Sequence record: PZ338878.1
Source: a phage
Length of the DNA stretch: 64,000 nt
Strand: one strand, 5' to 3'
The notes below the pieces were generated by a model. The model was not told where the DNA came from. It saw only the letters and a list, made by a program, of their open reading frames with translations, and ran no database searches. Shown in pieces: positions 1 to 64,000 of this stretch. A program made the translations under genes and the position numbers. How positions within the stretch are numbered: the stretch's first letter is position 1; each line of letters opens with the position of its first letter.

Positions 1-1
1 G

Positions 2-166
2 TTAGATAATTATGGTGTAGATTATCTACTTAAAATTTATGAATATTTAACATTTGAAGACTATGTACAAGATCTTCACGTTAAAGATGCGGATATTAAA
101 CGTGGTCAACAGAGAACAATAAGAGAACTGGATACGGCTATGAAAAAATTAATTCCAGATTCATAA
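2..166 (+). CDS. 3' end of an upstream gene (partial, unknown function)
   Basis: Open frame from the window edge to a TAA at about 164-166; too short for the ORF track; followed by GGAGG RBS of the next gene. Confidence 0.3.
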   Translation, partial: LDNYGVDYLLKIYEYLTFEDYVQDLHVKDADIKRGQQRTIRELDTAMKKLIPDS

Positions 167-185
167 GTAATACGGAGGATTACCC

Positions 186-2165
186 TTGTTAGAAATTAAC
201 ACTTCCAAGATTAAGAATACAGTAACGTTTACTGTAGATAAAGACAGTTTAAAAAATACTAAAGACGCAATTAAAAACCTTAAAACTTTTACAGAATCTA
301 TTGAACCATCTTTAAATATGACTAAAATGCGTCGTCAGTTTAAAAGTATGGAAGAGTATGCTAAAAGAATAAGGCAGCAAATGTCAGGTCTTGGCGGCGG
401 TAATCCTCCACCAATCCCACCAGCCGGAGGTTCAAGTGGTGGTGGAAAAGGAGGAAGTGGTAGAGGTGGTTCTGGATCTTCTGGAGGACGTAAGACACCA
501 GAGGAAAGAGCCGCAGAAGCCGCCGCTAAACGTGCAGCACTTGCTAATATGAAGCAAGACGATTTTAGTTTTAAAGCTATGCCTTTTACAAAAGCAGACA
601 GCAGAATTCTAGAAAAATCTAAAAAGATTGTAGAAGAAACTGTTGAACTTTATCGTAAAGGTGTAATCACTAGCCAACAAATGAATAATACTTTGGCTAG
701 ACAGTTAGAAGAACTACGAAGATCTCATAGAGAGAAGAATGCACAACTTCTTGATGAAGAGAGAGCTAGACGTAGAATTGCCCGTCTGCAAGAAGCAGAA
801 GATAAAAGAAGACAGCGTATCCGAGAAAGAGAAAGAAAGGATTTCGAACGTCAGCAAAGAAGAGAGAAAGAAGCAAGACAACGAGATAGACAACGTAAGC
901 TATCTGGTGTAGGTAATGCTGCTATTGCTCTTAACCCTGCTATGTTTGGTGCTGCTCTTTTAGGTGCTGGTTTATATCAAGGTATAAGCAAAATAGCTGA
1001 AAATATTACAGCGGCGGCAGAACGTATTAATATGGTTAGTAAAGGTGGTCAGAACGTACAGGTAAACCCTAACGCAATTTTAACAATGCGTACTTGGGGT
1101 GAAATGAACGGTGTAGACTCTGCCAGCATTATTAAAGCCATTGACAATATTAAAGACGTTCGTGAACGTTTAGGTAATACTGTACTCCACTCTGAATTTG
1201 ATGAAAAATCAGGTAAATGGAAAGGTGGAGATAGTGGTATTAATGAAATCATGAACCAATTTGGTTGGTCGAAAGAAGATGTTGCTAAATTCCAGAACAG
1301 ACCTCTAGACTTTGTTCAAGCACTTGTTAATGAAGGTCAAAAAAGAGGAATGAACTCCGCGCAAATTGGTCGTTTGATGGAAAACCTTGGTGATGACTTA
1401 ATGCACTACCAACGTATGTTTTTGGATAACGGTAAAGAGTACATGAAAGTCTTGGATATGTTAAAAAATTCAGGAGCAACTCTTAACGATGAAAACATCA
1501 AAGCAGCACAAGATTTTGTTAAACTAAGAGCACAAATTAGTGCAGCAGGAGAAGGTTTTACCAATAACTTACTTGTAGGGTTTATGGATGGTTTAAAATC
1601 TGCACCAGATTTTGCAGAAAATATGAAAACTTTCCAAGAAGCTGCTCGTGGTCTTGGTGAAATGTCTGGTAGTATTGTAAGTAGCCTTGCAAAAATTGCG
1701 AAATATTTCCTTGATTTTTCAAATAAGGTTGGGCCAAAAAACAATACTAAAGAAGCTGTAAGAGATTATTATAATGGTACGCAGTATGGGTACGATGCAC
1801 AGGTTGGTGGTAATCCTTGGGCTTATTGGCCTATTGGAAGAGATCAACATAAACCTGAAAATCAACCTTTAGGTGACTTTGATAGTAGTTTCTTAACTAG
1901 CGCCTTAAACCCAAGTGCTTCTAGTATTGGTTACAATAGACCTGATTTAACAGCATCTATGCTAACACCACGCCAAGGTGTTCCAGTACCGTTAAGTCTA
2001 GAGAATACGGTTGTTATCCCAGACAACGCATTCCAGATTAATGTTATTCCAGATGGTTATGGTTTTAGTAATTATCTAGATGCGACAATGAATACCAGTT
2101 TTAGTAACTTCTCACAAGGTTTAACTCTTCAGTTAAGCAGTGGACAATCTTCTACTGGTGGTTAA
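186..2165 (+). CDS. putative tail tape measure protein
   Basis: 659 aa; Gly-rich N-terminal segment, long charged coiled-coil (RRRIARLQEAEDKRRQRIRERERK...); sits immediately upstream of baseplate genes; TTG start with GGAGG RBS. Confidence 0.45.
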   Translation: MLEINTSKIKNTVTFTVDKDSLKNTKDAIKNLKTFTESIEPSLNMTKMRRQFKSMEEYAKRIRQQMSGLGGGNPPPIPPAGGSSGGGKGGSGRGGSGSSGGRKTPEERAAEAAAKRAALANMKQDDFSFKAMPFTKADSRILEKSKKIVEETVELYRKGVITSQQMNNTLARQLEELRRSHREKNAQLLDEERARRRIARLQEAEDKRRQRIRERERKDFERQQRREKEARQRDRQRKLSGVGNAAIALNPAMFGAALLGAGLYQGISKIAENITAAAERINMVSKGGQNVQVNPNAILTMRTWGEMNGVDSASIIKAIDNIKDVRERLGNTVLHSEFDEKSGKWKGGDSGINEIMNQFGWSKEDVAKFQNRPLDFVQALVNEGQKRGMNSAQIGRLMENLGDDLMHYQRMFLDNGKEYMKVLDMLKNSGATLNDENIKAAQDFVKLRAQISAAGEGFTNNLLVGFMDGLKSAPDFAENMKTFQEAARGLGEMSGSIVSSLAKIAKYFLDFSNKVGPKNNTKEAVRDYYNGTQYGYDAQVGGNPWAYWPIGRDQHKPENQPLGDFDSSFLTSALNPSASSIGYNRPDLTASMLTPRQGVPVPLSLENTVVIPDNAFQINVIPDGYGFSNYLDATMNTSFSNFSQGLTLQLSSGQSSTGG

Positions 2166-2172
2166 TGCATAA

Positions 2173-2198
2173 AGCCTCGCTTCGGCGGGGCTTTTTAT
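2173..2198 (+). terminator. rho-independent terminator-like hairpin
   Basis: AGCCTCGC-TTCG-GCGGGGCT stem-loop followed by TTTTTATTT, directly after the 186-2165 stop. Confidence 0.6.
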
Positions 2199-2203
2199 TT
2201 GTC

Positions 2204-2233
2204 TTGACAAAGAGTTGTTTTTCGTGATAAAAT
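2204..2233 (+). promoter_or_regulatory. sigma70-like promoter candidate
   Basis: TTGACA at 2204-2209, about 18 nt spacer, TAAAAT at about 2228-2233, upstream of the AAGAGG RBS of the 2281 gene. Confidence 0.3.
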
Positions 2234-2280
2234 GAGTGATAAGGGAGAATGTTTCTTATCACATTAAGAGGTAAAATTAT

Positions 2281-2991
2281 ATGGCAGCAAACACTCCAGA
2301 ACAACACGTTCAAGCGGTTTATAAAGCGGAACAAGATATAAATTCTACAAAAAACACAAATAACTCTGCCTCTACTGTGAAAGGGGAGAATGGTTTTTGT
2401 ATTTTAGCAAGTGTTTACAATAGTGCAAGTGATCAATATATTCAAAACTACCAGGCTATAGTTTTTGATGCTGTGCCAAATATCGGTGTAAAACGCCAAG
2501 CAGATGTTACTAGCTATCCTGTAGAAAATGGTGCTAATGTATCGGATCACGTTCAAGTTAAAAATAATACTTTCTCTTTATCAGGAATGATTACAGAGAC
2601 ACCTGTAAGATTGATGCGAGATATGCTATATAGTGCTGGTGTTAACGGTACTCGTATCAGTCAAGCAATTACTTACTTAGATAAAATATTTGATGAAAGA
2701 CAGCCTATCATTTTAATAACAGAACATAAGGTGTATGAGAATGTTATTTTGAAAGGCATATCATATGAATATCAAACAGAATATGCAATGCAATTTGACT
2801 TGGAATTTGAACAAGTAAGATTAGTTTCCTACGGGGAAACAAATGCTATTGCACTTAAGACAAAACCAAATAAGAATACAGGTGTTAAAAACAAGAAAGG
2901 TACTAGTCCAGATGCTGATTTGGATGCAAGAACAGGGAAAGCAACTGGTACAGAACATCTTAGTGATCACAGTGCAGATGGTAAAAAATAA
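2281..2991 (+). CDS. tail/baseplate-associated structural protein (function unknown)
   Basis: 236 aa ORF between tape measure and baseplate hub; no motif recognised. Confidence 0.4.
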   Translation: MAANTPEQHVQAVYKAEQDINSTKNTNNSASTVKGENGFCILASVYNSASDQYIQNYQAIVFDAVPNIGVKRQADVTSYPVENGANVSDHVQVKNNTFSLSGMITETPVRLMRDMLYSAGVNGTRISQAITYLDKIFDERQPIILITEHKVYENVILKGISYEYQTEYAMQFDLEFEQVRLVSYGETNAIALKTKPNKNTGVKNKKGTSPDADLDARTGKATGTEHLSDHSADGKK

Positions 2992-3002
2992 GGAGAAAAT
3001 TT

Positions 3003-3422
3003 TTGGCTATTTCATCTTATTCAAAGATCAGTAGAAGCACATCTAATAGTGGCTACAATGCAGTATTTATTGATCGAAATTTAGGTTATTATTCTTGGTA
3101 CTTACCTACAGAACAGTACCCAGACCAAACATATACGGTAACTCTCGATGGAGTAGATTATGATATACGTTTGAGATGGAATACAAGAGATCAAGCGTGG
3201 CAAATGCAATTAGGATTATCAGGAGACAACCCTAGTGTAACTTTTAAAGTAACCAATGGTTTAGATCTTCTAGAACCATATAAGTATATAGAATCTGTGC
3301 CGGATGGTCAACTCTATTTGGTAGATACTGTTAAAATAAACGGTAGACCTAATTACTATGACACAGGTGTAGATAAAAGATTTGCTTTGGTTTATATCGA
3401 CGCTCTTCCATATCAAGCATGA
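3003..3422 (+). CDS. hypothetical structural protein
   Basis: 139 aa; TTG start 7 nt after AAGGAG; position in tail module. Confidence 0.4.
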   Translation: MAISSYSKISRSTSNSGYNAVFIDRNLGYYSWYLPTEQYPDQTYTVTLDGVDYDIRLRWNTRDQAWQMQLGLSGDNPSVTFKVTNGLDLLEPYKYIESVPDGQLYLVDTVKINGRPNYYDTGVDKRFALVYIDALPYQA

Positions 3423-3438
3423 TAAAAGGAGTTTTTAA

Positions 3439-4449
3439 ATGGCAGAAGAAAGAAATTACACAAAAGCTCCTGCACCCAATCTAAACAGAGCATACAAACT
3501 GTTAATAGGTACAGCTACTAATACTAAAGAAAAAAGGACAAAAAATTCCTCTTTCAAATCTACAGTAGACTTAGATACTAAACTAGGGGATGCTAAAAAA
3601 TCAACCCCTAATTTGTATGTTATTACGGAGCACCAAATATCTTTCACAATAAGAAAAGATAATAATAAAGATCCTAATCAAGCCGAGATAACTATTTATA
3701 ACCTAAGTGATGATACTGTTAATTATATTAACAAAGGTATTCGTAACAACTTGGCTGTTGCTTTGGCAGTAGGTTATGAAGGTCAAGAGTTAATTATGAT
3801 CTTTAAGGGAACGGTGCAGTGGGTGAGTGATACCTTTAACAATACAGACAGACGTACAGTGTTACATTGTCTGGATGGTGGTATTAACATCTCCGAAGCA
3901 AGGACAAGCAGAAGTTATCCGAAAGGTACAAAAGTAAGTAAGGTTGTTAAAGATTTAGTTAAAGATTTAGGTACTACAGAAGGTAATATTCACGTAGATA
4001 CAGAGAAAACTTTATCATCTGCAACAGCTATGTGTGGGAACACATCACATTACTTAGAAAGTATCTGTAAAGGTATTGATCATAACGTGTCAATACAAGA
4101 CGGATCTGTTTACGTGACACCAAGATCACAAATGTCTAGTGCAAGATGCGCATATATTAGTGCAGAAACAGGTTTAATTGGTAGTCCAGAACCTTTCCAC
4201 AACGATATTAAACCGACACAAAAAGTAACTAAATCTTCTAAGAAAGCTAAAAAGCCTACAGATGGTGTTAAGTTCAGATGTGAAATGAACGGTGCTATCT
4301 TACCAGAAAAAACTGTTTGGCTCAAGAGCCATAACTATGATGGTGGTTTTAAGGTGGTGTCTGTTGTTCATACAGGCGATAGGGAAGGTAAAGACTGGAC
4401 AACTGAAGTAGAGTCTGTATCTGTATCTGCAATTATTAAGAAGGGCTAG
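3439..4449 (+). CDS. putative baseplate hub protein (P2 gpD / Mu gp44-like by position)
   Basis: 336 aa ORF immediately upstream of the spike gene; assignment by gene order only. Confidence 0.35.
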   Translation: MAEERNYTKAPAPNLNRAYKLLIGTATNTKEKRTKNSSFKSTVDLDTKLGDAKKSTPNLYVITEHQISFTIRKDNNKDPNQAEITIYNLSDDTVNYINKGIRNNLAVALAVGYEGQELIMIFKGTVQWVSDTFNNTDRRTVLHCLDGGINISEARTSRSYPKGTKVSKVVKDLVKDLGTTEGNIHVDTEKTLSSATAMCGNTSHYLESICKGIDHNVSIQDGSVYVTPRSQMSSARCAYISAETGLIGSPEPFHNDIKPTQKVTKSSKKAKKPTDGVKFRCEMNGAILPEKTVWLKSHNYDGGFKVVSVVHTGDREGKDWTTEVESVSVSAIIKKG

Positions 4450-4451
4450 AA

Positions 4452-5189
4452 ATGGATGCTTTAAATTTTGTAACAGCAATCCGTGGATTAATCAACGAAC
4501 AAGTTGCGGAAGTACATACATCTTTACCTGTAAGGGTAATTGGTGTAGATTATGGATCTAAGACAGTAACTTTAGAATCTATTGTAAAAAACACCAGATC
4601 TACTGAAGATGAAATAGATTACCCAACATTCCACGATGTTCCTTTTATGGTAAATGGTGGTGGTACAGGTAGAATTTCATTTCCAATTAAAGCAGGAGAT
4701 ATTGGTGTTGTTGTCTTTTCGGAAAGAGATCCGTCGAATGCTTTCCAGACAGATGGAGATACAGCCAGCAGCGGAACATTAATTCAACCTTGTGGTTTAT
4801 ATCCAGCCTGTTTTATTCCTAAGATAGCAACAGCTACAGATTCTTCAGAAGAAGTAGATTCTGAAAAAGTTGTTATCTCAAATAATAAGCAAACTTACGC
4901 TTCGTTTGATCCTAACGGTAATATATCTGTGTACAACACACAAGGTATGAAAATAGATATGACACCAAACAGTATCGTTCTTACTGATGCAGGAGGAGGA
5001 AAACTTACACTGCAAGGCGGGACTATGACATATAAAGGTGGTACTGTAAATTTAAACGGTTTAACAATCACACCTGACGGTCGTATGAAAGATAGTGGTG
5101 GCATTGGTTTACACACACATACACACCCTGTACGCGGTGTTGAAACTGGTGGTAGCACTGTTACTTCCGACAAACCAAATGGAGGTTAA
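4452..5189 (+). CDS. baseplate central spike protein (gpV-like)
   Basis: 245 aa; N-terminal OB-like region, Gly-rich beta-strand repeats, C-terminal GLHTHTHPVRG His-rich apex typical of gpV/gp138-type spikes; precedes gp25-like gene. Confidence 0.55.
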   Translation: MDALNFVTAIRGLINEQVAEVHTSLPVRVIGVDYGSKTVTLESIVKNTRSTEDEIDYPTFHDVPFMVNGGGTGRISFPIKAGDIGVVVFSERDPSNAFQTDGDTASSGTLIQPCGLYPACFIPKIATATDSSEEVDSEKVVISNNKQTYASFDPNGNISVYNTQGMKIDMTPNSIVLTDAGGGKLTLQGGTMTYKGGTVNLNGLTITPDGRMKDSGGIGLHTHTHPVRGVETGGSTVTSDKPNGG

Positions 5190-5192
5190 CAG

Positions 5193-5828
5193 ATGGGAAT
5201 ACCATTTGATTTAAAACTTGATGGTTCTAACGATTTAGTAATGGTGGATGGTGATTTAACACTAACCACAACTAAAAGTGAAATTGCAGCACAGACGCTT
5301 GGAATAACACTTAGAACTTTCCGTGGAGAATGGTTCCTCAATTCTAATTTTGGGGTTCCATATCTGCAAGAGATTATTGGTGTTGCCAAGAAGAAAGAGA
5401 TTGTTGATCGCATTTTCTTATCAACTATCGCAAGTAATGTTTATATAGATAATATCAATTCCTATACATCCTCTTATGATAGAGATGATAGGTATTACTC
5501 AATGAACGTTACTGTTACAGTTGGTGAACAAGTTGTTAGTGCTCTATTCAGTACACAGCCGTCTGAAGAATATATCTATCCAGAAGCTGGTGATGATAAT
5601 GCAGCAATCACTTGTGAAGCATTTGAAATTGTTGAATCTGCAAATAGACTCTATCGCTTTATTAACATTGTTGGTCTTCCTAAAGATACTTATTCTACTT
5701 GGTGGAATGAGTGGTCTAACGAGGCATTGCTTGAAAAATACCTTGTTAACGAAGCCAATAAAGGTCTTGCAACCAATTACAATTATGCTATAACAGCAAC
5801 AATGGGAGCTACAAATAATAATGGCTGA
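5193..5828 (+). CDS. baseplate wedge protein (gp25/GPW-like)
   Basis: N-terminal region (MGIPFDLKLDGSNDLVMVDGDLTLTTT..., GEWFLNSNFGVPYLQEIIG) resembles GPW/gp25 family; gene order. Confidence 0.55.
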   Translation: MGIPFDLKLDGSNDLVMVDGDLTLTTTKSEIAAQTLGITLRTFRGEWFLNSNFGVPYLQEIIGVAKKKEIVDRIFLSTIASNVYIDNINSYTSSYDRDDRYYSMNVTVTVGEQVVSALFSTQPSEEYIYPEAGDDNAAITCEAFEIVESANRLYRFINIVGLPKDTYSTWWNEWSNEALLEKYLVNEANKGLATNYNYAITATMGATNNNG

Positions 5829-6294
5829 TTTAACTACAATCAAGGTGTCTGATCTACCTGTAACAACATCTGTTTCAGACACAGATTATTTTGTAACAGA
5901 TCAATCAGGCATCACTAAGAAAACATCATTACGTGTTCTTCTTGCGGGTGCTGGTGTTACACGAAATCGTCTTTCTGCAAGGGGTACTGTTACAAATACC
6001 CTAGCTTTAGATATTAGCACGGCAGAGTATTTCTCTGCCACTTTATCTAGTCCAACTTGCAGTATTTCATTTAGTAATGTTCCAGTTACAACTAACATTG
6101 TTCAAAACTTTACTCTATCCCTACGTCAAGGCAGTGGAGCAAATAAAGTAACGTGGCCTCAATCTGTTAAATGGAGTTTTGGTCGCGCTCCTGTTTTGAG
6201 TTATAAACAGGGAGCTACAGATATTTTTGAATTTGTTAGTTATGATAATGGAGCTACCTGGATAGGTAGTTTAGTGATGGCAGGAGTGATTTAA
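5821..6294 (+). CDS. fibre-like structural protein
   Basis: N-terminus (SDLPVTTSVSDTDYFVTDQSGITKKTSL) shares the motif seen at the N-terminus of the 11347 tailspike (TNLPETSKVNGSDYLVLDQPDKTVKSTVSNFL). Confidence 0.45.
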   Translation: MADLTTIKVSDLPVTTSVSDTDYFVTDQSGITKKTSLRVLLAGAGVTRNRLSARGTVTNTLALDISTAEYFSATLSSPTCSISFSNVPVTTNIVQNFTLSLRQGSGANKVTWPQSVKWSFGRAPVLSYKQGATDIFEFVSYDNGATWIGSLVMAGVI

Positions 6295-9170
6295 TGTCAA
6301 GAATTAAGCACAGAATTGACAATGTTTTTCAACTGATCGATGGACATATTCAGTTCTTAGATCGTAATACAGGTTTAACTGTAGATCCTACAGTGCAACA
6401 CTATGTATTAAACCCACAAAACGTTCTAGCTAATAACAGACACTTTATAAACTGGACTGCTCAAGAAGGGCAACCAAACGGGGATGCTACAACAGAAGGT
6501 CAATCCGTGCTTGTTCTTGGTTGCGCTTATGCATACCTAGCTTCCGGCGATACAAAGTATTTAGACTCTGCTAAAAAATATTGGCAAGCCTATATAGATT
6601 ACTTCTTTGGTGGTCAACCTATCCCAGATCCGCCAGCAAAATATCGCCCTAACTGGATTATTAACGGTAAAGAACCACGTCTTGCACACTATCCTCTTAC
6701 AGATGATGGCTACCCTACACACGGAGGTTTTAAGGGTAGCTTAATGACGTGGACTAACGGTAGAACAGTTATTCCTCATGGTGCTCCACATTGGGGAGAA
6801 TACCTTGATAAAGCATGGTTTGCTTTTAATGGTAATCTAGGATGGAACTCTGTAAACGCTACAGTATATGCTGTTAATGCAGATGGAACAACAGATTGGT
6901 CTAAGAATGGAGATCAGTGGGACGTTGATTGGATCATTGATCGTCTAGGACGTAAAGTTGATTGGGATGGAAATATCTTAGAAGAAGGTTTTCCAACATC
7001 TCAATACGGAACAGTTCAACTAAAAAATACTTCTGTCAACGGTACATATAAATTTAACTACGCGACTTGTAACCCTGTTGAACACGGCGGTTATTTAATG
7101 GAGCGTAACACTATGTGGCATAACAGACCAGTTAACGTTCCGGTAGAAATGGGCTTTCAGGATAATGCGTCAGATGCCGAAACTTGGTGGTGTGATGCTA
7201 ATTACCTGATGTACCAAATTACAGGAGAAAGAAAATATTGGCTATGCTGGCAGTCTTCACTGTTAGTGTGTCAAGATTACTCAAACATTGATATGTTTGA
7301 TAAATTCTTCCGTAAATCTACATATGCAACTATTCCGTTTACAGATGGCATCTCTTACGATTATTCGTATCCATCTACAGCAATACCTAAATATTCAAGA
7401 GATACTTTAGGTTATATTGTTATTAGACAAGATGTTGCTGCTCAAACAACATTAGAACAGCAAGCCATTTGGTTTAAAGTTGATCAGAACTCTAAGTTAC
7501 GAGTTCAGTTCCAAGGTGTAGATGACGTAGGACATGGTATCCTTTTCCGTCCAGAATTGGAGCTAAGTAAGACCAAAGATGAAAATAACACAGTAACTTA
7601 CCGTTGTGGTTTACCACTAGGTACAGCTAATATGACAAGCATGGATATTCCATTATCCAGCTTTATGAGAAGTACCCCTCCGAATGGTGGAACATATATT
7701 ATCGCAGACCCGCGAATTATTGTTGACTGGGGTGACAATACTGTGGTACAATATAAGTATGTAACAGGTATTGCTGGAACTAATAATGACCAGATTGTTA
7801 CTGCATCAATGGATACGGATGGTGGTATCACTGTTGGTTTTTGGTTAACTCCTACATCAAAAGCTAATGTTAAGTCTATCACATATAGAACATATGAAGA
7901 TGACTTTAACATGACTATCACGGATGCTCAAGGTTGGAGATGGTGGGCTATGCTGCCTAAAACGCAAGGGGCATGGAGTACGAAGACTTTATCAGCCTCT
8001 GCTTTTAAGTTAAGTGCTTATCAGCCTAATCATCCAGAAACAGATCCTAAACCTTCAGCAATAAATCTTACTGCGGTAGATCAGGTAAATTTAGTTCTGG
8101 ATACGGCTCCTGTCAATGGTTTAACAGGAACAATAGATTTCTATTGTATTAACGATGTACCTGAAAGATATTCATCATCTTCTGGTGATGATTATACCAT
8201 GTACTTCCGTATCACTGTACAGGCTTCAAGTTCTCATACTGCTAAGTTAGGTGATTGTACTATTATTGACTATAAGTTAAATAGTCTTAATTACACACCA
8301 GGAATAATTCCATTCTCTAATATCAGTGACCCAAACACTGCATTATACGATGGATGGCGTGGTATTCCATACCCAGGATACCAGTATCCTTCCTTATACT
8401 GTTTCGCAGGTAGGGATATTGATTGGACACGTTTAAACAACAGTATTGATTTCTTGTATGATGCTCAAATGTGGTTTTATAACACGTTTGATCCTGTGAT
8501 GCCTGGGCCTATGGCACAAGCATATGTGTGGGATCGTTGGGATGCAAGAAAATACGGTGAACCGAATACGTTCACAATGAAACACTGGAATGAAAAAGCG
8601 TGGGATGGTTATGAAGCTCGTGCATTCTACTGTGCTTGTCATGCTGTATACGAACTTGTACAAAGAGGAGAAACACCTCCTGAAAAACTGGTAACAGTTT
8701 GTAAAAATTGGATCAACTACCTTAAATGGTTCCAAGACAATAATGATGGAAGAACACCAACTATCTTTAACCCAGATGGTACAGTTCTTGCACCTATAGA
8801 TGACTTTACTAGTCATATGTCTGCACTGTTTATGGCTGGTTGTTCAATCATGGGTTTGGCAGGTTATGATTCACAAATTCCAAACATTGGTATTGTAGCA
8901 GACAGATGTTTTGATCTGATTCAGCAAAACTATATTGTGCTTTCCCCTAACCATCCGATGAATGGTTGTTGGAGTGTTGCACCGCGTCCAGATTCAGATA
9001 ACGGAATGTTCTTTGGTTTCCATGCTGGAGAACTACTACGTGGTTTTGGTTTATATGCTTTATATCGTAAACTAAATCCTCAAAACGCCTTACCAATTTT
9101 GGACAATAGTAACATACCGACACTAACTGTTCTAACTATGAATGATATTAGTGTTGATGTAACCAAATAA
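6294..9170 (+). CDS. large virion structural protein, possibly enzymatic
   Basis: 958 aa ORF in the baseplate/fibre region; TAATG coupling to upstream gene; Trp/Tyr-rich carbohydrate-binding-like composition. Confidence 0.45.
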   Translation: MSRIKHRIDNVFQLIDGHIQFLDRNTGLTVDPTVQHYVLNPQNVLANNRHFINWTAQEGQPNGDATTEGQSVLVLGCAYAYLASGDTKYLDSAKKYWQAYIDYFFGGQPIPDPPAKYRPNWIINGKEPRLAHYPLTDDGYPTHGGFKGSLMTWTNGRTVIPHGAPHWGEYLDKAWFAFNGNLGWNSVNATVYAVNADGTTDWSKNGDQWDVDWIIDRLGRKVDWDGNILEEGFPTSQYGTVQLKNTSVNGTYKFNYATCNPVEHGGYLMERNTMWHNRPVNVPVEMGFQDNASDAETWWCDANYLMYQITGERKYWLCWQSSLLVCQDYSNIDMFDKFFRKSTYATIPFTDGISYDYSYPSTAIPKYSRDTLGYIVIRQDVAAQTTLEQQAIWFKVDQNSKLRVQFQGVDDVGHGILFRPELELSKTKDENNTVTYRCGLPLGTANMTSMDIPLSSFMRSTPPNGGTYIIADPRIIVDWGDNTVVQYKYVTGIAGTNNDQIVTASMDTDGGITVGFWLTPTSKANVKSITYRTYEDDFNMTITDAQGWRWWAMLPKTQGAWSTKTLSASAFKLSAYQPNHPETDPKPSAINLTAVDQVNLVLDTAPVNGLTGTIDFYCINDVPERYSSSSGDDYTMYFRITVQASSSHTAKLGDCTIIDYKLNSLNYTPGIIPFSNISDPNTALYDGWRGIPYPGYQYPSLYCFAGRDIDWTRLNNSIDFLYDAQMWFYNTFDPVMPGPMAQAYVWDRWDARKYGEPNTFTMKHWNEKAWDGYEARAFYCACHAVYELVQRGETPPEKLVTVCKNWINYLKWFQDNNDGRTPTIFNPDGTVLAPIDDFTSHMSALFMAGCSIMGLAGYDSQIPNIGIVADRCFDLIQQNYIVLSPNHPMNGCWSVAPRPDSDNGMFFGFHAGELLRGFGLYALYRKLNPQNALPILDNSNIPTLTVLTMNDISVDVTK

Positions 9171-9178
9171 GGAAAATA

Positions 9179-11338
9179 ATGAAACAGGCTATTTTTACTG
9201 TAACTCGAAATACGAGAGTAAATGCCAGTTCATTCAGCTATAAGACCGTCGATGGAACGGCGGTCGCTGGTAGAGATTATGTAGCTAAACAGGGAACAGT
9301 AACGTTCCCTTCTGATGCAGATTCTGCTACTGTGGTGGTTGATGTATATGAACGTCCGGCAAACTCTTTAGATCTTTATTTTACTCTTGAGATTACTAGC
9401 ATAAGTCAAAATAACATGATGATCAATGAAGAAATTCGTTGTGTTATTACGACTAATCAATCGAATACAACCCCGCTAACTTGGCCTGTTGTGAAGTCTA
9501 GAATGTTTGATCCTAAGTTTTGGACAATAGATTCTCAAGCAACAGAAAGTTGTTCTATTATCTCTAATGGTGATTCTTTCACAGCAAGAATGGTTAATAG
9601 GACAGTGGCTGGTCTTGCTGGGATTATTTGGTCAACTTACGATAAATATGATCACAAAGGATTAGGCTACCAAGAACATTCTGACTTAAGTAAAGAGAAA
9701 CTTTGGTTTAAAATGGAACTTAGTCAAGGTGTTCCTGGATTAAAAGAAGAAAAATTAATACCATCCTTAACAGTGACACTGAAGGATGAAACAGTTCATT
9801 ATGTATCTCTAAACTTTTATGCAGAAGAAGTTTCAGAAGATGGTAAGACAGCAACAATCAAATTAGATTTCTCAAACTTAAAATCGGGGCCAGAAAATGA
9901 TATTGTTGTTGACACTACACAAATAGATAATATGTTCTTCTCCTTGATCTCAACGAGGTATCAAGAAATTGAAGATATTATTCCTGTAGACAATGAGGAT
10001 CTTTCCTTTAAGTTTACCATACTGGAGCCTGATACTGGTTACAGTATGATGAATATGGGTAATTTAAATGTTCCAGCACACACCATAAGAATGTGTACAT
10101 CTTATGATGATATGTATAACCTGACCCCAGAGCGAATTATTTCTAACACCTACAGATTAGGTTATAGGGATATGATTAACCACTATAATGGTATGTCACA
10201 CTATTATCAGTTTAGTTGGGATGCTGGTTCTAATAAATGGGCTTTGAATAGAACAGAATATTTAAACCCAGCAACAGAAGCATGGTTTGATAATTTCCAC
10301 GCTAATGCAAAAGCTATGGGCTACACAGTAATGAATTCCTTAAGTTTTGAACTTATGAGTACAGTGTGTCCTGTAGAATGGGTACAACATACTTGGAATG
10401 ATGATCTTGCTGCTACAGGTTATGAGCCACCAAGTTATGTTTTATCTCCTTCAATTGATGAAGGGATGAATTATTTACAAGGTGTAATAAATAAAATAGC
10501 TTCTATATCCGCTGCTAATGATCTTCCGGTTATTATTCAGGTTGGTGAACCGTGGTGGTGGTATAACACAGCTACCAATCTACCGTGTATTTATGATTAT
10601 ACAACCAAAGTTGCATTTAATAATGAAACTGGATTGTATGCACAAGATGTTGGTACAGTTAAAAATTATAAAACTGGTACACCATATAATGAATATTATG
10701 CATTCCTATCTAAAACATTAGGACTGCGTGTTGCTAAATTTGCAACAGATACCAGATTAGCATATCCTGGAGCTAAAGTTACATTGTTACCATTTGTGCC
10801 ATCCATTTTGGGTAATGGTATGATGGAGTTTGTTAACTTCCCTAAAGATTATTATATCCCAGAGAACTTTGACTTTTATTGTTCAGAATGTTATGACTGG
10901 TTGTTGGAAGGTAAGATGGAAAAATCTTTCGACGCTATCACAATACCTAATGAGCAACTAGGTTTTAGTTACGATAAGATACATTATCTTGCAGGGTTTG
11001 TTCCAGACGCAACTCTAGCACCATTATATGGCTTTGATCCTGAATCAGACTACAGAACATATTTGTGGAAAATGATTATAGGTAATATTGTATTGAATGA
11101 TCAGAAGTTTGTTGGTTTATATCAATACATATGGGCTTACCCACAAATAATGCATGATTCAATAACTGTTCTTAATTCAAAATCCCAAGTGTTTTATATG
11201 GGTAATGTGCCTTTGAATTGCTACTTGCAAGATATCACTCTTAAACAGGTAAATGTTGAGATTGCCACTATAAGTGGAATTACATTAGCCACTAAATCTG
11301 GAGAAGATTTAGTAACAACACAAAAATTTTATATATAG
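9179..11338 (+). CDS. virion structural protein (baseplate/fibre-associated)
   Basis: 719 aa ORF tightly packed between structural genes. Confidence 0.45.
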   Translation: MKQAIFTVTRNTRVNASSFSYKTVDGTAVAGRDYVAKQGTVTFPSDADSATVVVDVYERPANSLDLYFTLEITSISQNNMMINEEIRCVITTNQSNTTPLTWPVVKSRMFDPKFWTIDSQATESCSIISNGDSFTARMVNRTVAGLAGIIWSTYDKYDHKGLGYQEHSDLSKEKLWFKMELSQGVPGLKEEKLIPSLTVTLKDETVHYVSLNFYAEEVSEDGKTATIKLDFSNLKSGPENDIVVDTTQIDNMFFSLISTRYQEIEDIIPVDNEDLSFKFTILEPDTGYSMMNMGNLNVPAHTIRMCTSYDDMYNLTPERIISNTYRLGYRDMINHYNGMSHYYQFSWDAGSNKWALNRTEYLNPATEAWFDNFHANAKAMGYTVMNSLSFELMSTVCPVEWVQHTWNDDLAATGYEPPSYVLSPSIDEGMNYLQGVINKIASISAANDLPVIIQVGEPWWWYNTATNLPCIYDYTTKVAFNNETGLYAQDVGTVKNYKTGTPYNEYYAFLSKTLGLRVAKFATDTRLAYPGAKVTLLPFVPSILGNGMMEFVNFPKDYYIPENFDFYCSECYDWLLEGKMEKSFDAITIPNEQLGFSYDKIHYLAGFVPDATLAPLYGFDPESDYRTYLWKMIIGNIVLNDQKFVGLYQYIWAYPQIMHDSITVLNSKSQVFYMGNVPLNCYLQDITLKQVNVEIATISGITLATKSGEDLVTTQKFYI

Positions 11339-11346
11339 GAGTAAAA

Positions 11347-13662
11347 ATGTCAACTACAATTACTAATTTACCCGAAACATCAAAAGTTAATGGTTCTGAT
11401 TACCTGGTTTTAGACCAACCTGATAAGACTGTTAAAAGCACAGTTTCCAACTTTCTTACTAACACTGGGGTGGTTGCTGCGGGGAGTTATACACCTAGAA
11501 CATTAGCCGATAGATTTGCTGATGTATTTAACGTTAAAGACTTTGGTGCAATTGGTGATGGAGTTACCGATGATACAGCAGCACTGCAAGCAGCAATAGG
11601 CGCAGCAGCAACTTCTGGTGTAAAACTGATATGGCCTGCTGGTACTTACTTGTTCACCAAACTTAGTAGCACTATTAGATATGGAGCATACAATTGGGAG
11701 GCAATAGGTCACGTAGAGCTTATCAGCACAGCTAACCCTGTCGGTGAAGCAGGTCAGGCTATACTACTAAGCGGAGCTTATAGTTCAGATCTGCTAAGTT
11801 TCGAGGAATATGATGTTAAGAAAGGTGATAGATCTATTACCTTAAATAAGGTACTTGATGCATCTACAAAAGACCTCATCGTGATTCGTAATAAGCACGT
11901 TGTACGAGGTGATCATCGTGGTAGCTGGCAAGAAGGTCAAATATCAGGTATTACAAAAGTAGAAGGAAATACCATTATGTTAGACCAGAATGCGCAGTAT
12001 TACTATAGGTCTGGTGGTAACTTCCATTTCACAGTTACTGGTGCGGAAAGTGGACGCAAGTTTTCTGCTGCTGAGTTTTCTGTTACCAACCCGCCACGTG
12101 ATGCATTATATCGTATCACAGGAACAACCGGTGTTAATGCTGGTATAACAAAGGTTGTAACAGCATATGATGATGCAACTAAGACCTTCACCATAGGTTC
12201 TGATGCAAACACAGGGTTCCCTAATACACCAGCAGTTGGTGATCAGTTCTTACTAGATAGGAAAGCAGAGGCTTGGTTGGTATACCCAGCAACTGTACAC
12301 ATTTCTGGTGACTTCGTACTTAAGACACAGCGTGGCCTTATTACAGATGCAGAAAAAGGTTCTCTCGCATGGGATGGACTTGTTCTAAGATATTGCCGTG
12401 ACAGCAAGATACAACTTGGTGGTGTACACAATTTCCCTAACTCAGGTGTTACAGTGAATATGTCATTGCGTGTTCATGTCAATGTAAGTAATATTACTGG
12501 GGCTAACAGGGTGTGGGATGGGTCAGGAGGCTCTGGTAATGCGGTATCCATTAACACCAGTAGCTTCTGCATAGTAGAAGGTCTGTCTTCGACAGGTTGC
12601 CGAAGGGGTGTAGATGTCACCGGTAGTAACTGGTCTAGTTTCTATAACATGATTAAAGACATCTCTGTGAGAGGGGGTGGCGTAGGTTTCACAGGTCAAT
12701 CTATCTTCCCACAGATAGGGTCTGCTGCTGATTGCTATGGAGTGGGCAGTCATGGCGGAGCTGTAGGTACAATGTATGATGGATGTGATTTAGTGGATTG
12801 CACTATACCATTTACCATACGTGGTTTTGATGAGAGTATTCAGAATAGTACAATTCGTGGGTATTGCTCTCAGCCAATTCGCCTGTATTACGCAAGCGGG
12901 TGCTACATTAACAATGTTACATACTCTGACGGTTTCACAGAAACTAAAGGGAGCACTAGCGAGTGGCAGACGATTACAACGACAGAGTACCGTAAGTTAC
13001 GACCAATTAGTTTCTTGACTATCACAGATACTTGGTCTTTTGAAACACCAACTGTAGTGGAGAATTGTGTTGCCAAATCTATTACTCGCTCTTTTGCTTA
13101 TGTAACAACAAAGGAAGAACAGCTAGATAACTTGGTACTTAAGGGTTGTATAGCTTATGTGGATAACTATGGCGCATCTACCACTGATGCAGCTTTCTTG
13201 CAAGTGATTGGTACTCCAGAGTTCCTAGGTAATATAGGTATGTTTGGTGGATGTGATCTTATTTTAGTTGGTTCAAACAACACAGTAAGCTCAAGTCAAA
13301 TGGTGAGAATTGCCTCCGCTTGTACTGGTATCATCCGCAGAAGTGAGACATTGTGGGAAGTAAGGATTAATTCAGGAGAGCAGAAGCGTGTGCCTCTTTC
13401 GAAAACATCTTCTATGCTTCTTGTAGATGTAGCTAACATGGGCAACCCAGGTAACTATAGTGCTTGCAATGTAATCATGGGTAAGGACGATGCAACCGAT
13501 TACTCGCCACTAAGCTCCTTCAACAAGAATAAGGTAGAGTTGCGAGATACTGGAGGGGCAACTGCCGGCACTCTTGCCTTATGGTTTTCTGGTAACAAGC
13601 TAGGAATAACTAATGGTTTCGGAGGAAAAGCTAATATACTTATAGATATTAGATCGTTCTAA
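11347..13662 (+). CDS. tailspike protein with pectate-lyase-like beta-helix domain (depolymerase 1)
   Basis: FGAIGDGVTDDTAALQAAI motif typical of pectate_lyase_3 / right-handed beta-helix tailspikes; fibre-type N-terminal motif. Confidence 0.7.
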   Translation: MSTTITNLPETSKVNGSDYLVLDQPDKTVKSTVSNFLTNTGVVAAGSYTPRTLADRFADVFNVKDFGAIGDGVTDDTAALQAAIGAAATSGVKLIWPAGTYLFTKLSSTIRYGAYNWEAIGHVELISTANPVGEAGQAILLSGAYSSDLLSFEEYDVKKGDRSITLNKVLDASTKDLIVIRNKHVVRGDHRGSWQEGQISGITKVEGNTIMLDQNAQYYYRSGGNFHFTVTGAESGRKFSAAEFSVTNPPRDALYRITGTTGVNAGITKVVTAYDDATKTFTIGSDANTGFPNTPAVGDQFLLDRKAEAWLVYPATVHISGDFVLKTQRGLITDAEKGSLAWDGLVLRYCRDSKIQLGGVHNFPNSGVTVNMSLRVHVNVSNITGANRVWDGSGGSGNAVSINTSSFCIVEGLSSTGCRRGVDVTGSNWSSFYNMIKDISVRGGGVGFTGQSIFPQIGSAADCYGVGSHGGAVGTMYDGCDLVDCTIPFTIRGFDESIQNSTIRGYCSQPIRLYYASGCYINNVTYSDGFTETKGSTSEWQTITTTEYRKLRPISFLTITDTWSFETPTVVENCVAKSITRSFAYVTTKEEQLDNLVLKGCIAYVDNYGASTTDAAFLQVIGTPEFLGNIGMFGGCDLILVGSNNTVSSSQMVRIASACTGIIRRSETLWEVRINSGEQKRVPLSKTSSMLLVDVANMGNPGNYSACNVIMGKDDATDYSPLSSFNKNKVELRDTGGATAGTLALWFSGNKLGITNGFGGKANILIDIRSF

Positions 13663-13752
13663 TGCCACTAATCAAATCAGTTAAGCAAAGTGCTGTACGC
13701 CAGAACACACAAGAGGTTATTCAGTCAGGACGTGACACTAAACAGGTTATAA

Positions 13753-13775
13753 GACCCCTCTTCGGAGGGGTTTAC
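13753..13775 (+). terminator. terminator-like hairpin
   Basis: ACCCCTC-TTCG-GAGGGGT followed by TTT, downstream of the tailspike stop. Confidence 0.45.
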
Positions 13776-13796
13776 TAGAAAAACAAAGAGGTACTT

Positions 13797-13946
13797 ATGA
13801 ACGAATTATTCTACCAAGGCGGTATTGCCCCAGGTACTACTGCCATTAGTCTTAGTGCTGCTGTACTTGTGCATTCAGCGGGTTCTGTAGACCTTGGGGA
13901 ATTAGCTGTATCTTGTGATTTAAAAAGTAATGAGAACGCACCATGA
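13797..13946 (+). CDS. small hydrophobic protein (49 aa)
   Basis: ATG 6 nt after AAAGAGG; hydrophobic core IAPGTTAISLSAAVLVHSAG; stop overlaps the start of the next ORF; not in ORF track because under 60 aa. Confidence 0.3.
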   Translation: MNELFYQGGIAPGTTAISLSAAVLVHSAGSVDLGELAVSCDLKSNENAP

Positions 13947-14188
13947 GAAAATTTTTAATAGGTATGTTTTGTACATATCCTGATAATAAAGTCAGTTCTA
14001 CTAAAGTTTGGAATGCTATTGGTATGATTGTTATGTCCAGTATGTTTATTTATTTGGGAATTGATAAAGAAATTCCTGAATGGATGGGCTGGGCTTTTGT
14101 TTTTATGATCACACCATCCAGACTAATGAAGAATTTAATAGATTTACGTTGGGGCAGATCACCTGCCCCTGATAAGGAGGATAACTAA
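13943..14188 (+). CDS. small membrane protein (two predicted TM helices)
   Basis: 81 aa with two hydrophobic stretches (IGMIVMSSMFIYLGI, WMGWAFVFMITP); ATGA coupling to downstream gene. Confidence 0.4.
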   Translation: MRKFLIGMFCTYPDNKVSSTKVWNAIGMIVMSSMFIYLGIDKEIPEWMGWAFVFMITPSRLMKNLIDLRWGRSPAPDKEDN

Positions 14189-15675
14189 TGGCAGATTATG
14201 GTTTAACAGATGCTGGTTTTGTAATTCCAACGTTTGATGATATTTTAAATAATTATATGACAGCATTGAAAAACACTTTCGGTGCAGATACAGCTACATC
14301 TGAAGATACTGTCTTTGGTCAACTGTTTCGTATTATTGCATATACAGATTACACACTTTGGGAAGGTATGCAAGGTGTTTACAATACCCAAACCTTAGAT
14401 GGTGCAGAAGGTATTTACCTTGATGAAATTTTCTCTAAAAGGGGTTTTTATCGTAAAGCTGCTTCTGCTGGTAGTGGTTATGCTTATGTTAAATCTAACA
14501 ATAAGGCAGCTTGGACTTATGAACTAAGCACAGATGTTTATTTTAATGCCGATAACGATTTGACATATTATGTCAGTGCACCAACAATGTTGAATGCTAA
14601 GATTGGAGCATATACCATTTCTAAAGCAAACGCAACAGCTTCTGGTGAAACTTCTATTACTTTCTACATTCAAAGTGCTATTGATGGTGGTCTTAACAGT
14701 AAAACATTAAGTCCTAGCAATACAAACTTTATTGTAGATCTCACGAATTTCATTAAAGCTAACGTATCAACAACAGATCGTGCTTTAGTATGGAATGATG
14801 CTAGTAATGTTTACATGGGTTATAATCCAGAAGATAATGTTAATCCAATAGGTCTAGTAACACCAGTGAAATTTTATGCATCTATTGCCATTGGTACAAA
14901 ATGGAGTGAAATTCCAGTTACGTGTTCAGACGTTGGTTATAATCCAGTAGGTACAGAAAGTATTACAGGTATTTCTTCAACGTTTACAGGCTTTTTAGAT
15001 ACAGGTAACTTCTATCCGTTCTCTCCAGGTACAGATGTTGAAACAGATGCAGAATTCCGTTCTCGTTTCAATGATAATATGGATGAAGCTAATGCTGCTA
15101 CTCGTGCTGCTATTGTTAAAGCTCTATTACTGACAGACGGTGTGACAAAGGTTAAGATTTATGATAACCCTACACTACACGATCAGGAACATGCTCCAGC
15201 TATGACATTTCAGACTATTGTGTATGGTGGTACAGCAGAAGAAGTTGCACAGGTTATTTATAATACTAAGCCTATTAACACCTTAACTTATGGTACGACA
15301 GCAATTACTATCATAACAGAAGATGGTGGTCAAGAAGTAATTCGTTTTTCTCCTGGTGATAATGCGGAATACTCACTTAAACTGGTATATCAAACTGGCA
15401 ATGGTAGTGTGTTAAGTACAACAGAAAGGGAAAATATTGTTTCTGCTCTTGCAAACTTACAGGCTTATTTTGAATTAGGCTCAACAGTAACTAACGATCA
15501 GATAAAAGGTGTAATTTATTCTGCACTTGCGTTCGGACGCTTGACTTCTCTCCGTGTTTATGTTAAACTTAATACTGAGGATGACAGTAAATATAATGAG
15601 GGAGATATCACTCCAGCGTACAATGTTGTACCATCCTTTGACCTTGATAATATTTCCTACGAGTACGGAGTCTAA
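14188..15675 (+). CDS. baseplate J-like protein
   Basis: 495 aa; position after gp25-like and before gpI-like/fibre genes; N-terminal region resembles gpJ/gp47 family. Confidence 0.5.
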   Translation: MADYGLTDAGFVIPTFDDILNNYMTALKNTFGADTATSEDTVFGQLFRIIAYTDYTLWEGMQGVYNTQTLDGAEGIYLDEIFSKRGFYRKAASAGSGYAYVKSNNKAAWTYELSTDVYFNADNDLTYYVSAPTMLNAKIGAYTISKANATASGETSITFYIQSAIDGGLNSKTLSPSNTNFIVDLTNFIKANVSTTDRALVWNDASNVYMGYNPEDNVNPIGLVTPVKFYASIAIGTKWSEIPVTCSDVGYNPVGTESITGISSTFTGFLDTGNFYPFSPGTDVETDAEFRSRFNDNMDEANAATRAAIVKALLLTDGVTKVKIYDNPTLHDQEHAPAMTFQTIVYGGTAEEVAQVIYNTKPINTLTYGTTAITIITEDGGQEVIRFSPGDNAEYSLKLVYQTGNGSVLSTTERENIVSALANLQAYFELGSTVTNDQIKGVIYSALAFGRLTSLRVYVKLNTEDDSKYNEGDITPAYNVVPSFDLDNISYEYGV

Positions 15676-15677
15676 AA

Positions 15678-16307
15678 ATGGCAGTGAGTGTTGACCATGT
15701 GACAACGTGGGATAGTATCAATGAAGATGTTAAAGACCTACTGATTGAAGATTTTAAATCTTCTCCGAACATTGTCAAACTACTCTATATCATTTCTAGC
15801 GAAAAACAAAAGATAGATCAGGCAATGATCTATCTTGCCAAACACCGCTTAATCTCTACTGCAACTGGTAAGTATTTAGATCTTATTGGTGAAGAGATGG
15901 GGATGGAGAGAAATGGTGCTACGGATGAAGAGTATCGTACAATATTAAAAATCAGGGCTTATCGTGTTGCGTCTTCTGGTACGCGAGATGATATCATTGA
16001 TATGTTCGCTCGTTTTACAGGAACAGAAAAAGAAACGATCAATACATACGTTGGATTAAATAAAACATTCGACGTATTCTTTTATAATTTGTGTCTACAA
16101 TCCGATCAGGCAGTAGCACAGTTACTTAACGTTTTCCCGATCCTAAGTAGTTATCGCTTAGGTGCGAAAGCGGGTGCAGCCTTTGGTTTCACTTCCTATT
16201 ATGCCACAAAGCCACCTCATGGTATAGGTGGTTTAGGTTCTCTTTACACAGAGGCTGAAGGAGATGATACAGGGCGAATGACTATGCTGATAGCTCAAAT
16301 AGAATAA
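15678..16307 (+). CDS. baseplate protein (gpI-like by position)
   Basis: 209 aa directly downstream of the J-like gene. Confidence 0.4.
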   Translation: MAVSVDHVTTWDSINEDVKDLLIEDFKSSPNIVKLLYIISSEKQKIDQAMIYLAKHRLISTATGKYLDLIGEEMGMERNGATDEEYRTILKIRAYRVASSGTRDDIIDMFARFTGTEKETINTYVGLNKTFDVFFYNLCLQSDQAVAQLLNVFPILSSYRLGAKAGAAFGFTSYYATKPPHGIGGLGSLYTEAEGDDTGRMTMLIAQIE

Positions 16308-16320
16308 GGAGTTACTCTTA

Positions 16321-17301
16321 ATGGCAAAGCCACAATACTACCCTGACTGGGCGACACAAACAGTAACCCTCCCAGGAACGGGAAACACAAACAAGATTAG
16401 ACCAAAAGAAACCATCCGTAATGTTGGTATGGATTTTGGTCAGATTATGACTTGTGAAGAAATGAACTGGATCTTGAACAATATTGGGTCTTGGATTCGC
16501 TATATGCAAGATGAATTCTTCCCAACATTGCCTACTACATATCTTCCTATAGTCGGTACTAAAATTACAATGGCAGGTGATGCTACAGGTGAAGTTACAT
16601 GGAATGGTAATGCTGCTGTAACATTATCTATTCAAGTCGTAGATAATAGTCATAATCACTTATCAGCTAACATTACAGACGCAACATCAAACCAAGTTGT
16701 AGGAAATGTCCTTGTTAAGCGTGATAATGGTGGTGCTATCTATGCAGGTGATATTTACACTTGTGGTACAGGTGCTACAGATCCTGCAACATTATTTTTT
16801 AGAAACTATAACGGACAAACAGTAGGCAATATGTCTTCTGAACCAGGTGCAGGTGGTCAACTCTATATTTATAGAATAAATCCATCTACTGGAGGAACAT
16901 CTTGTGGAGTCCGTTTGTATGATGCAGGTTATGTTTTAATAGACAACCCTCGTTCTAATTCTGGTCAAGATACTGGTAATGGTAATGCTCTTGTAAGATT
17001 AGATTATCTTAACTCAAGACTAAACTCATTGCAAAGTACACTGCAAAATAATATTAACAACGTTAATAGCAACTTGCAAGGCCAAATTAATAACATTAAC
17101 AATAGAGTTTCTTCTGTTGTGTCTTCTATCCGTCTAGGTACACGTATTAAAGCTGGTGTATCTGAATCTCCTTTCTATGCTGGTCACGTGATCACAGGCT
17201 GGGGTTTTGGTGATAAGAAAGAACTTCGTGGTGCTTGGTATTGGTCTGCTCCGCTACAATATTACATTAATGGTAGGTGGATAACAGTAACCAACGTTTA
17301 G
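16321..17301 (+). CDS. tail fibre protein
   Basis: 326 aa; Gly/Thr/Asn-rich beta region and C-terminal coiled coil (LNSRLNSLQSTLQNNINNVNSNLQGQINNINNRVSSV). Confidence 0.55.
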   Translation: MAKPQYYPDWATQTVTLPGTGNTNKIRPKETIRNVGMDFGQIMTCEEMNWILNNIGSWIRYMQDEFFPTLPTTYLPIVGTKITMAGDATGEVTWNGNAAVTLSIQVVDNSHNHLSANITDATSNQVVGNVLVKRDNGGAIYAGDIYTCGTGATDPATLFFRNYNGQTVGNMSSEPGAGGQLYIYRINPSTGGTSCGVRLYDAGYVLIDNPRSNSGQDTGNGNALVRLDYLNSRLNSLQSTLQNNINNVNSNLQGQINNINNRVSSVVSSIRLGTRIKAGVSESPFYAGHVITGWGFGDKKELRGAWYWSAPLQYYINGRWITVTNV

Positions 17302-17313
17302 TAAGGAGAACAC

Positions 17314-17865
17314 ATGAAAAAAGATGTTATTTACACTGGCTTTGAACTATATCAACCAGAATTGACAGAAGAAAATGTCATCTATCTTTCAATAGGTGCT
17401 GGTTTTCTTAAAGATAAAGATGGTAATGATTGGTACGAAATTCAGAAATATTTATCCAAAAATTACCCTGATGCCTATTTCTTAACTCTAGATCACAATA
17501 ATGTAGTTGTTGCAGCTACGAAAGATGTTTCTACATATTTTCCCGCTGGTCTTACTGTTCTTGTAACATACAATGTTCCAGATAAAATAGAAGAAGAAAG
17601 CAACCTAGGATCGTGGAGATATGACAATGGTAAGTTTATTTCTCATAATGGGTTTGCAATAGAAGATGCCAACCTTAAAATGGAAAAAGAATTAACTTGG
17701 GCCACAAATCAAATATCTGCAATTCAAGATTTAGAGGAATTACAAGGTTTATCTGAAGAACAAAAAGATTGGTTAGGAAAAGTTAAACTATATCGTGCAA
17801 CACTGATTCAAATTAACGTTGAAGATGCACCTAATATAACTTGGCCTACAAGACCTAAGAAATAG
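17314..17865 (+). CDS. tail fibre assembly chaperone (Tfa-like)
   Basis: 183 aa immediately after the fibre gene; C-terminus (DWLGKVKLYRATLIQINVEDAPNITWPTRP) resembles the Tfa/gpG C-terminal signature. Confidence 0.5.
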   Translation: MKKDVIYTGFELYQPELTEENVIYLSIGAGFLKDKDGNDWYEIQKYLSKNYPDAYFLTLDHNNVVVAATKDVSTYFPAGLTVLVTYNVPDKIEEESNLGSWRYDNGKFISHNGFAIEDANLKMEKELTWATNQISAIQDLEELQGLSEEQKDWLGKVKLYRATLIQINVEDAPNITWPTRPKK

Positions 17866-17874
17866 GGGTAATGT

Positions 17875-18216
17875 ATGGAGCTAACAGAAGTATGGGATAT
17901 CGCTAAAGAGGCGATTATCCCTCTTATTGGTGTAATCTGGGTGGTCTTCAAACAGAAGATAGATGATATAGCAAGTGATTTGGATAAAATGGAAGACAAA
18001 TACCGTGAACTAGAAAAGAAGTTGGTGTTTGTTGAATCCACTTATGCTACCAAAGCAGAACTTGCTCAAATGCTTAACCAGATCAACTCTACATTAATGG
18101 CAAATAATACTGCCTTAGAACAGAAGATTGAAAAAATAATGGATTTAAAAAATGCTCCTGTTCAATTAATGCTAGAGGAGATTACGAAGCGCACACAAAG
18201 TAAGGACAAAAATTAA
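17875..18216 (+). CDS. hypothetical coiled-coil protein
   Basis: 113 aa; N-terminal hydrophobic segment then charged helix; ATGA-type coupling to next gene. Confidence 0.4.
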   Translation: MELTEVWDIAKEAIIPLIGVIWVVFKQKIDDIASDLDKMEDKYRELEKKLVFVESTYATKAELAQMLNQINSTLMANNTALEQKIEKIMDLKNAPVQLMLEEITKRTQSKDKN

Positions 18217-20630
18217 TGGCGAATTTTCCAACATATCCTGCTACGACACTAGAACAAGGTGTTGATCTGGTTATATTCTCGTCTAACCAGATGCATGATG
18301 TTATTAACGGGGATGCTACAGCAACTGTAGAAACCGAAACAGGTTTAATACCTACACTGCGTAAAGCACTTGTTGATAACTTCTTCTTTAAGAGTCCTGT
18401 TGCTTGGTCAGCAGGATCAACTGAAACTGTATTTAACCAGTTACGTTATTTTGAAAACGGTATCTTGAGTGGGTACTACTATGCTCCATCTGCCACTACT
18501 GCGAACCCTGTACCTATGCAGGGTACACCTGTAGGAGACAGTAACTGGACTCTGTATGCTCTTAAAACTGAACAGTTAGCTTCAGATGTGTATCCTTGGT
18601 ATTTTAAAGGTGCTACAGGGTATGAGACAGAAATCAGTCCTCCTTATATCTTTGATAATGCTATTGTCACCATTAACGGTGTAATTCAGATTCAGGGTGA
18701 AGCATTTACTATCAAAGATAGTAAAATTATTCTGGCAGAACCATTAGGTTTAGATCCGTCTACTGGTCTACCTAACAAATTGTTTGCTTTTATTGGTAAA
18801 ACAACAGCCTCTACTTCTTACGTAGAGAAAAACCTTTTGTCATCTACCACTGGTGCAGCAATGGTTGGTCTTCCATCTGGAGGCAATCTGTTACAAGCTC
18901 AATACTTTGTAACGCCTGAGCAGTTTGGTGCAATTGGTGATGGAGTTACCGATGATACTCAAGCAATTCTAAAAACCATTACTTTCGCTAACACGAATAA
19001 CATTCAAGTACGTGCAGATAAGAATTATAGATTCACAAGCTCAATTGCTATGTCTGGTATTCGTTGGTATGGTGGTACATTCACTGGTAACGGTGGAACA
19101 ATGATTTCTACTGTGTCCTGTTGGATTGAAAACGTTCGCTTTGAAAAATGTTATGTTAAGATGTTAGGTGGTGATTGCCGATTCTATCGTAATATCTTCT
19201 CCAACGCAACATCTACAGCAGCATTTTTAATGCAAGCAATGACAAGTGAAGGTACGTTGGACTTCAGTTACAACGAAATGTATGGTTGTAAATATGCGAT
19301 CCTGCAACAAGGTACTGGAGAAGTAATGACCTATGGGCGTTACTCTAACAACTACATTCACGATATCAAAGGTGATGCTATTGAACTTAACGTAGTTCAA
19401 AAACACTACACTGAAGGTTTGATCATCGAGAATAACCACATTGCTAACGTAGATGCTTCTGGACAAGGGGCAAACTGGGGTATTGGTATTGGTGTAGCAG
19501 GTAGTGGCCCATATGGTGTTGATGCTCCTGATTCACAATATGTACGTAACTTCAGTATCGTTGGAAATAGGGTTTACAATTGCCGTCAATGTTTACACGT
19601 TGAAATGGGTAAAAACTTCACTATACGTGACAACGAAGTTTATCCTAACACAGCAGTTTCAACAGGTACAGGTTTAACTACTTGTGGTGTTGCATTATAC
19701 GGATGCCAAGATTTTGAAGTTGATGGTTTAACTGGTTATCTGCTTAATGATCCGTCTGTTTCAACACGCATGGTCTTTATTGACTGGGGTGTTAACAGTG
19801 GAAGATATGCGGGGCCACCAATTAACTTTACAATTAAGAATTTGGATATTCCAGAATCTTCAATTGAAATTGCAACGGCTGGATCAGATGCCTGGGAAAA
19901 CTCTACAATTGTTAGTAACATCAATTGTAATGTTTTTAAATGGCGTGGATTACCATCTAGCTCTACCTTTAATAATATTCGTTGCCGTAGTATTGACTTT
20001 ATTGGTCAACACGGAAGCGGAGAAGGAAGTGGTGGCGGTTTCTATACTCGCAGCCAATTCACTTATATGAAGTGGGTAGGATGTACAGCACTTAGCGGAG
20101 ATGAAACAACAGTTTCTTTTGCTAAAATCTACACGGATCGTTGCGATCAGGTTGGAAATAACTTTGGTGTTCCAACTGCTGTTGATGGTACAGGTCATCG
20201 TGGGCCAGTCTTAACCACTATTTCTGAACAATATTTTACAGATTATGATGAATTCCCAGGTGGGCGTGACTTCCCTACTGGAACAGTTATTCATTGTGCA
20301 AGCGGTAAAAAACACGTTGTTACAGTAGGTGGTGCTTTCTTTAGTAATAATGAGAAAATAAAAGCAACTGTTACAGGTCAAACCTATCTACAGTCTAATG
20401 CTTTAAACTGGGCTAGTAATGGCTACGCTAAAGCGGCAGGTACTAAGATTGTTATTCCAGGTGCAGGAGCAAATGGTGGCGATCTTGTGACAACTATAGC
20501 ACGTGCTACGTATGTGACAAATAGTTTGTACACAATAGATATTGCAGATCCAATTGTAACACCTACAGCAGAGAATACACAAATTAAAGCTCTGAACCCT
20601 GTTACTTTTGTTACTGTCAATAATGCTTAA
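18216..20630 (+). CDS. tailspike protein with pectate-lyase-like beta-helix domain (depolymerase 2)
   Basis: FGAIGDGVTDDTQAILKTI motif; 804 aa; distinct sequence from the 11347 tailspike outside the motif. Confidence 0.7.
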   Translation: MANFPTYPATTLEQGVDLVIFSSNQMHDVINGDATATVETETGLIPTLRKALVDNFFFKSPVAWSAGSTETVFNQLRYFENGILSGYYYAPSATTANPVPMQGTPVGDSNWTLYALKTEQLASDVYPWYFKGATGYETEISPPYIFDNAIVTINGVIQIQGEAFTIKDSKIILAEPLGLDPSTGLPNKLFAFIGKTTASTSYVEKNLLSSTTGAAMVGLPSGGNLLQAQYFVTPEQFGAIGDGVTDDTQAILKTITFANTNNIQVRADKNYRFTSSIAMSGIRWYGGTFTGNGGTMISTVSCWIENVRFEKCYVKMLGGDCRFYRNIFSNATSTAAFLMQAMTSEGTLDFSYNEMYGCKYAILQQGTGEVMTYGRYSNNYIHDIKGDAIELNVVQKHYTEGLIIENNHIANVDASGQGANWGIGIGVAGSGPYGVDAPDSQYVRNFSIVGNRVYNCRQCLHVEMGKNFTIRDNEVYPNTAVSTGTGLTTCGVALYGCQDFEVDGLTGYLLNDPSVSTRMVFIDWGVNSGRYAGPPINFTIKNLDIPESSIEIATAGSDAWENSTIVSNINCNVFKWRGLPSSSTFNNIRCRSIDFIGQHGSGEGSGGGFYTRSQFTYMKWVGCTALSGDETTVSFAKIYTDRCDQVGNNFGVPTAVDGTGHRGPVLTTISEQYFTDYDEFPGGRDFPTGTVIHCASGKKHVVTVGGAFFSNNEKIKATVTGQTYLQSNALNWASNGYAKAAGTKIVIPGAGANGGDLVTTIARATYVTNSLYTIDIADPIVTPTAENTQIKALNPVTFVTVNNA

Positions 20631-20633
20631 TTA

Positions 20634-20656
20634 AAAGGGGCGAAAGCCCCTTTATA
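20634..20656 (+). terminator. rho-independent terminator
   Basis: GGGGC-GAAA-GCCCC hairpin followed by TTTAT. Confidence 0.6.
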
Positions 20657-20670
20657 AAAGGAGTAGTAAA

Positions 20671-22632
20671 GTGATTTTAACACGTCCAAATAGTGCCATT
20701 GCAGACATGGTAGAGTCTCGCTATAGAAAGCGTAGAAGTTTTGCAAGTGGTTTTACCTTAAGAGATGCTCGTGAAGCATTGCTCTTTGAAGCTGACGGTA
20801 ACTACTATCAGTGGAAAGGTTCTCTACCTAAAGTTGTACCTGCTAACTCTACTCCTACATCTACTGGAGGGATTTCAGATACAGCTTGGAAAAATGTGGG
20901 TAATGCAGATGACATTGCTCAAATAGAATCAGAATTAGATGCTATTGAAGCTGAAATTGAAGATCTTAGAGAATCCATCCCAGAAGCTGGTAAATCAGCT
21001 TACCAGATTGCCGTAGACAATGGTTTCCAAGGTACTGAGACACAGTGGTTGGCTTCTTTAAAAGGTGATCCAGGTGCTCCATTAAAGCTATTAGGGACAC
21101 TATCTAATACCAACCAATTACCTACAAGTGGAAACAATGCAGGGGATGCATGGATTGTAGGCGAGAATATGTATGCTTGGGATGGTACTGCTTGGAGAAA
21201 AGTAAACTCACAGGGGCCAGAAGGTAAATCTGCTTATGAAGTATGGCTTGCAGCAGGAAATGAAGGTACAGAACTAGATTATCTTGCTTCAATTAAAGGT
21301 GATAAAGGGGAGCCTGGCCCAGAGGGGCCACAAGGTGTGCCAGGTAATAATGCTAATGGTTTTGATTACCAAGGCGCAGCTAATTCCGTTTCAGATCTTC
21401 CTTCTGCATCTCATGGAAACACATCTCAAGCATGGAGTGTTGGTACATATCTATACGTGTCAAACGGTGTAGAATGGATCAATATGGGTGCTATAGTGGG
21501 GCCAAAAGGAGATAAAGGCGACAAAGGTGATAAGGGTAACACTGGTGATTCAGCTTATCAAGTCTGGTTAAATGCTGGTAACGTTGGTACTATTGACGAA
21601 TATATTGCCTCTCTGAAAGGAGAAAAAGGTGATAAGGGAGACAAGGGTGATCAAGGTGCACAGGGTATACAAGGCTTGACGGGGCCAACTGGTGCAGGGT
21701 TGACCATTATTGACATTCTGACTAACACTTCTGAACTACCACAAACTGGAGAAGAGGGTGATGGTTATCTGATCAATAATGAACTTTGGGTCTGGTTGCA
21801 AGGAGCCACAGAGTGGACAAATGTTGGTCGTTTAGCTGGTACTCCAATCACTGCAAAAGGACACGTTGCGTCTGCAAGTGCACTTCCTCCTACAGCTAAT
21901 TACGGTGATGCTTATCTGACGGAAGATACAGGTCATCTTTACATTTACACCTATGATGAACAAACTCAAACTGCTGAATATGTAGATATGGGTAGTTTGA
22001 AAGGTGATAAGGGTGAAAAAGGTGACGCTGGTACTAACGGTACAGACGGTGCAACTTGGATTGTTAAAACAACAGATCCAATCTCTAGTGATGGTAAACA
22101 AGGTGATTATGCCTTTAATATCTCCACGGGCGAGGTGTTCTTAAAAACATCTGCAACTGTCTGGACTTCTCAAGGTACACTACCTAGTATCACAGATGCA
22201 CCTAGTGACGGTAAGACTTATGCTCGTAAAGATGGGGCATGGGAAGAACTCACTAATTCTGTAGATGGTCAAGATATAGTTCCAACAAAAGTAACAACTA
22301 ATTTTATAGAGGTTACAGCATATACCAACAATTCTGTTACAGGGGACTGGACACCTCCAGGAACACATAACATGAATGTGTTGAATCTTACTGGTAACGC
22401 TACTATAAAAGCATGGCCTGGTGTCGAAGATAGTACAAAACCTAAACCATTCTCTGCAATAGTTTATCTTATCCAAGATGCCACTGGAGGTCGTACTGTT
22501 ACTTTAGATCCATCTTACAAAGTAATTGGTTCCAGTGATATTAATACAGATCCTAACGGAGTAACAATACTACAACTAACATATTGTGGTGTTGGCGATT
22601 ACGTGGATGCTATTGTTGCTAAACGCACATAA
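20671..22632 (+). CDS. collagen-like tail fibre protein
   Basis: Gly-X-Y triplet runs (GPKGDKGDKGDKGNTGD; GEKGDKGDKGDQGAQGIQGLTGPTG) and a reiterated module SAY(Q/E)(I/V)W..AGN.GT..EY(L/I)AS(L/I)KG. Confidence 0.7.
   Translation: MILTRPNSAIADMVESRYRKRRSFASGFTLRDAREALLFEADGNYYQWKGSLPKVVPANSTPTSTGGISDTAWKNVGNADDIAQIESELDAIEAEIEDLRESIPEAGKSAYQIAVDNGFQGTETQWLASLKGDPGAPLKLLGTLSNTNQLPTSGNNAGDAWIVGENMYAWDGTAWRKVNSQGPEGKSAYEVWLAAGNEGTELDYLASIKGDKGEPGPEGPQGVPGNNANGFDYQGAANSVSDLPSASHGNTSQAWSVGTYLYVSNGVEWINMGAIVGPKGDKGDKGDKGNTGDSAYQVWLNAGNVGTIDEYIASLKGEKGDKGDKGDQGAQGIQGLTGPTGAGLTIIDILTNTSELPQTGEEGDGYLINNELWVWLQGATEWTNVGRLAGTPITAKGHVASASALPPTANYGDAYLTEDTGHLYIYTYDEQTQTAEYVDMGSLKGDKGEKGDAGTNGTDGATWIVKTTDPISSDGKQGDYAFNISTGEVFLKTSATVWTSQGTLPSITDAPSDGKTYARKDGAWEELTNSVDGQDIVPTKVTTNFIEVTAYTNNSVTGDWTPPGTHNMNVLNLTGNATIKAWPGVEDSTKPKPFSAIVYLIQDATGGRTVTLDPSYKVIGSSDINTDPNGVTILQLTYCGVGDYVDAIVAKRT
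21290..21700 (+). repeat. collagen-like G-X-Y coding repeat blocks
   Basis: Three blocks of GGN-GAT/AAA-AAR type triplet codons at about 21299-21346, 21498-21548 and 21617-21697. Confidence 0.7.
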
Positions 22633-22635
22633 TCA

Positions 22636-22660
22636 AAGCCCCTTCGGGGGCTTATTATTT
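22636..22660 (+). terminator. rho-independent terminator
   Basis: AAGCCCC-TTCG-GGGGCTT hairpin followed by ATTATTT. Confidence 0.6.
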
Positions 22661-22671
22661 AAGGAGATTAA

Positions 22672-25491
22672 ATGTATCCTATTCCTTTATTTATGTCAAC
22701 AACATCAGCTTCAGTAGTAACAGCTACATCTATAACCACTTCCTCTATTGGTATTGCAATAGTTGGTAGTAAAAAGCAACTGACATACACAGTTTCACCG
22801 GAAGATGGTGCGTTATTTGATATAGCTTTTTCATCTTCAGATAATACCAAAATGGTTATAGATAATAATGGTATGATGGAGTTTGTTGCCGAAGGTGGTT
22901 TTGATGCAATAATGACAGCTAAAAATAATTTAGGTGCTGTCTTAACTGATCAATCTGGTGGCTATGCTTCAGAATTAAGTGTGTACACTGAAAGTCTGTC
23001 TGCTATGGATGCAGGAACTACTCAACAATTGGTTGCTACAATCAGTCCAGAAGGTGCTAAAGACCTTCCAGACATGGTAATTACGTACACCACAACAGAT
23101 CCAGAAGTAGCTACTGTAAGTCCTACAGGATTAATAACTGCTCTTAAAGATGGCAGTTGCCGTATAGGTTGCACTGCAACTTATCAAGGAACAGTGGTGG
23201 CCTCTGATAGTTCTTATTTAGGTGTTAATGCTGTTCCTGTTATTTCTAATGTAACAGCCGTGGCAAACAGCTATGGAGACATTCGTGTTGCTTGGGATGT
23301 AGCTGATCCGCTAGATGGTGATACTTATACTGTAGAAGTATTAGATTTAAGTAATAACAGTGTCCAGTGGACTACAACAACCACGAATACTTACGCTTAC
23401 TTTGATATCTCTGACTCTATTCCTCTTTATGGGTTTGCTCCAACATACCTTAAAATTAGCGTTAAGAGCACCAAAGCAGCACCCGTTATCTTTAATAACT
23501 CAATAGCTACAGATGATTCATTCATTAAAGAAGTTATTGTCTTTGCTGGACAAGATAACGTAAATGCACACTTTACAGAACTATCTGGTGCAAATAAAGC
23601 AGCAATGAGTAGCACAACAGCCCGTAATGCATATGCTACGCAACGTGGTTTAGCAAATGCTGAAGTTCTCCCGTTAAATACAGCTTCTGGATCATCAGCA
23701 GCAGATAAATATGCTGACGATAAAGCTGGAACAGGTACACCAGACAACTACTGGTATGATCTGGATAACACAGCAGATGGGCCATGCTTAACTAACTTTA
23801 TCACTAAAGTCACACCTTATGCAAGTAAGGTTAAAGCGATTATTTGGGGACAAGGTGAAAATGATGCTGTATCAGCATCTTCAACTGTTGCAGGTAGATA
23901 CAGTAACACTACACGTTACCATGATGCTACGATAGCTATCTTTGATAAGATGCGTACAATAGTTCCTGCTTCTCAAGCAAAAATTGTTTGGCAGATCCTA
24001 GGACGTTCTTATTTATATGGTGTAGAAGTTAATGGTGTGGATTGGCAGAAATACAGAAATGTACAAAGAACCATCTCTACAGCACGTGACGATGTTATCA
24101 TTGGTTCTTGGGTGGATGGTGCTGAACGCTACAGTGGTTATGTTTATGAAGAAGGTATTGCTGGTCGTATCCATTATATTTCTTCTGTATACCAAACAGC
24201 AGCTACAAAACTTGCTAAATCAGCAGCAGACGGTACAGACCTAACATCAACGTCACCTGTTTGGGTTGATATGGCTGTTCCAACTGGAGCAACAGCTATT
24301 TCCCAATCTAATCAAGATATAATTTTAGCATGGGATGCTCAAGGTTATAGTAAACACTACTTCCGTAATATTAACGTCTTAACAGCATCTGTATTAACTG
24401 AACAAACCCTTAATACGAACAGTTATACGTTTACCTATGCAGATCAAGTAGAACAATATGGTTTTGCAGCAGGTACTACGGTATTTGATGTTGCATATTA
24501 TGACGAAGCAAATGATGTGTTATCTCCTTTAGTACGTTTTAATGTTAGCGTTACAGCAGGAAAAGTAGAAGATAAACCTGTCGTGATGGATTATGATTTG
24601 ACACAAGAAACTCTTCCATCAGATGTTAAGGTTAATGGTGGGAACTCTTTTGCTCGTGCTTCTGGAGATAAACTTGTAGCCACTAACACCTTGGTTGCTC
24701 CGTTGGAGTATGTTGGTACTACCCCTGTAGGTAGACGTGTAACAGCTAACACAGCTACACAAATTTTTGTCAACAACGCCTTAACAAGCGCAAGCCCGTG
24801 GGTAAAGACCAACTTAACTGTTGCAGCTTCATCTGATAACTCTCCGGCTGGAACTACTGCTAATGTATTCAAATTAACTCCGACTACAACCTCTGGTAGT
24901 CATATCTTAACTGCAACATATACTAACGCGTACAACATATCTGCCGGACGTAACTGGTCTGCCTCTGTTTTCTTGAAAGCGAACGGGATTACTAAGGCCA
25001 AACTAAGATTAAAAGCAGGAACTGAAGTTAATGAGGGTACTTTTGATTTAGCAGCAGGTACATTCGCAGGAAGTGAAGCTAATATTATATCTATGGGCAA
25101 CGGTTGGTATCGTGCTATTCTGCATAAAACAGGGATAGCCAAACAGTCCTCCATAAGTTTTGAAATAATTGCCTTGGATGCAACTGGTGCGGAGATTTTC
25201 GCTGGAGATGGTACTAGTAACCTTGCAGTTTGGTTGCCACAGCTTGAAGGTGCTTCTACAGGAGACACATCAAAAGCTGGATCGCCTTATGTCTGCACAT
25301 ATCCTGGAAATTTAGGAGGAGTATCCTTCACTATACCAAGGAACGGACATACTGGTGTGGATGTTTACTATTCCAACGGAGACGTTGTTCGTGACGTATT
25401 CTCTGGTACGGCATCTACTTGGACAATAAACTACTCCAGCTTGTACGATTGGGGATCAGTCTTTATTACAGGTTTGAAATATTACGACTAA
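22672..25491 (+). CDS. fibre/decoration protein with Ig-like region and SASA/SGNH-esterase-like domain
   Basis: 939 aa; central motifs VIVFAGQDNVNAHF and IWGQGENDA resemble sialate O-acetylesterase-type blocks; Thr/Ser-rich Ig-like N-terminal part; lectin-like C-terminus. Confidence 0.45.
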   Translation: MYPIPLFMSTTSASVVTATSITTSSIGIAIVGSKKQLTYTVSPEDGALFDIAFSSSDNTKMVIDNNGMMEFVAEGGFDAIMTAKNNLGAVLTDQSGGYASELSVYTESLSAMDAGTTQQLVATISPEGAKDLPDMVITYTTTDPEVATVSPTGLITALKDGSCRIGCTATYQGTVVASDSSYLGVNAVPVISNVTAVANSYGDIRVAWDVADPLDGDTYTVEVLDLSNNSVQWTTTTTNTYAYFDISDSIPLYGFAPTYLKISVKSTKAAPVIFNNSIATDDSFIKEVIVFAGQDNVNAHFTELSGANKAAMSSTTARNAYATQRGLANAEVLPLNTASGSSAADKYADDKAGTGTPDNYWYDLDNTADGPCLTNFITKVTPYASKVKAIIWGQGENDAVSASSTVAGRYSNTTRYHDATIAIFDKMRTIVPASQAKIVWQILGRSYLYGVEVNGVDWQKYRNVQRTISTARDDVIIGSWVDGAERYSGYVYEEGIAGRIHYISSVYQTAATKLAKSAADGTDLTSTSPVWVDMAVPTGATAISQSNQDIILAWDAQGYSKHYFRNINVLTASVLTEQTLNTNSYTFTYADQVEQYGFAAGTTVFDVAYYDEANDVLSPLVRFNVSVTAGKVEDKPVVMDYDLTQETLPSDVKVNGGNSFARASGDKLVATNTLVAPLEYVGTTPVGRRVTANTATQIFVNNALTSASPWVKTNLTVAASSDNSPAGTTANVFKLTPTTTSGSHILTATYTNAYNISAGRNWSASVFLKANGITKAKLRLKAGTEVNEGTFDLAAGTFAGSEANIISMGNGWYRAILHKTGIAKQSSISFEIIALDATGAEIFAGDGTSNLAVWLPQLEGASTGDTSKAGSPYVCTYPGNLGGVSFTIPRNGHTGVDVYYSNGDVVRDVFSGTASTWTINYSSLYDWGSVFITGLKYYD

Positions 25492-25492
25492 T

Positions 25493-25523
25493 AAAAAAGG
25501 AGCCATTAGGCTCCTTTTCTTTT
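25493..25523. terminator. bidirectional terminator at convergence of plus and minus modules
   Basis: A-tract, AAGGAGCC-ATTA-GGCTCCTT hairpin, T-tract; lies between the last plus-strand gene and the last minus-strand gene. Confidence 0.65.
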
Positions 25524-25526
25524 ATC

Positions 25527-25907
25527 TTAATCAGTGAAAATTACGCTCACATCTTCTTTAGAGAAGAGTTTATGATCTTCACCTTTTGTCTCAAGAGTTT
25601 CATACAGGTTAAGAAGTTCTGAAACATCTTTCTCTACCAGTTTCTTCAATGTTGCAATTTTCTGTTTGCGATTCTTAATACGTTCAGCTACAACCTTACG
25701 TTGGTATCCAGCAGTACGATAACCTGAGAAAGTTACACCAGTAAGACTTGCAGTTACAGGATCGTAGTGACGTTCAATCTGAAATTTATTAAAAGGTACA
25801 GCGTCATCACGAATAATCTTACCGCCATTACTTACTTGACGAAGACCAGTAACTTGTTCCAGTCGTGCCATAGAAATCTTTGGAGACAGACCAGAGTCCA
25901 AATTCAT
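25527..25907 (-). CDS. hypothetical protein
   Basis: ORF-track 25527-25958; probable start at internal Met (MNLDSG...) to avoid overlap with the methyltransferase gene. Confidence 0.45.
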   Translation of the reverse strand: MNLDSGLSPKISMARLEQVTGLRQVSNGGKIIRDDAVPFNKFQIERHYDPVTASLTGVTFSGYRTAGYQRKVVAERIKNRKQKIATLKKLVEKDVSELLNLYETLETKGEDHKLFSKEDVSVIFTD

Positions 25908-25914
25908 ACCGTTG

Positions 25915-26646
25915 TTAATCAGTGCTTTCAGGGTGATTTTGCTGTTCAGTGTACTCATTTAGTCGTTCCTCCGCTTGCTTAAAAATATTTACATCGGCTT
26001 CACAGCCTAAGTATTCTCTACCTGTTAAAAGTGCCGCAACTTGTGTTGTTGCACTTCCAGAGAAGAAGTCTAAGACTACATCTCCTTCGTTGGTATGTAT
26101 ATTAATAAGGTCACAAAACAAAGTCAAGTGTTTTTGTGTTGGATGAAAACGATCTGCTCCTTGATAGATAGGATACTCAAACACACCCTTATGGTAGGAA
26201 GCATTGAAGGTTGGCTTCGAACCTTTAACACAAACAATAGCCATCTCTTTAGCGTTACTAAGGTAGTTAACACCACTGTTGATGGGTACAGGGTTTGTTT
26301 TAATCCATTCAATAGTACGGAACATACGAAAACCAAGCGGTTCAAGGATTTCACGTAGTTCCTGGATCTTCCAGATATCATACCAAACTATGCAAGTACC
26401 ACCTTTTCTAAGCACCCTATAGGCTTCTTTGAATACTTCTTTAAAGTAAGGAATATCTACAACATCCCAGTCACCAAAGTTGTAAGATACACGGAATCTA
26501 TCCGTATCTTTTCCAGTAGGTTCTCCAGATTGAAAATTTGTGTCACGAGAAATAGCATATGGTGGGTCAGTAAGAATCAAATCTACACTATTGCTTTCGA
26601 GGGTTTGCAGGTAGTTTAATGCGGTGTTGTTTACAAATTCGCTCAT
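25915..26646 (-). CDS. DNA methyltransferase (beta-class, N6-adenine or N4-cytosine)
   Basis: N-terminal DPPY motif (LILTDPPYAI) and C-terminal AdoMet motif (VVLDFFSGSATT); no adjacent restriction endonuclease recognised. Confidence 0.75.
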   Translation of the reverse strand: MSEFVNNTALNYLQTLESNSVDLILTDPPYAISRDTNFQSGEPTGKDTDRFRVSYNFGDWDVVDIPYFKEVFKEAYRVLRKGGTCIVWYDIWKIQELREILEPLGFRMFRTIEWIKTNPVPINSGVNYLSNAKEMAIVCVKGSKPTFNASYHKGVFEYPIYQGADRFHPTQKHLTLFCDLINIHTNEGDVVLDFFSGSATTQVAALLTGREYLGCEADVNIFKQAEERLNEYTEQQNHPESTD

Positions 26647-26656
26647 TATATCTCCT

Positions 26657-26686
26657 TCAAAGAAAAGGAGCCGTTAGGCTCCTTAT
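26657..26686 (-). terminator. terminator-like hairpin between SSB and methyltransferase genes
   Basis: AAGGAGCC-GTTA-GGCTCCTT followed on the minus strand by TTTCTTTG. Confidence 0.5.
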
Positions 26687-26706
26687 ATTCACACAATATT
26701 TAATTA

Positions 26707-27654
26707 TTAGAAACAGTGCAGGAAGTTTCGACCATATTGCAAACCAATAGGAGCAAACGGGATATCATCATCGAAATCTTGAACAACAGGTTCTGGTTCT
26801 TTCGGTGCTGGCTCTTTCTTCTCTACTTTTTTAGTTTCTTTCTTAACTTCTTGTACTGGGGTAGACATTCCACGGATAGCAGCAGCTACTTTATCAGACA
26901 AAGCAAGAACTTCACGAGCAGCTTCAATAATCTCTTCTGCCGTTACAGTTTTACCTGTATGATCACGACAAGCGTTAAGAATTGCGTGTCCAACTGAAGC
27001 ACCAAGATCATAGTCAGTTACATCAACGCCACGATCTTTAGCAATTTCAGCTTTCAGAGTAACAGTTGCAGATTGTACCACACCAGCCAAGTCGAAAGCA
27101 TCACCTTTCACACCAGCACGTAGAAGCTCCAGAGCGCCGTTTACAGCGTGTCCTGTTTCAATCCCTACGGTATCACGTTTTTTGTAGTTAGGCTTGTTAC
27201 CGTCATTATTAGATGGCTTATTTCCACCTTTTGAAGAGGATTGCGCTTGCTGAACACCTTCTGTTGAAAGAATAGTGATTTTACCTTTAGAGGAGTTGTA
27301 GTATGTTTTGCCATTCCATTCGGAAGGTTTAACATCCATAGTTAGTTCTACGCCTTTTTCGATAGTAACCCACTTATCACCATCTTTAACTTGCAGGTTT
27401 TCATGTTCTGGGTGCAGTTTAACTTCACCTAGGCTAACCCAAACACCTTTATCATCAGCACCAGCACCTTTCTCTTTAATAAGCAGAGATGCTTTGTGAG
27501 TTGATTCAATTTTCTTATCTGGCTGACCTGCAACCTTAATATAAGAGACTTTCATTTCATCAAACTTATCTAGTTTGACATATTCGACAATACCTTCAGC
27601 CCAGAATGCTTCTTTTTTAGTACGGCGGTCGATTTCAGAATTAATTACTGGCAT
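26707..27654 (-). CDS. ssb: single-stranded DNA-binding protein
   Basis: Gly/Ser/Asn-rich linker and C-terminal acidic tail ending DDDIPF, the canonical SSB C-terminus. Confidence 0.75.
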   Translation of the reverse strand: MPVINSEIDRRTKKEAFWAEGIVEYVKLDKFDEMKVSYIKVAGQPDKKIESTHKASLLIKEKGAGADDKGVWVSLGEVKLHPEHENLQVKDGDKWVTIEKGVELTMDVKPSEWNGKTYYNSSKGKITILSTEGVQQAQSSSKGGNKPSNNDGNKPNYKKRDTVGIETGHAVNGALELLRAGVKGDAFDLAGVVQSATVTLKAEIAKDRGVDVTDYDLGASVGHAILNACRDHTGKTVTAEEIIEAAREVLALSDKVAAAIRGMSTPVQEVKKETKKVEKKEPAPKEPEPVVQDFDDDIPFAPIGLQYGRNFLHCF

Positions 27655-27670
27655 AAATTCTCCTCTATAA

Positions 27671-28069
27671 TTACATTACTTTAACACAAAACTCTCGTAA
27701 AAGAGTAGCGTCAGTTTCTTCCAACAGGTATTTACCAAGACCAATACCAAATCCTATTTCACCACTTTCAAAATGGAGAATTTGTATCTTTTCTCCACCA
27801 AGGTTAATTACTTTTGCTTTTCCAGGATTGTCCAAAACATCTCGTATTGTGTCCTGTAGTAGCATTAGTTCACGTTTTGTAATAGTGGTTTCAGATATCT
27901 CTTTGTCTTCTACCCGCACTGTTAAACGGTTGTATCCACCAAAGAGACATAGTATTTGAATAAAAAAGGTATTATCTTGAGGTTCAACATCTTTTTTAGT
28001 TAGTTCAAGACGATTAGTTTCTCTACTATAGAACGTCTCGACTAAGATTTTAGAACGATTGTCTGTCAT
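27671..28069 (-). CDS. hypothetical protein
   Basis: 132 aa ORF in the replication operon. Confidence 0.45.
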   Translation of the reverse strand: MTDNRSKILVETFYSRETNRLELTKKDVEPQDNTFFIQILCLFGGYNRLTVRVEDKEISETTITKRELMLLQDTIRDVLDNPGKAKVINLGGEKIQILHFESGEIGFGIGLGKYLLEETDATLLREFCVKVM

Positions 28070-28112
28070 TCAAGTCCTCATAATAACACATAATTGTAAG
28101 GTTTGTCAACAC

Positions 28113-28706
28113 TTAAATCTTAAATTCTTCGTTGTTAAACGAATCTAGTGTACGTACTTCTGGTTTTTTGGGAATGAAAACGTCTTTTACAAAGCGGAAC
28201 ATAGGGAAACGTTCTGCCATTTTACGGACGTGTGCTTCTTTACCTGTGTATCGGTGATTAATAGTGCAAATATTAGTTTTCAATGCAAAGTCAAAATCTG
28301 GATGATATACATAATTTTGACCATCCCAGTAACACAGGCAAATAGCTACGTCAAAATTCCATACGATTTCACTGCGTACACCCTCTTCCATGATCATAAA
28401 GTTAAACTTAAGATCTTTATAGTATGCTTCAAATACCCATTTCAAATGTGGTAGTTCGGCATAAGTGTGTTCTGTTTGCTTAGTAAGTTGTTTAACATTA
28501 CGTGCACCAACACCCAACATCAAAAATTTCTCTACCAGTACGGTTGTATTGTGGTTAGGCATACGCAAGTAAATGTCAATATCTTGCGCAGGTGTTTCTA
28601 ATCGCCAGTCGCGTACAGCGCCGCCAGCTACAATTGCAAACGGATCTACCAGTTGGCACATACGTAATACTTCTAAAGCGCGTACTTTTTGATCTTCAAT
28701 ATTCAT
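28113..28706 (-). CDS. Pol-beta-superfamily nucleotidyltransferase (CCA-adding/poly(A) polymerase head-domain-like)
   Basis: IVAGGAVRDWRL...AQDIDIYL matches the GG(A/S)VRD ... DxD signature of class II CCA-adding enzymes; only 197 aa. Confidence 0.5.
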   Translation of the reverse strand: MNIEDQKVRALEVLRMCQLVDPFAIVAGGAVRDWRLETPAQDIDIYLRMPNHNTTVLVEKFLMLGVGARNVKQLTKQTEHTYAELPHLKWVFEAYYKDLKFNFMIMEEGVRSEIVWNFDVAICLCYWDGQNYVYHPDFDFALKTNICTINHRYTGKEAHVRKMAERFPMFRFVKDVFIPKKPEVRTLDSFNNEEFKI

Positions 28707-28843
28707 ATTTTCTCCTATCTCTTATGGTCTTTGCGTTATTCTAGATGTTCAAACATCTAATTATGAAATGGTTTAAAAGTGCGGAACAACCTTGGCAATA
28801 ATAGATTGTCCCACATAAAAACTCCTTTAAAATCAAACAGATA

Positions 28844-31423
28844 CTAGTGACAACTGGCCCATGAGTTACCAACATCGTAACCAGCAGTGAGAGGTACATT
28901 AAGATTGTAATACTCACCAGCTTTATTAACAGCGATAGATGCTAATTCTCCAGCACGACTGTAGGCTGTAAACCAACCACCTTTCGGAGATTCATGTACG
29001 TTAGCCCAAATCTTGCCAGTACGTTTCTCTTCTTCTTCTTTCCAGGCGTTAACTTTATCCAAACATTCTTTATCAATTTTCTTTTGTTCTTCTGGATCAT
29101 CAACTTGAGTCCAACCTAAAGATTCTTTAGAGAACCATTTAAAATGCACTAGATCACGAGTTACTTCAAGCTGTGCTTCATCGTGATATGCAATCATTTG
29201 TTGAACGAATGACTTATTTTTCCAGTCATCAACAAAAAAGTCAACAGCTAATCCTTCTTCTTCGATAAGATCATCGTAGATAACCATTGCTCTTTTTGCA
29301 CAAATAACACCACCACTCTGGAACAGAGAGTTAAGTATTGCGTGTGCAGATCGTGTAGGTACTTTCCTACCATCAATACCAAGAATGTATTTCTTACCTG
29401 TTTTAACCCAAAAATCATGCAGACGTTCTTTAAGAAGCGCAAGAGGCTTTGCAGCTTCCCAGAAAGCATCGTATACAAGCTGTCCTGTATACATATCACT
29501 ACCAATAGTTTTTGCTACTTTTGCAGCTTGAGCACCATAGGTAATACCATATTTAACAGATTTAGCAGGGCTTCGTTCAAACTTACGACCAATAGTATCA
29601 GAAATACGTCGAGCCATCATTGTATGAACATCATTAGGTTTTTCCAACAATAGAGCGTTACAATATTCGTGTGGCTCCTGCTCGTACCGCCAACAGTAGT
29701 GTGATTCTATTTTTGCTTCAAGAGAATCGAAGTCATAACCAATCTGGAAGTATTTTGGAACTTCTACACCAAATAAGTTACGCATTTCATATCCGTACAG
29801 AGATGTTACACGTGGAATGTTTGCTACTAATCTATGTTTCATACGAGACGTAGCTGCATCACACGTTGCAGCAGGAGTTGGTATACGACCATCAGCCCTT
29901 ACTGCCGCCAGATAACCTTTATCGTAATCCTCTTCATCTTCTTCCCAATCAGCACCACCACCTAGAATAGAGTTTCTACGATGTTTATACGTAAGATACT
30001 GCACAATCTGCGTAGCATAAGGAAACTTTTCACCCAGTGCTTCCAAGTTAGGACAAATATCTTTCTCTTGCCCTTTTGTAAAGGAAGGGTTAGTAAGCAC
30101 TTTAACACCACGACCTTTAGCTTTAGCAATACGATCTCTTAGTTTCCATTCCAAAGTTTCTGGTGTGCACTCCAGATGATCACATCTATCCTGGCAGAAG
30201 TTAGATGCTAATGTTTGATCAACATAGTCACGAATAGCCTTCTCCATTTGTGCTTCATCTTTCTTAATCTTAGTGCCAGATTTAAGAGTGATATCTTTAT
30301 CTTTATATTCAGATGGACTCCAACCTAAACCAACTAACCAATTTTTAATATGTGTAGTGTCGTCTAAAGTAGCAGGTACTGTAGGATCACAAATAGGTTC
30401 TTCTGCTGGAATAGGTAGTTTAAACTCTTTACCTAATGCAAATAACCACCAACCATCTTCTTTTTGTACAAGTTCACCAGAATGTTTCTCTGCAAACTTT
30501 AGCATGTTACTTGAAGGTTCACCATTCTTTTTAAACTGTAGTTTAGGTGGAATGAATGATTTCAAATAACCTTTAGTAGCAGGTTTAGGAGGTAGCACAG
30601 GTTCTGCCTCTAAACGACATGCTTCCATTCGAGCATCCAGATCACGAATATTATCCTCTGCTTGTTTCATATTGAAAGCAAAGCCACGGTGCTCTTGACG
30701 TGTAATAATATCAGCTACACGTTGTTCTAAGTTAAATGGTTCAGACCACTTATTATAATCACCCCACTCTTCCATCAAATAACGGAACACTGCGGTGTTA
30801 GCTTTGTTATCGTAAATACAGTAATACAGCATATCTGCTGCAAATGTTCTAAATCTTTCAGTTTCAGGGATGTTTTTTCTAAAATCAATTTTAACATCCC
30901 CTCCAGCTTTCTTAGATAACTCTGCCAGACTATGACCACCGAAGCGATCAGGGTTTAGTGTCTTACTTAAGATCATAGTATCACAAATTTCAATGTTACT
31001 ATTACCCCAAGTATTGTACTTAATACTGTAGTTGAGTTTAAAAAATAATTTAATTGCCAGTAAGTCGAAGTTAATGATGTTGTGTCCAACTACTTTGGTA
31101 ATTTTATAGTTTGAATTACCTTTAAATTTACCTGTTCCATTTACAAAATCAGGAAAATCTTTAAGAGGGAAATGGGTATATTCTAAATGCTCATATTCCT
31201 CCAGTCGGTATTCATACTTTCCGTCAGTCTCAATATACGGACGACCATCGAAAAGATATTTATCACCATCATGGAAAGCAATAATCTCTCCAGTATCATG
31301 ACTTTCACACACAATACAGTGCATTGCAAAACTATCTTTTAAACGATATGGACTTGCCAAGTAATCTACACTTTCGTCATTAAGCAAGTTGTTACTTTCA
31401 ATGTCGAAAGTAAAAGCTCCCAT
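28844..31423 (-). CDS. DNA polymerase, family A, with 3'-5' exonuclease domain
   Basis: Exo I motif FDIESNN near N-terminus; motif B-like RSPAKSVKYGITYGAQAAK; motif C MIAYHDEAQ; AAGGAGGGAG RBS. Confidence 0.85.
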   Translation of the reverse strand: MGAFTFDIESNNLLNDESVDYLASPYRLKDSFAMHCIVCESHDTGEIIAFHDGDKYLFDGRPYIETDGKYEYRLEEYEHLEYTHFPLKDFPDFVNGTGKFKGNSNYKITKVVGHNIINFDLLAIKLFFKLNYSIKYNTWGNSNIEICDTMILSKTLNPDRFGGHSLAELSKKAGGDVKIDFRKNIPETERFRTFAADMLYYCIYDNKANTAVFRYLMEEWGDYNKWSEPFNLEQRVADIITRQEHRGFAFNMKQAEDNIRDLDARMEACRLEAEPVLPPKPATKGYLKSFIPPKLQFKKNGEPSSNMLKFAEKHSGELVQKEDGWWLFALGKEFKLPIPAEEPICDPTVPATLDDTTHIKNWLVGLGWSPSEYKDKDITLKSGTKIKKDEAQMEKAIRDYVDQTLASNFCQDRCDHLECTPETLEWKLRDRIAKAKGRGVKVLTNPSFTKGQEKDICPNLEALGEKFPYATQIVQYLTYKHRRNSILGGGADWEEDEEDYDKGYLAAVRADGRIPTPAATCDAATSRMKHRLVANIPRVTSLYGYEMRNLFGVEVPKYFQIGYDFDSLEAKIESHYCWRYEQEPHEYCNALLLEKPNDVHTMMARRISDTIGRKFERSPAKSVKYGITYGAQAAKVAKTIGSDMYTGQLVYDAFWEAAKPLALLKERLHDFWVKTGKKYILGIDGRKVPTRSAHAILNSLFQSGGVICAKRAMVIYDDLIEEEGLAVDFFVDDWKNKSFVQQMIAYHDEAQLEVTRDLVHFKWFSKESLGWTQVDDPEEQKKIDKECLDKVNAWKEEEEKRTGKIWANVHESPKGGWFTAYSRAGELASIAVNKAGEYYNLNVPLTAGYDVGNSWASCH

Positions 31424-31464
31424 TCTCCCTCCTTAAAATATTTCTAAAGTCTTAATTTGTTAAT

Positions 31465-31493
31465 ACTGTACCATAAATTAATTGTTTTGTAAA
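31465..31493 (-). promoter_or_regulatory. sigma70-like promoter candidate for the DNA polymerase gene
   Basis: On minus strand TTTACA - 17 nt - TACAGT, upstream of the polymerase RBS. Confidence 0.3.
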
Positions 31494-31509
31494 GGGGCTT
31501 TCGCCCCTT
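31494..31509 (-). terminator. GC-rich hairpin downstream of the 31514 gene
   Basis: GGGGC-TTTC-GCCCC stem-loop; weak U-tract on the minus strand. Confidence 0.4.
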
Positions 31510-31513
31510 CTTG

Positions 31514-31909
31514 TTATTTATTGTCAGCACTTAATTGTACTTTAATAAGGCAATTAGGGACACCATTGGTATTTCTCAAACCTACACGGTCAATTTTAAC
31601 TGTCCCTGTTAAGCCACTAAAAGTGGAAACAATGTTATTAATGTTTTCATCCTTACTAGCGATATCAAGAACAACTTTATCACTAACATTTTTCAACATA
31701 CGATCTACAAGCTCTCCCACAAAACCACTGGTAGTTTGAATGAGAAGGTATAGGCAACCATCCTCAAACCACAAATGTTCGCCATAAGCATAACCGTATG
31801 GTTCTAACTCCGATCCATCTTGAAATTTAAACTTGGCAATAGTTTTCGTATAATCATACCCTAACGCAGAAGGGGATACCCCATAGAGGATATTTTCGTT
31901 GTCTTTCAT
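31514..31909 (-). CDS. hypothetical protein
   Basis: ORF-track 31514-32038; start reassigned to ATG at 31909 (MKDNEN...) preceded by AAGGAG, removing overlap with the primase-helicase gene. Confidence 0.5.
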   Translation of the reverse strand: MKDNENILYGVSPSALGYDYTKTIAKFKFQDGSELEPYGYAYGEHLWFEDGCLYLLIQTTSGFVGELVDRMLKNVSDKVVLDIASKDENINNIVSTFSGLTGTVKIDRVGLRNTNGVPNCLIKVQLSADNK

Positions 31910-31919
31910 ATTTTTCTCC

Positions 31920-33692
31920 TTAATAAGAACCATCAGGAATATTCTCTGGGTTACTTGTGTATTGATCGTAATCGTGAAGTGTCGCTGTTTTAATCTCATA
32001 GAAGAAACTACCTGCTGCACCAGTCTCTGAGAACTCACGGTTCTTTAGAATGTAGCAATATGTGCGGTTACGTTCCATAGGATCTTCAGCTTGTTTATCA
32101 CGCTCCAGCGCAATTGTGATACCAGCACCTTTAGCAAGGAAGCTACTACCCATTGCATCATCTTCTACAATATGTTCATTACTATTGTTAGAAGACTTTT
32201 TAACGTGTGAAATTACAACAATGGTAATTGCGTACTCTTTCATAATGCGTTTGAGCCACGTCGCAAGTTCCTCTTGTTGTGACACGTCCATACCAGAAAG
32301 CAAGTCAGAATAAGGGTCGATAACAAGAATGGTTACTCCGAAATAAATAATCATTTCCAGAACCTTCTCTTTAATCACATCTACGTTAGCTCCACGATCA
32401 TCACAAACATAGAAACGTGGTGTTCCATCTTCTCGTTCGTAAAAATCACGAATCTTTTCTTCATTATCTTTTAAAATCTTTTCCTTCTCTTCTTTTGTTT
32501 TACGGTGAAGAGGGATGTGCAAGAATGAAGACAGTAAGTTACGAGAATACTTCTTATACGTTGCCTCCAAAGATAAAATACCAAGAGTATGTTCTGGGTG
32601 TGCAAGAATAATGTGCTTTGTAATCTCGTTAACCAACAGTGTTTTACCGATACTTGTTTTTGCAAGTATAACAGTAATTTCTTCTTCTACCAAGCCTCCA
32701 CCTAACATATTAGAAGCAACACGCATGAATGGAGGAAGGGTGATCATTTTAGCTTCCAGGCATTCCAAGGCTGCTTCATACAGTACGTTAGAAGCATAAA
32801 CACCAGCAGGTGTGTACAGTTTAGCTTTGAAAAAGCGATCAAGAAAGTGATCAATTTTTCCTTCTACTAGTGCCTGGTTAGGATCTTTAACATCCGTTAG
32901 TTCCATCACGTAAACTTTATTACGTGGTAAGATTTTAACACATTTCTCAACTGCTGCACGTCCAGCTTCATCATTATCCATACACAGAACAATCTTTTTA
33001 AATTGATCTAAGAATTTATAACGATGTTGAAGCTGCTTATGCAGAGATGTTTCGCCACAAGTACCAGATACTACAGCAGGAACAGGGTATTTACCGCCCT
33101 TGTTATAGTCTTTTAGCATCTGTGTTGCAGCCAGCATATCGTGTTCACCACCAACGATTAGAATAGTACCGCTGTGGTTACGATATTTAAACTCACCAAA
33201 AAGATCACAATCCTTTCCTGTTTCACCAATAGGATGCGAAAAATCTTTTGGATCGATACGTTGTTTATACCCAGCAATATTGTAATCTTTAGTTGTAGGG
33301 TATAATGTTGAAATTACTTCGCCAGTAGCTTCATCGTACATATAGCGTACACCGAAAGGTTTAGAGATATCTTCACGAATACCGCGATAACCTTTTGGAT
33401 TAGTTCCAGTGCTGGCTTTTAGTTTATCATGTACTTCTGGATTAAACTCACTACCCAAGATATCCTCCTCTTCAATTTCTTCGCCGTGTGCATTTAACCA
33501 TTTTTGATCAGGGATAGTAAAGCCACAAGAAAAACAATGTGCGCCTCGATGGTCTTCATCGGCATCTAAGCCATATACCATCAAATTGTTTTGTGATCGA
33601 TCACGCCCTCCTTTCATACAACGAGGACACCCAGTATGTCCTTCTTGACTTAGATCAATGTTATACCCATATTTATTTACAACATAAGACAC
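31920..33692 (-). CDS. bifunctional DNA primase/helicase (T7 gp4-like)
   Basis: N-terminal zinc ribbon (CPRCMKGG...HCFSCGF), TOPRIM-like region (ILIVGGEHDMLAATQ), DnaB-family Walker A (AKTSIGKT) and Walker B (VLVIDPYS). Confidence 0.8.
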   Translation of the reverse strand: MSYVVNKYGYNIDLSQEGHTGCPRCMKGGRDRSQNNLMVYGLDADEDHRGAHCFSCGFTIPDQKWLNAHGEEIEEEDILGSEFNPEVHDKLKASTGTNPKGYRGIREDISKPFGVRYMYDEATGEVISTLYPTTKDYNIAGYKQRIDPKDFSHPIGETGKDCDLFGEFKYRNHSGTILIVGGEHDMLAATQMLKDYNKGGKYPVPAVVSGTCGETSLHKQLQHRYKFLDQFKKIVLCMDNDEAGRAAVEKCVKILPRNKVYVMELTDVKDPNQALVEGKIDHFLDRFFKAKLYTPAGVYASNVLYEAALECLEAKMITLPPFMRVASNMLGGGLVEEEITVILAKTSIGKTLLVNEITKHIILAHPEHTLGILSLEATYKKYSRNLLSSFLHIPLHRKTKEEKEKILKDNEEKIRDFYEREDGTPRFYVCDDRGANVDVIKEKVLEMIIYFGVTILVIDPYSDLLSGMDVSQQEELATWLKRIMKEYAITIVVISHVKKSSNNSNEHIVEDDAMGSSFLAKGAGITIALERDKQAEDPMERNRTYCYILKNREFSETGAAGSFFYEIKTATLHDYDQYTSNPENIPDGSY

Positions 33693-33704
33693 ATGATTCT
33701 CCTA

Positions 33705-33974
33705 CTAAAATGATTCGTTTGTCTCCATAATATATTGCATTTCCAAATCTTCCATATGTTTCTTAAATTGGTAAACAATTTCCGATGGGGAAATATCTAT
33801 ATCAAAAAGTTCTTTTGTACCAGAATAGAACCTAATACCATCAACAATAAGGCCACCATAATAATCCCAATCACTTTCTCGTGAGAAAGGATTAGGTTCT
33901 TCATAATAGTAATCTACTTCAACAATAATAGGTTCTTTATTATCTTGTTTATACTCAAAATCAAAAGTGTTCAT
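33705..33974 (-). CDS. hypothetical protein
   Basis: 89 aa acidic, Tyr-rich ORF; stop-start overlap with neighbour. Confidence 0.4.
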   Translation of the reverse strand: MNTFDFEYKQDNKEPIIVEVDYYYEEPNPFSRESDWDYYGGLIVDGIRFYSGTKELFDIDISPSEIVYQFKKHMEDLEMQYIMETNESF

Positions 33975-34918
33975 TATAAATCCTCGATAAGCAGTCTGCG
34001 GGTTTCATTTAAATCATCAATATTGTAGTTATCTCTTACATACTTAGCAAGAGCCAATCCTTTCTCAATACAAACATCAGGAGATTCGATTAAGTATTCT
34101 ACAATATCTTTCCACTCTTTAACTGAATCAGCAAAGAAGATTAGATCTTTAAATTCTTCAGTATAGTAGTTCTCTCGTGGAGAACAAACGAGTGGCAAAC
34201 CTTTAGCACCAGCCTCAAGAATTTTTAAATTACTTTTGGCATTATTAAAATGATTATTTACTAACGGAGCTATGGAGATTTGATGACCATCGTATGCTTC
34301 CATATAACACTCATAAGGACGAATACCTTCATAAACACAATCTGGTTGAATATCTTCTTTAATTTGCAACCATTGAGCACTACTTAACTCTTCGTGATCT
34401 CTACGAAATCCACATAAAGTTAAATCTTTACCAAAAGTAGGAAGAATTGCTAAATCATGTTTATGGGTTTCACTTCCAGCCCAAACCAGTGGGCTTTTAG
34501 AATAACGATCTTTAGTAAGAACAAACTGTCCTTCATCAAAAGGTAGTCCGTTAGGCACAATATGTACATTATCATTGTATTGGCTTAATTCAACCTTTAA
34601 TGCTGGAGTTGTTGTAGTTACAAGATCGCTTCTTTCAAGGAACCATTTTAGGTCATCTCGGATTTGATTTTCAAATAATCCTTCCAGCATATGCCCTTCA
34701 GGAATAATTAAAGAATCATCCAAATCCATTACCAATTTAAACCCAAGCTGTTTAAGAGCCAGGAAACCTGGCTTTCCACGAGTTGGTACTCCATTGAATA
34801 CAAAAATATTATGCTTAGGATTAATAGTCAGTTTGCGTTTATATGGCAAAATGATTCTATGAAAGTCACATACACTATACCTTTCATGTCCACGTGTGTC
34901 AAGAATAATATTAGGCAT
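33974..34918 (-). CDS. putative glycosyltransferase (GT-B-like), paralog A
   Basis: Clear paralogy with the next ORF (LPFDEGQFVLTKDRYS...; SNLKILEAGAKGLPLVCSP); C-terminal E..K..E-like block resembles GT1-type nucleotide-sugar-binding region. Confidence 0.45.
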   Translation of the reverse strand: MPNIILDTRGHERYSVCDFHRIILPYKRKLTINPKHNIFVFNGVPTRGKPGFLALKQLGFKLVMDLDDSLIIPEGHMLEGLFENQIRDDLKWFLERSDLVTTTTPALKVELSQYNDNVHIVPNGLPFDEGQFVLTKDRYSKSPLVWAGSETHKHDLAILPTFGKDLTLCGFRRDHEELSSAQWLQIKEDIQPDCVYEGIRPYECYMEAYDGHQISIAPLVNNHFNNAKSNLKILEAGAKGLPLVCSPRENYYTEEFKDLIFFADSVKEWKDIVEYLIESPDVCIEKGLALAKYVRDNYNIDDLNETRRLLIEDL

Positions 34919-34929
34919 ATGGCTCCTTG

Positions 34930-35904
34930 TTAAAGACTTTCAATAACTTGACGACGCAGTTCATTGGCATCTGCAAGATTATAATTAAGACGAACGTGCT
35001 CTGCAAGCATCATACCACGATCTTCTGTGTATCTAGGGTTCCTCATTAGCTTGACAACTTCATAATGCCAAGATGCTTTAGAGTCTGCATAAATAACAGC
35101 CTTTGCATCTACCGGATTGAAGTACGGCAGCACAGGAGAACAGATAATAGGAAGACCCTTTGCACCTGCTTCCAAAATCTTCAAATTGCTTTTACAGTTG
35201 TTGAAGTCATTATCTACCAGAGGAGCAATTGCAATACTGTGACCGTCATACACAGACATATACTCACCTAAATTTTTAATAGCTGGTTTATACTGTGCAT
35301 TTGGAATTTTACGTTTTACTTTAACCCACTCCGCAGTAGTTAGATACTGACTATTATTTCCAACAGGTGCAGAAGGATACACTTCATACCCTGCAATTGT
35401 CAATAGTGTATCATCAAATGTATTAGCTACAAGAGATAAATCAGGTTCATGGCTTGCTCCTCCAGCCCAAATAATAGGCGTGTCAGAATAACGGTCTTTT
35501 GTCAAAGTAAATTGACCTTCATCGTAAGGTAGTGCGTTTCTAATAACGACAACATTACGATTTAAATGACGAATTTTGTAAGCCAGATATTCTGTTGTTA
35601 CAGTAACAACATCTGCTAACTTAATCATCTCTACAATAGTCTTTGAGTGATTAGTAAACACGCCAGCCATATAATGTTCAGGATTAAGTGAATAAAAGTC
35701 ATCTAAATCAACAATAATCTTAACACCTTGTGCCTTCAGGCGTTTAACTTCGTCTGATCCACGAGAATACACTCTATTAAAAACTAAAACGTCTTTCTTA
35801 GGCTTAAACGTATTTCCCGCAAATGGCATTACAATACGATGGTAATCACAACCACTGCCTAACTTATTATCACACTTAAGTACAGGAGTATTAGGATTTA
35901 CCAT
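34930..35904 (-). CDS. putative glycosyltransferase (GT-B-like), paralog B
   Basis: ORF-track 34930-35943; start probably at internal Met (MVNPNTPVL), aligning with paralog A; LPYDEGQFTLTKDRYS and SNLKILEAGAKGLPIICSP. Confidence 0.45.
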   Translation of the reverse strand: MVNPNTPVLKCDNKLGSGCDYHRIVMPFAGNTFKPKKDVLVFNRVYSRGSDEVKRLKAQGVKIIVDLDDFYSLNPEHYMAGVFTNHSKTIVEMIKLADVVTVTTEYLAYKIRHLNRNVVVIRNALPYDEGQFTLTKDRYSDTPIIWAGGASHEPDLSLVANTFDDTLLTIAGYEVYPSAPVGNNSQYLTTAEWVKVKRKIPNAQYKPAIKNLGEYMSVYDGHSIAIAPLVDNDFNNCKSNLKILEAGAKGLPIICSPVLPYFNPVDAKAVIYADSKASWHYEVVKLMRNPRYTEDRGMMLAEHVRLNYNLADANELRRQVIESL

Positions 35905-36577
35905 ATTTTTGAGCCTCCTCATAAGAGATAAAAGTTTTACCATTGCGAAGATCCTCCAGTGATTGTTTATATTGTTCCCAGTTTACACCAATCCCCTGTT
36001 CTTTCTCTTCTTTTGACAGATTCGCAAAAGGTAAAGGGTTGTCTCCAAACACATCATCAGGATGGATAAACGCCATAATTCGAATAGGACATGGTACGCC
36101 CTGAATACCTCGGTTCAAACCTGCCAGTGGAACGCGCTGAATCCACTCTGCATCTTCATATCCATAACCGTGGGTGTATGAGCGGAAATAGCCAGCTTTC
36201 TCAATAACTGCACGGGAATACATACCAAACTGGCACATACCTAGTTCCCAAATAACCACTTCACCTTCAATACCTTTTACTTTATCTTTAAAGTATTCAG
36301 GCATACCAAAGAAATCCCAGCCATTTTCCTTAGCCTGTTTTACAAAATATGTTTCCCAACCTGGCACAACCGGATAGCAATCATCATCAAAAATAAACCA
36401 GTAATCATACCCTTCATCATAAAACTTTTTCATCAGTTCATTACGGGCATATGCAACACCTTTTCGTTCCCGATCATACTGTACAACAAAAGTAGCATTA
36501 GGATCAGTCACAAGATAATCTTTAAGAGGACGCTTACCTACAGTAATAACACCAACACCAATTTTTGTATTTTCCAA
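35891..36577 (-). CDS. putative glycosyltransferase (GT-A-like, DxD motif)
   Basis: YWFIFDDDCYPV motif after an N-terminal Rossmann-like stretch. Confidence 0.45.
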   Translation of the reverse strand: MENTKIGVGVITVGKRPLKDYLVTDPNATFVVQYDRERKGVAYARNELMKKFYDEGYDYWFIFDDDCYPVVPGWETYFVKQAKENGWDFFGMPEYFKDKVKGIEGEVVIWELGMCQFGMYSRAVIEKAGYFRSYTHGYGYEDAEWIQRVPLAGLNRGIQGVPCPIRIMAFIHPDDVFGDNPLPFANLSKEEKEQGIGVNWEQYKQSLEDLRNGKTFISYEEAQKYGKS

Positions 36578-36586
36578 AATAACTCC

Positions 36587-37150
36587 TTAAATAATTTTAT
36601 TCATGTCTTGACAATGTAAAAGGTGTGAAACAGCTTTTCTAGGATCATCGTTACCTAAACGGTATGTGTGAAATAAATATAACCCACGTAGTAAACCTAG
36701 CCTTTTATTGTTAGCGTGTAATGCTTTAGAGAAAATTATATCAAACTGTATTGATCTTTCCTCAAAAGGGATTTCATTCCACAGACTCTTACGAAAGAGA
36801 AGAAAGAATCCTGCTAAGATAGCATCTGTAGGTACTTCCTCTATTGAGTTTCCCCATTCTAGATGTGCTCTTTTTGCAATCTCAATGTGGTGTAATATAT
36901 TTGGATCTTCACTTCTTTCATTATTAAATAATTGATATGTTGATCCCAATCTATTACAAGATGCACCAAGAACATCAAAATCAGGATTTGAACGGACTAT
37001 TGATTCCAACCAAGCAGGTTGTTCTGGAAGAAGAAACATTGTATCAATGTCTCTTAGGCAAATCCAACTATCTTCTGGTAAGACACTTATTGTGTCATTG
37101 ATACCTTTTCCAATATCTCCAGAAAGATAGGGAGTTATGTGAAATATCAT
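36587..37150 (-). CDS. hypothetical protein, possibly glycosyltransferase-like
   Basis: 187 aa; LRDIDTMFL acidic motif; adjacent to glycosyltransferase genes. Confidence 0.3.
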   Translation of the reverse strand: MIFHITPYLSGDIGKGINDTISVLPEDSWICLRDIDTMFLLPEQPAWLESIVRSNPDFDVLGASCNRLGSTYQLFNNERSEDPNILHHIEIAKRAHLEWGNSIEEVPTDAILAGFFLLFRKSLWNEIPFEERSIQFDIIFSKALHANNKRLGLLRGLYLFHTYRLGNDDPRKAVSHLLHCQDMNKII

Positions 37151-37207
37151 ACTCCCTCCGTATTATTACTTTAGCATTTTTAGACTAAAAAGTCCAAATG
37201 GTTTTAC

Positions 37208-37402
37208 CTATTGATTACGTTTTGCGAGTTCCATCTGGATAGCTAAACTGTGATCTCGTGCTTCCATATACTCTTTATATGTTTCATTAAGATGATCACG
37301 ACAAACATCACGCAGTTTAATCAGTTTATCTGTAGGGATACCACTAAGATCATCCCAAGACTTTACAACTTCACCAGTATCATTGATCCCAATGGTTTTC
37401 AT
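37208..37402 (-). CDS. hypothetical protein
   Basis: 64 aa ORF. Confidence 0.35.
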   Translation of the reverse strand: MKTIGINDTGEVVKSWDDLSGIPTDKLIKLRDVCRDHLNETYKEYMEARDHSLAIQMELAKRNQ

Positions 37403-37610
37403 CTACAACCTCCTTAATTGCTACAGCACAGTTTTTGCAGATACACTGCCCTTTACCTTTAGAAATCTGGATGTAAGGTTCATTTTCATTTTCGCCCTTA
37501 CGTGAGTCATATATTACAGAATTGAAGCACACAACGCAAATATTTTTTAAGATTGTATACTTATCAACTTTCTTTTTTGTTTTAAAGTTAACTTCAATAA
37601 CATCAGCCAT
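37380..37610 (-). CDS. zinc-ribbon protein
   Basis: ORF-track 37380-37658 trimmed to internal Met; CVVCFNSV ... CICKNCAV four-Cys arrangement. Confidence 0.4.
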   Translation of the reverse strand: MADVIEVNFKTKKKVDKYTILKNICVVCFNSVIYDSRKGENENEPYIQISKGKGQCICKNCAVAIKEVVDENHWDQ

Positions 37611-37888
37611 CAGTGTAACACTCCCAGTATGTTGTTTTGTGACATAACCATAGAACATTCAACATTATCGTGACTACGTGAAAAACGTTCCCAAACATCT
37701 TCATCGACTCGTAAAGCTATACAAGGATAGACGTTATCATTGATCATTTCAATTGAATAAACATCCACATTGTCTTCGTCTTCGATGAACATCATTGCAA
37801 ACTGTTCTAAATGTTTCCTAATGTAATGTACATCCTCTTCTGTAAGACCAATAACAAGATAACTTGCAACGATAACGCCATCTTTCAT
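37610..37888 (-). CDS. hypothetical protein
   Basis: 92 aa acidic ORF. Confidence 0.4.
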   Translation of the reverse strand: MKDGVIVASYLVIGLTEEDVHYIRKHLEQFAMMFIEDEDNVDVYSIEMINDNVYPCIALRVDEDVWERFSRSHDNVECSMVMSQNNILGVLH

Positions 37889-37898
37889 CTATATCTCC

Positions 37899-38408
37899 TT
37901 AGCGATAGAATTGATGTTCTTTGTAGCGGTACACTAGAACCATATCTTTTTCCCAGTGTGCTCTTATTGTAGATTTTTTAAAGTATAATGCTCCTTTTGT
38001 AATATCTAATGCAATTCGTAATTCTGGAAAATGGTTATCGAGATAAAGTAGACGTTCTGCTATAGCTTTAGCGTCTTTCCACTTATCGTGTTCCATAACG
38101 TTGAATGTCTTCGTGTAAGAGAATTGTCCTTTTTGAAACAAAACTTCTTTTATAGTATCAGGGAAATATGAATCTCTCGCCCTATTCAATACTACATTAC
38201 CAACAGCAGACATACCGCGCTTTCCTTGATTACGACTTTCTGCATAGATTGCACAAGCTAATAGATTTTCTTTACTATCACGCTTTGTACACTTGTGAAC
38301 TACTTTAGCAGTTTTTACGTTTGCAGCTTCGGCTTGCGCCACAACAGGTGTAAATGTAAAAGCAGTTAAGGATAGTAACGCAATTGCGACAAAGGTTTTT
38401 ATTGACAA
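37899..38408 (-). CDS. secreted cell-wall hydrolase, SleB/Hydrolase_2 family (candidate endolysin)
   Basis: N-terminal signal peptide (MSIKTFVAIALLSLTAFTFTPVVAQA); CAIYAESRNQGKRGMSAVGNVVLNRARDSYFPDTIKEVLFQKGQFSY resembles SleB-type hydrolases. Confidence 0.65.
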   Translation of the reverse strand: MSIKTFVAIALLSLTAFTFTPVVAQAEAANVKTAKVVHKCTKRDSKENLLACAIYAESRNQGKRGMSAVGNVVLNRARDSYFPDTIKEVLFQKGQFSYTKTFNVMEHDKWKDAKAIAERLLYLDNHFPELRIALDITKGALYFKKSTIRAHWEKDMVLVYRYKEHQFYR

Positions 38409-38471
38409 ACTTGCCTCCTATTTTGTTAAACGAACTTTTATTGTAACACAGAAGAGGCTATTTTGCAAGTG

Positions 38472-38490
38472 GAGGGGGATAATCCCCCTC
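38472..38490 (-). terminator. GC-rich hairpin (terminator or processing site)
   Basis: GAGGGGGA-TAA-TCCCCCTC perfect stem-loop between the 38501 gene and the hydrolase gene; no clear U-tract. Confidence 0.35.
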
Positions 38491-38500
38491 TTACACTCTG

Positions 38501-39103
38501 TTAGATATTGTAAACCTTTGTATGAGTTACTACACCATCTTCTACAAAATCAATACGTTCTTGATCCGTAACTAGTGCAGACAACACTTTAAATTTAATT
38601 TTTACACGTTCAAAAGCTGGTTGACCATCTTTAAGATAATTATGTTCAGTTGTCACTGTCTTGTTTACAAAATCAACTTTTGCTTTACCGTTCTCGCGTA
38701 AGTGGAATGTTTTTCCTGCTTTATACACAATTTCAACATTACCTTCGAGAGTAATTCCTTCAAAAAGTTCACCCTCTTCTTCATTTTCTTCACTTTTGAA
38801 CAGACGACGAAACTCTTCCATATCAAGATAAACAACATCTTCAGAATAACTATCAGTAAGATATGTCTTACCCTCCATTAACCCGAAATATTGCCAGATT
38901 GCCGAATAAACATCACTAGATGATCCAAGGGTTTCTCTGAGTTTAGTTCCACGGATTACTTCATAAACTTCAAAATTGAAACCAGACTGCAAAGCATCAA
39001 ACAGCACATCACTAACTTCTAAAGCATAATCTTCATTGTTGTCAATATCTACAAGAAAATTGCCGCTACGAATAAGTTTTTGACCTTCTAAAGTAATACT
39101 CAT
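38501..39103 (-). CDS. hypothetical protein
   Basis: 200 aa acidic ORF. Confidence 0.45.
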   Translation of the reverse strand: MSITLEGQKLIRSGNFLVDIDNNEDYALEVSDVLFDALQSGFNFEVYEVIRGTKLRETLGSSSDVYSAIWQYFGLMEGKTYLTDSYSEDVVYLDMEEFRRLFKSEENEEEGELFEGITLEGNVEIVYKAGKTFHLRENGKAKVDFVNKTVTTEHNYLKDGQPAFERVKIKFKVLSALVTDQERIDFVEDGVVTHTKVYNI

Positions 39104-39119
39104 TGTTTTCTCCTCTTTT

Positions 39120-39150
39120 ATTTCAAATATGCGCCCCGAAGGGCGCTATG
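39120..39150 (-). terminator. terminator-like hairpin downstream of terD-like gene
   Basis: GCGCCC-CGAA-GGGCGC followed on the minus strand by a T-rich run. Confidence 0.5.
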
Positions 39151-39167
39151 ATTTATTACTTGATGTA

Positions 39168-39764
39168 TTACTCGAACCAATCGTCGCCAGCGCCAAACGC
39201 TTTAACTACATCGTAAATGTCAAGCCCAGCTTTACCTACACCATATGCTTTCAGTTTCCATTCGCTATCTTCTCGCACCAGGGAGGCAACGTGGCAAATG
39301 GTGTTACCTGCAAGTTCTGGAGCCAAGAAGTCAAAGTCCAGCAGTTCAACATTACGTTCATCATCGAAGATTTTAAGGAAACCTTCGGTAGCGTGACCAA
39401 GGCGTTTCTTACCCGTTTCGTCATCAATAGTAATTACGAATGCAATTTCCTGTGCTTCAGCAGAGATATTATCCAGTGTAACATCAATCTGCTCCATCTG
39501 TCCTACACCATCACGAACATCTTCACCTGCAAAAGTAGAACGTTCAGGATCAAATTTCTGTGCGTAGCACACCAGGTGACGAGGAGACAACAGTTCCGGC
39601 AGACCAGATGCATTGTGTCGGCAAATCAGAGCACTAACATCCAGATCCAGTTTTTCGTTAGATTTCCAAGAGAATTCCAGACGAATGCGTTTCAGTGCTG
39701 GTGCGATCTTTTTCAGAGAAACTTTTTCGCTAGAACCTTTTTTCAGGGAAATTTTCTGAGTCAT
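39168..39764 (-). CDS. terD: TerD-domain protein
   Basis: ISLKKG...VSLKK, DLDVSAL, FAGEDVRDG, EIAFVITIDD, EWKLKAYGVG match TerD-family hallmarks. Confidence 0.8.
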   Translation of the reverse strand: MTQKISLKKGSSEKVSLKKIAPALKRIRLEFSWKSNEKLDLDVSALICRHNASGLPELLSPRHLVCYAQKFDPERSTFAGEDVRDGVGQMEQIDVTLDNISAEAQEIAFVITIDDETGKKRLGHATEGFLKIFDDERNVELLDFDFLAPELAGNTICHVASLVREDSEWKLKAYGVGKAGLDIYDVVKAFGAGDDWFE

Positions 39765-39837
39765 AATTTATTATCTCCTTTGTTGTTAATTTACGTTGTC
39801 TATTTTACTAATCTTTTCTACAAAGTCAAGCGTTTTT

Positions 39838-40632
39838 TTACGCTTTTGCTCCGAATTTTTTAACCCACTCACCAAACTCTTCAGATAACAATTTATCGTA
39901 AAGTTCTTCATCAGACAAGGACAAATCTGCAATACCGATAAAATCAACATTATCGTACTCTTTTGCCAAGTCTTTCAGGAATTTAAAGTTTGCATTACCT
40001 ACACCAACCATAAACCAGTAAACAGGCGTATTGCGGTGTTTGTTCAGTAAGCTACGTACTGCTGAAGTATCCATGTTTTCCCCGTCAGTTTGGAAGAAAA
40101 TCATTGCAGGAGTACGATCAACTTGTGCATCAGTATCTACAACCTGTTCTACAACAGTACGTGTTACTTCTACAAGTTCTTTTTTACCAGTTAGTTTAGC
40201 AAGGAAACCCTTAGCTGGGACTTCTTCATACTCAACGACTTCGCGTGTAATATTTTTCATAGGTACACTACCGAAGTATGTATCATAGATCTCCTGCATT
40301 ACTGGAGCATAAGCAGTACCACCATTGATGCAAACATTAGACATGCAAGAGCCGACATAATCATCATACACATCAGCCGTTGCAGGAGGCAGTTCAAAAG
40401 AAGAACTATTGAAAGCCCACATGTCAATCTGTGCATTGTCATCAAACTTCATACCAAACGGCAGCAGTTTACCTACAAAATCACTAACAGTGCCATCACG
40501 ATACAGCTCACACATACTACCCGAAATATCTAAGGCGCTACCGACACGAAGAACAACATCGTTAATCTTTTTCTTACGCAGAGATACAGTAAGAGTTTCT
40601 TGACGTTTTTTAAGACTGATTTTATTGGACAT
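39838..40632 (-). CDS. vWA-domain protein with TerD-like N-terminal motif (TerY/TerF-like)
   Basis: N-terminal ISLKKRQETLTVSLRK then MIDAS-type DISGSM. Confidence 0.6.
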   Translation of the reverse strand: MSNKISLKKRQETLTVSLRKKKINDVVLRVGSALDISGSMCELYRDGTVSDFVGKLLPFGMKFDDNAQIDMWAFNSSSFELPPATADVYDDYVGSCMSNVCINGGTAYAPVMQEIYDTYFGSVPMKNITREVVEYEEVPAKGFLAKLTGKKELVEVTRTVVEQVVDTDAQVDRTPAMIFFQTDGENMDTSAVRSLLNKHRNTPVYWFMVGVGNANFKFLKDLAKEYDNVDFIGIADLSLSDEELYDKLLSEEFGEWVKKFGAKA

Positions 40633-40633
40633 A

Positions 40634-40903
40634 TTATTTCTCCTTTCTGAGTGTAATGTTAGTAACTTCTAAATCCACTTCTACCATTTCTGTATCATAT
40701 GAAATACAGCTAAGTTGACCTCTTTGTGAACCGTTCAGACACATTGCTTGGTTTGTATTAACTTTAATAAACACTAAGTTTCTGAACGTATCTAAACCAG
40801 AATCTTGATACGCAACATAATATACGAATGTATCACCTGCGTCAAGTTCTCCAAAACATTTAGGTTCATCTGATTTATCGTCTTTGATATTAAATTTAAG
40901 CAC
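40634..40903 (-). CDS. hypothetical protein
   Basis: 89 aa. Confidence 0.4.
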   Translation of the reverse strand: MLKFNIKDDKSDEPKCFGELDAGDTFVYYVAYQDSGLDTFRNLVFIKVNTNQAMCLNGSQRGQLSCISYDTEMVEVDLEVTNITLRKEK

Positions 40904-41459
40904 TGTCTTCTCCTTTACCTGCCCTCCAGCCTAAATAGAAAGCCTCTCTGGTGATCTTTTGCAACTCGTTTAAAGAGATAGTTACAACTAAATTATCTTC
41001 AATTTCTAGCTTTGAGTCTTCTTCTGTCTCAATGCAAGTATTATGCACTTTGTGGTAAGGATTGTCAACACGTTTAAATTTATTATTTTCAGTGCTGAAG
41101 AAGCAATCTGGATCTTCTTCTCCATCACCCCAACCCTGGTTAGGGTCTTCTTCAGATCTTTCTGTTGGGATCTCACCTGTAAAGTGCTCTTCTAATACCA
41201 TAGCGATACCATCTCCAAGATCGGAAGAGAACATCAAATTACAAACTTCTTCCCAAGGCATAGACCACTTAAATCTTTTACGATTACCATGTTTATCTTC
41301 TTCGTTAGAGAAAACACTACCATAGCTATCATAATTGCCATACATCTCTTCAACAACTTTACCACCTTTCAAAAGAAATAGGTAGCAAGGAGAACCATCG
41401 AAAGAGGTAGAAAGAGCAGCATTGCCAGACTCTTTGCACAAGAAACTAAAACACCCCAT
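40896..41459 (-). CDS. hypothetical acidic protein
   Basis: 187 aa; C-terminal motif LNELQKITREAFYLGWRAG. Confidence 0.45.
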   Translation of the reverse strand: MGCFSFLCKESGNAALSTSFDGSPCYLFLLKGGKVVEEMYGNYDSYGSVFSNEEDKHGNRKRFKWSMPWEEVCNLMFSSDLGDGIAMVLEEHFTGEIPTERSEEDPNQGWGDGEEDPDCFFSTENNKFKRVDNPYHKVHNTCIETEEDSKLEIEDNLVVTISLNELQKITREAFYLGWRAGKGEDSA

Positions 41460-41659
41460 TATACACCAGCCTTAAGATCAATTAAAGCCAAAGTTGTTTC
41501 AGAATGTGTTTGCTCGTCTACAGGTGCAGTCATATGATAATACAAAAAGTCTTCGGCATCATACCAATCTGATTCTTGACCTTGTTTCCAACCATCAATG
41601 AAAGCATCCTCCATAATGGTTTGTAATTCTTCACGAGTTAAGTGAATATCTTTATTCAT
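41459..41659 (-). CDS. hypothetical protein sharing motif with upstream neighbour
   Basis: 66 aa; N-terminal LTREELQTIMEDAFIDGWKQG. Confidence 0.4.
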   Translation of the reverse strand: MNKDIHLTREELQTIMEDAFIDGWKQGQESDWYDAEDFLYYHMTAPVDEQTHSETTLALIDLKAGV

Positions 41660-41892
41660 TACACATTCTCCTCTTTTACCAATTCCATCGTTGAACTATC
41701 AAAACCATCTTTAGAAGAATAGGTATAGACAGAACGTAGTTCTCGCAGGACAGTAAATACATTAGGATCATCTAACCAAGCATCCTGGAGGAGAACATAA
41801 CGATCTTCATTGTCATACTGGACAGCAATCATAGAACCAGACAGTTTGTAAATTTTAATATTCATAATATATTTCTCCTTAAAGTAGACCAC
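41659..41892 (-). CDS. hypothetical protein
   Basis: 77 aa. Confidence 0.4.
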   Translation of the reverse strand: MVYFKEKYIMNIKIYKLSGSMIAVQYDNEDRYVLLQDAWLDDPNVFTVLRELRSVYTYSSKDGFDSSTMELVKEENV

Positions 41893-42982
41893 GTTTAACA
41901 GTTTGAATCATACCATCTTCAAGAGATTGCACTTCTTGAATGTAATCAATACGAGCAGCACGGGCTTCAGTGTTGATTCGGTTAGTTTCTTCCAACATTT
42001 TAACTAAGTTTTCTTGATCGCGACGTAATGTTTCAATATCCAATACTTGACGATTAGCAAGTTGCGTAGCTTCAATTTGGTTTTGTGCAGCCAGATCACT
42101 ACCCATTGCAATAGCAGCATTAAATTCATTCAGTACATTGTTCTGTGTATCGGCTGCTTTCTTCTGGCGTAGACTTTCAATATACATAGAAAAGTTTGCA
42201 GAGTAAGCAGGAATAACATTATTCACAATATTACGGGCTGATCGCATCAAACTTGCAGATACTTTCTGCATACTTTGTACACGTGGCCCCATCTGAACAC
42301 ACAGTAAACGCAAGGCTTTCAGGTCTGCAATACGAATTTCAAGCAGATCCATAGTATCACGAGTACGTTGACGCTCTTCTACTTCATTTTCAGGTAGTGT
42401 ATTAAGGCGAACTTCTTCTTTTTCATAAGTAGCTGTTAGAAGCTCTATATCCCTGTTTAAGCTAAGAGCATATTTTGCAATAGCCTCTTCTAAACGTTGC
42501 AGATATCGTAAAGAATCTTCTTCTTTTTTCAAGTCTGTTTGGAGTGTCTTTACCAAACCTTCAATACGATTATTGATGGTGTCAAATTCACCAAACAAAT
42601 CTTCTTTCATACCTAATACTTTCTTAACTAGTTTACCTAAGCCTTTAGATTGTTTAATAGAATTAGGATCAAGTTGCTTTGCTTGCTTAATAAGTGCAGT
42701 TAAACGCTCACTCATTTCATCTCCCTGAGATGAACGCTGGTGTTTAAGCACTTCCGCATTAAGGTTACGAAGAGTAAGTCCTGCATCAGCACCAACCTGT
42801 TCAATCTCTTCACGAGACATTGGAGGCAGCATTTGTACAGGTCGTGCAACAGCAGGGGCATATACAGGGCTTGCATCCATAGCAGTTGGAGCAAACAAAG
42901 ACTTACTTTTTTCTGTTGTTGCCGTGAATACACTCATTTCAGACGGTTTGCTTTTTACGGCACTGATAAAAGGACTGGACAT
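41879..42982 (-). CDS. telA: TelA-like toxic anion resistance family protein
   Basis: 367 aa, largely helical/coiled-coil, with size and pattern resembling TelA/KlaA; context with TerD/TerC. Confidence 0.55.
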   Translation of the reverse strand: MSSPFISAVKSKPSEMSVFTATTEKSKSLFAPTAMDASPVYAPAVARPVQMLPPMSREEIEQVGADAGLTLRNLNAEVLKHQRSSQGDEMSERLTALIKQAKQLDPNSIKQSKGLGKLVKKVLGMKEDLFGEFDTINNRIEGLVKTLQTDLKKEEDSLRYLQRLEEAIAKYALSLNRDIELLTATYEKEEVRLNTLPENEVEERQRTRDTMDLLEIRIADLKALRLLCVQMGPRVQSMQKVSASLMRSARNIVNNVIPAYSANFSMYIESLRQKKAADTQNNVLNEFNAAIAMGSDLAAQNQIEATQLANRQVLDIETLRRDQENLVKMLEETNRINTEARAARIDYIQEVQSLEDGMIQTVKRGLL

Positions 42983-43050
42983 TCAATTTCCTCCATATTC
43001 TTTAGTAGATGGTGATACCTCTGTACCACCATCATAACACAAATTAAGTA

Positions 43051-43902
43051 TTAAACAAACATATCTAAATAATTTGTAGTAATAAATGCTCCATCTGCTT
43101 CCAGATTAACATAACCAGTAGCATTAGTGGTTAAGAAATCCAGATCGAAGGACTCTTTAACACCCCGTACCTCAACACGAGAGATATCGAATACAGGTAG
43201 TGTAACAGCCTCTTCGTGCAATACCGTACCTTTGTAGGTTGCCTTAATGATAAACTTGATATTACCCGTTCCCGCATCATACAAAACACTTTCAAAGCCT
43301 TTGAGAGTATACTTATCACCAGAGGTGAAGTGCAAAGTTGCTTTGTTTACAGTACGTTTTTTACGAGGAGTTCCTTTCACACGTTTATGATCACTACGTT
43401 TTTTGTATTTAGGAATGAATACAAACGATACACTCTCAAGAAAAGTATCAACATCAAGGATTTTAATATCCTCTGTTGCAGCAAATTTTGAAGTCGTTGC
43501 ATCAAAATGCTTTGCTCTGCGATCATACATAAAGATATCAAACCGATCTTCTAAATCAAACAAATTGTGTATCTTAATTTCAGAATGCTTGCACATTGCA
43601 GCAACCTTAAACTCTTCAAAACGTGGGTGTTCTACAAGCTCTTCAAGTTTTACACCAAAGACAGTATATTGTTTCGAAGTTTTTTCTGGCGTTGGCATTA
43701 CAGAAGCATAATCACCGATTGCGCTTTTAAAGCAAAATTGTTCTTGACCTGTATTTTTACCAACGAATTTACAGTATTCGTCATCGTGCATACTTTCTTT
43801 GGTAGTACCAACAAACTCAAAACCATCTTTATTCTTCTCAAGAATTTCTTGATTAAAGATCCAACCTTCCAGGCGATACACTTTACCAACTTCTAGTTTC
43901 AT
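43051..43902 (-). CDS. hypothetical protein
   Basis: 283 aa; basic patch KKRSDHKRVKGTPRKKRTVNK. Confidence 0.45.
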   Translation of the reverse strand: MKLEVGKVYRLEGWIFNQEILEKNKDGFEFVGTTKESMHDDEYCKFVGKNTGQEQFCFKSAIGDYASVMPTPEKTSKQYTVFGVKLEELVEHPRFEEFKVAAMCKHSEIKIHNLFDLEDRFDIFMYDRRAKHFDATTSKFAATEDIKILDVDTFLESVSFVFIPKYKKRSDHKRVKGTPRKKRTVNKATLHFTSGDKYTLKGFESVLYDAGTGNIKFIIKATYKGTVLHEEAVTLPVFDISRVEVRGVKESFDLDFLTTNATGYVNLEADGAFITTNYLDMFV

Positions 43903-43937
43903 CTGTTTCTCCTTCTTATTTAATCTGTATTAAATTA

Positions 43938-44543
43938 TTAACGACGACGTGAGCTACTAAAACTACGTTTCGACGAAGAATAACTTTTCGAAGACTTACT
44001 ATAAGAGCTAATAGGGCTTGAGTAAGACTTACGAGCAGAGTAATCACTATTCACTTTTGTTGTTGATGGGCGTGAATACGTTTGTACACTTTGCTGCTTA
44101 ATTGTGTTTTGTTTAGTTGTTGTATATGTATTCCCTTGTTTATCATAAAAACTATGCTTTTGTGTTGTATATGATTTACTGTTAGTTGTAGGAGCAGCGT
44201 TGTTATTAATAATTGTTGTATTGCTACCGCCATCTCTATAACCACCACCGCCACTATTACCACTCAACATATGACCAAGAAGCATACCTGTAGCAAATTC
44301 ACCTACACCAGAAGAACCACTGCCGCCTCCTTGCACAACAACTGTTGAAGGCTGTGCAGGTGCTGCTTGAACAACTTGAGGTGCAGGTTGATTTACATAT
44401 TGTTCATCTACCATCTGATTTGGTGTCTGTTGGTAACGTTGGTTTTGTACATTTTCAGAATCATCACAACCTACCAGCAATGCACTACCTAAAACAACTG
44501 CAACAATAAAAGATTTAATGTTTTTCATTTGTAACCCTCTCAT
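43938..44543 (-). CDS. lipoprotein with Gly-zipper segment
   Basis: Signal peptide with lipobox (VVLGSALLVG-C); Q/P-rich linker; GGGSGSSGVGEFATGMLLGHMLSGNSGGGG; S/Y/T-rich basic C-terminus. Confidence 0.55.
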   Translation of the reverse strand: MRGLQMKNIKSFIVAVVLGSALLVGCDDSENVQNQRYQQTPNQMVDEQYVNQPAPQVVQAAPAQPSTVVVQGGGSGSSGVGEFATGMLLGHMLSGNSGGGGYRDGGSNTTIINNNAAPTTNSKSYTTQKHSFYDKQGNTYTTTKQNTIKQQSVQTYSRPSTTKVNSDYSARKSYSSPISSYSKSSKSYSSSKRSFSSSRRR

Positions 44544-44721
44544 TTAAAGTCTCGACACAATTTTTAAAATCTCTAGAGAAACAATACATCTGTTCTCCGT
44601 TCCTGTTGATAGTAATTGTATGGTTATCAACATATGTTGTCAAGATAAAAATCAAACAAAATAACCCTAAAGCAAAACAAATATTTTCAAACAGAATCCA
44701 AAGAACACGTAAAACCACCAT
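44515..44721 (-). CDS. small membrane protein
   Basis: 68 aa; N-terminal TM helix; GAGGTGA RBS; overlaps 5' end of lipoprotein ORF. Confidence 0.3.
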   Translation of the reverse strand: MVVLRVLWILFENICFALGLFCLIFILTTYVDNHTITINRNGEQMYCFSRDFKNCVETLNERVTNEKH

Positions 44722-44736
44722 CAGATCACCTCAATA

Positions 44737-44757
44737 AAGCCCCCGAAGGGGCTTAAT
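44737..44757 (-). terminator. terminator-like hairpin downstream of terC
   Basis: AAGCCCC-CGAA-GGGGCTT followed on the minus strand by TTTATT. Confidence 0.45.
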
Positions 44758-44760
44758 AAA

Positions 44761-45738
44761 TTAAGCAACAGACTGGTCTTCTTTTTCAGGGAAGATTAAA
44801 CTTGCAATAACACCCAGCCCCAGAGTACCTAACACAATATACATACTGATCGTCGGATCAATGTGTGCTGGCAGGAAACTCACTTTTGCGTGCAGAGTTT
44901 CTGCAAACGGGTGATACATCAGTTTTACACCCACAAATACCAGGACTACGATAACTGCTTTCTCCAGATGAACCAAATATTTCAGTGCAACACTAAGGAC
45001 AAAGAACAGAGCACGCAGACCTAAAATTGCACACAGCATTGAAGAAAATACAAGCAGAGGTTCTTGTGTCACTGCAATTACTGCTGGAACAGAGTCTACT
45101 GCAAAAATTACGTCAACCATTTCCATTACAAATACACAAACCAATGCAGGAGTTGCTACACGAACACCATTTTTGATTGTGAAGAACTTCTCACCATCCA
45201 TCTGATCAGATACAGGGAACAGCTTACGAACAATGCGAGTAGCCCAGTGCTTAGAGTAATCAACTTCTGCGTCATTATCTCCAGCAAATACCATTTTAGC
45301 TGCACAGAAAAGGATGACCGCACCGAAGAAGATATTAACATACCAACCCAAACTCAACAAGTAAGTGCCTACTGCTACAAACACACCTCGGAAGACAATC
45401 GCACCTGCAATACCCCAAAGTAGAATCTTGTGTTGCAAGTGTGTGCTTTTAATACCAAAACTTGCGAATACTGCCACAAATACTACTAAGTTATCTACAG
45501 AAAGAGATTTCTCCAACACATACCCACTCAAAAACAAGCTCGCAAAATCAGCACCGTGTTGGAAGTATACAAAACCATAGTAGGCTAACGATACCCCAAT
45601 CCAGAAAATTGACCAGCCAATTGCAGATTTAAATGAAATTTCTTTGTTTTCTCTGTGTCCAAAGAAATCAATACAAATCGACAAGACTAAAATACCCACT
45701 AAAACAACCACATCAATAATTGGGAAACCCAGTTGCAT
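44761..45738 (-). CDS. terC: TerC-family integral membrane protein
   Basis: 325 aa with multiple TM helices and the TerC-type LEKSLSVDNLVVF motif. Confidence 0.8.
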   Translation of the reverse strand: MQLGFPIIDVVVLVGILVLSICIDFFGHRENKEISFKSAIGWSIFWIGVSLAYYGFVYFQHGADFASLFLSGYVLEKSLSVDNLVVFVAVFASFGIKSTHLQHKILLWGIAGAIVFRGVFVAVGTYLLSLGWYVNIFFGAVILFCAAKMVFAGDNDAEVDYSKHWATRIVRKLFPVSDQMDGEKFFTIKNGVRVATPALVCVFVMEMVDVIFAVDSVPAVIAVTQEPLLVFSSMLCAILGLRALFFVLSVALKYLVHLEKAVIVVLVFVGVKLMYHPFAETLHAKVSFLPAHIDPTISMYIVLGTLGLGVIASLIFPEKEDQSVA

Positions 45739-45756
45739 TCTTTTCTCCTCTTTAAT

Positions 45757-45775
45757 GCGGAGGACAATCCTCCGC
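45757..45775 (-). promoter_or_regulatory. hairpin in terC 5' leader
   Basis: GCGGAGGA-CAA-TCCTCCGC perfect stem-loop 18 nt upstream of the terC RBS; no U-tract. Confidence 0.35.
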
Positions 45776-45815
45776 TCTATGTCGTATACTATAAACTGTT
45801 TTTAAAGAAAGTCAA

Positions 45816-46064
45816 CTAGTTCAGTTCTGTAATTTTAAGTTTATCTTCTTTGTTAATGATAGGGAAAGCTACAGCATCACCTACATCATCAATAAAGCAA
45901 ACAGCAAGACCACCTTCCACTTTGCTAACCTGACCATTAAAGGCGTGATACGGGGCAGGAACAATATCTCCATCTTCAAGGAGAATAGCCTCATAAACCT
46001 TACCAATAGTACAATCACGAGTGTTTTTAAATTTTTCAAGCACTTCAACATTTACTTTACGCAT
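45816..46064 (-). CDS. hypothetical protein
   Basis: 82 aa. Confidence 0.45.
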   Translation of the reverse strand: MRKVNVEVLEKFKNTRDCTIGKVYEAILLEDGDIVPAPYHAFNGQVSKVEGGLAVCFIDDVGDAVAFPIINKEDKLKITELN

Positions 46065-46078
46065 ATAAAGATCCTCTC

Positions 46079-46285
46079 TTATTTGTTAGATTGAAAGATA
46101 CCACGAAGTACCGCAAGAATGAACGTCACACAGACTACACTCCAAAACGTTACAGGAACATGATGCCAGTCTAAGCCGATAATGTCAATCATATAGTTGT
46201 ATGCTAAAAGCAGTAGCCAACTAGGGATTAACACAATCAAGAACACAACAATAAAACAACCTAATACTGCTAAAACACCTGCCAT
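46079..46285 (-). CDS. small membrane protein (two TM helices)
   Basis: 68 aa; VLAVLGCFIVVFLIVLIPSWLLLLAY and FWSVVCVTFILAVL. Confidence 0.45.
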   Translation of the reverse strand: MAGVLAVLGCFIVVFLIVLIPSWLLLLAYNYMIDIIGLDWHHVPVTFWSVVCVTFILAVLRGIFQSNK

Positions 46286-46294
46286 ACTTTCTCC

Positions 46295-47011
46295 TTATTT
46301 CAGTTTGTAAACAATTACATTTAAACCTTTGTTCACTAGAGTTTCTTCGATCATAAGTTTTACAATATTCCAAGAACCTCCAGCCAAACCACAACCAAGC
46401 ATTGGTAAACCTACAATTTTACCGCCTGAAGATACAACATCGTCTCCCATACTATCTAACGCATTGTAGATAGCTTCATAATTCAGGTCACGCTTACCTT
46501 CCTCACGACGACTATAACCATATTGTCCATATAAATTATAAATTGTCAAATTGTTTTCTGTATACTTAGTAAACGTACCTAATTTTTTATAATCACCACG
46601 TTTAGTGGCACAATCTGCTTTAAACGCACCAGGCCACTTGCTTTTAATTTTTGGTGCAATACCACTACCCATAGTGCAAAAACAGTTACAGCAGTGTGCT
46701 ATAGCGTCTATATCGCCTCTCTCTGCTGCTGCTAAAAGATCACCGTATACCTCAATGATACCTGGTGGATAACTTGTTACAATTTCATCTTCCCAGTACA
46801 TTTGCTCTACACCACCGATCAGTGCAAAGTTTTGTGTGATGCGATCATCAATATAATTAAGACCTGAAACATACACAGCATATTCATCCTGTGCTGTAAT
46901 GCCTTGTACACGAATTCTTAAGACACCATCTTTATCTGTTGCTACACGCCCAAAATCTTTTTCTGTAATATTGGTGATAGGATCTCCGAAAGTCGTCACT
47001 TTATTAGACAT
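46295..47011 (-). CDS. macro-domain protein (ADP-ribose binding/processing)
   Basis: ORF-track 46295-47077, start at internal ATG with AAAGGGGA RBS; GDIDAIAHCCNCFCTMGSGIAPKI and LPMLGCGLAGGSW resemble macro-domain motifs. Confidence 0.55.
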   Translation of the reverse strand: MSNKVTTFGDPITNITEKDFGRVATDKDGVLRIRVQGITAQDEYAVYVSGLNYIDDRITQNFALIGGVEQMYWEDEIVTSYPPGIIEVYGDLLAAAERGDIDAIAHCCNCFCTMGSGIAPKIKSKWPGAFKADCATKRGDYKKLGTFTKYTENNLTIYNLYGQYGYSRREEGKRDLNYEAIYNALDSMGDDVVSSGGKIVGLPMLGCGLAGGSWNIVKLMIEETLVNKGLNVIVYKLK

Positions 47012-47073
47012 AATAATCCCCTTTAACATTAGATTTGTTGATAATGTTGCTTTCAAAAAATTGACGCAGGAAA

Positions 47074-47862
47074 TCAAAGTTCTCTTTGTATTTTTTCAAT
47101 ATTATTGTAACCTTCTGCAAGGCAACCAAAGAACAGTTGTTCTACATAATACAAAGGAAGTTGTGAAAGTGCAATTTTAAAATCAACTTCGCTTTGACTC
47201 ATTAGATACTTAATAGGACGAACCAAACATTTAGCATCAGTTTCTTGCTTAATCATTTTAATAAAAGCTGCCAAGTTATTGATATAGTTGAAGTTAAGTG
47301 CAGCTTCGGTGTTGGCTTCTGTACCTTCATACTTTGCAAAGTACAGGAAAAACGTATCGTTTTCAACACCTTCTTTGTCTAAAATTTCAATAAGTTTTTC
47401 TTCGTGTGTTCCTGTAATATTAACATCATCAATGAAAATCAGAGTTTTATTACCCCAGAAATCACGATTGATAGAGAAAGTGTCACCATCGATCAAAGCC
47501 TTACGATCTTCTTTGCTAAGAAATCCATAATCATTGATATAACTCACTTTACGATGAACGATATCCCACTCTACTGCTTTACCTCCTTTGATAGAGATTA
47601 GGTAGTTGAGGTGATCTACAAAATGCTCAGATAACACTGTAGCTGCATTTTTCACATAGTTATATGGAGATGGAATAACAACAAAACTTTCATTTGCCAG
47701 TCGTTCTTCATACTTAGAAAAGAAACTTTCAGCCAAAATGCGCCCCATTCTTTTTGCTGCCTGGTTACTACCAAACTTTAGTTTGGAATAATCTGCAATA
47801 TTAAATTTTGCTTCCTTCAGGTTAGTAAAAGTATTAGCAAAATGTTGAATTTGATTACGCAT
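47074..47862 (-). CDS. phosphoribosyltransferase (PRTase)-like protein
   Basis: PRPP-binding-type motif KTLIFIDDVNITGTHEEK. Confidence 0.6.
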   Translation of the reverse strand: MRNQIQHFANTFTNLKEAKFNIADYSKLKFGSNQAAKRMGRILAESFFSKYEERLANESFVVIPSPYNYVKNAATVLSEHFVDHLNYLISIKGGKAVEWDIVHRKVSYINDYGFLSKEDRKALIDGDTFSINRDFWGNKTLIFIDDVNITGTHEEKLIEILDKEGVENDTFFLYFAKYEGTEANTEAALNFNYINNLAAFIKMIKQETDAKCLVRPIKYLMSQSEVDFKIALSQLPLYYVEQLFFGCLAEGYNNIEKIQREL

Positions 47863-48511
47863 TAATAAGTTCCTCTTTTTTAAGTTTAGCCAACAAGTCT
47901 TCTGGATTAATAATATGACAGAACTTCATCCCTATGTCAACAGCTTTTCCATCATAAATCAAACTATCTCCAACGTGTAAAATCTCCTCTGGTGCGAGAT
48001 CAAACGTTACCATTTCATCAAAAGAGAGTTTAAAAAACCTAGGATCTGGTTTACACAAGCAAAACTCATCAGAAAAATGCATAAAGTCAAATGGTAATTT
48101 TGTTAAGCCAGAATATACAGCTAAGAAACTACCTGGTACAAAATTAGTATTGCTCTTAATACTCAAAGAATAGATTGAACTCAGCTCTTCCAATTTCTTG
48201 CAAAGCTCAGGGTTCAATATTGGAGGATGTTTTATAAACATTGCTAAACAGTCTCTTTTTAACCCATCCACTTTATCAAGATCAATGTTCAAACGAGTAG
48301 AAAGTGTTTCCCAAGCATTCCTAGACGTTCCACAAATGCCTTTTTCTGCTTTTAAATCCAGGAGAGTTTTTACCTCTTTATATACGGTAGCTGCTTCTGC
48401 CTCAGAACAAGAGGCATACTCGGCAATAACCTTGTTGCGTTCTTCTGCATACAAAGGATTAGCAGTAATAAGAGTATTCCATACATCAAAAGAAATATGC
48501 TTAACAGTCAT
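47855..48511 (-). CDS. HAD-superfamily hydrolase-like protein
   Basis: ORF-track 47855-48529, start at ATG 48511 after GGAGG; motif I-like FDVWNTL, motif III K in CKPDPRFF, motif IV HVGDSLIYD. Confidence 0.5.
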   Translation of the reverse strand: MTVKHISFDVWNTLITANPLYAEERNKVIAEYASCSEAEAATVYKEVKTLLDLKAEKGICGTSRNAWETLSTRLNIDLDKVDGLKRDCLAMFIKHPPILNPELCKKLEELSSIYSLSIKSNTNFVPGSFLAVYSGLTKLPFDFMHFSDEFCLCKPDPRFFKLSFDEMVTFDLAPEEILHVGDSLIYDGKAVDIGMKFCHIINPEDLLAKLKKEELINA

Positions 48512-48513
48512 TT

Positions 48514-48669
48514 TTAATCCTCCGTCCAAAAGAATATCATCTGCTTAATTTTATTGATCTCTTGATGTAGTAACTTTCCAGCATGTGATTGATCTTTAAT
48601 ATTGACAGCAAGAATTTCAAGCTCCGTTAGTTTTTCCTGAATAGCTTTATATTCATCATCTGTAAGCAT
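48514..48669 (-). CDS. small helical protein (about 51 aa)
   Basis: Unlisted short ORF (MLTDDEYKAIQEKLTELEILAVNIKDQ...) with purine-rich RBS, filling the gap between the 48681 ORF and the HAD gene. Confidence 0.25.
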   Translation of the reverse strand: MLTDDEYKAIQEKLTELEILAVNIKDQSHAGKLLHQEINKIKQMIFFWTED

Positions 48670-48680
48670 TTTCTTCCCCT

Positions 48681-48884
48681 TTAGAATGGTAATCTTTGTA
48701 TGTCACTTATCCCCACACCCAGAAGTCTAGCAATATCCTTATCTAAAAGCAACTCTTTTTGTTCTAAAATGTTAATCAAATCTCCTAATACTTCTTTAAT
48801 GTCACGATCATTTTTAGCAACGTGACCACCTGCGGTATCAACTTTATCTTTAAAAACAAAATAATGATCCATAATACCCTCCAT
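48681..48884 (-). CDS. hypothetical protein
   Basis: 67 aa; possible start at internal Met after GGAGGG. Confidence 0.4.
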   Translation of the reverse strand: MEGIMDHYFVFKDKVDTAGGHVAKNDRDIKEVLGDLINILEQKELLLDKDIARLLGVGISDIQRLPF

Positions 48885-48912
48885 ATAAATAAAGGAGGCT
48901 TTCGCCTCCTTT
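48880..48912 (-). terminator. rho-independent terminator downstream of the ATPase gene
   Basis: AAAGGAGGC-TTTC-GCCTCCTTT followed on the minus strand by TTTATTTAT. Confidence 0.6.
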
Positions 48913-48918
48913 TATCAC

Positions 48919-50079
48919 TTAGTAAGAACGACCACCAAACACATACTCTGTGTAGTTTTTACGTTCTTTGTTTTTAATAACAACTTCAATGTTGTTACCT
49001 TTATCATCGGTGAACATAAAGTGATAACCGTCACCACCCATTGTACGAATGTGTTTTTCATCATACGTTAGCAAGATACGGTCTACACCCCAGTAGTAGT
49101 CACCTTCTTCATCTTTATCTTCTACGGTAACAATCCCTTCCATTTCAGGAAGATGCTCTTCTCCTGACTTATGATCTACAGCTACAACATAACGATTACC
49201 GCTAAACAAACCTTGTGCTGTCATACCGTCAATATCGGTATCTGACGAAACATCTGCTGTACGATCTACACCATTAACTTTCAGAAGTTTAACTTCTTTT
49301 GCAGCATAGCGGTGTTCAGTAATACTGATACCCATTAATGCAAGTGCATCAGAGAATTTGTCATTAGGATAACGGTTAAGTTCTTCTACTAATGATTGAA
49401 CAATATCAAAGTTCAAATCCACGGAGAGATTATAAAGCGTTTCAAAATCTGGTAAGAAGGCTTTGTTCTCCAGATTTTTAGCCAGATAATCATCCATAGT
49501 AGCTTTAGGTAGTTTCTTATAGCTAAAACTGTAGAAAATACGGCTAGGACGATTACGCAAAAATTCTGATACATAACCATCATTTTTAGTCAATACAAAC
49601 AGCTTGTCATAACCACCAACACCATCCAGCAGGGTAAGCAAACCATCTTGTGCATCTTTTTCAGCATACAGTTTATCAAATTCATCGATCATAATCATCA
49701 CAGGTTGTGTGATTTTAGACATAAAGTTGATAAAGCCTTCACCATTAAAAGCACTACCGATAGAAATAGTAGGAATACCCATTTCACGAAGAGCAGAAGA
49801 CAGCATTTTAGCTTGCAAAGTTTTACCGCTACCTTTCGTACCCTCAAGGAGAACACCTGTGTTTTTACCTTTGCGGCTAAGGAACGTCTTGATAATACGT
49901 TCTGATTTATCATCAGTATCACCGTATGTTACTGAAGGTACTTCCATATCATTTTTAGGATACAGGAAGAACTCACCACTTTGAGTAACACCTACACCAA
50001 AAGTTCCTGCTGGAATTTCTTCAATATCTGTACCAGACTTCTGACGCAGGAAGATTTGATTGCCGAATACTGTAAACAT
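48919..50079 (-). CDS. P-loop NTPase, AAA-like ATPase
   Basis: Walker A GVLLEGTKGSGKT, Walker B VMIMIDEFD, sensor-1-like FVLTKND, Arg-rich RNRPSR; extra N- and C-terminal regions. Confidence 0.6.
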   Translation of the reverse strand: MFTVFGNQIFLRQKSGTDIEEIPAGTFGVGVTQSGEFFLYPKNDMEVPSVTYGDTDDKSERIIKTFLSRKGKNTGVLLEGTKGSGKTLQAKMLSSALREMGIPTISIGSAFNGEGFINFMSKITQPVMIMIDEFDKLYAEKDAQDGLLTLLDGVGGYDKLFVLTKNDGYVSEFLRNRPSRIFYSFSYKKLPKATMDDYLAKNLENKAFLPDFETLYNLSVDLNFDIVQSLVEELNRYPNDKFSDALALMGISITEHRYAAKEVKLLKVNGVDRTADVSSDTDIDGMTAQGLFSGNRYVVAVDHKSGEEHLPEMEGIVTVEDKDEEGDYYWGVDRILLTYDEKHIRTMGGDGYHFMFTDDKGNNIEVVIKNKERKNYTEYVFGGRSY

Positions 50080-50099
50080 AGTTTTCTCCTCTATTTAAT

Positions 50100-50570
50100 T
50101 TAGTCAGATTCCCAAATGTTGTCTTTCTTAACCCACATTCGTTGATTATCTGAACCTCTATAACGTTTCGTTGTTGGTTGATTCATATCATACTTACCAT
50201 CTATCACTATGTCAACCAGTTTTTTAATTTTTTCTGGAATTTCTTCAAAAAGATATCCTGTATATAAGACAATATCTTTTTTGTTTCCAAAACAATCTCT
50301 TACCTTCTCAAGAACATACTCTACAGTGTCAATGTTCTCTTTGTCAAGAGGTTCACCACCTAAAACTGTTAATCCTTTAATGAAAGGTCGAGATAAATCT
50401 TCCAAGATAAGATCTAATGTTTCAACAGTGAACTCTTGTCCGTAATTATACGACCAGGCTTTCTGGTTAAAGCAGCCACGGCAACCGTGGCTACAACCGC
50501 TCACCCACAAAGAGCATCTTACACCGTCACCGTTGAGCATGTCAACAGGTTCATATCCGGCGTAATTCAA
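50100..50570 (-). CDS. nrdG: anaerobic ribonucleotide reductase activating protein
   Basis: Radical-SAM cysteine cluster CSLWVSGCSHGCRGCFN; overlaps nrdD stop. Confidence 0.8.
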   Translation of the reverse strand: MNYAGYEPVDMLNGDGVRCSLWVSGCSHGCRGCFNQKAWSYNYGQEFTVETLDLILEDLSRPFIKGLTVLGGEPLDKENIDTVEYVLEKVRDCFGNKKDIVLYTGYLFEEIPEKIKKLVDIVIDGKYDMNQPTTKRYRGSDNQRMWVKKDNIWESD

Positions 50571-52366
50571 AAATGTTTCTCCCTTTCTAGTACCTCTTGC
50601 ATTTTACCTTTGTTATAAGGGCGAGAGTTAGGGGCAGAAAGGTATCCTGACACTCTTCTGATCACAGATATGGATTCTTCTTCATGATTACCGCAACTTG
50701 GACACTCGAAGCCTTTAGCCGTTGCTTTAAATTCACCATGAAAACCACATTTGAAACACTGATCTACAGGTTGGTTCACGCCAAAATAAGGAATTTTATT
50801 GTAGGCATAATCTACAAGAGTTTCCAGTGCTTGCAAGTTATTTTTAAGGTTTGGTGTTTCTACATAACCTATGTTCCCACCATTACTAATTTGTGCAAAA
50901 CCTTCCTCATAATCCCATTTTTGGAACGGGGTAGTGTGCATCCATACAGGTTGATGGAAAGAGTTTGTCAAGTAGTCACGATCAATAGAACCAGGATAGC
51001 GATCATTTAATGCTTTGGCAAATTTATAGCACAAGGATTCTGCTGGTGTTCCATACAAACTAAAAGCTAAACCAGAACGTTCTTTAAATGTGCAACAGAT
51101 ATCCTTCATATATTGAAGGATGTTTTTACCCATTGCTTTTGGATTGGTGTTATTTGGGTATAAAATCTCCATAGCTTCTGCTAAACCTACATAACCGATA
51201 CTAATAGAGGCATAGCCACCTTCAAATAGTTTACCAATCTCTTCATTAGCTTCTAATCGAGCTAAAGCCCCTTCCATAAACAATGTAGGGTTTTGAGATG
51301 CTTTGGTATGTCTAATACGGTTAACACGTAGCATATGTGCCTTATACGCCATCTCCATATGTTGTTCCAACAGTTCAGTAAATAAGATGCCCTTTTCACG
51401 GGACTCTGCTGCAATGATAGGTAAGTTTAAAGAAACTACGCCTAAGTTGAAACGACCATCATATTTTTCACCTTGCTCTGTTGCATAGTATGACAAGAAA
51501 CTACGGCAACCCATGCTTGTGACGCGACCATCTGAAGATCCTGTAACTTCTTTGTTTAAAGGTACAGAGATAAAATCAGGATAAATGCGTTCAGCACAAC
51601 ACTCCATTGCCAGTTGCTTCAAATCATAGTTTGGATCACCAGCTTTCATGTTAACACCATCTTCCAAGAAGAAGATAACTTTAGGAAACACAGGAGTTAC
51701 CCTATCTTTTCCTAATCCTTGTTTGTGCACCATTAGGTAGTTTTTAGTGATCATTCTACCAAAAGCAGAGGTATCCAAACCTAAACTAATTGTTATAAAA
51801 GGTGACTGACCATTTACACTCATTAGGGTGTTCACCTGGTAGATTAAAGTTTGCATTGCATCATAGACCTGTTTATCTACCATACGCATAGCAATATCAT
51901 AATCGCCAACATCGGCATATATTTTATTAAAACTTGCTTTAACGTATTGACTAAGCCCAGTATCAATATGTGCACAAGTTTGTCCACCATATTGGCTAGA
52001 AGCTACTGCTTGAATAATTTGAGTTAGAACAGTAGTTGCTACACCGATAGATTTTGGTTTTTCAATATGTGCATTACCAATACGGAAACCGTTCTCAAGC
52101 ATATCTTGGTAATTTACCAGGCAACAATTAGTTAAAGGTGAGAGTAAATAATCTAAATCGTGAATGTGACCATACCCGCTTTTATGCCATTCTGCTAGAT
52201 CTTCCGGTAAAATATGGGTCATTGCCATGTGCTTGCTCAGGATACCTGCTAGTAAGTCTCGGTGAGTATTAACAATCATTGCAGGTTTGTTTGCATTTTC
52301 ACGAGTAAATTCTTCGGATGTTTGTTCGAGGAATCCGATTACATCCTCATATAGTTTTTGGGTCAT
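50567..52366 (-). CDS. nrdD: anaerobic ribonucleoside-triphosphate reductase
   Basis: ORF-track 50567-52396, start at ATG 52366 after GGAGG; C-terminal Zn ribbon CFKCGF...CPSCGN and glycyl-radical-type RVSGYL. Confidence 0.85.
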   Translation of the reverse strand: MTQKLYEDVIGFLEQTSEEFTRENANKPAMIVNTHRDLLAGILSKHMAMTHILPEDLAEWHKSGYGHIHDLDYLLSPLTNCCLVNYQDMLENGFRIGNAHIEKPKSIGVATTVLTQIIQAVASSQYGGQTCAHIDTGLSQYVKASFNKIYADVGDYDIAMRMVDKQVYDAMQTLIYQVNTLMSVNGQSPFITISLGLDTSAFGRMITKNYLMVHKQGLGKDRVTPVFPKVIFFLEDGVNMKAGDPNYDLKQLAMECCAERIYPDFISVPLNKEVTGSSDGRVTSMGCRSFLSYYATEQGEKYDGRFNLGVVSLNLPIIAAESREKGILFTELLEQHMEMAYKAHMLRVNRIRHTKASQNPTLFMEGALARLEANEEIGKLFEGGYASISIGYVGLAEAMEILYPNNTNPKAMGKNILQYMKDICCTFKERSGLAFSLYGTPAESLCYKFAKALNDRYPGSIDRDYLTNSFHQPVWMHTTPFQKWDYEEGFAQISNGGNIGYVETPNLKNNLQALETLVDYAYNKIPYFGVNQPVDQCFKCGFHGEFKATAKGFECPSCGNHEEESISVIRRVSGYLSAPNSRPYNKGKMQEVLEREKHF

Positions 52367-52379
52367 TAATCCTCCGTGG

Positions 52380-52410
52380 AAAATAAAAGCCAGCATTAAG
52401 CTGGCTTTAG
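52380..52410 (-). terminator. terminator-like hairpin upstream of nrdD
   Basis: GCCAGC-ATTAA-GCTGGC stem-loop with flanking A/T tracts, between the 52456 gene and nrdD. Confidence 0.5.
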
Positions 52411-52455
52411 GGTGGATCTTTATTTTAAATCTTTTTCGTAAGATTGTCCTTGATC

Positions 52456-53406
52456 TTAGTCAAGGTTTTTGGTAATACGTGTACAACCATCAGAAGTCAA
52501 ACCGTCAACTTGAGTTTCCCAAGTACCATGAATATTTCGGAACAATGTTGTTACACCTTTTGGTTCATTAATAATGATTGCCATAACAAGTTTAGGATCG
52601 ATAACAGACATAATCTTTTCCTCAATACCCTCTGTAATAACATTATTGCGCACAATATTAATTGCATCTTCTTGTACAGTAAGAACACTTACGTTCTTAA
52701 GAGTATATACCTGCTGTGTAGTGTAAATGATACGAACATAACTTACAGAACGAGTAGGCACAGGTTTACGCGGTCGGCGAAAACGTGGTTTTGGTGAAGA
52801 TTCAGTTTTACTTTCATCTTTTGAATAATACTCCTCAAACAGTTTAGTAAATGTTTTTACATCAACTACAAACCGATCTTTCCGATATGGAGAATTCTTA
52901 TGTGCACCATTAATACCACTGTTTTCATCGAAGAAAGTAATGTTTTCTTCAGTTGAATACATTAGATAATGATCTGCATTTTTCCAATGTGGTTGTGGAC
53001 AACGAGGATTACAAACTGAAAGCAGATAACTAATATCTTCTTCCGTGGCATCAGTATCCAGGAAACACGTATTATGCACAGTCAGTTGTACTTTTTCAGC
53101 CATATCTTTTTCTTTATCCTCATTAGCAAGATATTCAGTACGAATAATTTCCAGAAAACCTTCAGGTGTTACTTCCATAAATGTATATTCAGGATGAAGT
53201 TCCATATATTCAAATCCACAACCATCTAACTGCTGTAGAAAGTTAGGGTAGAAGAACAAATCATTAACACTGTGAATCAGATCATTGATTTCTGCTTCAG
53301 TTGTGTAGCCAAAACTCTTGTGAATTGCTTCGTTAAGAATATGCAGGATACCCATCTCTTCTGCTGCTTTTTTAACTTCCAGTTTATTAGCGTAAAATGC
53401 AATCAT
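52456..53406 (-). CDS. hypothetical protein
   Basis: 316 aa; basic patch PKPRFRRPRKPVPTR. Confidence 0.5.
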   Translation of the reverse strand: MIAFYANKLEVKKAAEEMGILHILNEAIHKSFGYTTEAEINDLIHSVNDLFFYPNFLQQLDGCGFEYMELHPEYTFMEVTPEGFLEIIRTEYLANEDKEKDMAEKVQLTVHNTCFLDTDATEEDISYLLSVCNPRCPQPHWKNADHYLMYSTEENITFFDENSGINGAHKNSPYRKDRFVVDVKTFTKLFEEYYSKDESKTESSPKPRFRRPRKPVPTRSVSYVRIIYTTQQVYTLKNVSVLTVQEDAINIVRNNVITEGIEEKIMSVIDPKLVMAIIINEPKGVTTLFRNIHGTWETQVDGLTSDGCTRITKNLD

Positions 53407-53423
53407 TATGTTCTCCTTCTAAA

Positions 53424-53858
53424 TTAGTTTAAAATTTCTTTTGCAATGGTAGAAGCAAGTTTTCCATCATATTGATTCGGATACTCTGCTTTAAGGTGTT
53501 TCATCATATCTGGCATTTTCTTGCCTGTCAAGGCAAATTCTTCAGCAATAGCTCGAAGATCATCTTCAGATAGCATTTCTGGTAAATATTTTTCCAGAGT
53601 GGTGATATCACGCATAGCTCGCTCACACTTGCTAAGGGAAGCATTAACTTTCTTAAGTGAGTCTAGTTCCTCTTTAGCGTGTGCAATACCAATCTTAACA
53701 ATGTTAATCATAATATCGTCTTCTGATTTGTTTAGATTTGCCTTTTGAGTACGAGCAAGGTCAAACTCACCAATAATATTAGTTAACAAAGCAAAAGCAC
53801 CCTTATCGGTTGTACGTGCTAAGATACGATCTGCTTTCATTTGTGTCACAATAGACAT
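53424..53858 (-). CDS. GatB/YqeY-domain protein
   Basis: 144 aa; LEKYLPEMLSEDDLRAIAEEFALTGKKMPDMMKHLKAEYPNQYDGKLASTIAKEILN closely follows YqeY-type architecture. Confidence 0.65.
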   Translation of the reverse strand: MSIVTQMKADRILARTTDKGAFALLTNIIGEFDLARTQKANLNKSEDDIMINIVKIGIAHAKEELDSLKKVNASLSKCERAMRDITTLEKYLPEMLSEDDLRAIAEEFALTGKKMPDMMKHLKAEYPNQYDGKLASTIAKEILN

Positions 53859-53870
53859 TCTATTCTCCTC

Positions 53871-54443
53871 TTATTTGCTAATGCTTTGAATTTTATTTAC
53901 AACACGGTTTATTGCCAGTGAAGCCCTAGGCTCTGCAATACCTGTTGCATAGATATAAGGATGACCTTTTGGAGACTCCCTCATACCGAATGAACCTAAT
54001 TCTAAACCATATTCATCCTCTACGTCAACCCCAATATTAGTGGGTACTAAATATGTTTTAACTCCATAATAAGTAGAGAAGAAACAGCGCATAGCGTTAG
54101 CATACTCTTCAATTGTAGCATCAGGGTAGAACTCAATCAACTCCAATTTCAAGAAAATATTAAAATGAGTATCATCTAAATTTTCTTCTGTACGGTAACA
54201 TGGTGTTAGTGCCATATACGGATTACCTGCTGCAAATTCAAAACCATCCTTCTCCATTTGCAGGAAAGATTGTTCTGCACTAGCTACATAGTATTTACCG
54301 TTAGGATGCCCTAATGGGCGATCCTCTTTATTTTCTGGTAATGTGTACGCCAGTATATCAGCATCCACGAGATATGGAACTTCTAACATTTGTGCAAATC
54401 GACCATAGTAATCAATAGCTTGAGCTATTACTGCAACATTCAT
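53871..54443 (-). CDS. hypothetical protein, possibly class II aminoacyl-tRNA-synthetase-like core
   Basis: MALTPCYRTEEN...FLKLELIEF weakly resembles class II aaRS motif 2; only 190 aa. Confidence 0.35.
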   Translation of the reverse strand: MNVAVIAQAIDYYGRFAQMLEVPYLVDADILAYTLPENKEDRPLGHPNGKYYVASAEQSFLQMEKDGFEFAAGNPYMALTPCYRTEENLDDTHFNIFLKLELIEFYPDATIEEYANAMRCFFSTYYGVKTYLVPTNIGVDVEDEYGLELGSFGMRESPKGHPYIYATGIAEPRASLAINRVVNKIQSISK

Positions 54444-54691
54444 GATCGACCTCCGCTGCGGAATGCACGTTTAGTAATGTTTGACATAGTGATCAAATCT
54501 TGAAGCGTCATATCAGGAAAATGCTGTTCAAGAACACCTTCAACAGCGCCTACAATATCTGATAACTCAATAAGTTGCATCAGCTTGCAATCTTGATCAA
54601 TAGCATCTTGAAGTTCATAAAGCTCTTCTTGAATCTTAGCAACAGAACCATATTCCTCTTTACTAATCTCCTTCAAATGATACCCTGCCAC
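54440..54691 (-). CDS. MazG-like nucleotide pyrophosphohydrolase (small all-alpha)
   Basis: EELYELQDAI and ELSDIVGAVEGVLEQ resemble MazG/HisE-type motifs. Confidence 0.45.
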   Translation of the reverse strand: MAGYHLKEISKEEYGSVAKIQEELYELQDAIDQDCKLMQLIELSDIVGAVEGVLEQHFPDMTLQDLITMSNITKRAFRSGGRS

Positions 54692-54701
54692 TTTAACCCC
54701 C

Positions 54702-57476
54702 TTAGTTTACCAGTTTATTTATGTCTGGTAAAAGATTTATTTCACCTAAAAAATCACCTTCACCTTCCTCTAGCCAACTCTCATATGCTTGTGCATGATT
54801 ATAGTTACCATCAAAAGAATCTGCAACAAATTTTTCTACAGTTTTTCGAGATGTGCCAGCGCCAAATACACCAAGTTTAATACCATTGATCGGTAAAGTA
54901 GGGCTTGTTGGTACTTTCTCTGTTGCAACACGGTTGATATCTATAATCTCTTGTACAGTTGTATTCCATTGTAAGCATTTAACACAACGGGTATGCGCTA
55001 CATACAGTAAGTTTCGCTCTGCCTCTTCTAGTCCTACCCATTCACCAGTCTTTTTATCATAGTTGGAAGGAAAATCATTAGCAACAATAACCTGATCCCA
55101 CTCCAAACCTTTAGACTTATGTGCTGTAGTCAGTGTGACTTTTGCTGTAGGAGAATTTCTATGCGTTCTAAGTGTATGTGCTATAGTGTTTGCCTTGCCA
55201 GAAACTACGATGTTTAACAAGCGTTTAGCATCTGGATCAGCCTCTGCACACTCAACAAATTCATTCCAGTCTGCGTAAGGTAATACAGTTTCATGTTTTA
55301 CTTTCTCAATATCCCCTCTCCGAAGAGCATTAACACTATCCACCATAGAGATAAAATCCCTGGTATCTACGTTAATAATAATTTCTTCCCCATCTGCAAT
55401 ACGATCCATTGCCTCCATAAGCAAGGTTAAATTCTTGCGAAAGATGATAGTGTAAGGTTTTGTATAGTCTACAACATCTGATTTGTAGCTACCTACTACA
55501 GTATCAAAGCCTTTACCAACCAAAGGATGACGCAAAGGTTCTTTATCACTTAAAATCATATTCGCAATGTTTGCCACTTTGGGGCCAAAACGGAAGCAAG
55601 CAGTTAATGGAAGCTCTGCCCCATACTTAGCTGTTTCAATCATCATATTAGAGCTACCTCTAAATTGATAAATGCAGTTGTGGCTAAGAATTTCATTGCC
55701 AAAAAAGTTAGCAGTATCTTCTACTTCAATATCATAATAGATACCCTCACTATCTACAATGTCCACAATCTCTTCTGCCGTTACAGTATCACCATCTTTT
55801 ACTAACACAGACATGCCTTTAAACAAACCCGCTGCCGGAATTAAATTATATTTGGGAGTGTTCACAGAGGACATGCATTCTTTTAAAGATGCAAACGGAA
55901 CTATTTCAAGGATCTTTTGTGCAAAACTCAATGCTTCACGATAAGAATTGAAATATTTACGTACACGGTAACGACCTTCCAATTTAGCAACACTTACGCT
56001 TACACCTGCTTCAATGAGTGAGGCATAGATTGGCATTTCACTTTCTGTCCACTCAAAGCTAACTTGTGTTCCTTTACAACCTTGTGCTCGCAAAGTCACT
56101 GTTAACATTTTTCTTGCATCTACTGCACAATTGATGCTGTGCCAATGTGGATAAGCAAAATGATAGTCTTTATCCTCTAAAAGTTTAAAACCATTTTGTC
56201 CGAATTGTTCAAAGATATTGTTGATCCTTTCTTGATTAATACCGCGTGAACTTGCTTCAAATACACAAGTAGGAATGCCATATTGTAAACTGTATGCCAT
56301 TTCTTTTTCCATAGCAGCTTCACGGTTTTCAACAATATCCAACACCCACAACTTCTGTGCTTTTTCAGAACGTGTACGTTGCCCCAGTTTAGAAAAACCT
56401 TCTTTATCATCGAATTTGTTAGTGATCCCTACTCGGAAACCTAAATCTTTTCTCCACATTAGGTATACCACCATCTGATCATCTTTCAGAACATAAGGTG
56501 AAGCCCAAATACGATGGTTATGTGTCATATCTAAAGTCTTACCTTTAGCAGTAATAATATTCCTACCTTTTGTACGTGTAGATAAAGTCTTATTTGTTAC
56601 TTTTCTAAATGTAACTTTACCGTTAGAATAAGACTCTACCTTATCACCGATTTGCAGGTCTTTCATTGTAACCTGACCATTTTCGGTATTAAGTACCGTG
56701 TTTTCTGACACACATTGGAATTCATCACCAACTACCACAATTTGTTTGGCAGATTTAGCATTCCGCAGAATAGACAAGAATGCAGGGTTAACATCCTGGA
56801 ATTCATCCCCAAAAATAATGTCATAACCAAGATCAGCACCAGACAATTCAAACAATTTTACATAGGTGTCATGCGTCATCAAAGTATCTGTGTTAGGATC
56901 AATGCGCTCTCGCCACAATTGTTTTGCATACTTAACTACTTCTGTAATTAGTTTGTGTTCGTTAATACCTTTTCTTTTAATATCTGCAAGATGTACACCA
57001 GGAAAATGTTTACGGCTGATAAAAGGATCATCCGAAAATTCAAACTTACCTACGGTTTGCTTGATCATTAAACCAATCATAGCACGAGTTAAAAGTGTTT
57101 TCCCTCGTTTATCAATAAGATTATTAATCTTAAATTTCTTTGCTATCTCACTACCTGTACCTGCAACGTTAACATACTGTCCTTCTGGTCGTGACAGTTT
57201 TGCACGTAAACGATGATCCAGGAATTGATAGCAAATGGAATGCAATGTACGGCATTCTACATTTGGTGGCATCTTACGCCGTGCTTCTTCTGCCATGCTT
57301 TTATTGAAAGCTAAGTAAAGAATGCGATCTTCTGTACTGTTAGCCAGCAAATAAAGTGTTGACGTTTTTCCTGATCCAGATTTAGCTTGGATAGTTAAAA
57401 ACCGATGATCTGGAAAAGCCTCCTTAATAGCTGTTTGCTCTTCTGTTGGAGTAAAACTCAACTCTTTCTTAGCCAT
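54702..57476 (-). CDS. UvrD/Rep-like superfamily I DNA helicase containing an intein
   Basis: ORF-track 54702-57515, start at ATG 57476; Walker A AKSGSGKTST, motif II GDEFQD, motif III split by insertion (VVVGDEFQ | intein | CIYQFRGSS). Confidence 0.75.
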   Translation of the reverse strand: MAKKELSFTPTEEQTAIKEAFPDHRFLTIQAKSGSGKTSTLYLLANSTEDRILYLAFNKSMAEEARRKMPPNVECRTLHSICYQFLDHRLRAKLSRPEGQYVNVAGTGSEIAKKFKINNLIDKRGKTLLTRAMIGLMIKQTVGKFEFSDDPFISRKHFPGVHLADIKRKGINEHKLITEVVKYAKQLWRERIDPNTDTLMTHDTYVKLFELSGADLGYDIIFGDEFQDVNPAFLSILRNAKSAKQIVVVGDEFQCVSENTVLNTENGQVTMKDLQIGDKVESYSNGKVTFRKVTNKTLSTRTKGRNIITAKGKTLDMTHNHRIWASPYVLKDDQMVVYLMWRKDLGFRVGITNKFDDKEGFSKLGQRTRSEKAQKLWVLDIVENREAAMEKEMAYSLQYGIPTCVFEASSRGINQERINNIFEQFGQNGFKLLEDKDYHFAYPHWHSINCAVDARKMLTVTLRAQGCKGTQVSFEWTESEMPIYASLIEAGVSVSVAKLEGRYRVRKYFNSYREALSFAQKILEIVPFASLKECMSSVNTPKYNLIPAAGLFKGMSVLVKDGDTVTAEEIVDIVDSEGIYYDIEVEDTANFFGNEILSHNCIYQFRGSSNMMIETAKYGAELPLTACFRFGPKVANIANMILSDKEPLRHPLVGKGFDTVVGSYKSDVVDYTKPYTIIFRKNLTLLMEAMDRIADGEEIIINVDTRDFISMVDSVNALRRGDIEKVKHETVLPYADWNEFVECAEADPDAKRLLNIVVSGKANTIAHTLRTHRNSPTAKVTLTTAHKSKGLEWDQVIVANDFPSNYDKKTGEWVGLEEAERNLLYVAHTRCVKCLQWNTTVQEIIDINRVATEKVPTSPTLPINGIKLGVFGAGTSRKTVEKFVADSFDGNYNHAQAYESWLEEGEGDFLGEINLLPDINKLVN
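55677..56714 (-). mobile_element. intein (about 346 aa) inserted in helicase motif III
   Basis: Begins with Cys after DEFQ (CVSENTVLNTENGQVTMKDLQIGDKV), ends ...FGNEILSHN followed by +1 Cys; codons checked at both junctions. Confidence 0.65.
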
Positions 57477-57477
57477 T

Positions 57478-57954
57478 TCAACCTCTCTTAATTTGTTTAA
57501 CAAGCATAGGAACAAAATCTCGTTTTAAAATTTGTTCAATAATATGATCAGGTAGCTGTTGGAAATTATAATTAAATGCTACTGTCTCACCTTTAGGTGT
57601 TTCTACCCGCACATATAGCATGTTACGAAGTTTATCCACTTGTGCTGTATATTCTAAACCACGTAATTGATGCATTGCAAACATCAAATCATCAGTTTCA
57701 GTTTGGAATCTATCCCTTGTTTGCATCAAGGATAAGGCAAAAGGTAGATTTTCCCTAAGAGCCACCTTCTTAGGCACTAATGAAGGGAAATACTCCCCAA
57801 TAACTTCCTGTGTAAGCTGAATACACTCTTTTTCAAGCTGGTTTTGTTCCTTGAGTTCACAAACACTTTTTTGTAAAGTGTTAACCTCTTTTTGCAAAGC
57901 TGCTAGTTGAGTATTTAACTTTCTTTTTTGATTACGACCAAAACGTTTAGACAT
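57478..57954 (-). CDS. hypothetical coiled-coil protein
   Basis: 158 aa; basic N-terminus and coiled coil. Confidence 0.45.
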   Translation of the reverse strand: MSKRFGRNQKRKLNTQLAALQKEVNTLQKSVCELKEQNQLEKECIQLTQEVIGEYFPSLVPKKVALRENLPFALSLMQTRDRFQTETDDLMFAMHQLRGLEYTAQVDKLRNMLYVRVETPKGETVAFNYNFQQLPDHIIEQILKRDFVPMLVKQIKRG

Positions 57955-57962
57955 ATCTCCCC

Positions 57963-58478
57963 CTAGTAAAACCCCTTAACAATTTGTATTAACTCGGCAC
58001 AACGGTTGACCAACTTTTCATCGTACAATACACGTTGTGGCATATGTTGTATAATATACTCCATTTGCTCATGCCATGTCCACTTTTCTTTTTTGTCTGG
58101 GATAACATCACTAGCACGAGAATTATCTTTTAATGTTTGTATAATCCAATTGCTTGGAAAGTGCTCTCCACCTTTCTTAAATGGTTTATAGTGGCCTAGA
58201 GTGAATTGAGAATCCCCTGTTAGAGCACCCAATTTATTTAGATGGATAATCAAACTACGAAACACGTAGTATTCATAGATGTTATCCACCGTATAGCAAG
58301 CATAATATTTCAAGATGCCCTTATCTCGCGGATACTTACCAACATCCAGATTACACCAGTTGACATTTTCTGGATCATAGTTGTGTTCCTTAAGCCATAT
58401 TTCTCTTTCATCAAAGTCTGGGTATATTACCGCCCTGCTTACAGAGTCAACAAGTGGAGATTGAGCATCAAAAAACAT
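57963..58478 (-). CDS. hypothetical protein
   Basis: 171 aa. Confidence 0.45.
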   Translation of the reverse strand: MFFDAQSPLVDSVSRAVIYPDFDEREIWLKEHNYDPENVNWCNLDVGKYPRDKGILKYYACYTVDNIYEYYVFRSLIIHLNKLGALTGDSQFTLGHYKPFKKGGEHFPSNWIIQTLKDNSRASDVIPDKKEKWTWHEQMEYIIQHMPQRVLYDEKLVNRCAELIQIVKGFY

Positions 58479-58499
58479 TATATTTTCCTTATTGGTTTA

Positions 58500-58940
58500 T
58501 TAAACGTTTTCTAAATCTTTTAAGGCATTACCCAACGTTAGAACAATAACATCGTTTGCTGCCTCTTCCCCATTGATATTGGTGAAATTTGGTGTGACAA
58601 AAGTAACCATATAAAACTCGTCCACCTGGAAGACAGCAATAACACCGTCCATCTTAACATCTTGACGAAAGGAAAAACCAATCATCTTCTCTTGCAAAGG
58701 CATATCCCCTTCCTTCATTACTGCCAGGGAGTTTTCAGGAATGTTATATTTATCTGCTCCGATGTAGATGTACGTAATGTTATCTTTATCGTGATGATAC
58801 AGGGTTGCTTTTTCCATATCTAAACCTGACAGATCAAATACGTTAATTTCTTGTGTAGTCTTCATAAATATCCTCCCAAATCCAATAATCATCTGTGTAA
58901 GTAGGATGCCTTTTATCCCACTCTGTTCTAGCCCAAGCAA
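58500..58940 (-). CDS. hypothetical protein
   Basis: ORF-track coordinates; true start probably an internal Met (MKTTQEIN...) after GGAGG. Confidence 0.4.
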   Translation of the reverse strand: MLGLEQSGIKGILLTQMIIGFGRIFMKTTQEINVFDLSGLDMEKATLYHHDKDNITYIYIGADKYNIPENSLAVMKEGDMPLQEKMIGFSFRQDVKMDGVIAVFQVDEFYMVTFVTPNFTNINGEEAANDVIVLTLGNALKDLENV

Positions 58941-59229
58941 CCGCTGCTACCAACACATCACCATGACAAGGTTGAGGTGAGCAGAAGCAAACTAAGTCTT
59001 TCCCTTCTAATTCTAACAAATCTTCAAGAGTGATTTTACCACAACGAATTTGTTCCCACAACCACTCTTTATATCTTTGTATAGTTGATCCTCGTGGTTC
59101 ATCATCCTTTAACTTAAAAGGATTTGCAAACTTTGAGGCTTTTAACCCCATATGAGGCATAGCTCTGCCAATGTACACTGCACCTTCAGGTATTACTTTA
59201 CCTAAATGGTAGAAATTTAATACTTTCAT
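58843..59229 (-). CDS. DUF4326-like protein
   Basis: ORF-track 58843-59253 trimmed to internal Met; GAVYIGRAMP...SKFANPF...GKDLVCFCSPQPCHGDVL recalled as DUF4326-type signature. Confidence 0.4.
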   Translation of the reverse strand: MKVLNFYHLGKVIPEGAVYIGRAMPHMGLKASKFANPFKLKDDEPRGSTIQRYKEWLWEQIRCGKITLEDLLELEGKDLVCFCSPQPCHGDVLVAAVAWARTEWDKRHPTYTDDYWIWEDIYEDYTRN

Positions 59230-59230
59230 A

Positions 59231-59581
59231 TTAACCCAAACACATCTGTGCAATCAAGCCCTGTATAAATTTATTAGCTTCTTTACTGTCGTAATCAGTT
59301 TCTTCTGGATATCCATCTTCATCGTACACAACTGTACCTTCAATATACCCTGCCTCAATTAAGGCACGGATCATATCAAATTGCCAGCATGAGTTACCAA
59401 ATGGACGTTTACCATTAAAACACTCTTCTTCTCTCCATAACGTAGAGAGTAGTTGTCGGAAATATTCCCGTACAGTGACAGTACCAAGATCTGAATCCTC
59501 AAACATAACATCCAGGGCATCAGGATTGCTTTTCTCTACATAAGGAATATATTTAACACCATTAATAGTTACATCAAGCAT
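59231..59581 (-). CDS. hypothetical protein
   Basis: 116 aa acidic ORF. Confidence 0.45.
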   Translation of the reverse strand: MLDVTINGVKYIPYVEKSNPDALDVMFEDSDLGTVTVREYFRQLLSTLWREEECFNGKRPFGNSCWQFDMIRALIEAGYIEGTVVYDEDGYPEETDYDSKEANKFIQGLIAQMCLG

Positions 59582-59944
59582 TTATTTCTCCTTATCATCA
59601 TATTCTAGGAACATATCTGCACGATATGCTTTACGCTCTTCAAACTTAGCAGGATCTACAACAATAAGCAATACAAGGTTAACATCTAAATACTTCTTAA
59701 CAAATAGAAATAAATCTTTTCCACAGTTAAAACCTACACCAGTATAGGCATCCCCATATTGATCTACTGATTTAATCTTCTTACTAACCGTACATTCTAT
59801 GCTATTCTTTTCTTCTTGGTATAAGGCTTTCCCACCCCAATATGTAAAGAATTTAGTACCGTCAGCACCAAGTTTAAAACCTTCTGTTGCATGTCCAGCA
59901 AATGAAAGTAAACATAACCAAGTGATCATCAGGTACTTTAGCAT
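59582..59944 (-). CDS. secreted/periplasmic protein
   Basis: ORF-track 59582-59998 trimmed to internal Met; signal-peptide-like MLKYLMITWLCLLSFAGHA-TEG. Confidence 0.45.
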   Translation of the reverse strand: MLKYLMITWLCLLSFAGHATEGFKLGADGTKFFTYWGGKALYQEEKNSIECTVSKKIKSVDQYGDAYTGVGFNCGKDLFLFVKKYLDVNLVLLIVVDPAKFEERKAYRADMFLEYDDKEK

Positions 59945-59945
59945 T

Positions 59946-60428
59946 TTAACCACCCAATTGCAAATGTTTAGAAAGAACAATATCCCACTGATCACCACAA
60001 CCGTTATCTATGCGGAACATAATGTACGTATCATCTTCTTCTACAACATATAACACCTCATAGGAATTACAACAGCCTTCCCAATTTTTAACAGCCTCTG
60101 GTGTATCATGTGTAAAAATTTCATTACCATCATACGACCAAAACAAAGGGGTGAGGTTTTCGAAGGTCAGTGAAGTAGGGTTCACTTCATCTTTAACTGC
60201 TTCCTCATACTCCTTATGCGTTTGTACTGCTTTAGTTAGTGTACTCATGTCTATCTCCTTTTCTCCTTCTTGACTATGGAGGATAGCGAACTCTCTAAAC
60301 TCCACTTCACGCCATGTTTTTAAGTAGTGCTTTATAATTTTATCAACATCTGCCTGTTCAACATTACTTTTCAAGCAATAGTAATCATGGTCTTCGCCCA
60401 TTCTACCCCATATGCTATACCTTGTCAT
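59946..60428 (-). CDS. hypothetical protein
   Basis: 160 aa. Confidence 0.45.
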   Translation of the reverse strand: MTRYSIWGRMGEDHDYYCLKSNVEQADVDKIIKHYLKTWREVEFREFAILHSQEGEKEIDMSTLTKAVQTHKEYEEAVKDEVNPTSLTFENLTPLFWSYDGNEIFTHDTPEAVKNWEGCCNSYEVLYVVEEDDTYIMFRIDNGCGDQWDIVLSKHLQLGG

Positions 60429-60696
60429 CTGATTGATCCTTTACATTGCTCTTGGTATACACAGGAATAACATCGTCGTGATCTTTATTACTTTCATCTG
60501 TTAAAGCCCAAAACAACTTACCTGCTGGATGTTTAAAGATGTAGGCAATAGGTTCCTCTTCCTGTGCTTCTTTGCTACGGATACCATCCCGCCAGGCAAG
60601 CCAAGTGTAGATCATCACTTCTTGACGTTCTTCTTCGTTAGGCCACATATGTGGTGGGAAGGTTTTATCAAACCATTGCTTAAATTCTTCGGTCAT
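60415..60696 (-). CDS. hypothetical protein
   Basis: 93 aa. Confidence 0.4.
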   Translation of the reverse strand: MTEEFKQWFDKTFPPHMWPNEEERQEVMIYTWLAWRDGIRSKEAQEEEPIAYIFKHPAGKLFWALTDESNKDHDDVIPVYTKSNVKDQSDDKV

Positions 60697-60931
60697 AATC
60701 TACTCCTTAACGTACAAAGTTAACCTCTGCTTCTTTCAGCTTTGACACTTCTACATAACCACCATGATCATCTTTAATCCATTCTTTTCCTTTACGGATG
60801 ATAACAGGGTATGTAGAGTGAGTAAGTTTAGGTACAGATCTTTTTGTTTTAGTGATAGAAATGTTTTGCATAGTAGTCTCCTTAGTAAATTTTACATAGA
60901 GTCTAGATTATTTAGTAGATAGAGTCAATAA

Positions 60932-61198
60932 CTAATTACTGTTAGATCTGTATTCTGTCTTCCATTCACAATGGTAAACTTCAACAGGTTCTAACTTCCA
61001 GTGTTCAGGAACTAATTCAGGGCAATATCTACAAAAGAGAAATAGATAGATAATTAAGACAGGTATTAAATAGTAAAATGGTATACGATCATAACCATAC
61101 TTACGAGATAACATGTAGACATATAGATAGGGTATAACAATTAATCCTATAACTATAAGTAAGAAGAGAAGTATAAACCTTAGTGTAGTAACATCCAT
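60932..61198 (-). CDS. small membrane protein (two TM helices)
   Basis: 88 aa; LRFILLFLLIVIGLIVIPYLYVYM and IPFYYLIPVLIIYLFLF. Confidence 0.45.
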   Translation of the reverse strand: MDVTTLRFILLFLLIVIGLIVIPYLYVYMLSRKYGYDRIPFYYLIPVLIIYLFLFCRYCPELVPEHWKLEPVEVYHCEWKTEYRSNSN

Positions 61199-61237
61199 AG
61201 TATTCTCCTATACAGTAATATACTCTGTTCCTGCCCC

Positions 61238-61266
61238 TCCATGAGTGGCAGGAACAATATCTATAG
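61238..61266 (-). promoter_or_regulatory. perfect 9-bp stem hairpin in intergenic region
   Basis: GTTCCTGCC-(11 nt)-GGCAGGAAC in the 164-bp gap between two minus-strand genes; no U-tract. Confidence 0.3.
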
Positions 61267-61362
61267 AGAATACTAACTCGCTTCGCTCGTCACCTTTCAG
61301 GTTTAGGGTAGCATGTTTTTCTGAAAAAGTCAATACTCTCCACAAAACTTTACAAAATACTT

Positions 61363-61635
61363 TTACATAGGTACAACAGAGTCTGTTTTGAAGTCGTACA
61401 TATGATTTACACCTGTGATTTTTGACATAGAGATTGCACGTTTAACACCTGCAATTACCTGGTCTGTCTTCTTAATCTCTTCACGGAACTTACGTACAGT
61501 TAGAGAGAAGAAACGATGATCCATCCATTGACGGTTAACACGATCACGTTTGAAGTGACGGAAATCTTCAATCTGTCTGTTACGCAAACGGCGCAGTACA
61601 TATAATAATTCATAGTAAGGGTGTTTATTTTTCAT
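61363..61635 (-). CDS. hypothetical basic protein
   Basis: 90 aa, Arg/Lys-rich. Confidence 0.4.
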   Translation of the reverse strand: MKNKHPYYELLYVLRRLRNRQIEDFRHFKRDRVNRQWMDHRFFSLTVRKFREEIKKTDQVIAGVKRAISMSKITGVNHMYDFKTDSVVPM

Positions 61636-61638
61636 AAT

Positions 61639-62067
61639 TTATTCTCCAAATCGAAAATCGTCAATATCATCAAACCATACACAATGGCGAGTCCTTTCTT
61701 TTTCTGTTGCAGACATTGTTTCAACAGCTTTAGGACTAAGCACAACAGGAATGTAACGAACAGGTCGTTCATAATAGTAGCCATACTTTTCTGTATTAGC
61801 TGCCTCAAAGACTTTACGGCGTTCTTCAAGATCTTCTATGGTGAATCCTACCATATAACCATCATGTTTGCTACCCCATCCTTCCTCACTTTCAACAATC
61901 GGGATATAAAAGCCGTTACGCGTCCCTGACGCTGGTTTTTCTTGAGCCTGAAGGCAAGCCTCCCATCCTGCTTTAAAGACGTTATAGAGCGATTTACGCA
62001 CGTTATGAGTGCCGCTTTCGCTTGCTGGATAGATTTCATTAAACTTGTCTTGGATTTGTTGTGTCAT
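61639..62067 (-). CDS. hypothetical protein
   Basis: 142 aa. Confidence 0.45.
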   Translation of the reverse strand: MTQQIQDKFNEIYPASESGTHNVRKSLYNVFKAGWEACLQAQEKPASGTRNGFYIPIVESEEGWGSKHDGYMVGFTIEDLEERRKVFEAANTEKYGYYYERPVRYIPVVLSPKAVETMSATEKERTRHCVWFDDIDDFRFGE

Positions 62068-62210
62068 ACCCGCCCCTTAGTGATTATTTGACCAGCTAAA
62101 CAAATAGCTTGTAGTACAATAAAGAAGTAGCCTAATTTTACACTACCCAATACCCAGAATGCAATGTTTGCAAACAAACAAAAAGCAATATTAAGTCTAA
62201 AGAATAACAT

Positions 62211-62477
62211 TTAATCCCCTTCATATTTAGGTAAAGGCATATATGCCACAATAGGAGGGTAATCAAAGTGAAAATGATGGTTCACCACAATAATCTTACC
62301 AGACATACTTTTATGCACTTCACAATACCCTTTTCCACCATCTTCCATTACCACCACATACTCACCTAGTGGGATATCGTATGGATCTTCTACTTTTACC
62401 CATTCTGTCATTTTGTAAACTCCTCGTAGTAAGGTAAAGCCTTGATCAGTTGTTCTGAAGTGCCATTTTGCACCCAC
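62211..62477 (-). CDS. hypothetical protein
   Basis: 88 aa. Confidence 0.4.
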   Translation of the reverse strand: MGAKWHFRTTDQGFTLLRGVYKMTEWVKVEDPYDIPLGEYVVVMEDGGKGYCEVHKSMSGKIIVVNHHFHFDYPPIVAYMPLPKYEGD

Positions 62478-62575
62478 GTAACACCATTGTCAACAGAAAC
62501 ATACCCTTTTTTGTCAATAAATTTACGCAGACAGCCAGTGAACTTATTTTTGTAGATAACCATCTTTACTCCTTG

Positions 62576-62929
62576 TTACATCCACAGGTTATGAAAATAC
62601 TTAGCAAATAAAATGCGACCTTCTAAACGATCTTGCCGCTGTTTTTCATTAACTTCTTCTGGTGGAGTTGAGTCCTTAAAAGAAGACTCCATTTTTTCAA
62701 GAATTTCTAACCAGTGTTCTGCTGCTCGTTCTTCCATATAAGGTAGATAGTCACCTTTAGCGTGTGGGTACATCCGACGAAGTAACCCACTAGGAATTTT
62801 AACATTGTTTGTGGCTATCACTTTTGCACGATACGCAGAAAGTGCATTGTAGATCAGTTTACTTAGTGTCACATCCAGATCAAGAAGATCACTCTCTTCA
62901 AATTGAATTTCATCGTGTACAATTTTCAT
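62576..62929 (-). CDS. hypothetical protein
   Basis: 117 aa. Confidence 0.45.
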   Translation of the reverse strand: MKIVHDEIQFEESDLLDLDVTLSKLIYNALSAYRAKVIATNNVKIPSGLLRRMYPHAKGDYLPYMEERAAEHWLEILEKMESSFKDSTPPEEVNEKQRQDRLEGRILFAKYFHNLWM

Positions 62930-63213
62930 CGTGCCTTCTCCCGATCTGCATCTAATTTCAACAAGAAAGCTGTATACTCTTCCGAACCTTGGTGTAAAAA
63001 CATGTGATAAGAGCTTACCAGTTTCTTCGTTGTCGTATAACGTTCCATTTCCCCAACAACACCTCCACCTAGTGTGTAGAGCACAATACCTTCAACTCCA
63101 ACATAGTTTACTACTTCAACCAAGTCTGTGTTATCCCAATAGTAGTTAGGTGACACAATAAGATCGCCCACTGCCAGTTTAATGTTTGCTACTTCGTCTT
63201 GTGAATAATACAT
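62926..63213 (-). CDS. hypothetical protein
   Basis: 95 aa; ATGA-type overlap with downstream gene. Confidence 0.45.
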   Translation of the reverse strand: MYYSQDEVANIKLAVGDLIVSPNYYWDNTDLVEVVNYVGVEGIVLYTLGGGVVGEMERYTTTKKLVSSYHMFLHQGSEEYTAFLLKLDADREKAR

Positions 63214-63225
63214 TTGGTTCTCCTC

Positions 63226-63519
63226 TCACATTAAGACACGTTTTGTGTTGATGGGTGCATTATCAAACATGTTAAGAACATTATCAAGCAGTTTTACTAA
63301 TTCATTTGTAATTTGTTCCCTTGAACGGGAGGAAGTGAGCACTTTGCTTTCACCAACAATATGCATAACTTTTATAGGAGCGTCTAAAATGATGTTGTGC
63401 TGATGATCCTCTTCAAAAGAAGCCAACCATTTCTCATTGTTACCGTGCAAGGCTACAATCACACCAAAACCGTTAATTGTTTCAGAAATATTCTTAGTTG
63501 CTAAAGTAATGTTCATCAT
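63226..63519 (-). CDS. hypothetical protein (promoter-proximal gene of the minus-strand early operon)
   Basis: 97 aa; first ORF downstream of the divergent intergenic region. Confidence 0.45.
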   Translation of the reverse strand: MMNITLATKNISETINGFGVIVALHGNNEKWLASFEEDHQHNIILDAPIKVMHIVGESKVLTSSRSREQITNELVKLLDNVLNMFDNAPINTKRVLM

Positions 63520-63575
63520 CTACCTCTTTTGTTACGATACACACAGAGTACCAGAAACTAATTTCAGATCAAGTA

Positions 63576-63603
63576 TTGACATACTGTTTTATTGTGCTAA
63601 TCT
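63576..63603 (+). promoter_or_regulatory. sigma70-like promoter candidate in divergent intergenic region
   Basis: TTGACA at 63576-63581, 16 nt spacer, TGcTAATCT extended -10-like, upstream of the AGAGGAG RBS and ATG at 63636. Confidence 0.3.
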
Positions 63604-63635
63604 TAATGCATACACAAATGAGAGGAGATAAACGA

Positions 63636-64000
63636 ATGCAAAACACCGATCTGACTTGGGTAGAAGCCAAAGAAGCAATGTTAAAAGGCAAACGTGTTAA
63701 ACATAAATACTTTTGCGAAGGGGAATGGTTTGAAATGCGTAACCGATCCCTTGTAGACGAAAAAGGAAATAACATGGAACAATGGTTCAAAAATGAAATT
63801 TGGCAGGGAACAGGTTGGTCTATAGTTGAAGATCAGCCTAGCTCAAGCGCACTGTTTAGCCCTATTATGTATCGCGTCATCGGTGCTTTAGTTGTTGATC
63901 ACGGAATTGCAGTGGAAAAAGAATGCTGGGAAGAGGTATCTTTTTTCAACCTGGCTTCTTATGCAAAAAGCCATATGCACTTGTTTGAAGAAGGTGATGA
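63636..64000 (+). CDS. hypothetical protein (5' portion; continues beyond window)
   Basis: ATG at 63636 8 nt after AGAGGAG; open to window end (MQNTDLTWVEAKEAMLKGKRVKHKYF...); absent from ORF track because no stop in window. Confidence 0.45.
   Translation, partial: MQNTDLTWVEAKEAMLKGKRVKHKYFCEGEWFEMRNRSLVDEKGNNMEQWFKNEIWQGTGWSIVEDQPSSSALFSPIMYRVIGALVVDHGIAVEKECWEEVSFFNLASYAKSHMHLFEEGD

Follow-up and report, generated by a model that had tools for sequence, protein, structure and literature searches.

Canonical inteins such as PI-SceI carry a LAGLIDADG or HNH endonuclease as an in-frame module that splits the Hint domain, are inserted into conserved catalytic motifs of their host proteins and follow a homing lifestyle. 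The intein described here resembles them in all of these respects and differs in the fold class of its putative nuclease. GIY-YIG nucleases have been stated to be absent from inteins (PMC1564403, PMC2677866), and the homing endonucleases of this class are either free-standing or intron-encoded. VSR-like and EndoVII-like endonucleases have been reported in other arrangements.

For coliphages, a paper from 2024 states that no inteins have been reported (PMC11162368). Nevertheless, the intein of the phage studied here is not new, since it is already annotated in GenBank records of BASEL phages; according to Maffei et al. (2021, PMC8594841), the annotation of those phages had revealed inteins. The BASEL coliphages JohannJBalmer (MZ501084) and PaulScherrer (MZ501100) as well as phage ZYD (PQ110661) harbor it in the same gene and at the same site with 97–99% identity, labeled as "intein-containing UvrD / Rep family helicase precursor" with an intein mat_peptide. 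Judging from the 2024 statement, this annotation is little known. No comment on an endonuclease domain, on mobility or on co-conversion is found in the sibling records or in the searchable papers.

A more distant relative is the intein of the UvrD-type helicase gp34.33 from Bacillus phage SPO1 (275 aa), which occupies the same site (GDDDQ / C...THN / SMYSFRG). It shares the GIY-like core discussed below, in which Y, R-V-G, R, W, and E are conserved, but is only ~26–30% identical, lacks the beta-rich C-terminal subdomain and starts with CQPAG. The SPO1-type helicase intein is annotated in CampHawk and Goe2 as well.

The Helicase Precursor and Its Intein

The window, a stretch of 64,000 nucleotides, derives from a phi92-like (Justusliebigvirus) coliphage and contains no tRNA genes. 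On its minus strand, an orientation that the first-pass annotation did not state, lies the gene of a helicase precursor (Table 1). Its likely start is the ATG at 57476; an extension to a TTG codon reaches 57515, so that the whole open reading frame covers 54702–57515. The assignment of the host protein to the UvrD-like helicases stands, with matches of the precursor to the Pfam families PF00580 (UvrD-helicase, 45.8 bits, cutoff 23) and PF13361 (UvrD_C, 42.2 bits, cutoff 25.6) and to the PHROG family phrog_1967 of DNA helicases (E = 1.9e-162). The precursor is 99.4% identical to the homologues of phages AMO3598 and PD06.

The first-pass annotation had placed a 346-aa insertion into this protein, beginning with Cys and ending in SHN followed by Cys, and re-reading of the sequence at 55677–56714 reproduced each of these features. 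The 346 codons are free of stops and run from CVSENTVL... to ...NFFGNEILSHN. They are flanked by ...QIVVVGDEFQ and CIYQFRGSSN, so that the insertion splits motif III of the SF1 helicases (GDxxQ / S/C-IYxFRG); as had been proposed, the motif (GDxxQSIYxFRG) is regained once the intein is taken out. The nucleophile Cys1 and the block B signature TxxH (T64-H-N-H67) are present, and the C-terminus ...ILSH345-N346 is followed by Cys+1, a position occupied by Ser in empty alleles. The letters HNH within 'THNH' belong to this block B.

The Hint-like block that had been noticed by eye is also recovered by profile searches in Pfam and NCBIfam. PF01079 (Hint) scores 29.8 bits, barely above its cutoff of 29.7, and TIGR01443 (intein C-terminus) 20.0 against 15.6 over residues 327–346. 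PF14890 (Intein_splicing) matches with E = 2.7e-8, but its 34.2 bits lie below the curated cutoff of 35.8, as do the 20.5 bits of TIGR01445 (curated cutoff 24.5). Here, the matches of Hint, Hint_2, and TIGR01445 span residues 1–73 of the intein, and the N-terminal Hint part is modeled as all-beta with pLDDT values of 85–95 (means of 10-residue blocks, residues 1–70). For the C-terminal Hint part, sequence searches of the PDB gave weak matches to two mini-inteins, Spl DnaX and gp41-1.

Excision of the 1038 nt leaves a gene of 1737 nt, which is the length found in the five intein-free siblings alia, ESCO9, inny, BME3, and J-01. The comparison with intein-free homologues that had been suggested thus gives a clear answer, and the objection that the segment is a conserved native domain fails, since Justusliebigvirus siblings with ~98% identity lack precisely these 1038 nt. 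The Intein_splicing E-value, the Hint and TIGR01443 scores above their cutoffs and the exact 1038-nt insertion together argue against a chance resemblance. On the level of sequence, the segment 55677–56714 is therefore confirmed as a class 1 intein with every hallmark. The intein range in the GenBank records of the siblings corresponds to 55674–56714 of the window (347 aa) and is one codon longer because it takes in Cys+1. The first-pass boundaries are to be preferred, since only the 346-aa boundary yields a helicase of 578 aa, the length of the intein-free homologue.

Table 1. Features of the intein-containing helicase locus (window coordinates).
Feature	Position	Strand	Description
Helicase precursor CDS	54702..57476	(-)	924 aa, UvrD/Rep-type SF1 helicase of phi92-like phage
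N-extein	56715..57476	(-)	254 aa, C-terminal ...VVVGDEFQ is the first half of helicase motif III
Upstream divergent flank	56715..56744	(-)	~30 nt
Intein	55677..56714	(-)	346 aa; Cys1, block B T64-H-N-H67, C-terminal His345-Asn346
N-terminal Hint (splicing) part	56490..56714	(-)	intein residues 1–75
GIY-YIG-like putative nuclease core	56259..56489	(-)	residues 76–152, beta-beta-alpha-beta-alpha
Three short helices	56115..56258	(-)	residues 153–200, conserved RGLNQxRINxIF..FGxNG; from predicted secondary structure and conservation
Beta-rich C-terminal subdomain of the central region	55839..56114	(-)	residues 201–292
C-terminal Hint part	55677..55838	(-)	residues 293–346, blocks F and G, ...YYDIEVEDTANFFGNEILSHN
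Downstream divergent flank	55625..55676	(-)	~52 nt, includes the Ser-to-Cys change at +1
C-extein	54702..55676	(-)	324 aa and stop, starts with Cys(+1)-IYQFRGSS, the second half of motif III

The Central Domain

Between the two Hint parts lies a central domain (residues 76–293), which matches no family in Pfam, NCBIfam, PHROG, or PADLOC; among 31 family members no recurrent match was found either. Searches of the PDB by sequence, with the intein as well as with a family profile, returned weak matches to intein C-termini and none to the central domain, which appears to be undescribed. An endonuclease open reading frame out of frame or antisense within the intein was considered and dropped, since the frames present there measure merely 61–77 aa.

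A word-indexed protein search gave 2 and then 8 homologues, and the family became visible by exhaustive HMMER searching, which found the central domain in 669 cluster representatives. Nearly all of the 150 listed lie within SF1 helicases. The sites occupied in such helicases include motif III, positions within and just after motif II, and an ANxLIxHN site, and related copies occur in unrelated hosts such as a ParB-methyltransferase. The earlier observation that no LAGLIDADG or HNH motif is present agrees with the Pfam, NCBIfam, and PHROG searches. Of the two readings offered for it, that of an unusual endonuclease type is favored by the modeled GIY-YIG-like fold, whereas that of a degenerate one is not, since the sequences of the central domain form a conserved family.

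The N-terminal part of the central domain models as a GIY-YIG-like fold, with a three-stranded sheet and flanking helices, and Y84, R94, G96, R113, E117, W123, and E138 are conserved in the family alignments. Comparison of the family profile with an alignment of seven T4 GIY-YIG endonucleases in hhalign gave a score of 21.5 (probability 16%), while 200 column shuffles reached a maximum of 16.4 (mean 9.5, SD 1.9); against the single sequence of I-TevI no signal was obtained (probability 0.1%). In the hhalign alignment Y84 (VYLM) pairs with the GIY motif of the T4 endonucleases; it is invariant wherever its segment is present, the segment being missing from one N-terminally truncated homologue. 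The YIG motif departs from the canonical form, with Gly96 invariant and an invariant Arg94 in the position of the Tyr (F-R-V-G). R113 and E138 are likewise invariant, and the model places them in helices 1 and 2. E138 aligns with the column of the catalytic Glu of the T4 endonucleases, and R113 is the putative counterpart of the catalytic Arg, judged by where the modeled helix 1 places it rather than by superposition.

At the level of profiles, PF01541, T5orf172, and MUG113 gave no Pfam match even at E <= 10 among the 31 family members, and no GIY-YIG profile of NCBIfam, PHROGs, or PADLOC matched. In contrast to I-TevI, the T4 Seg proteins, SLX1, UvrC, and PD-T4-3, the central domain thus has no Pfam GIY-YIG match and carries Arg in place of the YIG Tyr. 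Further differences to the GIY-YIG homing endonucleases are its in-frame location within a Hint domain and the absence of NUMOD or zinc-finger DNA-binding modules. Residues 153–200 form a putative DNA-binding linker. The beta-rich subdomain that follows faces a gap in the alignment with SPO1 and S. suis, whose versions lack it, and evolves faster than any other part of the intein (dN 0.21). Its Foldseek similarities are all weak (eIF1/SUI1, Prp, LAGLIDADG halves); it may be an accessory DNA-recognition domain.

Probable Mobility of the Intein

The intein is patchily distributed among close relatives. It is found at >=95% identity in 37 records and the helicase at >=95% in 56, so that about 37 of 56 carry it. 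In the comparison with the empty alleles the junction reads GDE(F/Y)Q / (C/S)IYQFRG. Toward these alleles, 25–27 mismatches fall into the 82 nt around the insertion site (-30 to +52), i.e., 30% in comparison to ~2% elsewhere, and this clustering is alike in all five empty alleles. The last 27 nt of the upstream flank are of the allele type of Klebsiella phages (identical in KP2025, two differences in FKP3) and not of the type of intein-free E. coli phages. From these sequences, the divergent flanks are read as a co-conversion tract, although selection on the recognition site instead of co-conversion could account for part of the divergence.

When the window is compared with Klebsiella phage KP2025, the synonymous differences per site (pS) amount to 0.24 in the intein and 0.74–0.79 in the exteins. 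Judged by such divergence, the host gene is far older than the intein, which has moved between E. coli and Klebsiella phages. The intein is under purifying selection, with a dN/dS of 0.22 for the whole element; the GIY-like core has a value of 0.06 and the C-terminal Hint part one of 0.02. Its GC content of 0.367 is close to that of the exteins (0.375–0.382), so that composition does not flag it as foreign. The signs of a homing element, namely patchiness among close relatives, divergent flanks and an element younger than the host gene, are all present, and the intein is probably still mobile.

Free-Standing Copies

The module also occurs as a whole in splice-dead, free-standing copies beside uninterrupted UvrD helicase genes (L016, L017, L018, and L019), a placement they share with free-standing homing endonuclease genes. 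Two further free-standing copies (P0148 and P0075) lie on short contigs and have no adjoining helicase, so that their context is uninformative. The yeast HO endonuclease is likewise intein-derived and free-standing; it contains a LAGLIDADG nuclease and has been domesticated for mating-type switching. Like HO, the copies beside helicase genes retain the Hint scaffold and the nuclease and have lost the splice-junction residues. Unlike HO, they adjoin the helicase gene in the manner of selfish homing endonuclease genes, whereas the element of the window is a true intein.

Proposed Mechanism and Alternatives

We consider it likely that the insertion is a class 1 intein in helicase motif III, probably still mobile, which splices itself and carries a GIY-YIG-like homing endonuclease. 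Following textbook intein chemistry, the 924-aa precursor would splice itself: a thioester would form at Cys1, the N-extein would be handed to Cys+1 and Asn346 would cyclise aided by His345. The products would be a 578-aa helicase with intact GDEFQ-CIYQFRG and the free 346-aa intein. The latter would act as homing endonuclease with a catalytic core at residues ~81–145 of GIY-YIG-like fold, while DNA would be bound by the helical and the beta-rich segments and possibly by the Hint domain. In a co-infection, the free intein would then cleave the helicase allele of the other phage if this allele has no intein, and repair off the intein-bearing genome would copy the intein together with ~30–50 nt of flank on each side.

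A splicing-competent intein whose central domain has no nuclease activity, being an inactive remnant, a DNA-binding or a folding domain, and which spreads passively by ordinary recombination, is unlikely, but of the alternatives it deserves the most attention. It would fit with the lack of nuclease profiles matching the central domain, with the missing canonical second Tyr and with the weak fold matches, and the ready recombination among such phages could alone explain the patchiness. On the other hand, the putative catalytic positions are invariant in hundreds of homologues down to ~25–30% identity and the core evolves at a dN/dS of only 0.06. Furthermore, the youth of the intein relative to the helicase gene in the comparison of E. 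coli with Klebsiella phages and the tight clustering of mismatches around the insertion site speak against passive spread, and the intact, splice-dead copies beside helicase genes are hard to explain if the module has no function of its own.

It is very improbable that the central domain derives its fold from a degenerate endonuclease of the LAGLIDADG type, which is canonical in inteins. Many LAGLIDADG meganucleases are among the weak Foldseek hits in the PDB, probably owing to the beta-rich C-terminal subdomain, with probabilities of <=0.41 for the LAGLIDADG proteins; the reading was rejected because Foldseek returned no hit at E <= 0.001 and the weak hits are mixed (Prp, eIF1/SUI1, LAGLIDADG halves). 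Still more remote is the reading of the segment as an accessory domain that is native to the helicase and never removed. Such a domain would have to be absent from siblings with ~98% identical helicases and to split a universally conserved motif while displaying every splice-junction residue of an intein, and related copies sit in unrelated proteins (ParB-methyltransferase) and at other helicase sites.

Beyond the locus itself, the central domain may represent an undescribed class of intein-borne homing endonuclease, a proposal that we put forward tentatively and hold for possible rather than probable. This class would be a divergent, in-frame GIY-YIG type with Arg for the Tyr of the second motif, forming a large family which is specialised on SF1/UvrD helicases at several sites, occurs also in a DNA methyltransferase and repeatedly yields free-standing, splice-dead derivatives beside helicase genes, which would parallel in phages the transition from an intein to HO.

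Significance

The intein itself is ordinary and the interest lies in its central domain. If this is an active nuclease of the GIY-YIG type, it would add a further in-frame class to the LAGLIDADG and HNH endonucleases reported for inteins and would contradict the stated absence of such nucleases from inteins (PMC1564403, PMC2677866). The capture of nucleases by inteins would then be more common than thought. The copies beside intact helicase genes document the intermediate stage on the way from inteins to free-standing homing endonuclease genes.

For this phage group, helicase annotations should list the precursor and the mature peptides, and the central domain merits a profile in the family databases. 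Since siblings of both kinds exist, phi92 and BASEL phages with and alia and inny without the intein, the proposed homing would, if true, also provide a tractable E. coli phage system in which intein homing and co-conversion can be measured.

The helicase gene and its intein

The window belongs to a phi92-like coliphage of the genus Justusliebigvirus. Its helicase gene shares 99.4% identity with those of phages AMO3598 and PD06 and 97.4% with that of phi92, and it encodes a UvrD/Rep SF1 helicase (PF00580 and PF13361 above cutoffs; phrog_1967, E=1.9e-162). The mechanical ORF adds 13 codons at the 5' end (57477-57515) and reaches a TTG; the ATG chosen here (MAKKEL) is the one annotated as start in sibling phages, and position 57478 is where the gene upstream ends. 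The helicase is followed directly downstream by an 83-aa ORF and then by two small genes (53424-54443, minus strand), which sibling records label either tRNA-synthetase-like or amidotransferase-like and histidyl-tRNA-synthetase-like. An ARAGORN scan of the whole 64-kb window gave no tRNA genes. Four "Campylobacter phage" records with Campylobacter jejuni as stated host (MG065639, MG065645, MG065656 and MG065689; matches H63-H66 and H100-H103) contain a helicase and intein 97% identical to those of E. coli phi92-like phages. Their host label looks doubtful and may reflect mislabelling or contamination.

Features of the helicase gene, the intein and its free-standing relatives
Feature	Position	Strand	Remark
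Enclosing ORF	54702-57515	minus	stop-free frame
Helicase precursor, 924 aa	ATG at 57476	minus	ORF and start choice
Intein, 346 codons, no stop	55677-56714	minus	translation, CVSENTVL...NFFGNEILSHN
Beta-beta-alpha-beta-alpha unit, N-terminal	intein residues ~81-145		AlphaFold model
Three short helices	between N-terminal unit and C-subdomain		AlphaFold model
Beta-rich C-subdomain	intein residues ~204-290		AlphaFold model
Free-standing copy	L016 4001-5002		downstream of helicase gene
Free-standing copy	L017 2087-3088		downstream of helicase gene
Free-standing copy	L019 3001-4053		downstream of helicase gene
Free-standing copy	L018 4001-4798		upstream of helicase gene

The first-pass annotation had described a 346-aa insertion that starts with Cys and ends in SHN followed by Cys, and read it as an intein. 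Translation confirmed the insertion, flanked by ...QIVVVGDEFQ and CIYQFRGSSN, and the splice-type residues Cys1, T64-x-x-H67 (block B), His345-Asn346 and Cys+1 are present. In the proposed HMM check, Pfam Hint (29.8 bits, curated cutoff 29.7) and TIGR01443 for the C-terminus (20.0, cutoff 15.6) passed, while Pfam Intein_splicing stayed slightly under (34.2, cutoff 35.8; E=2.7e-8) and TIGR01445 for the N-terminus below its cutoff (20.5, cutoff 24.5). The intein reading is thus supported by profiles, junction residues and intein-free siblings. The latter comparison, set as a test beforehand, is the decisive one: alia, ESCO9, inny, BME3 and J-01 harbor an uninterrupted, ~98% identical helicase with the junction GDEYQ/SIYQFRG, and removal of exactly 1038 nt from the window gene restores their gene length of 1737 nt. 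Since exactly this segment is absent from such close relatives, a native helicase domain is ruled out.

The intein itself is ordinary and known from GenBank annotation. It is already annotated in JohannJBalmer, PaulScherrer and ZYD, and inteins were identified and mentioned by Maffei et al. (2021; PMC8594841); despite this, a 2024 paper states that no inteins have been reported for coliphages (PMC11162368). The BASEL GenBank mat_peptide (347 aa; L001 3973-5013, corresponding to window 55674-56714) is one codon too long and takes in Cys+1, so the mature helicase would be one residue shorter than intein-free homologues. Only the 346-aa boundary of the first-pass annotation gives a mature helicase of 578 aa, equal to the intein-free protein.

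The central domain

Intein residues 76-293, the central domain, gave no match in Pfam, NCBIfam, PHROG, PADLOC or PDB sequences, using this sequence and 31 family members. An exhaustive HMMER search revealed 669 cluster representatives at E<=1e-3, of which 211 reach E<=1e-10. Contrary to one earlier suggestion, the domain is not degenerate; the other, an unusual endonuclease type, is in keeping with the probable fold described below. Among the matches listed, nearly all of 150 relatives reside in large SF1 helicases, most commonly at GDxxQ/C...HN/(S/C)IYxFRG; other sites are VDE/C...HN/CQDLN, DEAQDLNK/C and ANRLIAHN/C. A related, annotated 275-aa intein in SPO1 gp34.33 occupies the same site as the window intein, to which the copy in Klebsiella phage KP13-16 is 60% identical. 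Related inteins also occur in ParB-N6-methyltransferases of Streptococcus suis prophages and have a GIY-like core, hence the family is not restricted to helicases.

Several of these loci show additional features. The KP13-16 helicase (L002 1240-4836, 1198 aa, annotated as hypothetical protein only) contains two inteins: the 60%-identical copy at motif III and a LAGLIDADG-type intein in the P-loop (AGTGK/AQPLT...VTHN/TSTL), which starts with Ala, not Cys/Ser. In the uncultured 485-kb phage LR745208 (unannotated record; L005 598-5844), a 1748-aa ORF that includes a UvrD-like helicase region is interrupted at a different site (DEAQDLNK/C...SHN/CQHIMF) by a 398-aa relative of the intein, with ~60 additional residues ahead of the C-terminal Hint part. 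In the S. suis prophage (L004 1625-3736; also P0003 and P0004), the ParB-N6/N4 DNA methyltransferase is split as QHEP/CQPAG...VTHN/CLYGWK.

An AlphaFold model (31-sequence alignment, mean pLDDT 89.8) divides the domain into three parts, of which the beta-rich C-subdomain is missing in the SPO1 and S. suis versions. Y84, M86, R94, G96, R113, E117, W123, E138 and G146 are conserved across family alignments. A 110-sequence profile of the N-subdomain was compared by hhalign with seven GIY-YIG endonucleases from the T4 record and scored 21.5 (P=0.0016) over 69 columns, against a mean of 9.5 (SD 1.9, maximum 16.4) for 200 column-shuffled templates. In that alignment, VYLM is paired with GIY, RVG with YIG, and E138 with the catalytic Glu. 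Foldseek against BFVD placed about nine GIY-YIG/NUMOD proteins in the top 50 weak matches, below the self-hit and two intein hits. These comparisons favour a GIY-YIG fold for the N-terminal unit. Speaking against it, a Foldseek search of the PDB returned no significant hit for the modelled domain, curated GIY-YIG profiles did not match it, and an invariant Arg replaces the Tyr of the second motif of GIY-YIG nucleases. The N-terminal unit is therefore labelled GIY-YIG-like only, the structural scores being individually weak; with this label, the modelled assignment is quite probable.

Mobility and selection

The intein is present in ~37 of 56 records (some of them duplicates) whose helicase is at least 95% identical. 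When the window gene is compared with the five empty alleles one by one, 25-27 of 53-64 extein mismatches sit at -30..+52 nt of the insertion point, a divergence of ~30% vs ~2% elsewhere. The 27 nt directly before the insertion point are of Klebsiella-phage type, with no differences to KP2025 and two to FKP3. Flanks of this kind are what co-conversion in the course of homing from a diverged donor would be expected to leave. Between the window and Klebsiella phage KP2025, the exteins are saturated at synonymous sites (pS 0.74-0.79; 82-85% amino-acid identity) in contrast to the intein (pS 0.24; 91%), indicating that exchange of the intein took place well after the host genes had diverged. Purifying selection acts on the intein, with dN/dS of 0.22 over its full length, 0.06 for the putative nuclease core and 0.02 for the C-terminal Hint part.

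Free-standing relatives

Several homologues of ~265-366 aa comprise the whole intein module without its splice residues: Cys1 and the terminal His-Asn are gone, the C-termini reading, for example, ...ILIHE or ...VLLHS. In four contigs (two further contexts were uninformative), such copies (P0039, P0056, P0002) directly adjoin an uninterrupted UvrD-like helicase gene with GDxxQ-AIY at motif III. Free-standing homing endonuclease genes likewise adjoin their target gene. The position of these splice-dead copies argues for a DNA-directed function of the module toward the helicase gene, independent of splicing, and they look like a transition from intein to free-standing homing endonuclease. In L018, a canonical GIY-YIG gene (6306-7112, minus strand; PF01541 match) lies directly downstream of the same helicase gene that has the intein-derived ORF on its upstream side, so that two different putative homing endonuclease genes flank one target.

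Proposed mechanism and implications

The precursor would undergo class 1 splicing via a thioester at Cys1, transfer to Cys+1 and cyclisation of Asn346, yielding the free intein and a helicase whose motif III is whole again. During mixed infections, the intein's GIY-YIG-like core may cut intein-less alleles, with DNA bound by the helical and beta-rich parts, perhaps also the Hint scaffold. Repair would then copy the intein plus ~30-50 nt of flank into the cut allele.

GIY-YIG enzymes were found "not ... in inteins" (Dunin-Horkawicz, 2006). A 2025 survey lists LAGLIDADG, HNH, VSR-like and EndoVII-like types that lie within the coding sequence of inteins; GIY-YIG is mentioned there a single time, among endonucleases associated with inteins, and no GIY-YIG-carrying intein is reported. 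In the literature, which was partially covered, no earlier description of the central domain was found. With the intein already annotated, what appears to be new lies in its putative endonuclease module, a widespread, apparently unnamed, GIY-YIG-like family.

Follow-up and report, generated by a model that had tools for sequence, protein, structure and literature searches.

Mosaic block of about 18 small genes heading the presumed early/replication operon of a phi92-like Escherichia coli phage

Positions 57478-63519 of the phage sequence PZ338878.1, of which the 64,000 nucleotides analysed here are termed the window, raise the question of what a run of small genes heading a minus-strand operon does, and whether, as an earlier note on this DNA proposed, it is a likely place for undescribed inhibitors of host defence.

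Identity and coding capacity of the block

The block is real and its limits are exact, since position 57478 corresponds to the stop codon of the last small gene and position 63519 to the start codon of the first, both on the minus strand. The window as a whole shares 98.9% identity with Escherichia phage JohannJBalmer (Bas62, Justusliebigvirus), in which 19 ORFs are annotated across the block (bas62_0081-0099), every one as hypothetical. Nineteen hypothetical ORFs are likewise annotated at this locus in more than 100 relatives, while the phi92 counterparts lie inside gp199-gp216 (NC_023693). Across the full 6.2 kb, published phi92-like phages (phi92, Bas62, Bas60, BME3 and others) are 95.8-98.9% identical to the window at the nucleotide level; they keep its gene order and ORF calls, and all the products are annotated as hypothetical. 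The block is not new: the roughly 18 small genes that open the presumed early/replication operon of this phi92-like E. coli phage have already been deposited. Eighteen of the 19 annotated ORFs are credible, compared with the count of about fourteen made earlier, the exception being a 45-aa ORF with a TTG start codon at 61208-61345.

The genes of the block are really coding, because variable sites concentrate on the third codon position (56, 30 and 178 sites at positions 1, 2 and 3, respectively, in three to seven Justusliebigvirus genomes per gene). A ribosome-binding site is present for most of the ORFs. As previously described, the genes are tightly coupled, with intergenic distances of -23 to +21 nt, a single 60-nt gap and seven overlaps, and their products are often acidic or basic, with a pI below 5 in six proteins and above 9 in five. 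The secreted protein is the product of gene 13, whose SignalP probability in the phi92 record is 0.998 and whose predicted cleavage site follows AGHA, and the two-TM protein is that of gene 9, recognised by its hydrophobic segments; gene 6 encodes a second membrane protein, in which the 19-residue Kyte-Doolittle mean is ≥1.6 along nearly the full length. The statement that the block lacks recognisable homology was correct only in part. Scores above the Pfam gathering thresholds were obtained for three proteins (DUF7325, Phage_tudor and DUF4326), and 18 of the 19 ORFs match PHROG families; all these PHROGs are of unknown function, and searches of NCBIfam, of PADLOC (a library of defence-system proteins, not of anti-defence proteins) and of PDB sequences gave no match. 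In the databases searched, no ORF matched a protein of demonstrated function or had an experimentally characterised relative, and no replication-protein family was matched.

Genes and candidate regulatory features of the block, with the basis of each assignment
Feature	Coordinates	Strand	Basis or remark
Gene 1, 97 aa, DUF7325, promoter-proximal	63226..63519	-	Pfam PF24011, 82.7 bits vs cut-off 27
Gene 2, 95 aa, acidic, Phage_tudor domain	62926..63213	-	Pfam PF24144, 85.5 bits vs 27
Gene 3, 117 aa	62576..62929	-	phrog_16602
Gene 4, 51 aa, basic, in gain/loss hotspot	62408..62563	-	phrog_2381
Gene 5, 66 aa, acidic	62211..62411	-	phrog_7252
Gene 6, 48 aa, wholly hydrophobic small membrane protein	62064..62210	-	GRAVY 1.45; phrog_27111; genus-specific
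Gene 7, 142 aa, acidic, this genus only	61639..62067	-	cluster search
Gene 8, 90 aa, strongly basic (pI 10.5)	61363..61635	-	40% identity to tuntematon homologue
Gene 9, 88 aa, two-TM membrane protein	60932..61198	-	TM-like segments 9-27, 38-63; genus-specific
Gene 10, 54 aa, basic	60707..60871	-	phrog_10388
Gene 11, 93 aa, acidic	60415..60696	-	C-terminal module common to temperate phages
Gene 12, 160 aa, very acidic (net charge -17)	59946..60428	-	phrog_2381 N-terminal, phrog_7812 C-terminal
Gene 13, 120-123 aa, predicted secreted	59582..59953	-	SignalP annotation in phi92 record; phrog_5474
Gene 14, 116 aa, acidic, loop motif GKRPFGNSxW	59231..59581	-	large phage family, no Pfam model
Gene 15, 128 aa, DUF4326 domain	58843..59229	-	Pfam PF14216, 77.3 bits vs cut-off 25
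Gene 16, 121 aa, acidic (pI 4.3)	58500..58865	-	phrog_8284
Gene 17, 171 aa, HNH-like motif	57963..58478	-	H96-x2-P-x3-GG-x5-N110-x8-N119
Gene 18, 158 aa, basic, N-terminal coiled coil	57478..57954	-	phrog_20923; genus-specific
Candidate leftward promoter	63545..63572	-	TTGATC (-35) N16 TACTCT (-10), ~25 nt upstream of gene 1 ribosome-binding site
Candidate rightward promoter	63576..63603	+	TTGACA N16 TAATCT, TG before; back-to-back with leftward -35 box
Internal promoter-like site	60900..60928	-	TTGACT-N17-TAGACT, within sole long (60-nt) intergenic gap
Probable regulatory stretch	61199..61362	-	promoter-like TTGACT-N17-TACCCT (61333-61305) plus structured RNA; elsewhere annotated as 41-45 aa ORF

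Promoter-like motifs and a probable regulatory stretch

The divergent promoter region proposed earlier upstream of gene 1 agrees with two back-to-back promoter-like motifs, one on each strand. The block lies directly downstream of them and, as had been suggested, heads the minus-strand operon, a gene run of ~38 kb (63519 to about 25915) that continues into helicase and ribonucleotide-reductase genes. The leftward candidate is weak, its -10 box agreeing with the consensus at three of six positions and its score falling under the threshold of the consensus scanner. Its -35 box and spacing are kept where the cassette is inverted, in PD06 and in tuntematon, which belongs to a different genus (Phapecoctavirus), and the tuntematon -10 box, TATCAT, is a better one. 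The pattern TTGACW-N16/17-TANNCT occurs four times in the window, against 1.17 matches expected in the whole 64 kb, and three of the four lie, correctly oriented, in intergenic gaps of one 3-kb stretch. Position and promoter-like motifs together suggest that the block would be expressed early.

The 45-aa ORF was left out of the credible set because it has no ribosome-binding site and overlaps both a promoter-like motif and a strongly folding RNA. The RNA of the stretch 61199-61362 has a minimum free energy of -53.2 kcal/mol, compared with -33.9 ± 3.5 kcal/mol for shuffled sequences (z = -5.5), and includes a hairpin at 61226-61256 with 14-bp arms that are 93% complementary and a perfect 9-bp core. 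Only one site of the stretch varies among seven genomes, and an Rfam search of it returned no match. The ORF is probably not a gene, the stretch having the appearance of a promoter followed by a structured RNA.

Individual genes and their exchange between phages

A single copy of gene 1 is found in every one of 136 phage records, virtually all of them phi92/phAPEC8-like (Stephanstirmvirinae-type), and its two allele classes are about 65% identical. The window, Bas62 and BME3 carry the Phapecoctavirus-type DUF7325 allele (97% identity to it in the window, compared with about 65% to most of its own genus), which is ~65-69% identical to the versions in phi92, PaulScherrer, PD06 and muut. Gene 2 went undetected at the loci of PD06 and muut. 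Gene 3 has a tuntematon homologue at 55% identity and moves together with DUF7325 in a promoter-proximal cassette that is inverted in PD06 and tuntematon. The products of genes 4 and 5 also have relatives elsewhere, in jumbo and Klebsiella phages (55-62% identity) for the former, and in V18 and rV5 for the latter, whose similarity to rV5 gp198 is noted in the phi92 record. Among 5.8 billion proteins, gene 7 is represented by one full-length cluster at 90% identity and two partial-length ones. In gene 11, a module of ~105 nt also occurs in temperate Stx and P7 phages (78-80% identity to P7 upf89.5, an 'EaA' gene and Stx prophages); the gene is labelled DUF551 or EaA in other records, and a Pfam search of its product gave nothing at E <0.1. 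Gene 16 has homologues in rV5-like phages at about 33% identity. Gene 18, for which Pfam hits were weak and to coiled coils only, adjoins the start of the intein-containing UvrD helicase gene.

The family of gene 14 comprises 1,514 cluster representatives at E ≤1e-3, occurs in 188 viral contigs as well as in genomes of many phyla, and has four invariant residues, F55, G62, N63 and W66. No Pfam family matches the protein or the common domain of the family, and three of 50 members have one hit each to an unrelated Pfam family. In gene 17, the nearest known counterparts of which are HNH (His-Me finger) nucleases, the motif H-x2-P-x3-GG-x5-N-x8-N is invariant and has the spacing of the HNH core, and the structure predicted there is strand-loop-strand-helix. 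Gene 17 is conserved in Felix O1-like myoviruses.

Membership of gene 15 in the DUF4326 family is robust. The invariant residues of the family (N5, G21, N36, L74 and C81-x-C83-x4-C88-H89) are present, and the AF2 model, predicted with a pLDDT of 91.4, has DUF4326 proteins as its viral structural neighbours, among them fusions with SLOG or NADAR-phosphatase domains; the best fold hits in the PDB are NADAR enzymes. The RefSeq label of gene 15, “ribonucleotide reductase NrdA-like”, is a naming artefact, the product being a 128-aa DUF4326 protein with no ribonucleotide-reductase domain. DUF4326 was predicted by Iyer, Burroughs and Aravind to be a domain of the rhodanese-phosphatase superfamily acting on ADPr-derived phosphates (PMC9503650, PMC7824862).

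A Phapecoctavirus counterpart was found for 12 of the 19 ORFs, the other seven being genus-specific. Phage muut lacks genes 13 and 14 and has a truncated gene 15, disrupting a three-gene stretch. Published phi92-like isolates vary in gene content at a hotspot at 62.4-62.6 kb (62411-62576), where extra ORFs are inserted in PaulScherrer (three) and muut (five). Back-to-back sigma-70-like promoters, internal promoter-like sites, gain/loss hotspots, an inverted cassette and allele exchange between genera fit an early accessory cassette. Genes 4, 14, 15, 16 and 17 are conserved beyond the subfamily and may be closer to “core” than to “accessory” genes.

Possible roles of the block and comparison with known early clusters

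The interpretation that we favour, with a probability of roughly 60%, is that the block constitutes the promoter-proximal accessory part of a leftward early/replication unit, a mosaic of single-gene modules in a phi92-like virulent myovirus. From its layout we infer that host sigma-70 RNA polymerase would start at the back-to-back pair, at ~63.55-63.60 kb, and again at the two internal promoter-like sites at ~61.3 and 60.9 kb, about 18 tightly packed small genes being read before those for helicase, ribonucleotide reductase and replication. The block would not be one system but a set of independently exchanged modules, each probably acting alone on a host or phage target. The three envelope proteins (secreted, two-TM and 48-aa hydrophobic) may alter the envelope, for example in superinfection exclusion, the DUF4326 enzyme may process ADP-ribose- or NAD-derived nucleotides, and the HNH-like protein, beside the helicase, could act on DNA; a further dozen or so small proteins, acidic or basic, would have host proteins or nucleic acids as binding partners. 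The block is a reasonable place to seek host-manipulating proteins.

It is possible, if speculative, that the block is an anti-defence island expressed first to disarm the host and containing at least one undescribed inhibitor of RM, CRISPR, CBASS, Thoeris or similar systems. Its promoter-proximal position, small charged proteins and strong gene flux are typical of known anti-defence loci, and in the acidic proteins of genes 16 and 7 non-synonymous variable codons are as numerous as synonymous ones (six synonymous and ten non-synonymous in gene 16, nine and ten in gene 7). Domain fusions connect DUF4326 with NAD/ADPr-processing domains and with the family of the validated anti-Avs protein ORF83, whose homologues bear a C-terminal DUF4326, and gene 15 would be the most plausible single counter-defence candidate. 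Gene 14, which outside the subfamily is linked to DUF4326 in only three of 80 loci, a point against this reading, belongs to a family that could be likened to the signal-sequestering sponges Tad1, Tad2 and Acb2, being also small (~100 aa) and standalone, with an invariant basic/aromatic loop and a distribution over phages whose hosts belong to many phyla. That likeness is one of description, and against it Bas60 is restricted by type I CBASS and lets cGAMP accumulate (10.1101/2025.07.12.664507). Broad inhibitors are further argued against because phi92-like phages are “exceptionally susceptible” to RM systems (PMC8594841), KpAvs2 restricts Bas60-62 (PMC11564622), ARMADA II, plasmid-expressed Zorya II and, more weakly, Druantia III restrict Bas61/62 (PMC13463889), and DRT10 restricts Stephanstirmvirinae. 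Nor did any ORF match the defence-system proteins of PADLOC. The counter-defence candidates reported for the genus by others, Atd1 (a MazG-like enzyme) and a NADAR protein, were not located within the block. A MazG-like 83-aa gene lies just beyond it, at 54440-54691, and a tblastn search of the window with YbiA of E. coli as query turned up no NADAR gene.

Most of the block is unlikely to serve the replication/nucleotide module that follows as auxiliary housekeeping, supplying for instance a nuclease, partners of the helicase and nucleotide-pool enzymes, instead of acting on the host. The genes are co-oriented and contiguous with those for UvrD helicase and ribonucleotide reductase, gene 18 meets the helicase start, gene 17 persists in Felix O1-like myoviruses and 12 of the 19 ORFs are common across the subfamily; however, several genes are missing or truncated in natural isolates, seven are restricted to the genus, membrane and secreted proteins are ill-suited to a replication role, replication-protein families went unmatched and the 'NrdA-like' label is spurious. 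Still less probable is that a substantial fraction of the ORFs are over-called frames, decaying remnants or regulatory RNA, as the 45-aa TTG ORF on its structured, highly conserved RNA, the 'weak prodigal statistics' flag in the phi92 record on gp215 (whose coordinates are those of the gene 2 homologue) and the 48-66 aa length of several products might suggest, given the block-wide third-position variation, the ratios of synonymous to non-synonymous variable codons (6/0 in gene 10, 10/0 in gene 14 and 26/7 in gene 12), the PHROG matches and the ribosome-binding sites.

As an accessory early cassette, the block may be compared with the SPO1 host-takeover module, the T5 pre-early region, the T7 class I genes and the T4 immediate-early small ORFs, which are early clusters of virulent phages. 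No sequence relationship to these was found, and the early timing of the block is deduced from its layout. By analogy, the block resembles them in having many small, packed genes directly behind host-type promoters at the start of what would be an early unit, several putative promoters inside the cluster, and lineage-restricted proteins of unknown function.

Gene content and mosaic organisation of the block

The small-gene block at 57478-63519 on the minus strand is an ordinary accessory region, probably expressed early, in which single-gene modules form a mosaic; it is not one system. Along its entire length, the 6.2-kb stretch that holds it is 98.9% identical to Escherichia phage JohannJBalmer (Bas62, BASEL collection); its identity to phi92, the type phage (genus Justusliebigvirus, subfamily Stephanstirmvirinae), is 95.8%. 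This stretch is matched by 129 phage records, 50 of which cover 80% or more of the query at a single location; public databases therefore contain the region already, and it is not new. The deposited annotation comprises 19 consecutive "hypothetical protein" genes, bas62_0081-0099, with phi92 counterparts within gp199-gp216, and a literature search by block locus tags returned no paper. The block is flanked by an intein-containing UvrD-type helicase gene on one side and, on the other, by an intergenic region facing an oppositely oriented gene set. Pieces of the block also match the "Campylobacter phage" GenBank records A110a, B15, A145, C15 and A147 (~95-96% nucleotide or ~91-96% protein identity), as well as single "Acinetobacter", "Pseudomonas" and "Serratia" phage records, some at lower identity; the host labels of at least those Campylobacter records look doubtful.

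The boundaries proposed in the earlier note are exact, 57478 being the stop of the last small gene and 63519 the start codon of the first, while its count of about 14 ORFs gives way to the 19 of annotated records. The tight coupling that it described is borne out by intergenic gaps of -23 to +21 nt, with a single 60-nt gap and seven overlaps, and ribosome-binding sites are present at most genes. Proteins of extreme charge were found as expected (pI below 5 in six, above 9 in five), together with the secreted protein (SignalP 0.998 in the phi92 record) and the protein with two transmembrane segments; a second membrane protein, 48 aa long and entirely hydrophobic, had gone unmentioned. Variable sites at codon positions 1, 2 and 3 numbered 56, 30 and 178, respectively (three to seven Justusliebigvirus genomes per gene), a pattern that indicates purifying selection on the ORFs, taken as a set, as coding sequence.

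Coordinates of genes, promoter-like motifs and structured elements in and next to the block
Feature	Position	Strand	Details
Candidate rightward promoter	63576-63603	+	TTGACA-N16-TAATCT, TG before it
Candidate leftward promoter	63572-63545	-	TTGATC-N16-TACTCT; -35 box back-to-back with the rightward one
DUF7325 gene (PF24011)	63226-63519	-	82.7 bits (cut-off 27)
Tudor gene (Phage_tudor, PF24144)	62926-63213	-	85.5 bits (cut-off 27)
117-aa gene	62576-62929	-	
51-aa gene	62408-62563	-	
48-aa membrane protein	62064-62210	-	
142-aa gene	61639-62067	-	
Structured 164-nt stretch	61199-61362	-	
45-aa TTG ORF	61208-61345	-	Contains promoter-like motif TTGACT-N17-TACCCT
Hairpin	61226-61256	-	14-nt arms, 93% complementary, perfect 9-bp core
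Two-TM protein	60932-61198	-	
93-aa gene	60415-60696	-	Module of ~105 nt at 60457-60562
160-aa gene	59946-60428	-	
Secreted protein	59582-59953	-	
116-aa protein	59231-59581	-	
DUF4326 protein (PF14216), 128 aa	58843-59229	-	77.3 bits (cut-off 25), E = 1.4e-21
171-aa protein	57963-58478	-	
Helicase gene	54702-57476	-	UvrD/Rep-type
83-aa gene	54440-54691	-	

Comparison in a tblastn matrix with seven related loci, together with annotated records, revealed counterparts of 12 of the 19 ORFs in Phapecoctavirus tuntematon (40-97% identity), and seven of the 19 are genus-specific. In phage muut the genes for the secreted and 116-aa proteins are missing, and DUF4326 is kept only in part. Gain and loss are concentrated at a hotspot, 62411-62576, which holds the single 51-aa gene in the window, four small ORFs in PaulScherrer (6509-7381 of its locus) and six ORFs in muut (5426-7639 of its locus), including one of 332 aa (VOG6430). 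Relative to 62576-63636 of the window, the divergent promoter region is inverted to the other strand in PD06 (locus 9146-10099) and tuntematon (locus 10997-12587), the inverted cassette carrying the DUF7325 and 117-aa genes and, in tuntematon, the tudor gene too, so that in these two phages the inverted genes stand first in the opposite transcription unit. DUF7325 has a single copy in every one of 136 phage records, virtually all of them phi92/phAPEC8-like, and its alleles form two classes. That of the window is of Phapecoctavirus type (97% identity) and shares only ~65% identity with most members of the window's own genus, and the promoter-proximal 0.7 kb shares 91-94% nucleotide identity with three Phapecoctavirus records. 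The block shows features of an early host-takeover or accessory cluster, namely small, tightly packed genes behind host-type promoter-like motifs, at its head and in two internal gaps, and a gene content that varies between close relatives.

Promoter-like motifs and a structured element

The divergent intergenic region extends over 116 nt and contains two candidate promoters. The leftward one, which faces the block, is weak by consensus and lies below the threshold of a generic scanner; its -35 box and spacing are kept in Phapecoctavirus tuntematon, where the -10 box reads TATCAT. The motif TTGACW-N16/17-TANNCT occurs four times in the 64 kb against 1.17 expected, a count reached by 3 of 100 shuffled sequences, and three of the four sites are located in non-coding gaps of the block, in the same direction as the genes. 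These motifs would fit a multi-promoter region read by the host RNA polymerase; the literature search turned up no transcriptome for phages of the phi92-like or phAPEC8-like type.

One of these motifs lies inside the 45-aa TTG ORF, which has no ribosome-binding site. The surrounding 164-nt stretch appears as an ORF of 41-45 aa in several records. It folds at -53.2 kcal/mol, compared with -33.9 +/- 3.5 kcal/mol for shuffled sequences (z = -5.5), includes the hairpin, displays one variable site across seven genomes and has no match in Rfam. The 45-aa ORF is a probable non-gene, better read as regulatory RNA or DNA, and the stretch may serve either as an RNA processing site or as an internal promoter that has a structured leader.

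In our best account, host RNA polymerase would start in the divergent promoter region and at two sites within the block. The products would comprise envelope-modifying proteins, one enzyme related to ADP-ribose, one HNH-like protein acting on DNA and a dozen small binding proteins. Gene structure, family memberships, mosaicism and motifs are demonstrated; the timing of expression and all functions are inferred.

Protein families

The view that these ORFs have no recognisable homology does not hold for family membership, as three proteins, those of the DUF7325, tudor and DUF4326 genes, clear the Pfam gathering threshold and 18 of the 19 ORFs match PHROGs; it stands in the sense that no family has a demonstrated function. 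The best-scoring PHROGs are all without an assigned function, functional labels being confined to secondary matches of the DUF4326 protein, "NrdA-like" among them. No block protein matched NCBIfam, PADLOC or PDB sequences.

All 45 homologues in the DUF4326 alignment, which are 41-84% identical to the window protein, match PF14216. Positions N5, G21, N36, L74 and C81-x-C83-x4-C88-H89 are invariant, with R22 and P37-F38 nearly so, and the window protein retains the family residues (VLN, IGR, NPF and C-x-C-x4-CH-G-D). The AlphaFold2 model (pLDDT 91.4) finds its neighbours in a viral structure library among DUF4326 proteins from phages, archaeal viruses and giant viruses, some of them with DUF2493/SLOG or "NADAR with protein tyrosine phosphatase" as a fusion partner, and one bacterial homologue is a SLOG/DprA-DUF4326 fusion. 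The same fusions were noted by Aravind's group, who predicted a domain of the rhodanese-phosphatase superfamily processing terminal phosphates of ADP-ribose derivatives (PMC9503650, PMC7824862). In the EVADES survey, giant viruses were found to encode homologues of ORF83, a validated anti-Avs protein, and these homologues have DUF4326 at the C-terminus. The loop following C81 contains no arginine in the alignment and is variable in length, which speaks against a canonical C-X5-R phosphatase site; the C-x-C...C-H cluster might just as well bind zinc. A NADAR ADP-ribose glycohydrolase was rejected, with hhalign against E. coli YbiA giving 0.3% probability and Pfam NADAR found in none of the 45 members, and the link to NADAR comes down to a weak fold similarity. 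The label "ribonucleotide reductase NrdA-like" is an error, as the protein, at 128 aa, contains DUF4326 and lacks any reductase domain; it is carried by RefSeq NC_023693, NC_052653, NC_052655 and others and by PHROG 24867, also in the form "ribonucleoside-diphosphate reductase 1 alpha subunit", and apparently goes back to nrdA.1, a locus name in T4. Among the block proteins, the DUF4326 protein has the best support as a putative counter-defence enzyme.

The neighbouring 116-aa protein belongs to a large family, for which an exhaustive HMMER search retrieved 1,514 representatives of 50% identity clusters at E <=1e-3 and 620 at <=1e-10. The common domain of ~90 residues carries an invariant F...G-N-x-x-W within the loop GKRPFGNSxW. 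Neither the protein nor the common domain matches a Pfam family, 3 of 50 members each matching an unrelated family once, and the sole PHROG common to the family is one without known function. The family is present in 188 viral contigs that vary widely in size. Genomes from Actinomycetota, Proteobacteria, Bacteroidota, Firmicutes and other groups also carry members, presumably as prophage genes. No recurring neighbour of these genes was found. A functional pair with DUF4326 was dismissed, as DUF4326 lies within 4 kb in only 3 of 80 viral loci that encode the family, all 3 of Stephanstirmvirinae type. A binding role for the 116-aa protein, towards a small molecule or a protein, is speculative.

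The 171-aa protein shares with 15 homologues the motif FTLGH-[YH]-x-PF-[KR]-[KR]-GG-x-HFP-x-NW-x-I...N, invariant or nearly so, with the core H96-x2-P-x3-GG-x5-N110-x8-N119. The spacing from H96 to N119 resembles that of an HNH core, and in the AlphaFold2 model (pLDDT 80.6) the motif residues are placed on a strand-loop-strand-short helix; the phi92 record describes the homologue as "HNH endonuclease-like fold". Homologues of 37-45% identity are present in Felix O1-like and other myoviruses, and the gene is therefore conserved more widely than most of the block. An intein (Pfam Intein_splicing, Hint) splits the helicase gene that directly follows the block, and the Bas62 record gives the intein a length of 1,041 nt (~347 aa); the helicase genes of BME3 and tuntematon are shorter, apparently without the intein.

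Among the other proteins, that of the 142-aa gene has essentially no homologues beyond the genus. Both the 51-aa protein (E = 9e-12) and the first 46 residues of the 160-aa protein (E = 1e-17) match phrog_2381 strongly, and BLASTP detected no similarity between the two. Despite the common PHROG, paralogy is not claimed: either they are very divergent paralogues or phrog_2381 is heterogeneous. The labels DUF551 and EaA given to the 93-aa gene by other annotators were rejected, as no Pfam family was found at E <=0.1; their sole link is a module of ~105 nt that is 78-80% identical to Stx1/2-converting prophages, P7 upf89.5 and the "EaA" gene of a Salmonella phage. This module is common to a virulent myovirus and temperate phages.

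Counter-defence potential and known systems

Given the position of the block, its gene flux and the DUF4326 link, it is reasonable that something in it acts on the host. That one uncharacterised block protein founds a new counter-defence family, the DUF4326 and 116-aa proteins being the leading candidates, is unlikely, at a probability of roughly 0.2. If it were so, the standalone DUF4326 protein could, as an enzyme, destroy an ADP-ribose-derived immune signal or reverse an ADP-ribose modification, and the 116-aa protein, with ~1,500 clusters in many phyla, a phage association and no Pfam model, could be the small-molecule or protein binder. Any inhibitor in the block would be an addition to the anti-defence catalogue for a therapeutically attractive group of very broad host range (phi92-like phages, BASEL Bas60-62). 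The value of the analysis lies in triage: the gene count and gene list are corrected, one spurious ORF is removed as a probable non-gene with an interesting RNA structure, a misannotation is flagged and two candidates are put forward instead of 19.

The anti-defence role suggested in the earlier note is plausible in kind and is partly contradicted for restriction-modification (RM) and cGAMP-CBASS. The names of known anti-defence families (Ocr, ArdA, Acb, Tad, Gad, Had, AdfA and others) are absent from the Pfam, NCBIfam, PHROGs and PADLOC results for the block, and the block families are absent from the EVADES survey, DUF4326 as a fusion partner excepted. Phi92-like phages are exceptionally susceptible to RM systems (PMC8594841). 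Bas60 serves as a CBASS-sensitive phage that is restricted by type I CBASS, with cGAMP accumulating in infection (10.1101/2025.07.12.664507). KpAvs2 protects against Bas60-62 through sensing of Ksap2 (Bas60_220), which lies outside this block (PMC11564622), and Bas61 and Bas62 are targeted by ARMADA II, Druantia III (weaker) and plasmid-expressed Zorya II (PMC13463889). DRT10 protects against Stephanstirmvirinae. The published phenotypes of these very phages argue against broad inhibitors, in particular of RM and cGAMP-CBASS.

The counter-defence candidates reported for the genus are a NADAR protein and Atd1, a MazG-like (p)ppGpp pyrophosphatase. A tblastn search with E. coli YbiA detected no NADAR gene in the window. 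Atd1 was placed in Justusliebigvirus by the authors of AntiDefenseFinder as a MazG-like anti-TIR protein. Directly downstream of the helicase, outside the block, the 83-aa gene has no match in Pfam, NCBIfam or PADLOC; it displays a MazG-like E-x2-E...E-x2-D motif, its phi92 counterpart gp197 is annotated with a MazG-type fold, and it may be this Atd1.

Follow-up and report, generated by a model that had tools for sequence, protein, structure and literature searches.

DUF4326 is a domain of phages that is also found in archaeal and giant viruses, and its tie to domains of the NAD/ADP-ribose type has been stated in the literature (PMC7824862, PMC9503650). Among the closest described systems are the fusions to NADAR or SLOG (YAcAr/YpsA) that Iyer et al. 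(2021, 2022) described in phages and giant viruses; they contain the same domain, with the same conserved residues and at up to 70% identity to the protein studied here. An anti-Avs SLOG protein likewise has giant-virus homologues with a C-terminal DUF4326 (bioRxiv 10.1101/2025.06.06.658234). The NrdA.1 protein of phage T4 is itself a member (Pfam PF14216, E 5.5e-22), and 'NrdA.1-like' proteins occur in T4-like, Vi01-like, KVP40-like and other phages. Our tblastn search of 50,697 phage records detected it in 1839 (about 3.6%), T4 among them, and most members of the family are stand-alone proteins of about 90 aa. The family is catalogued in Pfam, its contextual tie to NAD/ADP-ribose domains is published, and a role of DUF4326 in ADP-ribose or nucleotide chemistry has already been predicted by others.

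The window analysed here, a stretch of 64,000 nucleotides, comes from a phi92-like Justusliebigvirus with 99% DNA identity to Escherichia phage JohannJBalmer/Bas62 and relatives. It contains, at 58843..59229 on the minus strand, a complete CDS running from an ATG to a TAA stop (58843-58845), whose 128-aa translation begins MKVLNFYHLGKVIPEGAVYIGRAMP and is a stand-alone DUF4326 protein. This is the orthologue of bas62_0084 of JohannJBalmer, it is 100% identical to the copy of Escherichia phage 92CQ, and identical or 99% identical copies of the gene are present in dozens of phage genomes in GenBank. A mechanical list of open reading frames also offers a TTG start at 59253, which gives a longer frame; since all homologues open with M-x-V-L-N, the true start is the ATG at 59229. 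The gene belongs to a tight same-strand array: a single nucleotide separates its ATG from the end of the upstream gene, and its last 23 nt are overlapped by the start of the downstream gene. Promoter and terminator scans around it performed no better than on shuffled sequence.

The product matches PF14216 at E 1.4e-21 (77.3 bits for a gathering cut-off of 25), residues 10-94 corresponding to model positions 5-81 of 82, and PHROG 464 at E 2.6e-42; both matches are far beyond chance. The Pfam envelope places the domain at 58948..59202 (minus strand), and the fold begins at residue 3. The entire family signature is present, namely YIGR, N-P-F, an arginine opening the first long helix, and L-x-G-K-D-L-V-C-x-C-x-P-x-x-C-H-G-D, and tblastn from this protein reaches nrdA.1 of RB7, Aeh1, Vi01 and KVP40. 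An earlier note on this DNA had proposed a DUF4326-like protein on account of a conserved pattern: its three strings, GAVYIGRAMP, SKFANPF and GKDLVCFCSPQPCHGDVL, are all found in the translation, and the Pfam search it recommended returned the family. We conclude that 58843..59229 is an intact, expressed-looking phage gene of the DUF4326 family, that of T4 NrdA.1. Profiles for Macro (PF01661) and NADAR (PF08719) gave no match to the protein with the E limit raised to 1, and neither ranked among the top families in a scan (E up to 10) of the 60 sequences of a homologue alignment, A1. The defence and counter-defence profiles of PADLOC and NCBIfam did not match it either.

GenBank and PHROG 24867 label such proteins 'NrdA-like'. 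The GenBank annotation 'NrdA-like ribonucleotide reductase', which is common in phage records, is a naming error that we trace to the T4 gene name nrdA.1, given to a separate small gene beside nrdA. A true NrdA was rejected as an identity for the window protein, which has 128 aa versus about 750 aa and DUF4326 as its sole Pfam match; the domains of the ribonucleotide reductase (RNR) large subunit (ATP-cone, all-alpha, barrel) were not found in it. The T4 protein itself (NP_049846.1, 108 aa) is a good point of comparison. Like the window protein, it is small, stands alone and is encoded in an early/nucleotide-metabolism region, and it keeps N5, R22, N36, R46, C81, C83, P85, C88, H89 and D91. 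However, the identity of about 39% concerns the C-terminal half only, and NrdA.1 lacks both the insertion at residues 23-31 and the acidic/aromatic tail of the window protein. In addition, T4 nrdA.1 is translationally coupled to nrdA, whereas the window gene is not.

To assess conservation we used 62 sequences, which represent 61 genome groups. Three residues, C81, C83 and H89, are conserved at 100%, C88 and P85 at 98%, and R22, N36 and R46 at 95%, a core that is typical of an active site. The Cys/His signature is invariant in alignments A1 and A3 as well. In the window protein it reads C81-F-C83-S-P85-Q-P-C88-H89-G-D91 (58957..58989, minus strand) and is the presumed active or metal site. Residues N5, R22, N36, R46, D78 and D91, all polar or charged and far apart in sequence, are likewise conserved across very diverse viruses and hosts. 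In alignment A1, the Cys loop of some close relatives is lengthened by a 4-residue insertion.

The AlphaFold2 model of the window protein has a pLDDT of 91.3 and a pTM of 0.80, and that of a compact 87-aa homologue a pLDDT of 96.8. Predicted elements are a strand at 3-5, a strand at about 17-19, a long loop with S32 and N36-P37-F38, a helix at 46-63 that opens with R46, a short helix at 68-72, a strand at 79-81, the Cys loop and a helix at 89-107. The third strand terminates on C81 and the last helix starts with H89, which places the Cys motif between the strand end and the opening turn of that helix. As modelled, DUF4326 folds into a compact alpha/beta domain about 90 residues long, whose strictly conserved core consists of R22, N36(-P-F), R46 and the C81-x-C83-x-P-x-x-C88-H89-G-D91 loop. 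The C-terminal acidic/aromatic tail (residues 108-128, ...DDYWIWEDIYEDYTRN; 58846..58908, minus strand) lies outside the Pfam domain and is modelled with low confidence, the last two 10-residue blocks having a pLDDT of 57-62; in alignment A1, its motif [HY]WxWE[DEG] is confined to close relatives.

Foldseek against BFVD returned 31 matches at E<1e-3, DUF4326 models aligning at TM 0.6-0.74. The named matches are DUF4326 proteins or multidomain proteins (DUF2493/SLOG, 'NADAR domain with protein tyrosine phosphatase'); roughly one in three is unnamed, and a few are named otherwise (transposase, alpha-L-fucosidase). Against the PDB, no significant match was obtained with the window model, nor with the 87-aa homologue, from which the insertion and the disordered tail are removed, and sequence searches of the PDB, with the single protein or a 60-sequence profile, gave chance matches only. 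Neither the nucleotide-binding fold envisaged in the earlier note nor any other known fold (phosphatase, rhodanese, macro and NADAR included) was therefore assigned, Foldseek against the PDB being empty for two models of pLDDT >91. A GIY-YIG-like fold was rejected as well, having neither Pfam nor Foldseek support; it had been considered because the 'VLN-x11-VYIGR' stretch followed by an Arg-opened helix resembles GIY-x10-YIG-R, and the beta-beta-alpha-alpha-beta-alpha order is alike.

Burroughs and Aravind reportedly proposed, in 2023, a RapZ-C/DUF488/DUF4326 clade within the rhodanese-phosphatase superfamily, and their abstract is said to predict DNA-end processing for some of its members. 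Part of our data is compatible with this placement: as in rhodanese-phosphatases, an invariant Cys of DUF4326 is predicted to lie at or just past the end of a strand, ahead of a loop and the N-terminus of a helix, and C83 and H89 keep the i/i+6 spacing of the C-x5-R motif. The DUF4326 loop, C-x-C-x4-C-H without Arg, thus has a predicted strand-loop-helix topology compatible with a Cys-phosphatase site, as judged from sequence positions in the model. DUF4326 nevertheless differs from Cys-phosphatases by a His in place of the P-loop Arg, by two extra invariant Cys and by a variable loop length. Foldseek against the PDB gave no significant structural match between the two DUF4326 models and solved rhodanese, PTP or RapZ structures; the MKP5 phosphatase appeared among the non-significant matches (E 2.6). 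With hhalign, alignment A1 scored a probability below 0.3% against both E. coli YeaO and RapZ, and a diverse DUF4326 profile one of 0.5% against a 95-sequence DUF488 profile, while hmmsearch in both directions between DUF4326 and DUF488 gave nothing; these DUF488 tests covered the YeaO-type subfamily only. One of 60 DUF4326 members had a weak match to Pfam PF22751 (DUF488-N3a, E 0.002). The published rhodanese-phosphatase assignment is thus not reproduced here.

What could such a domain do? Tentatively, we consider most likely a small Cys/His enzyme acting on the ribose-phosphate moiety that is handled by N-glycosidases of the NADAR and SLOG kinds. The Cys/His loop would provide a nucleophile/acid pair or hold a bound metal, two arginines and the asparagines would grip a phosphate-bearing ribose, and the enzyme would work downstream of these N-glycosidases or beside them. 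ADP-ribose, ribose-5-phosphate-type products and an ADP-ribose remnant on nucleic acid are candidate substrates, and the chemistry may be that of a phosphatase, a transferase or another enzyme. In the window phage, the protein may be a stand-alone helper of the NADAR and DarG-like macro enzymes that this phage encodes, or of nucleotide salvage; its expression would start from the long array of small, leftward-directed genes that lies upstream of those for the helicase and RNR. Besides the failed fold, DUF488 and RapZ searches described above and the mixed neighbourhoods and neutral T4 nrdA.1 screens described below, three points go against this proposal. The motif is C-x5-H, not C-x5-R, and takes a 4-residue insertion in some relatives, whereas a phosphate-binding loop would be expected to be fixed; within nine positions, four invariant Cys/His look as much like a metal site as like a nucleophile; and the window gene adjoins no NAD/ADP-ribose gene, the macro gene being 11.8 kb and NADAR about 8.2 kb away. 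A bolder version, that DUF4326 is a structurally novel Cys3-His enzyme completing or extending NADAR/SLOG N-glycosidase action, is suggested by two models of pLDDT >91 with no solved homologue, and appears rather unlikely; such an enzyme may represent, for example, a class processing ADP-ribose-phosphate or ribose-5-phosphate, or may undo a modification that some further defence system introduces into nucleic acids or nucleotides.

The same Cys/His cluster invites two other explanations. In one, DUF4326 would be a redox or metal accessory of deoxynucleotide synthesis, the Cys-x-Cys...Cys-His motif shuttling electrons or binding a metal or cluster for RNR or a neighbouring nucleotide enzyme. 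Besides the four invariant Cys/His within nine positions, several gene orders are in line with it: in the td-nrdA-nrdB block of T4, nrdA.1 and the start of nrdA share 10 nt; the gene of Asteriusvirus Ecwhy_1 lies exactly between nrdD and nrdG; NrdA is 2 kb away at locus L054 and a dCMP deaminase is nearby in KVP40; and in the window, NrdD and NrdG are encoded on the same strand, 6.4-8.3 kb downstream. However, an RNR gene is adjacent in just 3 of the 61 groups, recurrent fusions join DUF4326 to NADAR or SLOG and never to RNR subunits, no thioredoxin-like or ferredoxin-like match was found by Pfam or by Foldseek against the PDB, and in the T4 transposon data, insertions in nrdA and nrdB are depleted (in the control and the challenge of the DarTG1 experiment alike) but those in nrdA.1 are not. 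This depletion pattern indicates that nrdA.1 and nrdA/nrdB are not functionally interdependent, and we regard the accessory role as improbable.

In the other, DUF4326 would be a non-catalytic module, zinc-stabilised for example, whose ligand is a signalling nucleotide or a protein of the host or the phage, and which counters defence as a sponge or inhibitor. A Cys3-His pattern is typical of structural zinc sites, the protein is small and encoded among many small genes without assigned function, its tail in close relatives resembles an interaction peptide, and an Acb2/Tad1-like sponge gene is found near a prophage relative. Yet the conservation of N5, R22, N36, R46, D78 and D91 from archaeal to giant viruses argues for a conserved small substrate, not for a fast-evolving host target, and the domain has repeatedly been built into multi-enzyme polypeptides. 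We regard a purely binding role as distinctly improbable.

The earlier note held that the family occurs in NAD/ADP-ribose contexts, in agreement with the literature cited above and with our survey: in 10 of 61 genome groups, among close homologues, NADAR or SLOG is fused to DUF4326 or encoded in an adjacent or translationally coupled same-strand gene, while in the other 51 neither is fused or adjacent. One protein (P0140) is a NADAR-DUF4326 fusion whose DUF4326 part is 70% identical to the window protein; two others (P0130 and P0109) and the IMG/VR loci L062, L066/L081 and L068/L090 are fusions of DUF4326 and SLOG. A NADAR gene overlaps the start of DUF4326 by 4 nt at L047, and SLOG adjoins it on the same strand at L038 and L052. 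A giant protein (L084) has the order NADAR-AlkB-DUF4326-SF1 helicase. In contrast to these fusions, the window protein stands alone; the NADAR of its phage is a separate gene about 8.2 kb off, outside the 64-kb window, and a search for SLOG genes within 10 kb returned none.

Elsewhere the immediate neighbours are mixed. A Pfam census of the flanks leans towards replication, RNR/nucleotide metabolism or genes without assigned function (PolA, PolB, helicases, NrdA, NrdD, NrdG and RNA ligase are among those named), and all-against-all neighbour clustering revealed no conserved operon partner, no family recurring in more than 4 of 61 groups. The replication genes raise the question of whether DUF4326 is an enzyme of DNA or RNA repair or end processing within a replication module, removing for instance phosphate or sugar remnants, instead of a small-molecule ADP-ribose enzyme. 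Neighbours such as PolA (twice), PolB, SNF2/helicase, SSB, the gp46/47 nuclease, an SSAP-DNA polymerase pair and RNA ligase point to it, as does the position of the window gene just upstream of a UvrD-type helicase gene. The domain is also joined to helicases (L059, and L084 with its AlkB-like dioxygenase, NADAR and SF1 helicase), and is present in PHROG 30585, a 'DNA repair protein', and in an 851-aa BFVD protein; the DNA-end processing reportedly predicted for some members of the clade is a further point. Against this, Pfam and Foldseek against the PDB reveal no nucleic-acid-binding fold or motif, the family consists mostly of stand-alone proteins of about 90 aa without a DNA-binding extension, T4 nrdA.1 insertion mutants grow normally, and its SLOG partners belong mainly to the YAcAr/YpsA type, for which ligand sensing or nucleotide processing is predicted, not an action on DNA. 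A repair function is possible, if unlikely.

The earlier note had also seen, in a macro-domain protein 12 kb away, a hint that the phage invests in ADP-ribose/NAD chemistry. The protein exists: a DarG-like macro-domain gene (46295..47029, minus strand; Pfam Macro E 2.6e-7, PADLOC DarG E 1.1e-13) lies 11.8 kb from the DUF4326 gene, as context that is not physically linked to it. It is the last of a same-strand run in the order HAD hydrolase (47855-48511, Pfam HAD E 8e-6), PRTase_3 (47074-47862, Pfam PRTase_3 E 1.6e-38) and macro. The lineage does invest in ADP-ribose chemistry: this protein is DarG-like, and the lineage also encodes a NADAR (Pfam E 3e-36), which in Bas60/61/62 neutralises DarT1 and counters DarTG1 by experiment (PMC11257639). 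As drawn from the macro gene, the inference is weak, because about 25 other genes intervene, no macro gene is adjacent in any of the 61 groups (it lies 6-12 kb off in four), the neighbours are mostly replication or RNR genes or genes without assigned function, and T4 nrdA.1 shows no DarTG phenotype. The NAD-reconstitution pathways, NARP3 included, rely on other proteins and have no bearing on this gene.

A role for DUF4326 as an anti-DarTG factor, that is, as a third activity removing ADP-ribose from DNA beside NADAR and macro, was considered in view of these cohabitations. AdfN (NADAR) and AdfM/DarG-like macro proteins share its genomes (T4 and the Bas60-62 lineage) and its biological theme, and NADAR fusions exist; their fold and family are nevertheless unrelated to DUF4326. 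DNA adducts are targets of both NADAR and DarG-like macro domains, which is also in line with the repair function considered above, and the Bas60 NADAR, expressed ectopically, suffices alone against DarT1 (PMC11257639). The T4 transposon screens each yielded a single gene, 30.3/adfN with DarTG1 and tk.4/adfM with DarTG2, and nrdA.1 was not the significant one for DarTG2. Under DarTG1, nrdA.1 had a log2FC of -0.00 (p 0.99), and in one further challenge sheet a log2FC of 0.03 (adjusted p = 1). These existing data already speak against a part of DUF4326 in DarTG1/2 escape: for T4 nrdA.1 an anti-DarTG role is largely refuted, and for the family we regard it as very improbable. T4 nrdA.1 is also dispensable in K-12, with 29 of 31 insertion sites hit. 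The window gene itself is ordinary; the interest lies in the biochemistry of a widespread viral domain with a strict Cys/His site and no solved structural relative, which may have a place in the phage ADP-ribose arms race against DarT-, Thoeris- or Sir2-type defences. Two tractable orthologues, T4 nrdA.1 and Bas62_0084, lend themselves to experiments on it.

The gene at 58843..59229 on the minus strand is an ORF that opens with ATG, closes with TAA and encodes a protein of 128 amino acids (MKVLNFYHLGKVIPEGAVYIGRAMPHMGLKASKFANPFKLKDDEPRGSTIQRYKEWLWEQIRCGKITLEDLLELEGKDLVCFCSPQPCHGDVLVAAVAWARTEWDKRHPTYTDDYWIWEDIYEDYTRN). All the motifs quoted in the earlier note are found in this translation, and the domain it had named was correctly recognised: PF14216 (DUF4326) matches residues 10-94 in Pfam with an E-value of 1.4e-21 and 77.3 bits, for a curated cut-off of 25 bits. 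Among PHROGs, the protein matches 464 (unknown function; E 2.6e-42) and 24867 ('ribonucleotide reductase NrdA-like'; E 1.7e-28); NCBIfam and PADLOC profiles gave no match. Because every homologue opens with M-x-V-L-N, the start is placed at the ATG at 59229, and not at the upstream TTG. Genes of this same-strand array are tightly packed: 1 nt separates the end of the upstream gene from the ATG, and the last 23 nt are overlapped by the start of the next gene. It is a genuine gene, conserved and subject to selection. Residues 108-128 (58846-58908, minus strand) form an acidic and aromatic C-terminal tail, DDYWIWEDIYEDY, with a motif, [HY]WxWE[DEG], common only to close relatives of the window protein; predicted to be disordered, the tail could be a protein-interaction peptide.

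Relatives numbered 169 by word-indexed search and more than 7,000 by profile search, and tblastn found the family in 1839 of 50,697 GenBank phage records (~3.6%). Matches include nrdA.1 of T4-like, Vi01-like and KVP40-like phages. T4 NrdA.1 (108 amino acids) is a full DUF4326 domain (E 5.5e-22), and its gene (5672-5998 in the T4 locus, L097) shares 10 nt with the start of nrdA. The BME3 record names the protein 'DUF4326 domain-containing protein', while in those of PD06, PHB05, ECGD1, W22, SD2, 92CQ and VEcB the 128-residue protein is labelled 'NrdA-like ribonucleotide reductase' or 'ribonucleoside-diphosphate reductase 1 alpha subunit', as it is in PHROG 24867. Identity with a ribonucleotide reductase is ruled out, the window protein being devoid of any domain of this enzyme; since the family includes the T4 gene named nrdA.1, the label is a name-propagation error from that gene name. 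Gene and family, like the prediction drawn from context, were public before this analysis.

To measure conservation, 80 IMG/VR loci and the GenBank loci were sorted into 61 independent genome groups according to the genes they share, and one representative of each was retained. C81, C83 and H89 are conserved in 100% of the groups, C88, P85 and L79 in 98%, L74 in 97%, R22, N36 and R46 in 95%, G76 in 94%, and N5, Y19, G21, P37, F38, Y53, K77, D78 and D91 in 81 to 89%; all polar and Cys/His positions are kept in T4 NrdA.1. The earlier note had proposed structure prediction, with a nucleotide-binding fold in mind. The AlphaFold2 model of the window protein (60-sequence alignment) is indeed confident (pLDDT 91.3, pTM 0.80). 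Its first half is predicted to comprise a strand (3-5), a short strand (around 17-19), a long loop with N-P-F and a helix (46-63) opening with R46; its second half, a helix (68-72), a strand (79-81) ending with C81, the Cys loop and a helix (89-107) opening with H89, the tail 108-128 being modelled with low confidence. A compact homologue of 87 amino acids gave the same order of elements (pLDDT 96.8). The nucleotide-binding fold, in contrast, was not recovered: Foldseek comparison of both models with the PDB gave no significant match (best E-values 1.9 and 0.58, TM at most 0.31), and searching PDB sequences with the protein or with a DUF4326 profile gave nothing beyond chance hits. Against viral predicted structures, the window model matches DUF4326 proteins with TM up to 0.74, some matches being nameless in the tables; they include multidomain 'NADAR domain with protein tyrosine phosphatase' and DUF2493/SLOG proteins. 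The window protein is a domain of the DUF4326/NrdA.1 family with an active-site-like constellation; set beside these residues, a non-catalytic binding module is quite an unlikely reading. A domain carried by ~3.6% of phage records and by T4 thus has an invariant Cys3-His site and no solved structural relative, and this is where its remaining interest lies.

A RapZ-C/DUF488/DUF4326 clade was reportedly assigned to the rhodanese-phosphatase superfamily by Burroughs and Aravind in 2023. The predicted topology of DUF4326, with an invariant Cys at the end of a strand, then a loop and a helix, would be compatible with a Cys-phosphatase-like site, and C83 and H89 are spaced i/i+6, as in the C-x5-R motif. 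Unlike this motif, DUF4326 has a His in place of the Arg and two further invariant Cys, and in some close relatives its loop is longer by 4 inserted residues. Aligned by hhalign, the DUF4326 profile scored a probability under 0.3% with E. coli YeaO (DUF488) as with RapZ, and a diverse DUF4326 profile 0.5% with a 95-sequence DUF488 profile of the YeaO type; hmmsearch between DUF4326 and DUF488 returned nothing in either direction. The sole hint of kinship is one member out of 60 that matches Pfam 'DUF488-N3a' (E 0.002). Because Foldseek, hhalign and hmmsearch were negative and the motifs differ, we report this membership as a published claim, which our comparisons neither reproduced nor refuted.

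The family is repeatedly joined to NADAR and SLOG domains, also in close relatives; such fusions in phages and giant viruses had been described by Iyer et al. (2021, 2022). The homologue P0140 is a NADAR-DUF4326 protein with 70% identity to the window protein over DUF4326, two others (P0130 and P0109) are DUF4326-SLOG fusions, SLOG fusions occur in four more groups of IMG/VR loci, and a 2265-residue protein combines DUF4326 and YpsA-SLOG. Same-strand adjacent NADAR or SLOG genes are present in three further groups, in one of which the stop of NADAR and the start of DUF4326 share 4 nt. Altogether, fusion or direct adjacency concerns 10 of the 61 groups. No other partner recurs: after BLAST clustering, no neighbour family is present in more than four of the 61 groups. 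An anti-Avs SLOG protein also has homologues in giant viruses that carry a C-terminal DUF4326 (2025 preprint, bioRxiv 10.1101/2025.06.06.658234). No experimental study of a DUF4326 protein was found in the literature. The reading we tentatively favour is that of a small Cys/His-dependent enzyme, possibly metal-assisted, which would act on a phosphate-bearing ribose moiety tied to the N-glycosidase chemistry of NADAR and SLOG; its substrate could be either a small molecule or a group carried on nucleic acid. A direct role in nucleic-acid repair or end processing is a lesser possibility. A helicase with an inserted DUF4326 was found among the IMG/VR loci, and a 4182-residue ORF (L084, 257-12805 of a 156-kb IMG/VR contig), read beyond its first ~1900 residues, contains consecutively NADAR, an AlkB-like 2OG-Fe(II) dioxygenase, DUF4326 and an SF1 (AAA_30) helicase; from its domains, it looks like a multi-enzyme nucleic-acid de-modification protein. 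In a 1.2-Mb contig (GCA_902731075.1; L094, 11449-15673), NAD salvage genes (NMN-adenylyltransferase-like, NAPRTase, isochorismatase/nicotinamidase) lie 3-7 kb from the gene of a cellular or giant-virus homologue, P0091.

A second, less marked association is with ribonucleotide reductase and replication. A Pfam census of 117 flanking genes was heterogeneous, the majority having no match; it contained PolA and helicase twice each, PolB, NrdA, NrdD, NrdG, RNA ligase and RegA, and NADAR and SLOG once each. In T4, nrdA.1 adjoins nrdA; in the Asteriusvirus jumbo phage Ecwhy_1 (L010, 3953-4279) nrdD and nrdG directly flank the DUF4326 gene; in CP-T1 it lies between the genes of an annealing protein and DNA polymerase, and in Vi01 it adjoins gp46/47. 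Two lineages, Asteriusvirus and T4, thus place it next to two different reductase classes. That the protein assists dNTP synthesis as a redox or metal accessory, as such neighbours might suggest, seems unlikely to us.

Many phi92-like coliphages (Stephanstirmvirinae, Justusliebigvirus) share 99% identity with the region, among them Escherichia phage JohannJBalmer (Bas62), whose counterpart bas62_0084 is annotated 'hypothetical protein'; between 92CQ and the window the protein shows 100% identity. The gene belongs to an extended array of small, unknown genes pointing leftwards which, from the Bas62 annotation, begins near 63.5 kb in an intergenic region between divergent genes. The array runs into the gene of a UvrD/Rep-family helicase of 937 amino acids (54702-57515, minus strand), whose intein, also annotated in Bas62, is visible in translation as a Hint/homing-endonuclease-like insert. 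Then come an intact NrdD (609 amino acids, 50567-52396) and NrdG (50100-50570), and further downstream an AAA ATPase and a same-strand run (46295-48511, minus strand) of HAD hydrolase, PRTase_3 (ComF-like) and DarG-like macro-domain genes. Just downstream of this cluster lies a TerC-family integral membrane protein gene (44761-45738, minus strand; Pfam E 1.2e-38). In a close relative, a 149.5-kb IMG/VR genome with a 100% identical DUF4326 protein (L012, 16834-18953), nrdD is in two ORFs of 298 and 323 amino acids, which could reflect either a frameshift or an inserted intron or intein.

The macro-domain gene (46295-47029, minus strand) had been taken as a hint of ADP-ribose/NAD chemistry. Its distance, 11.8 kb, was right and the link is reasonable, but too much was read into it: a macro gene never adjoins DUF4326 in the 61 groups, and lies 6-12 kb away in only four. 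The macro domain is DarG-like (PADLOC DarG, E 1.1e-13) and probably the counterpart of T4 AdfM (Tk.4), which is needed against DarTG2 (HIDEN-SEQ preprint). On the opposite side, ~8.2 kb from DUF4326 and just past the window end, lies the NADAR gene bas62_0106 (Pfam E 3e-36). Johannesman et al. (PMC11257639) showed that NADAR of Bas60/61/62 neutralises DarT1 and lets DarTG1-sensitive phages plate again. The lineage therefore carries NADAR, macro and DUF4326, like T4. In T4 transposon data, nrdA.1 is non-essential (insertions at 29 of 31 sites) and neutral under DarTG1 (30 sites, log2FC -0.00, p 0.99), and the one significant gene under DarTG2 is not nrdA.1. In T4, escape from DarTG therefore does not depend on DUF4326, so that any role would be auxiliary, redundant or directed at something else, and an anti-DarTG enzyme in its own right is highly improbable.
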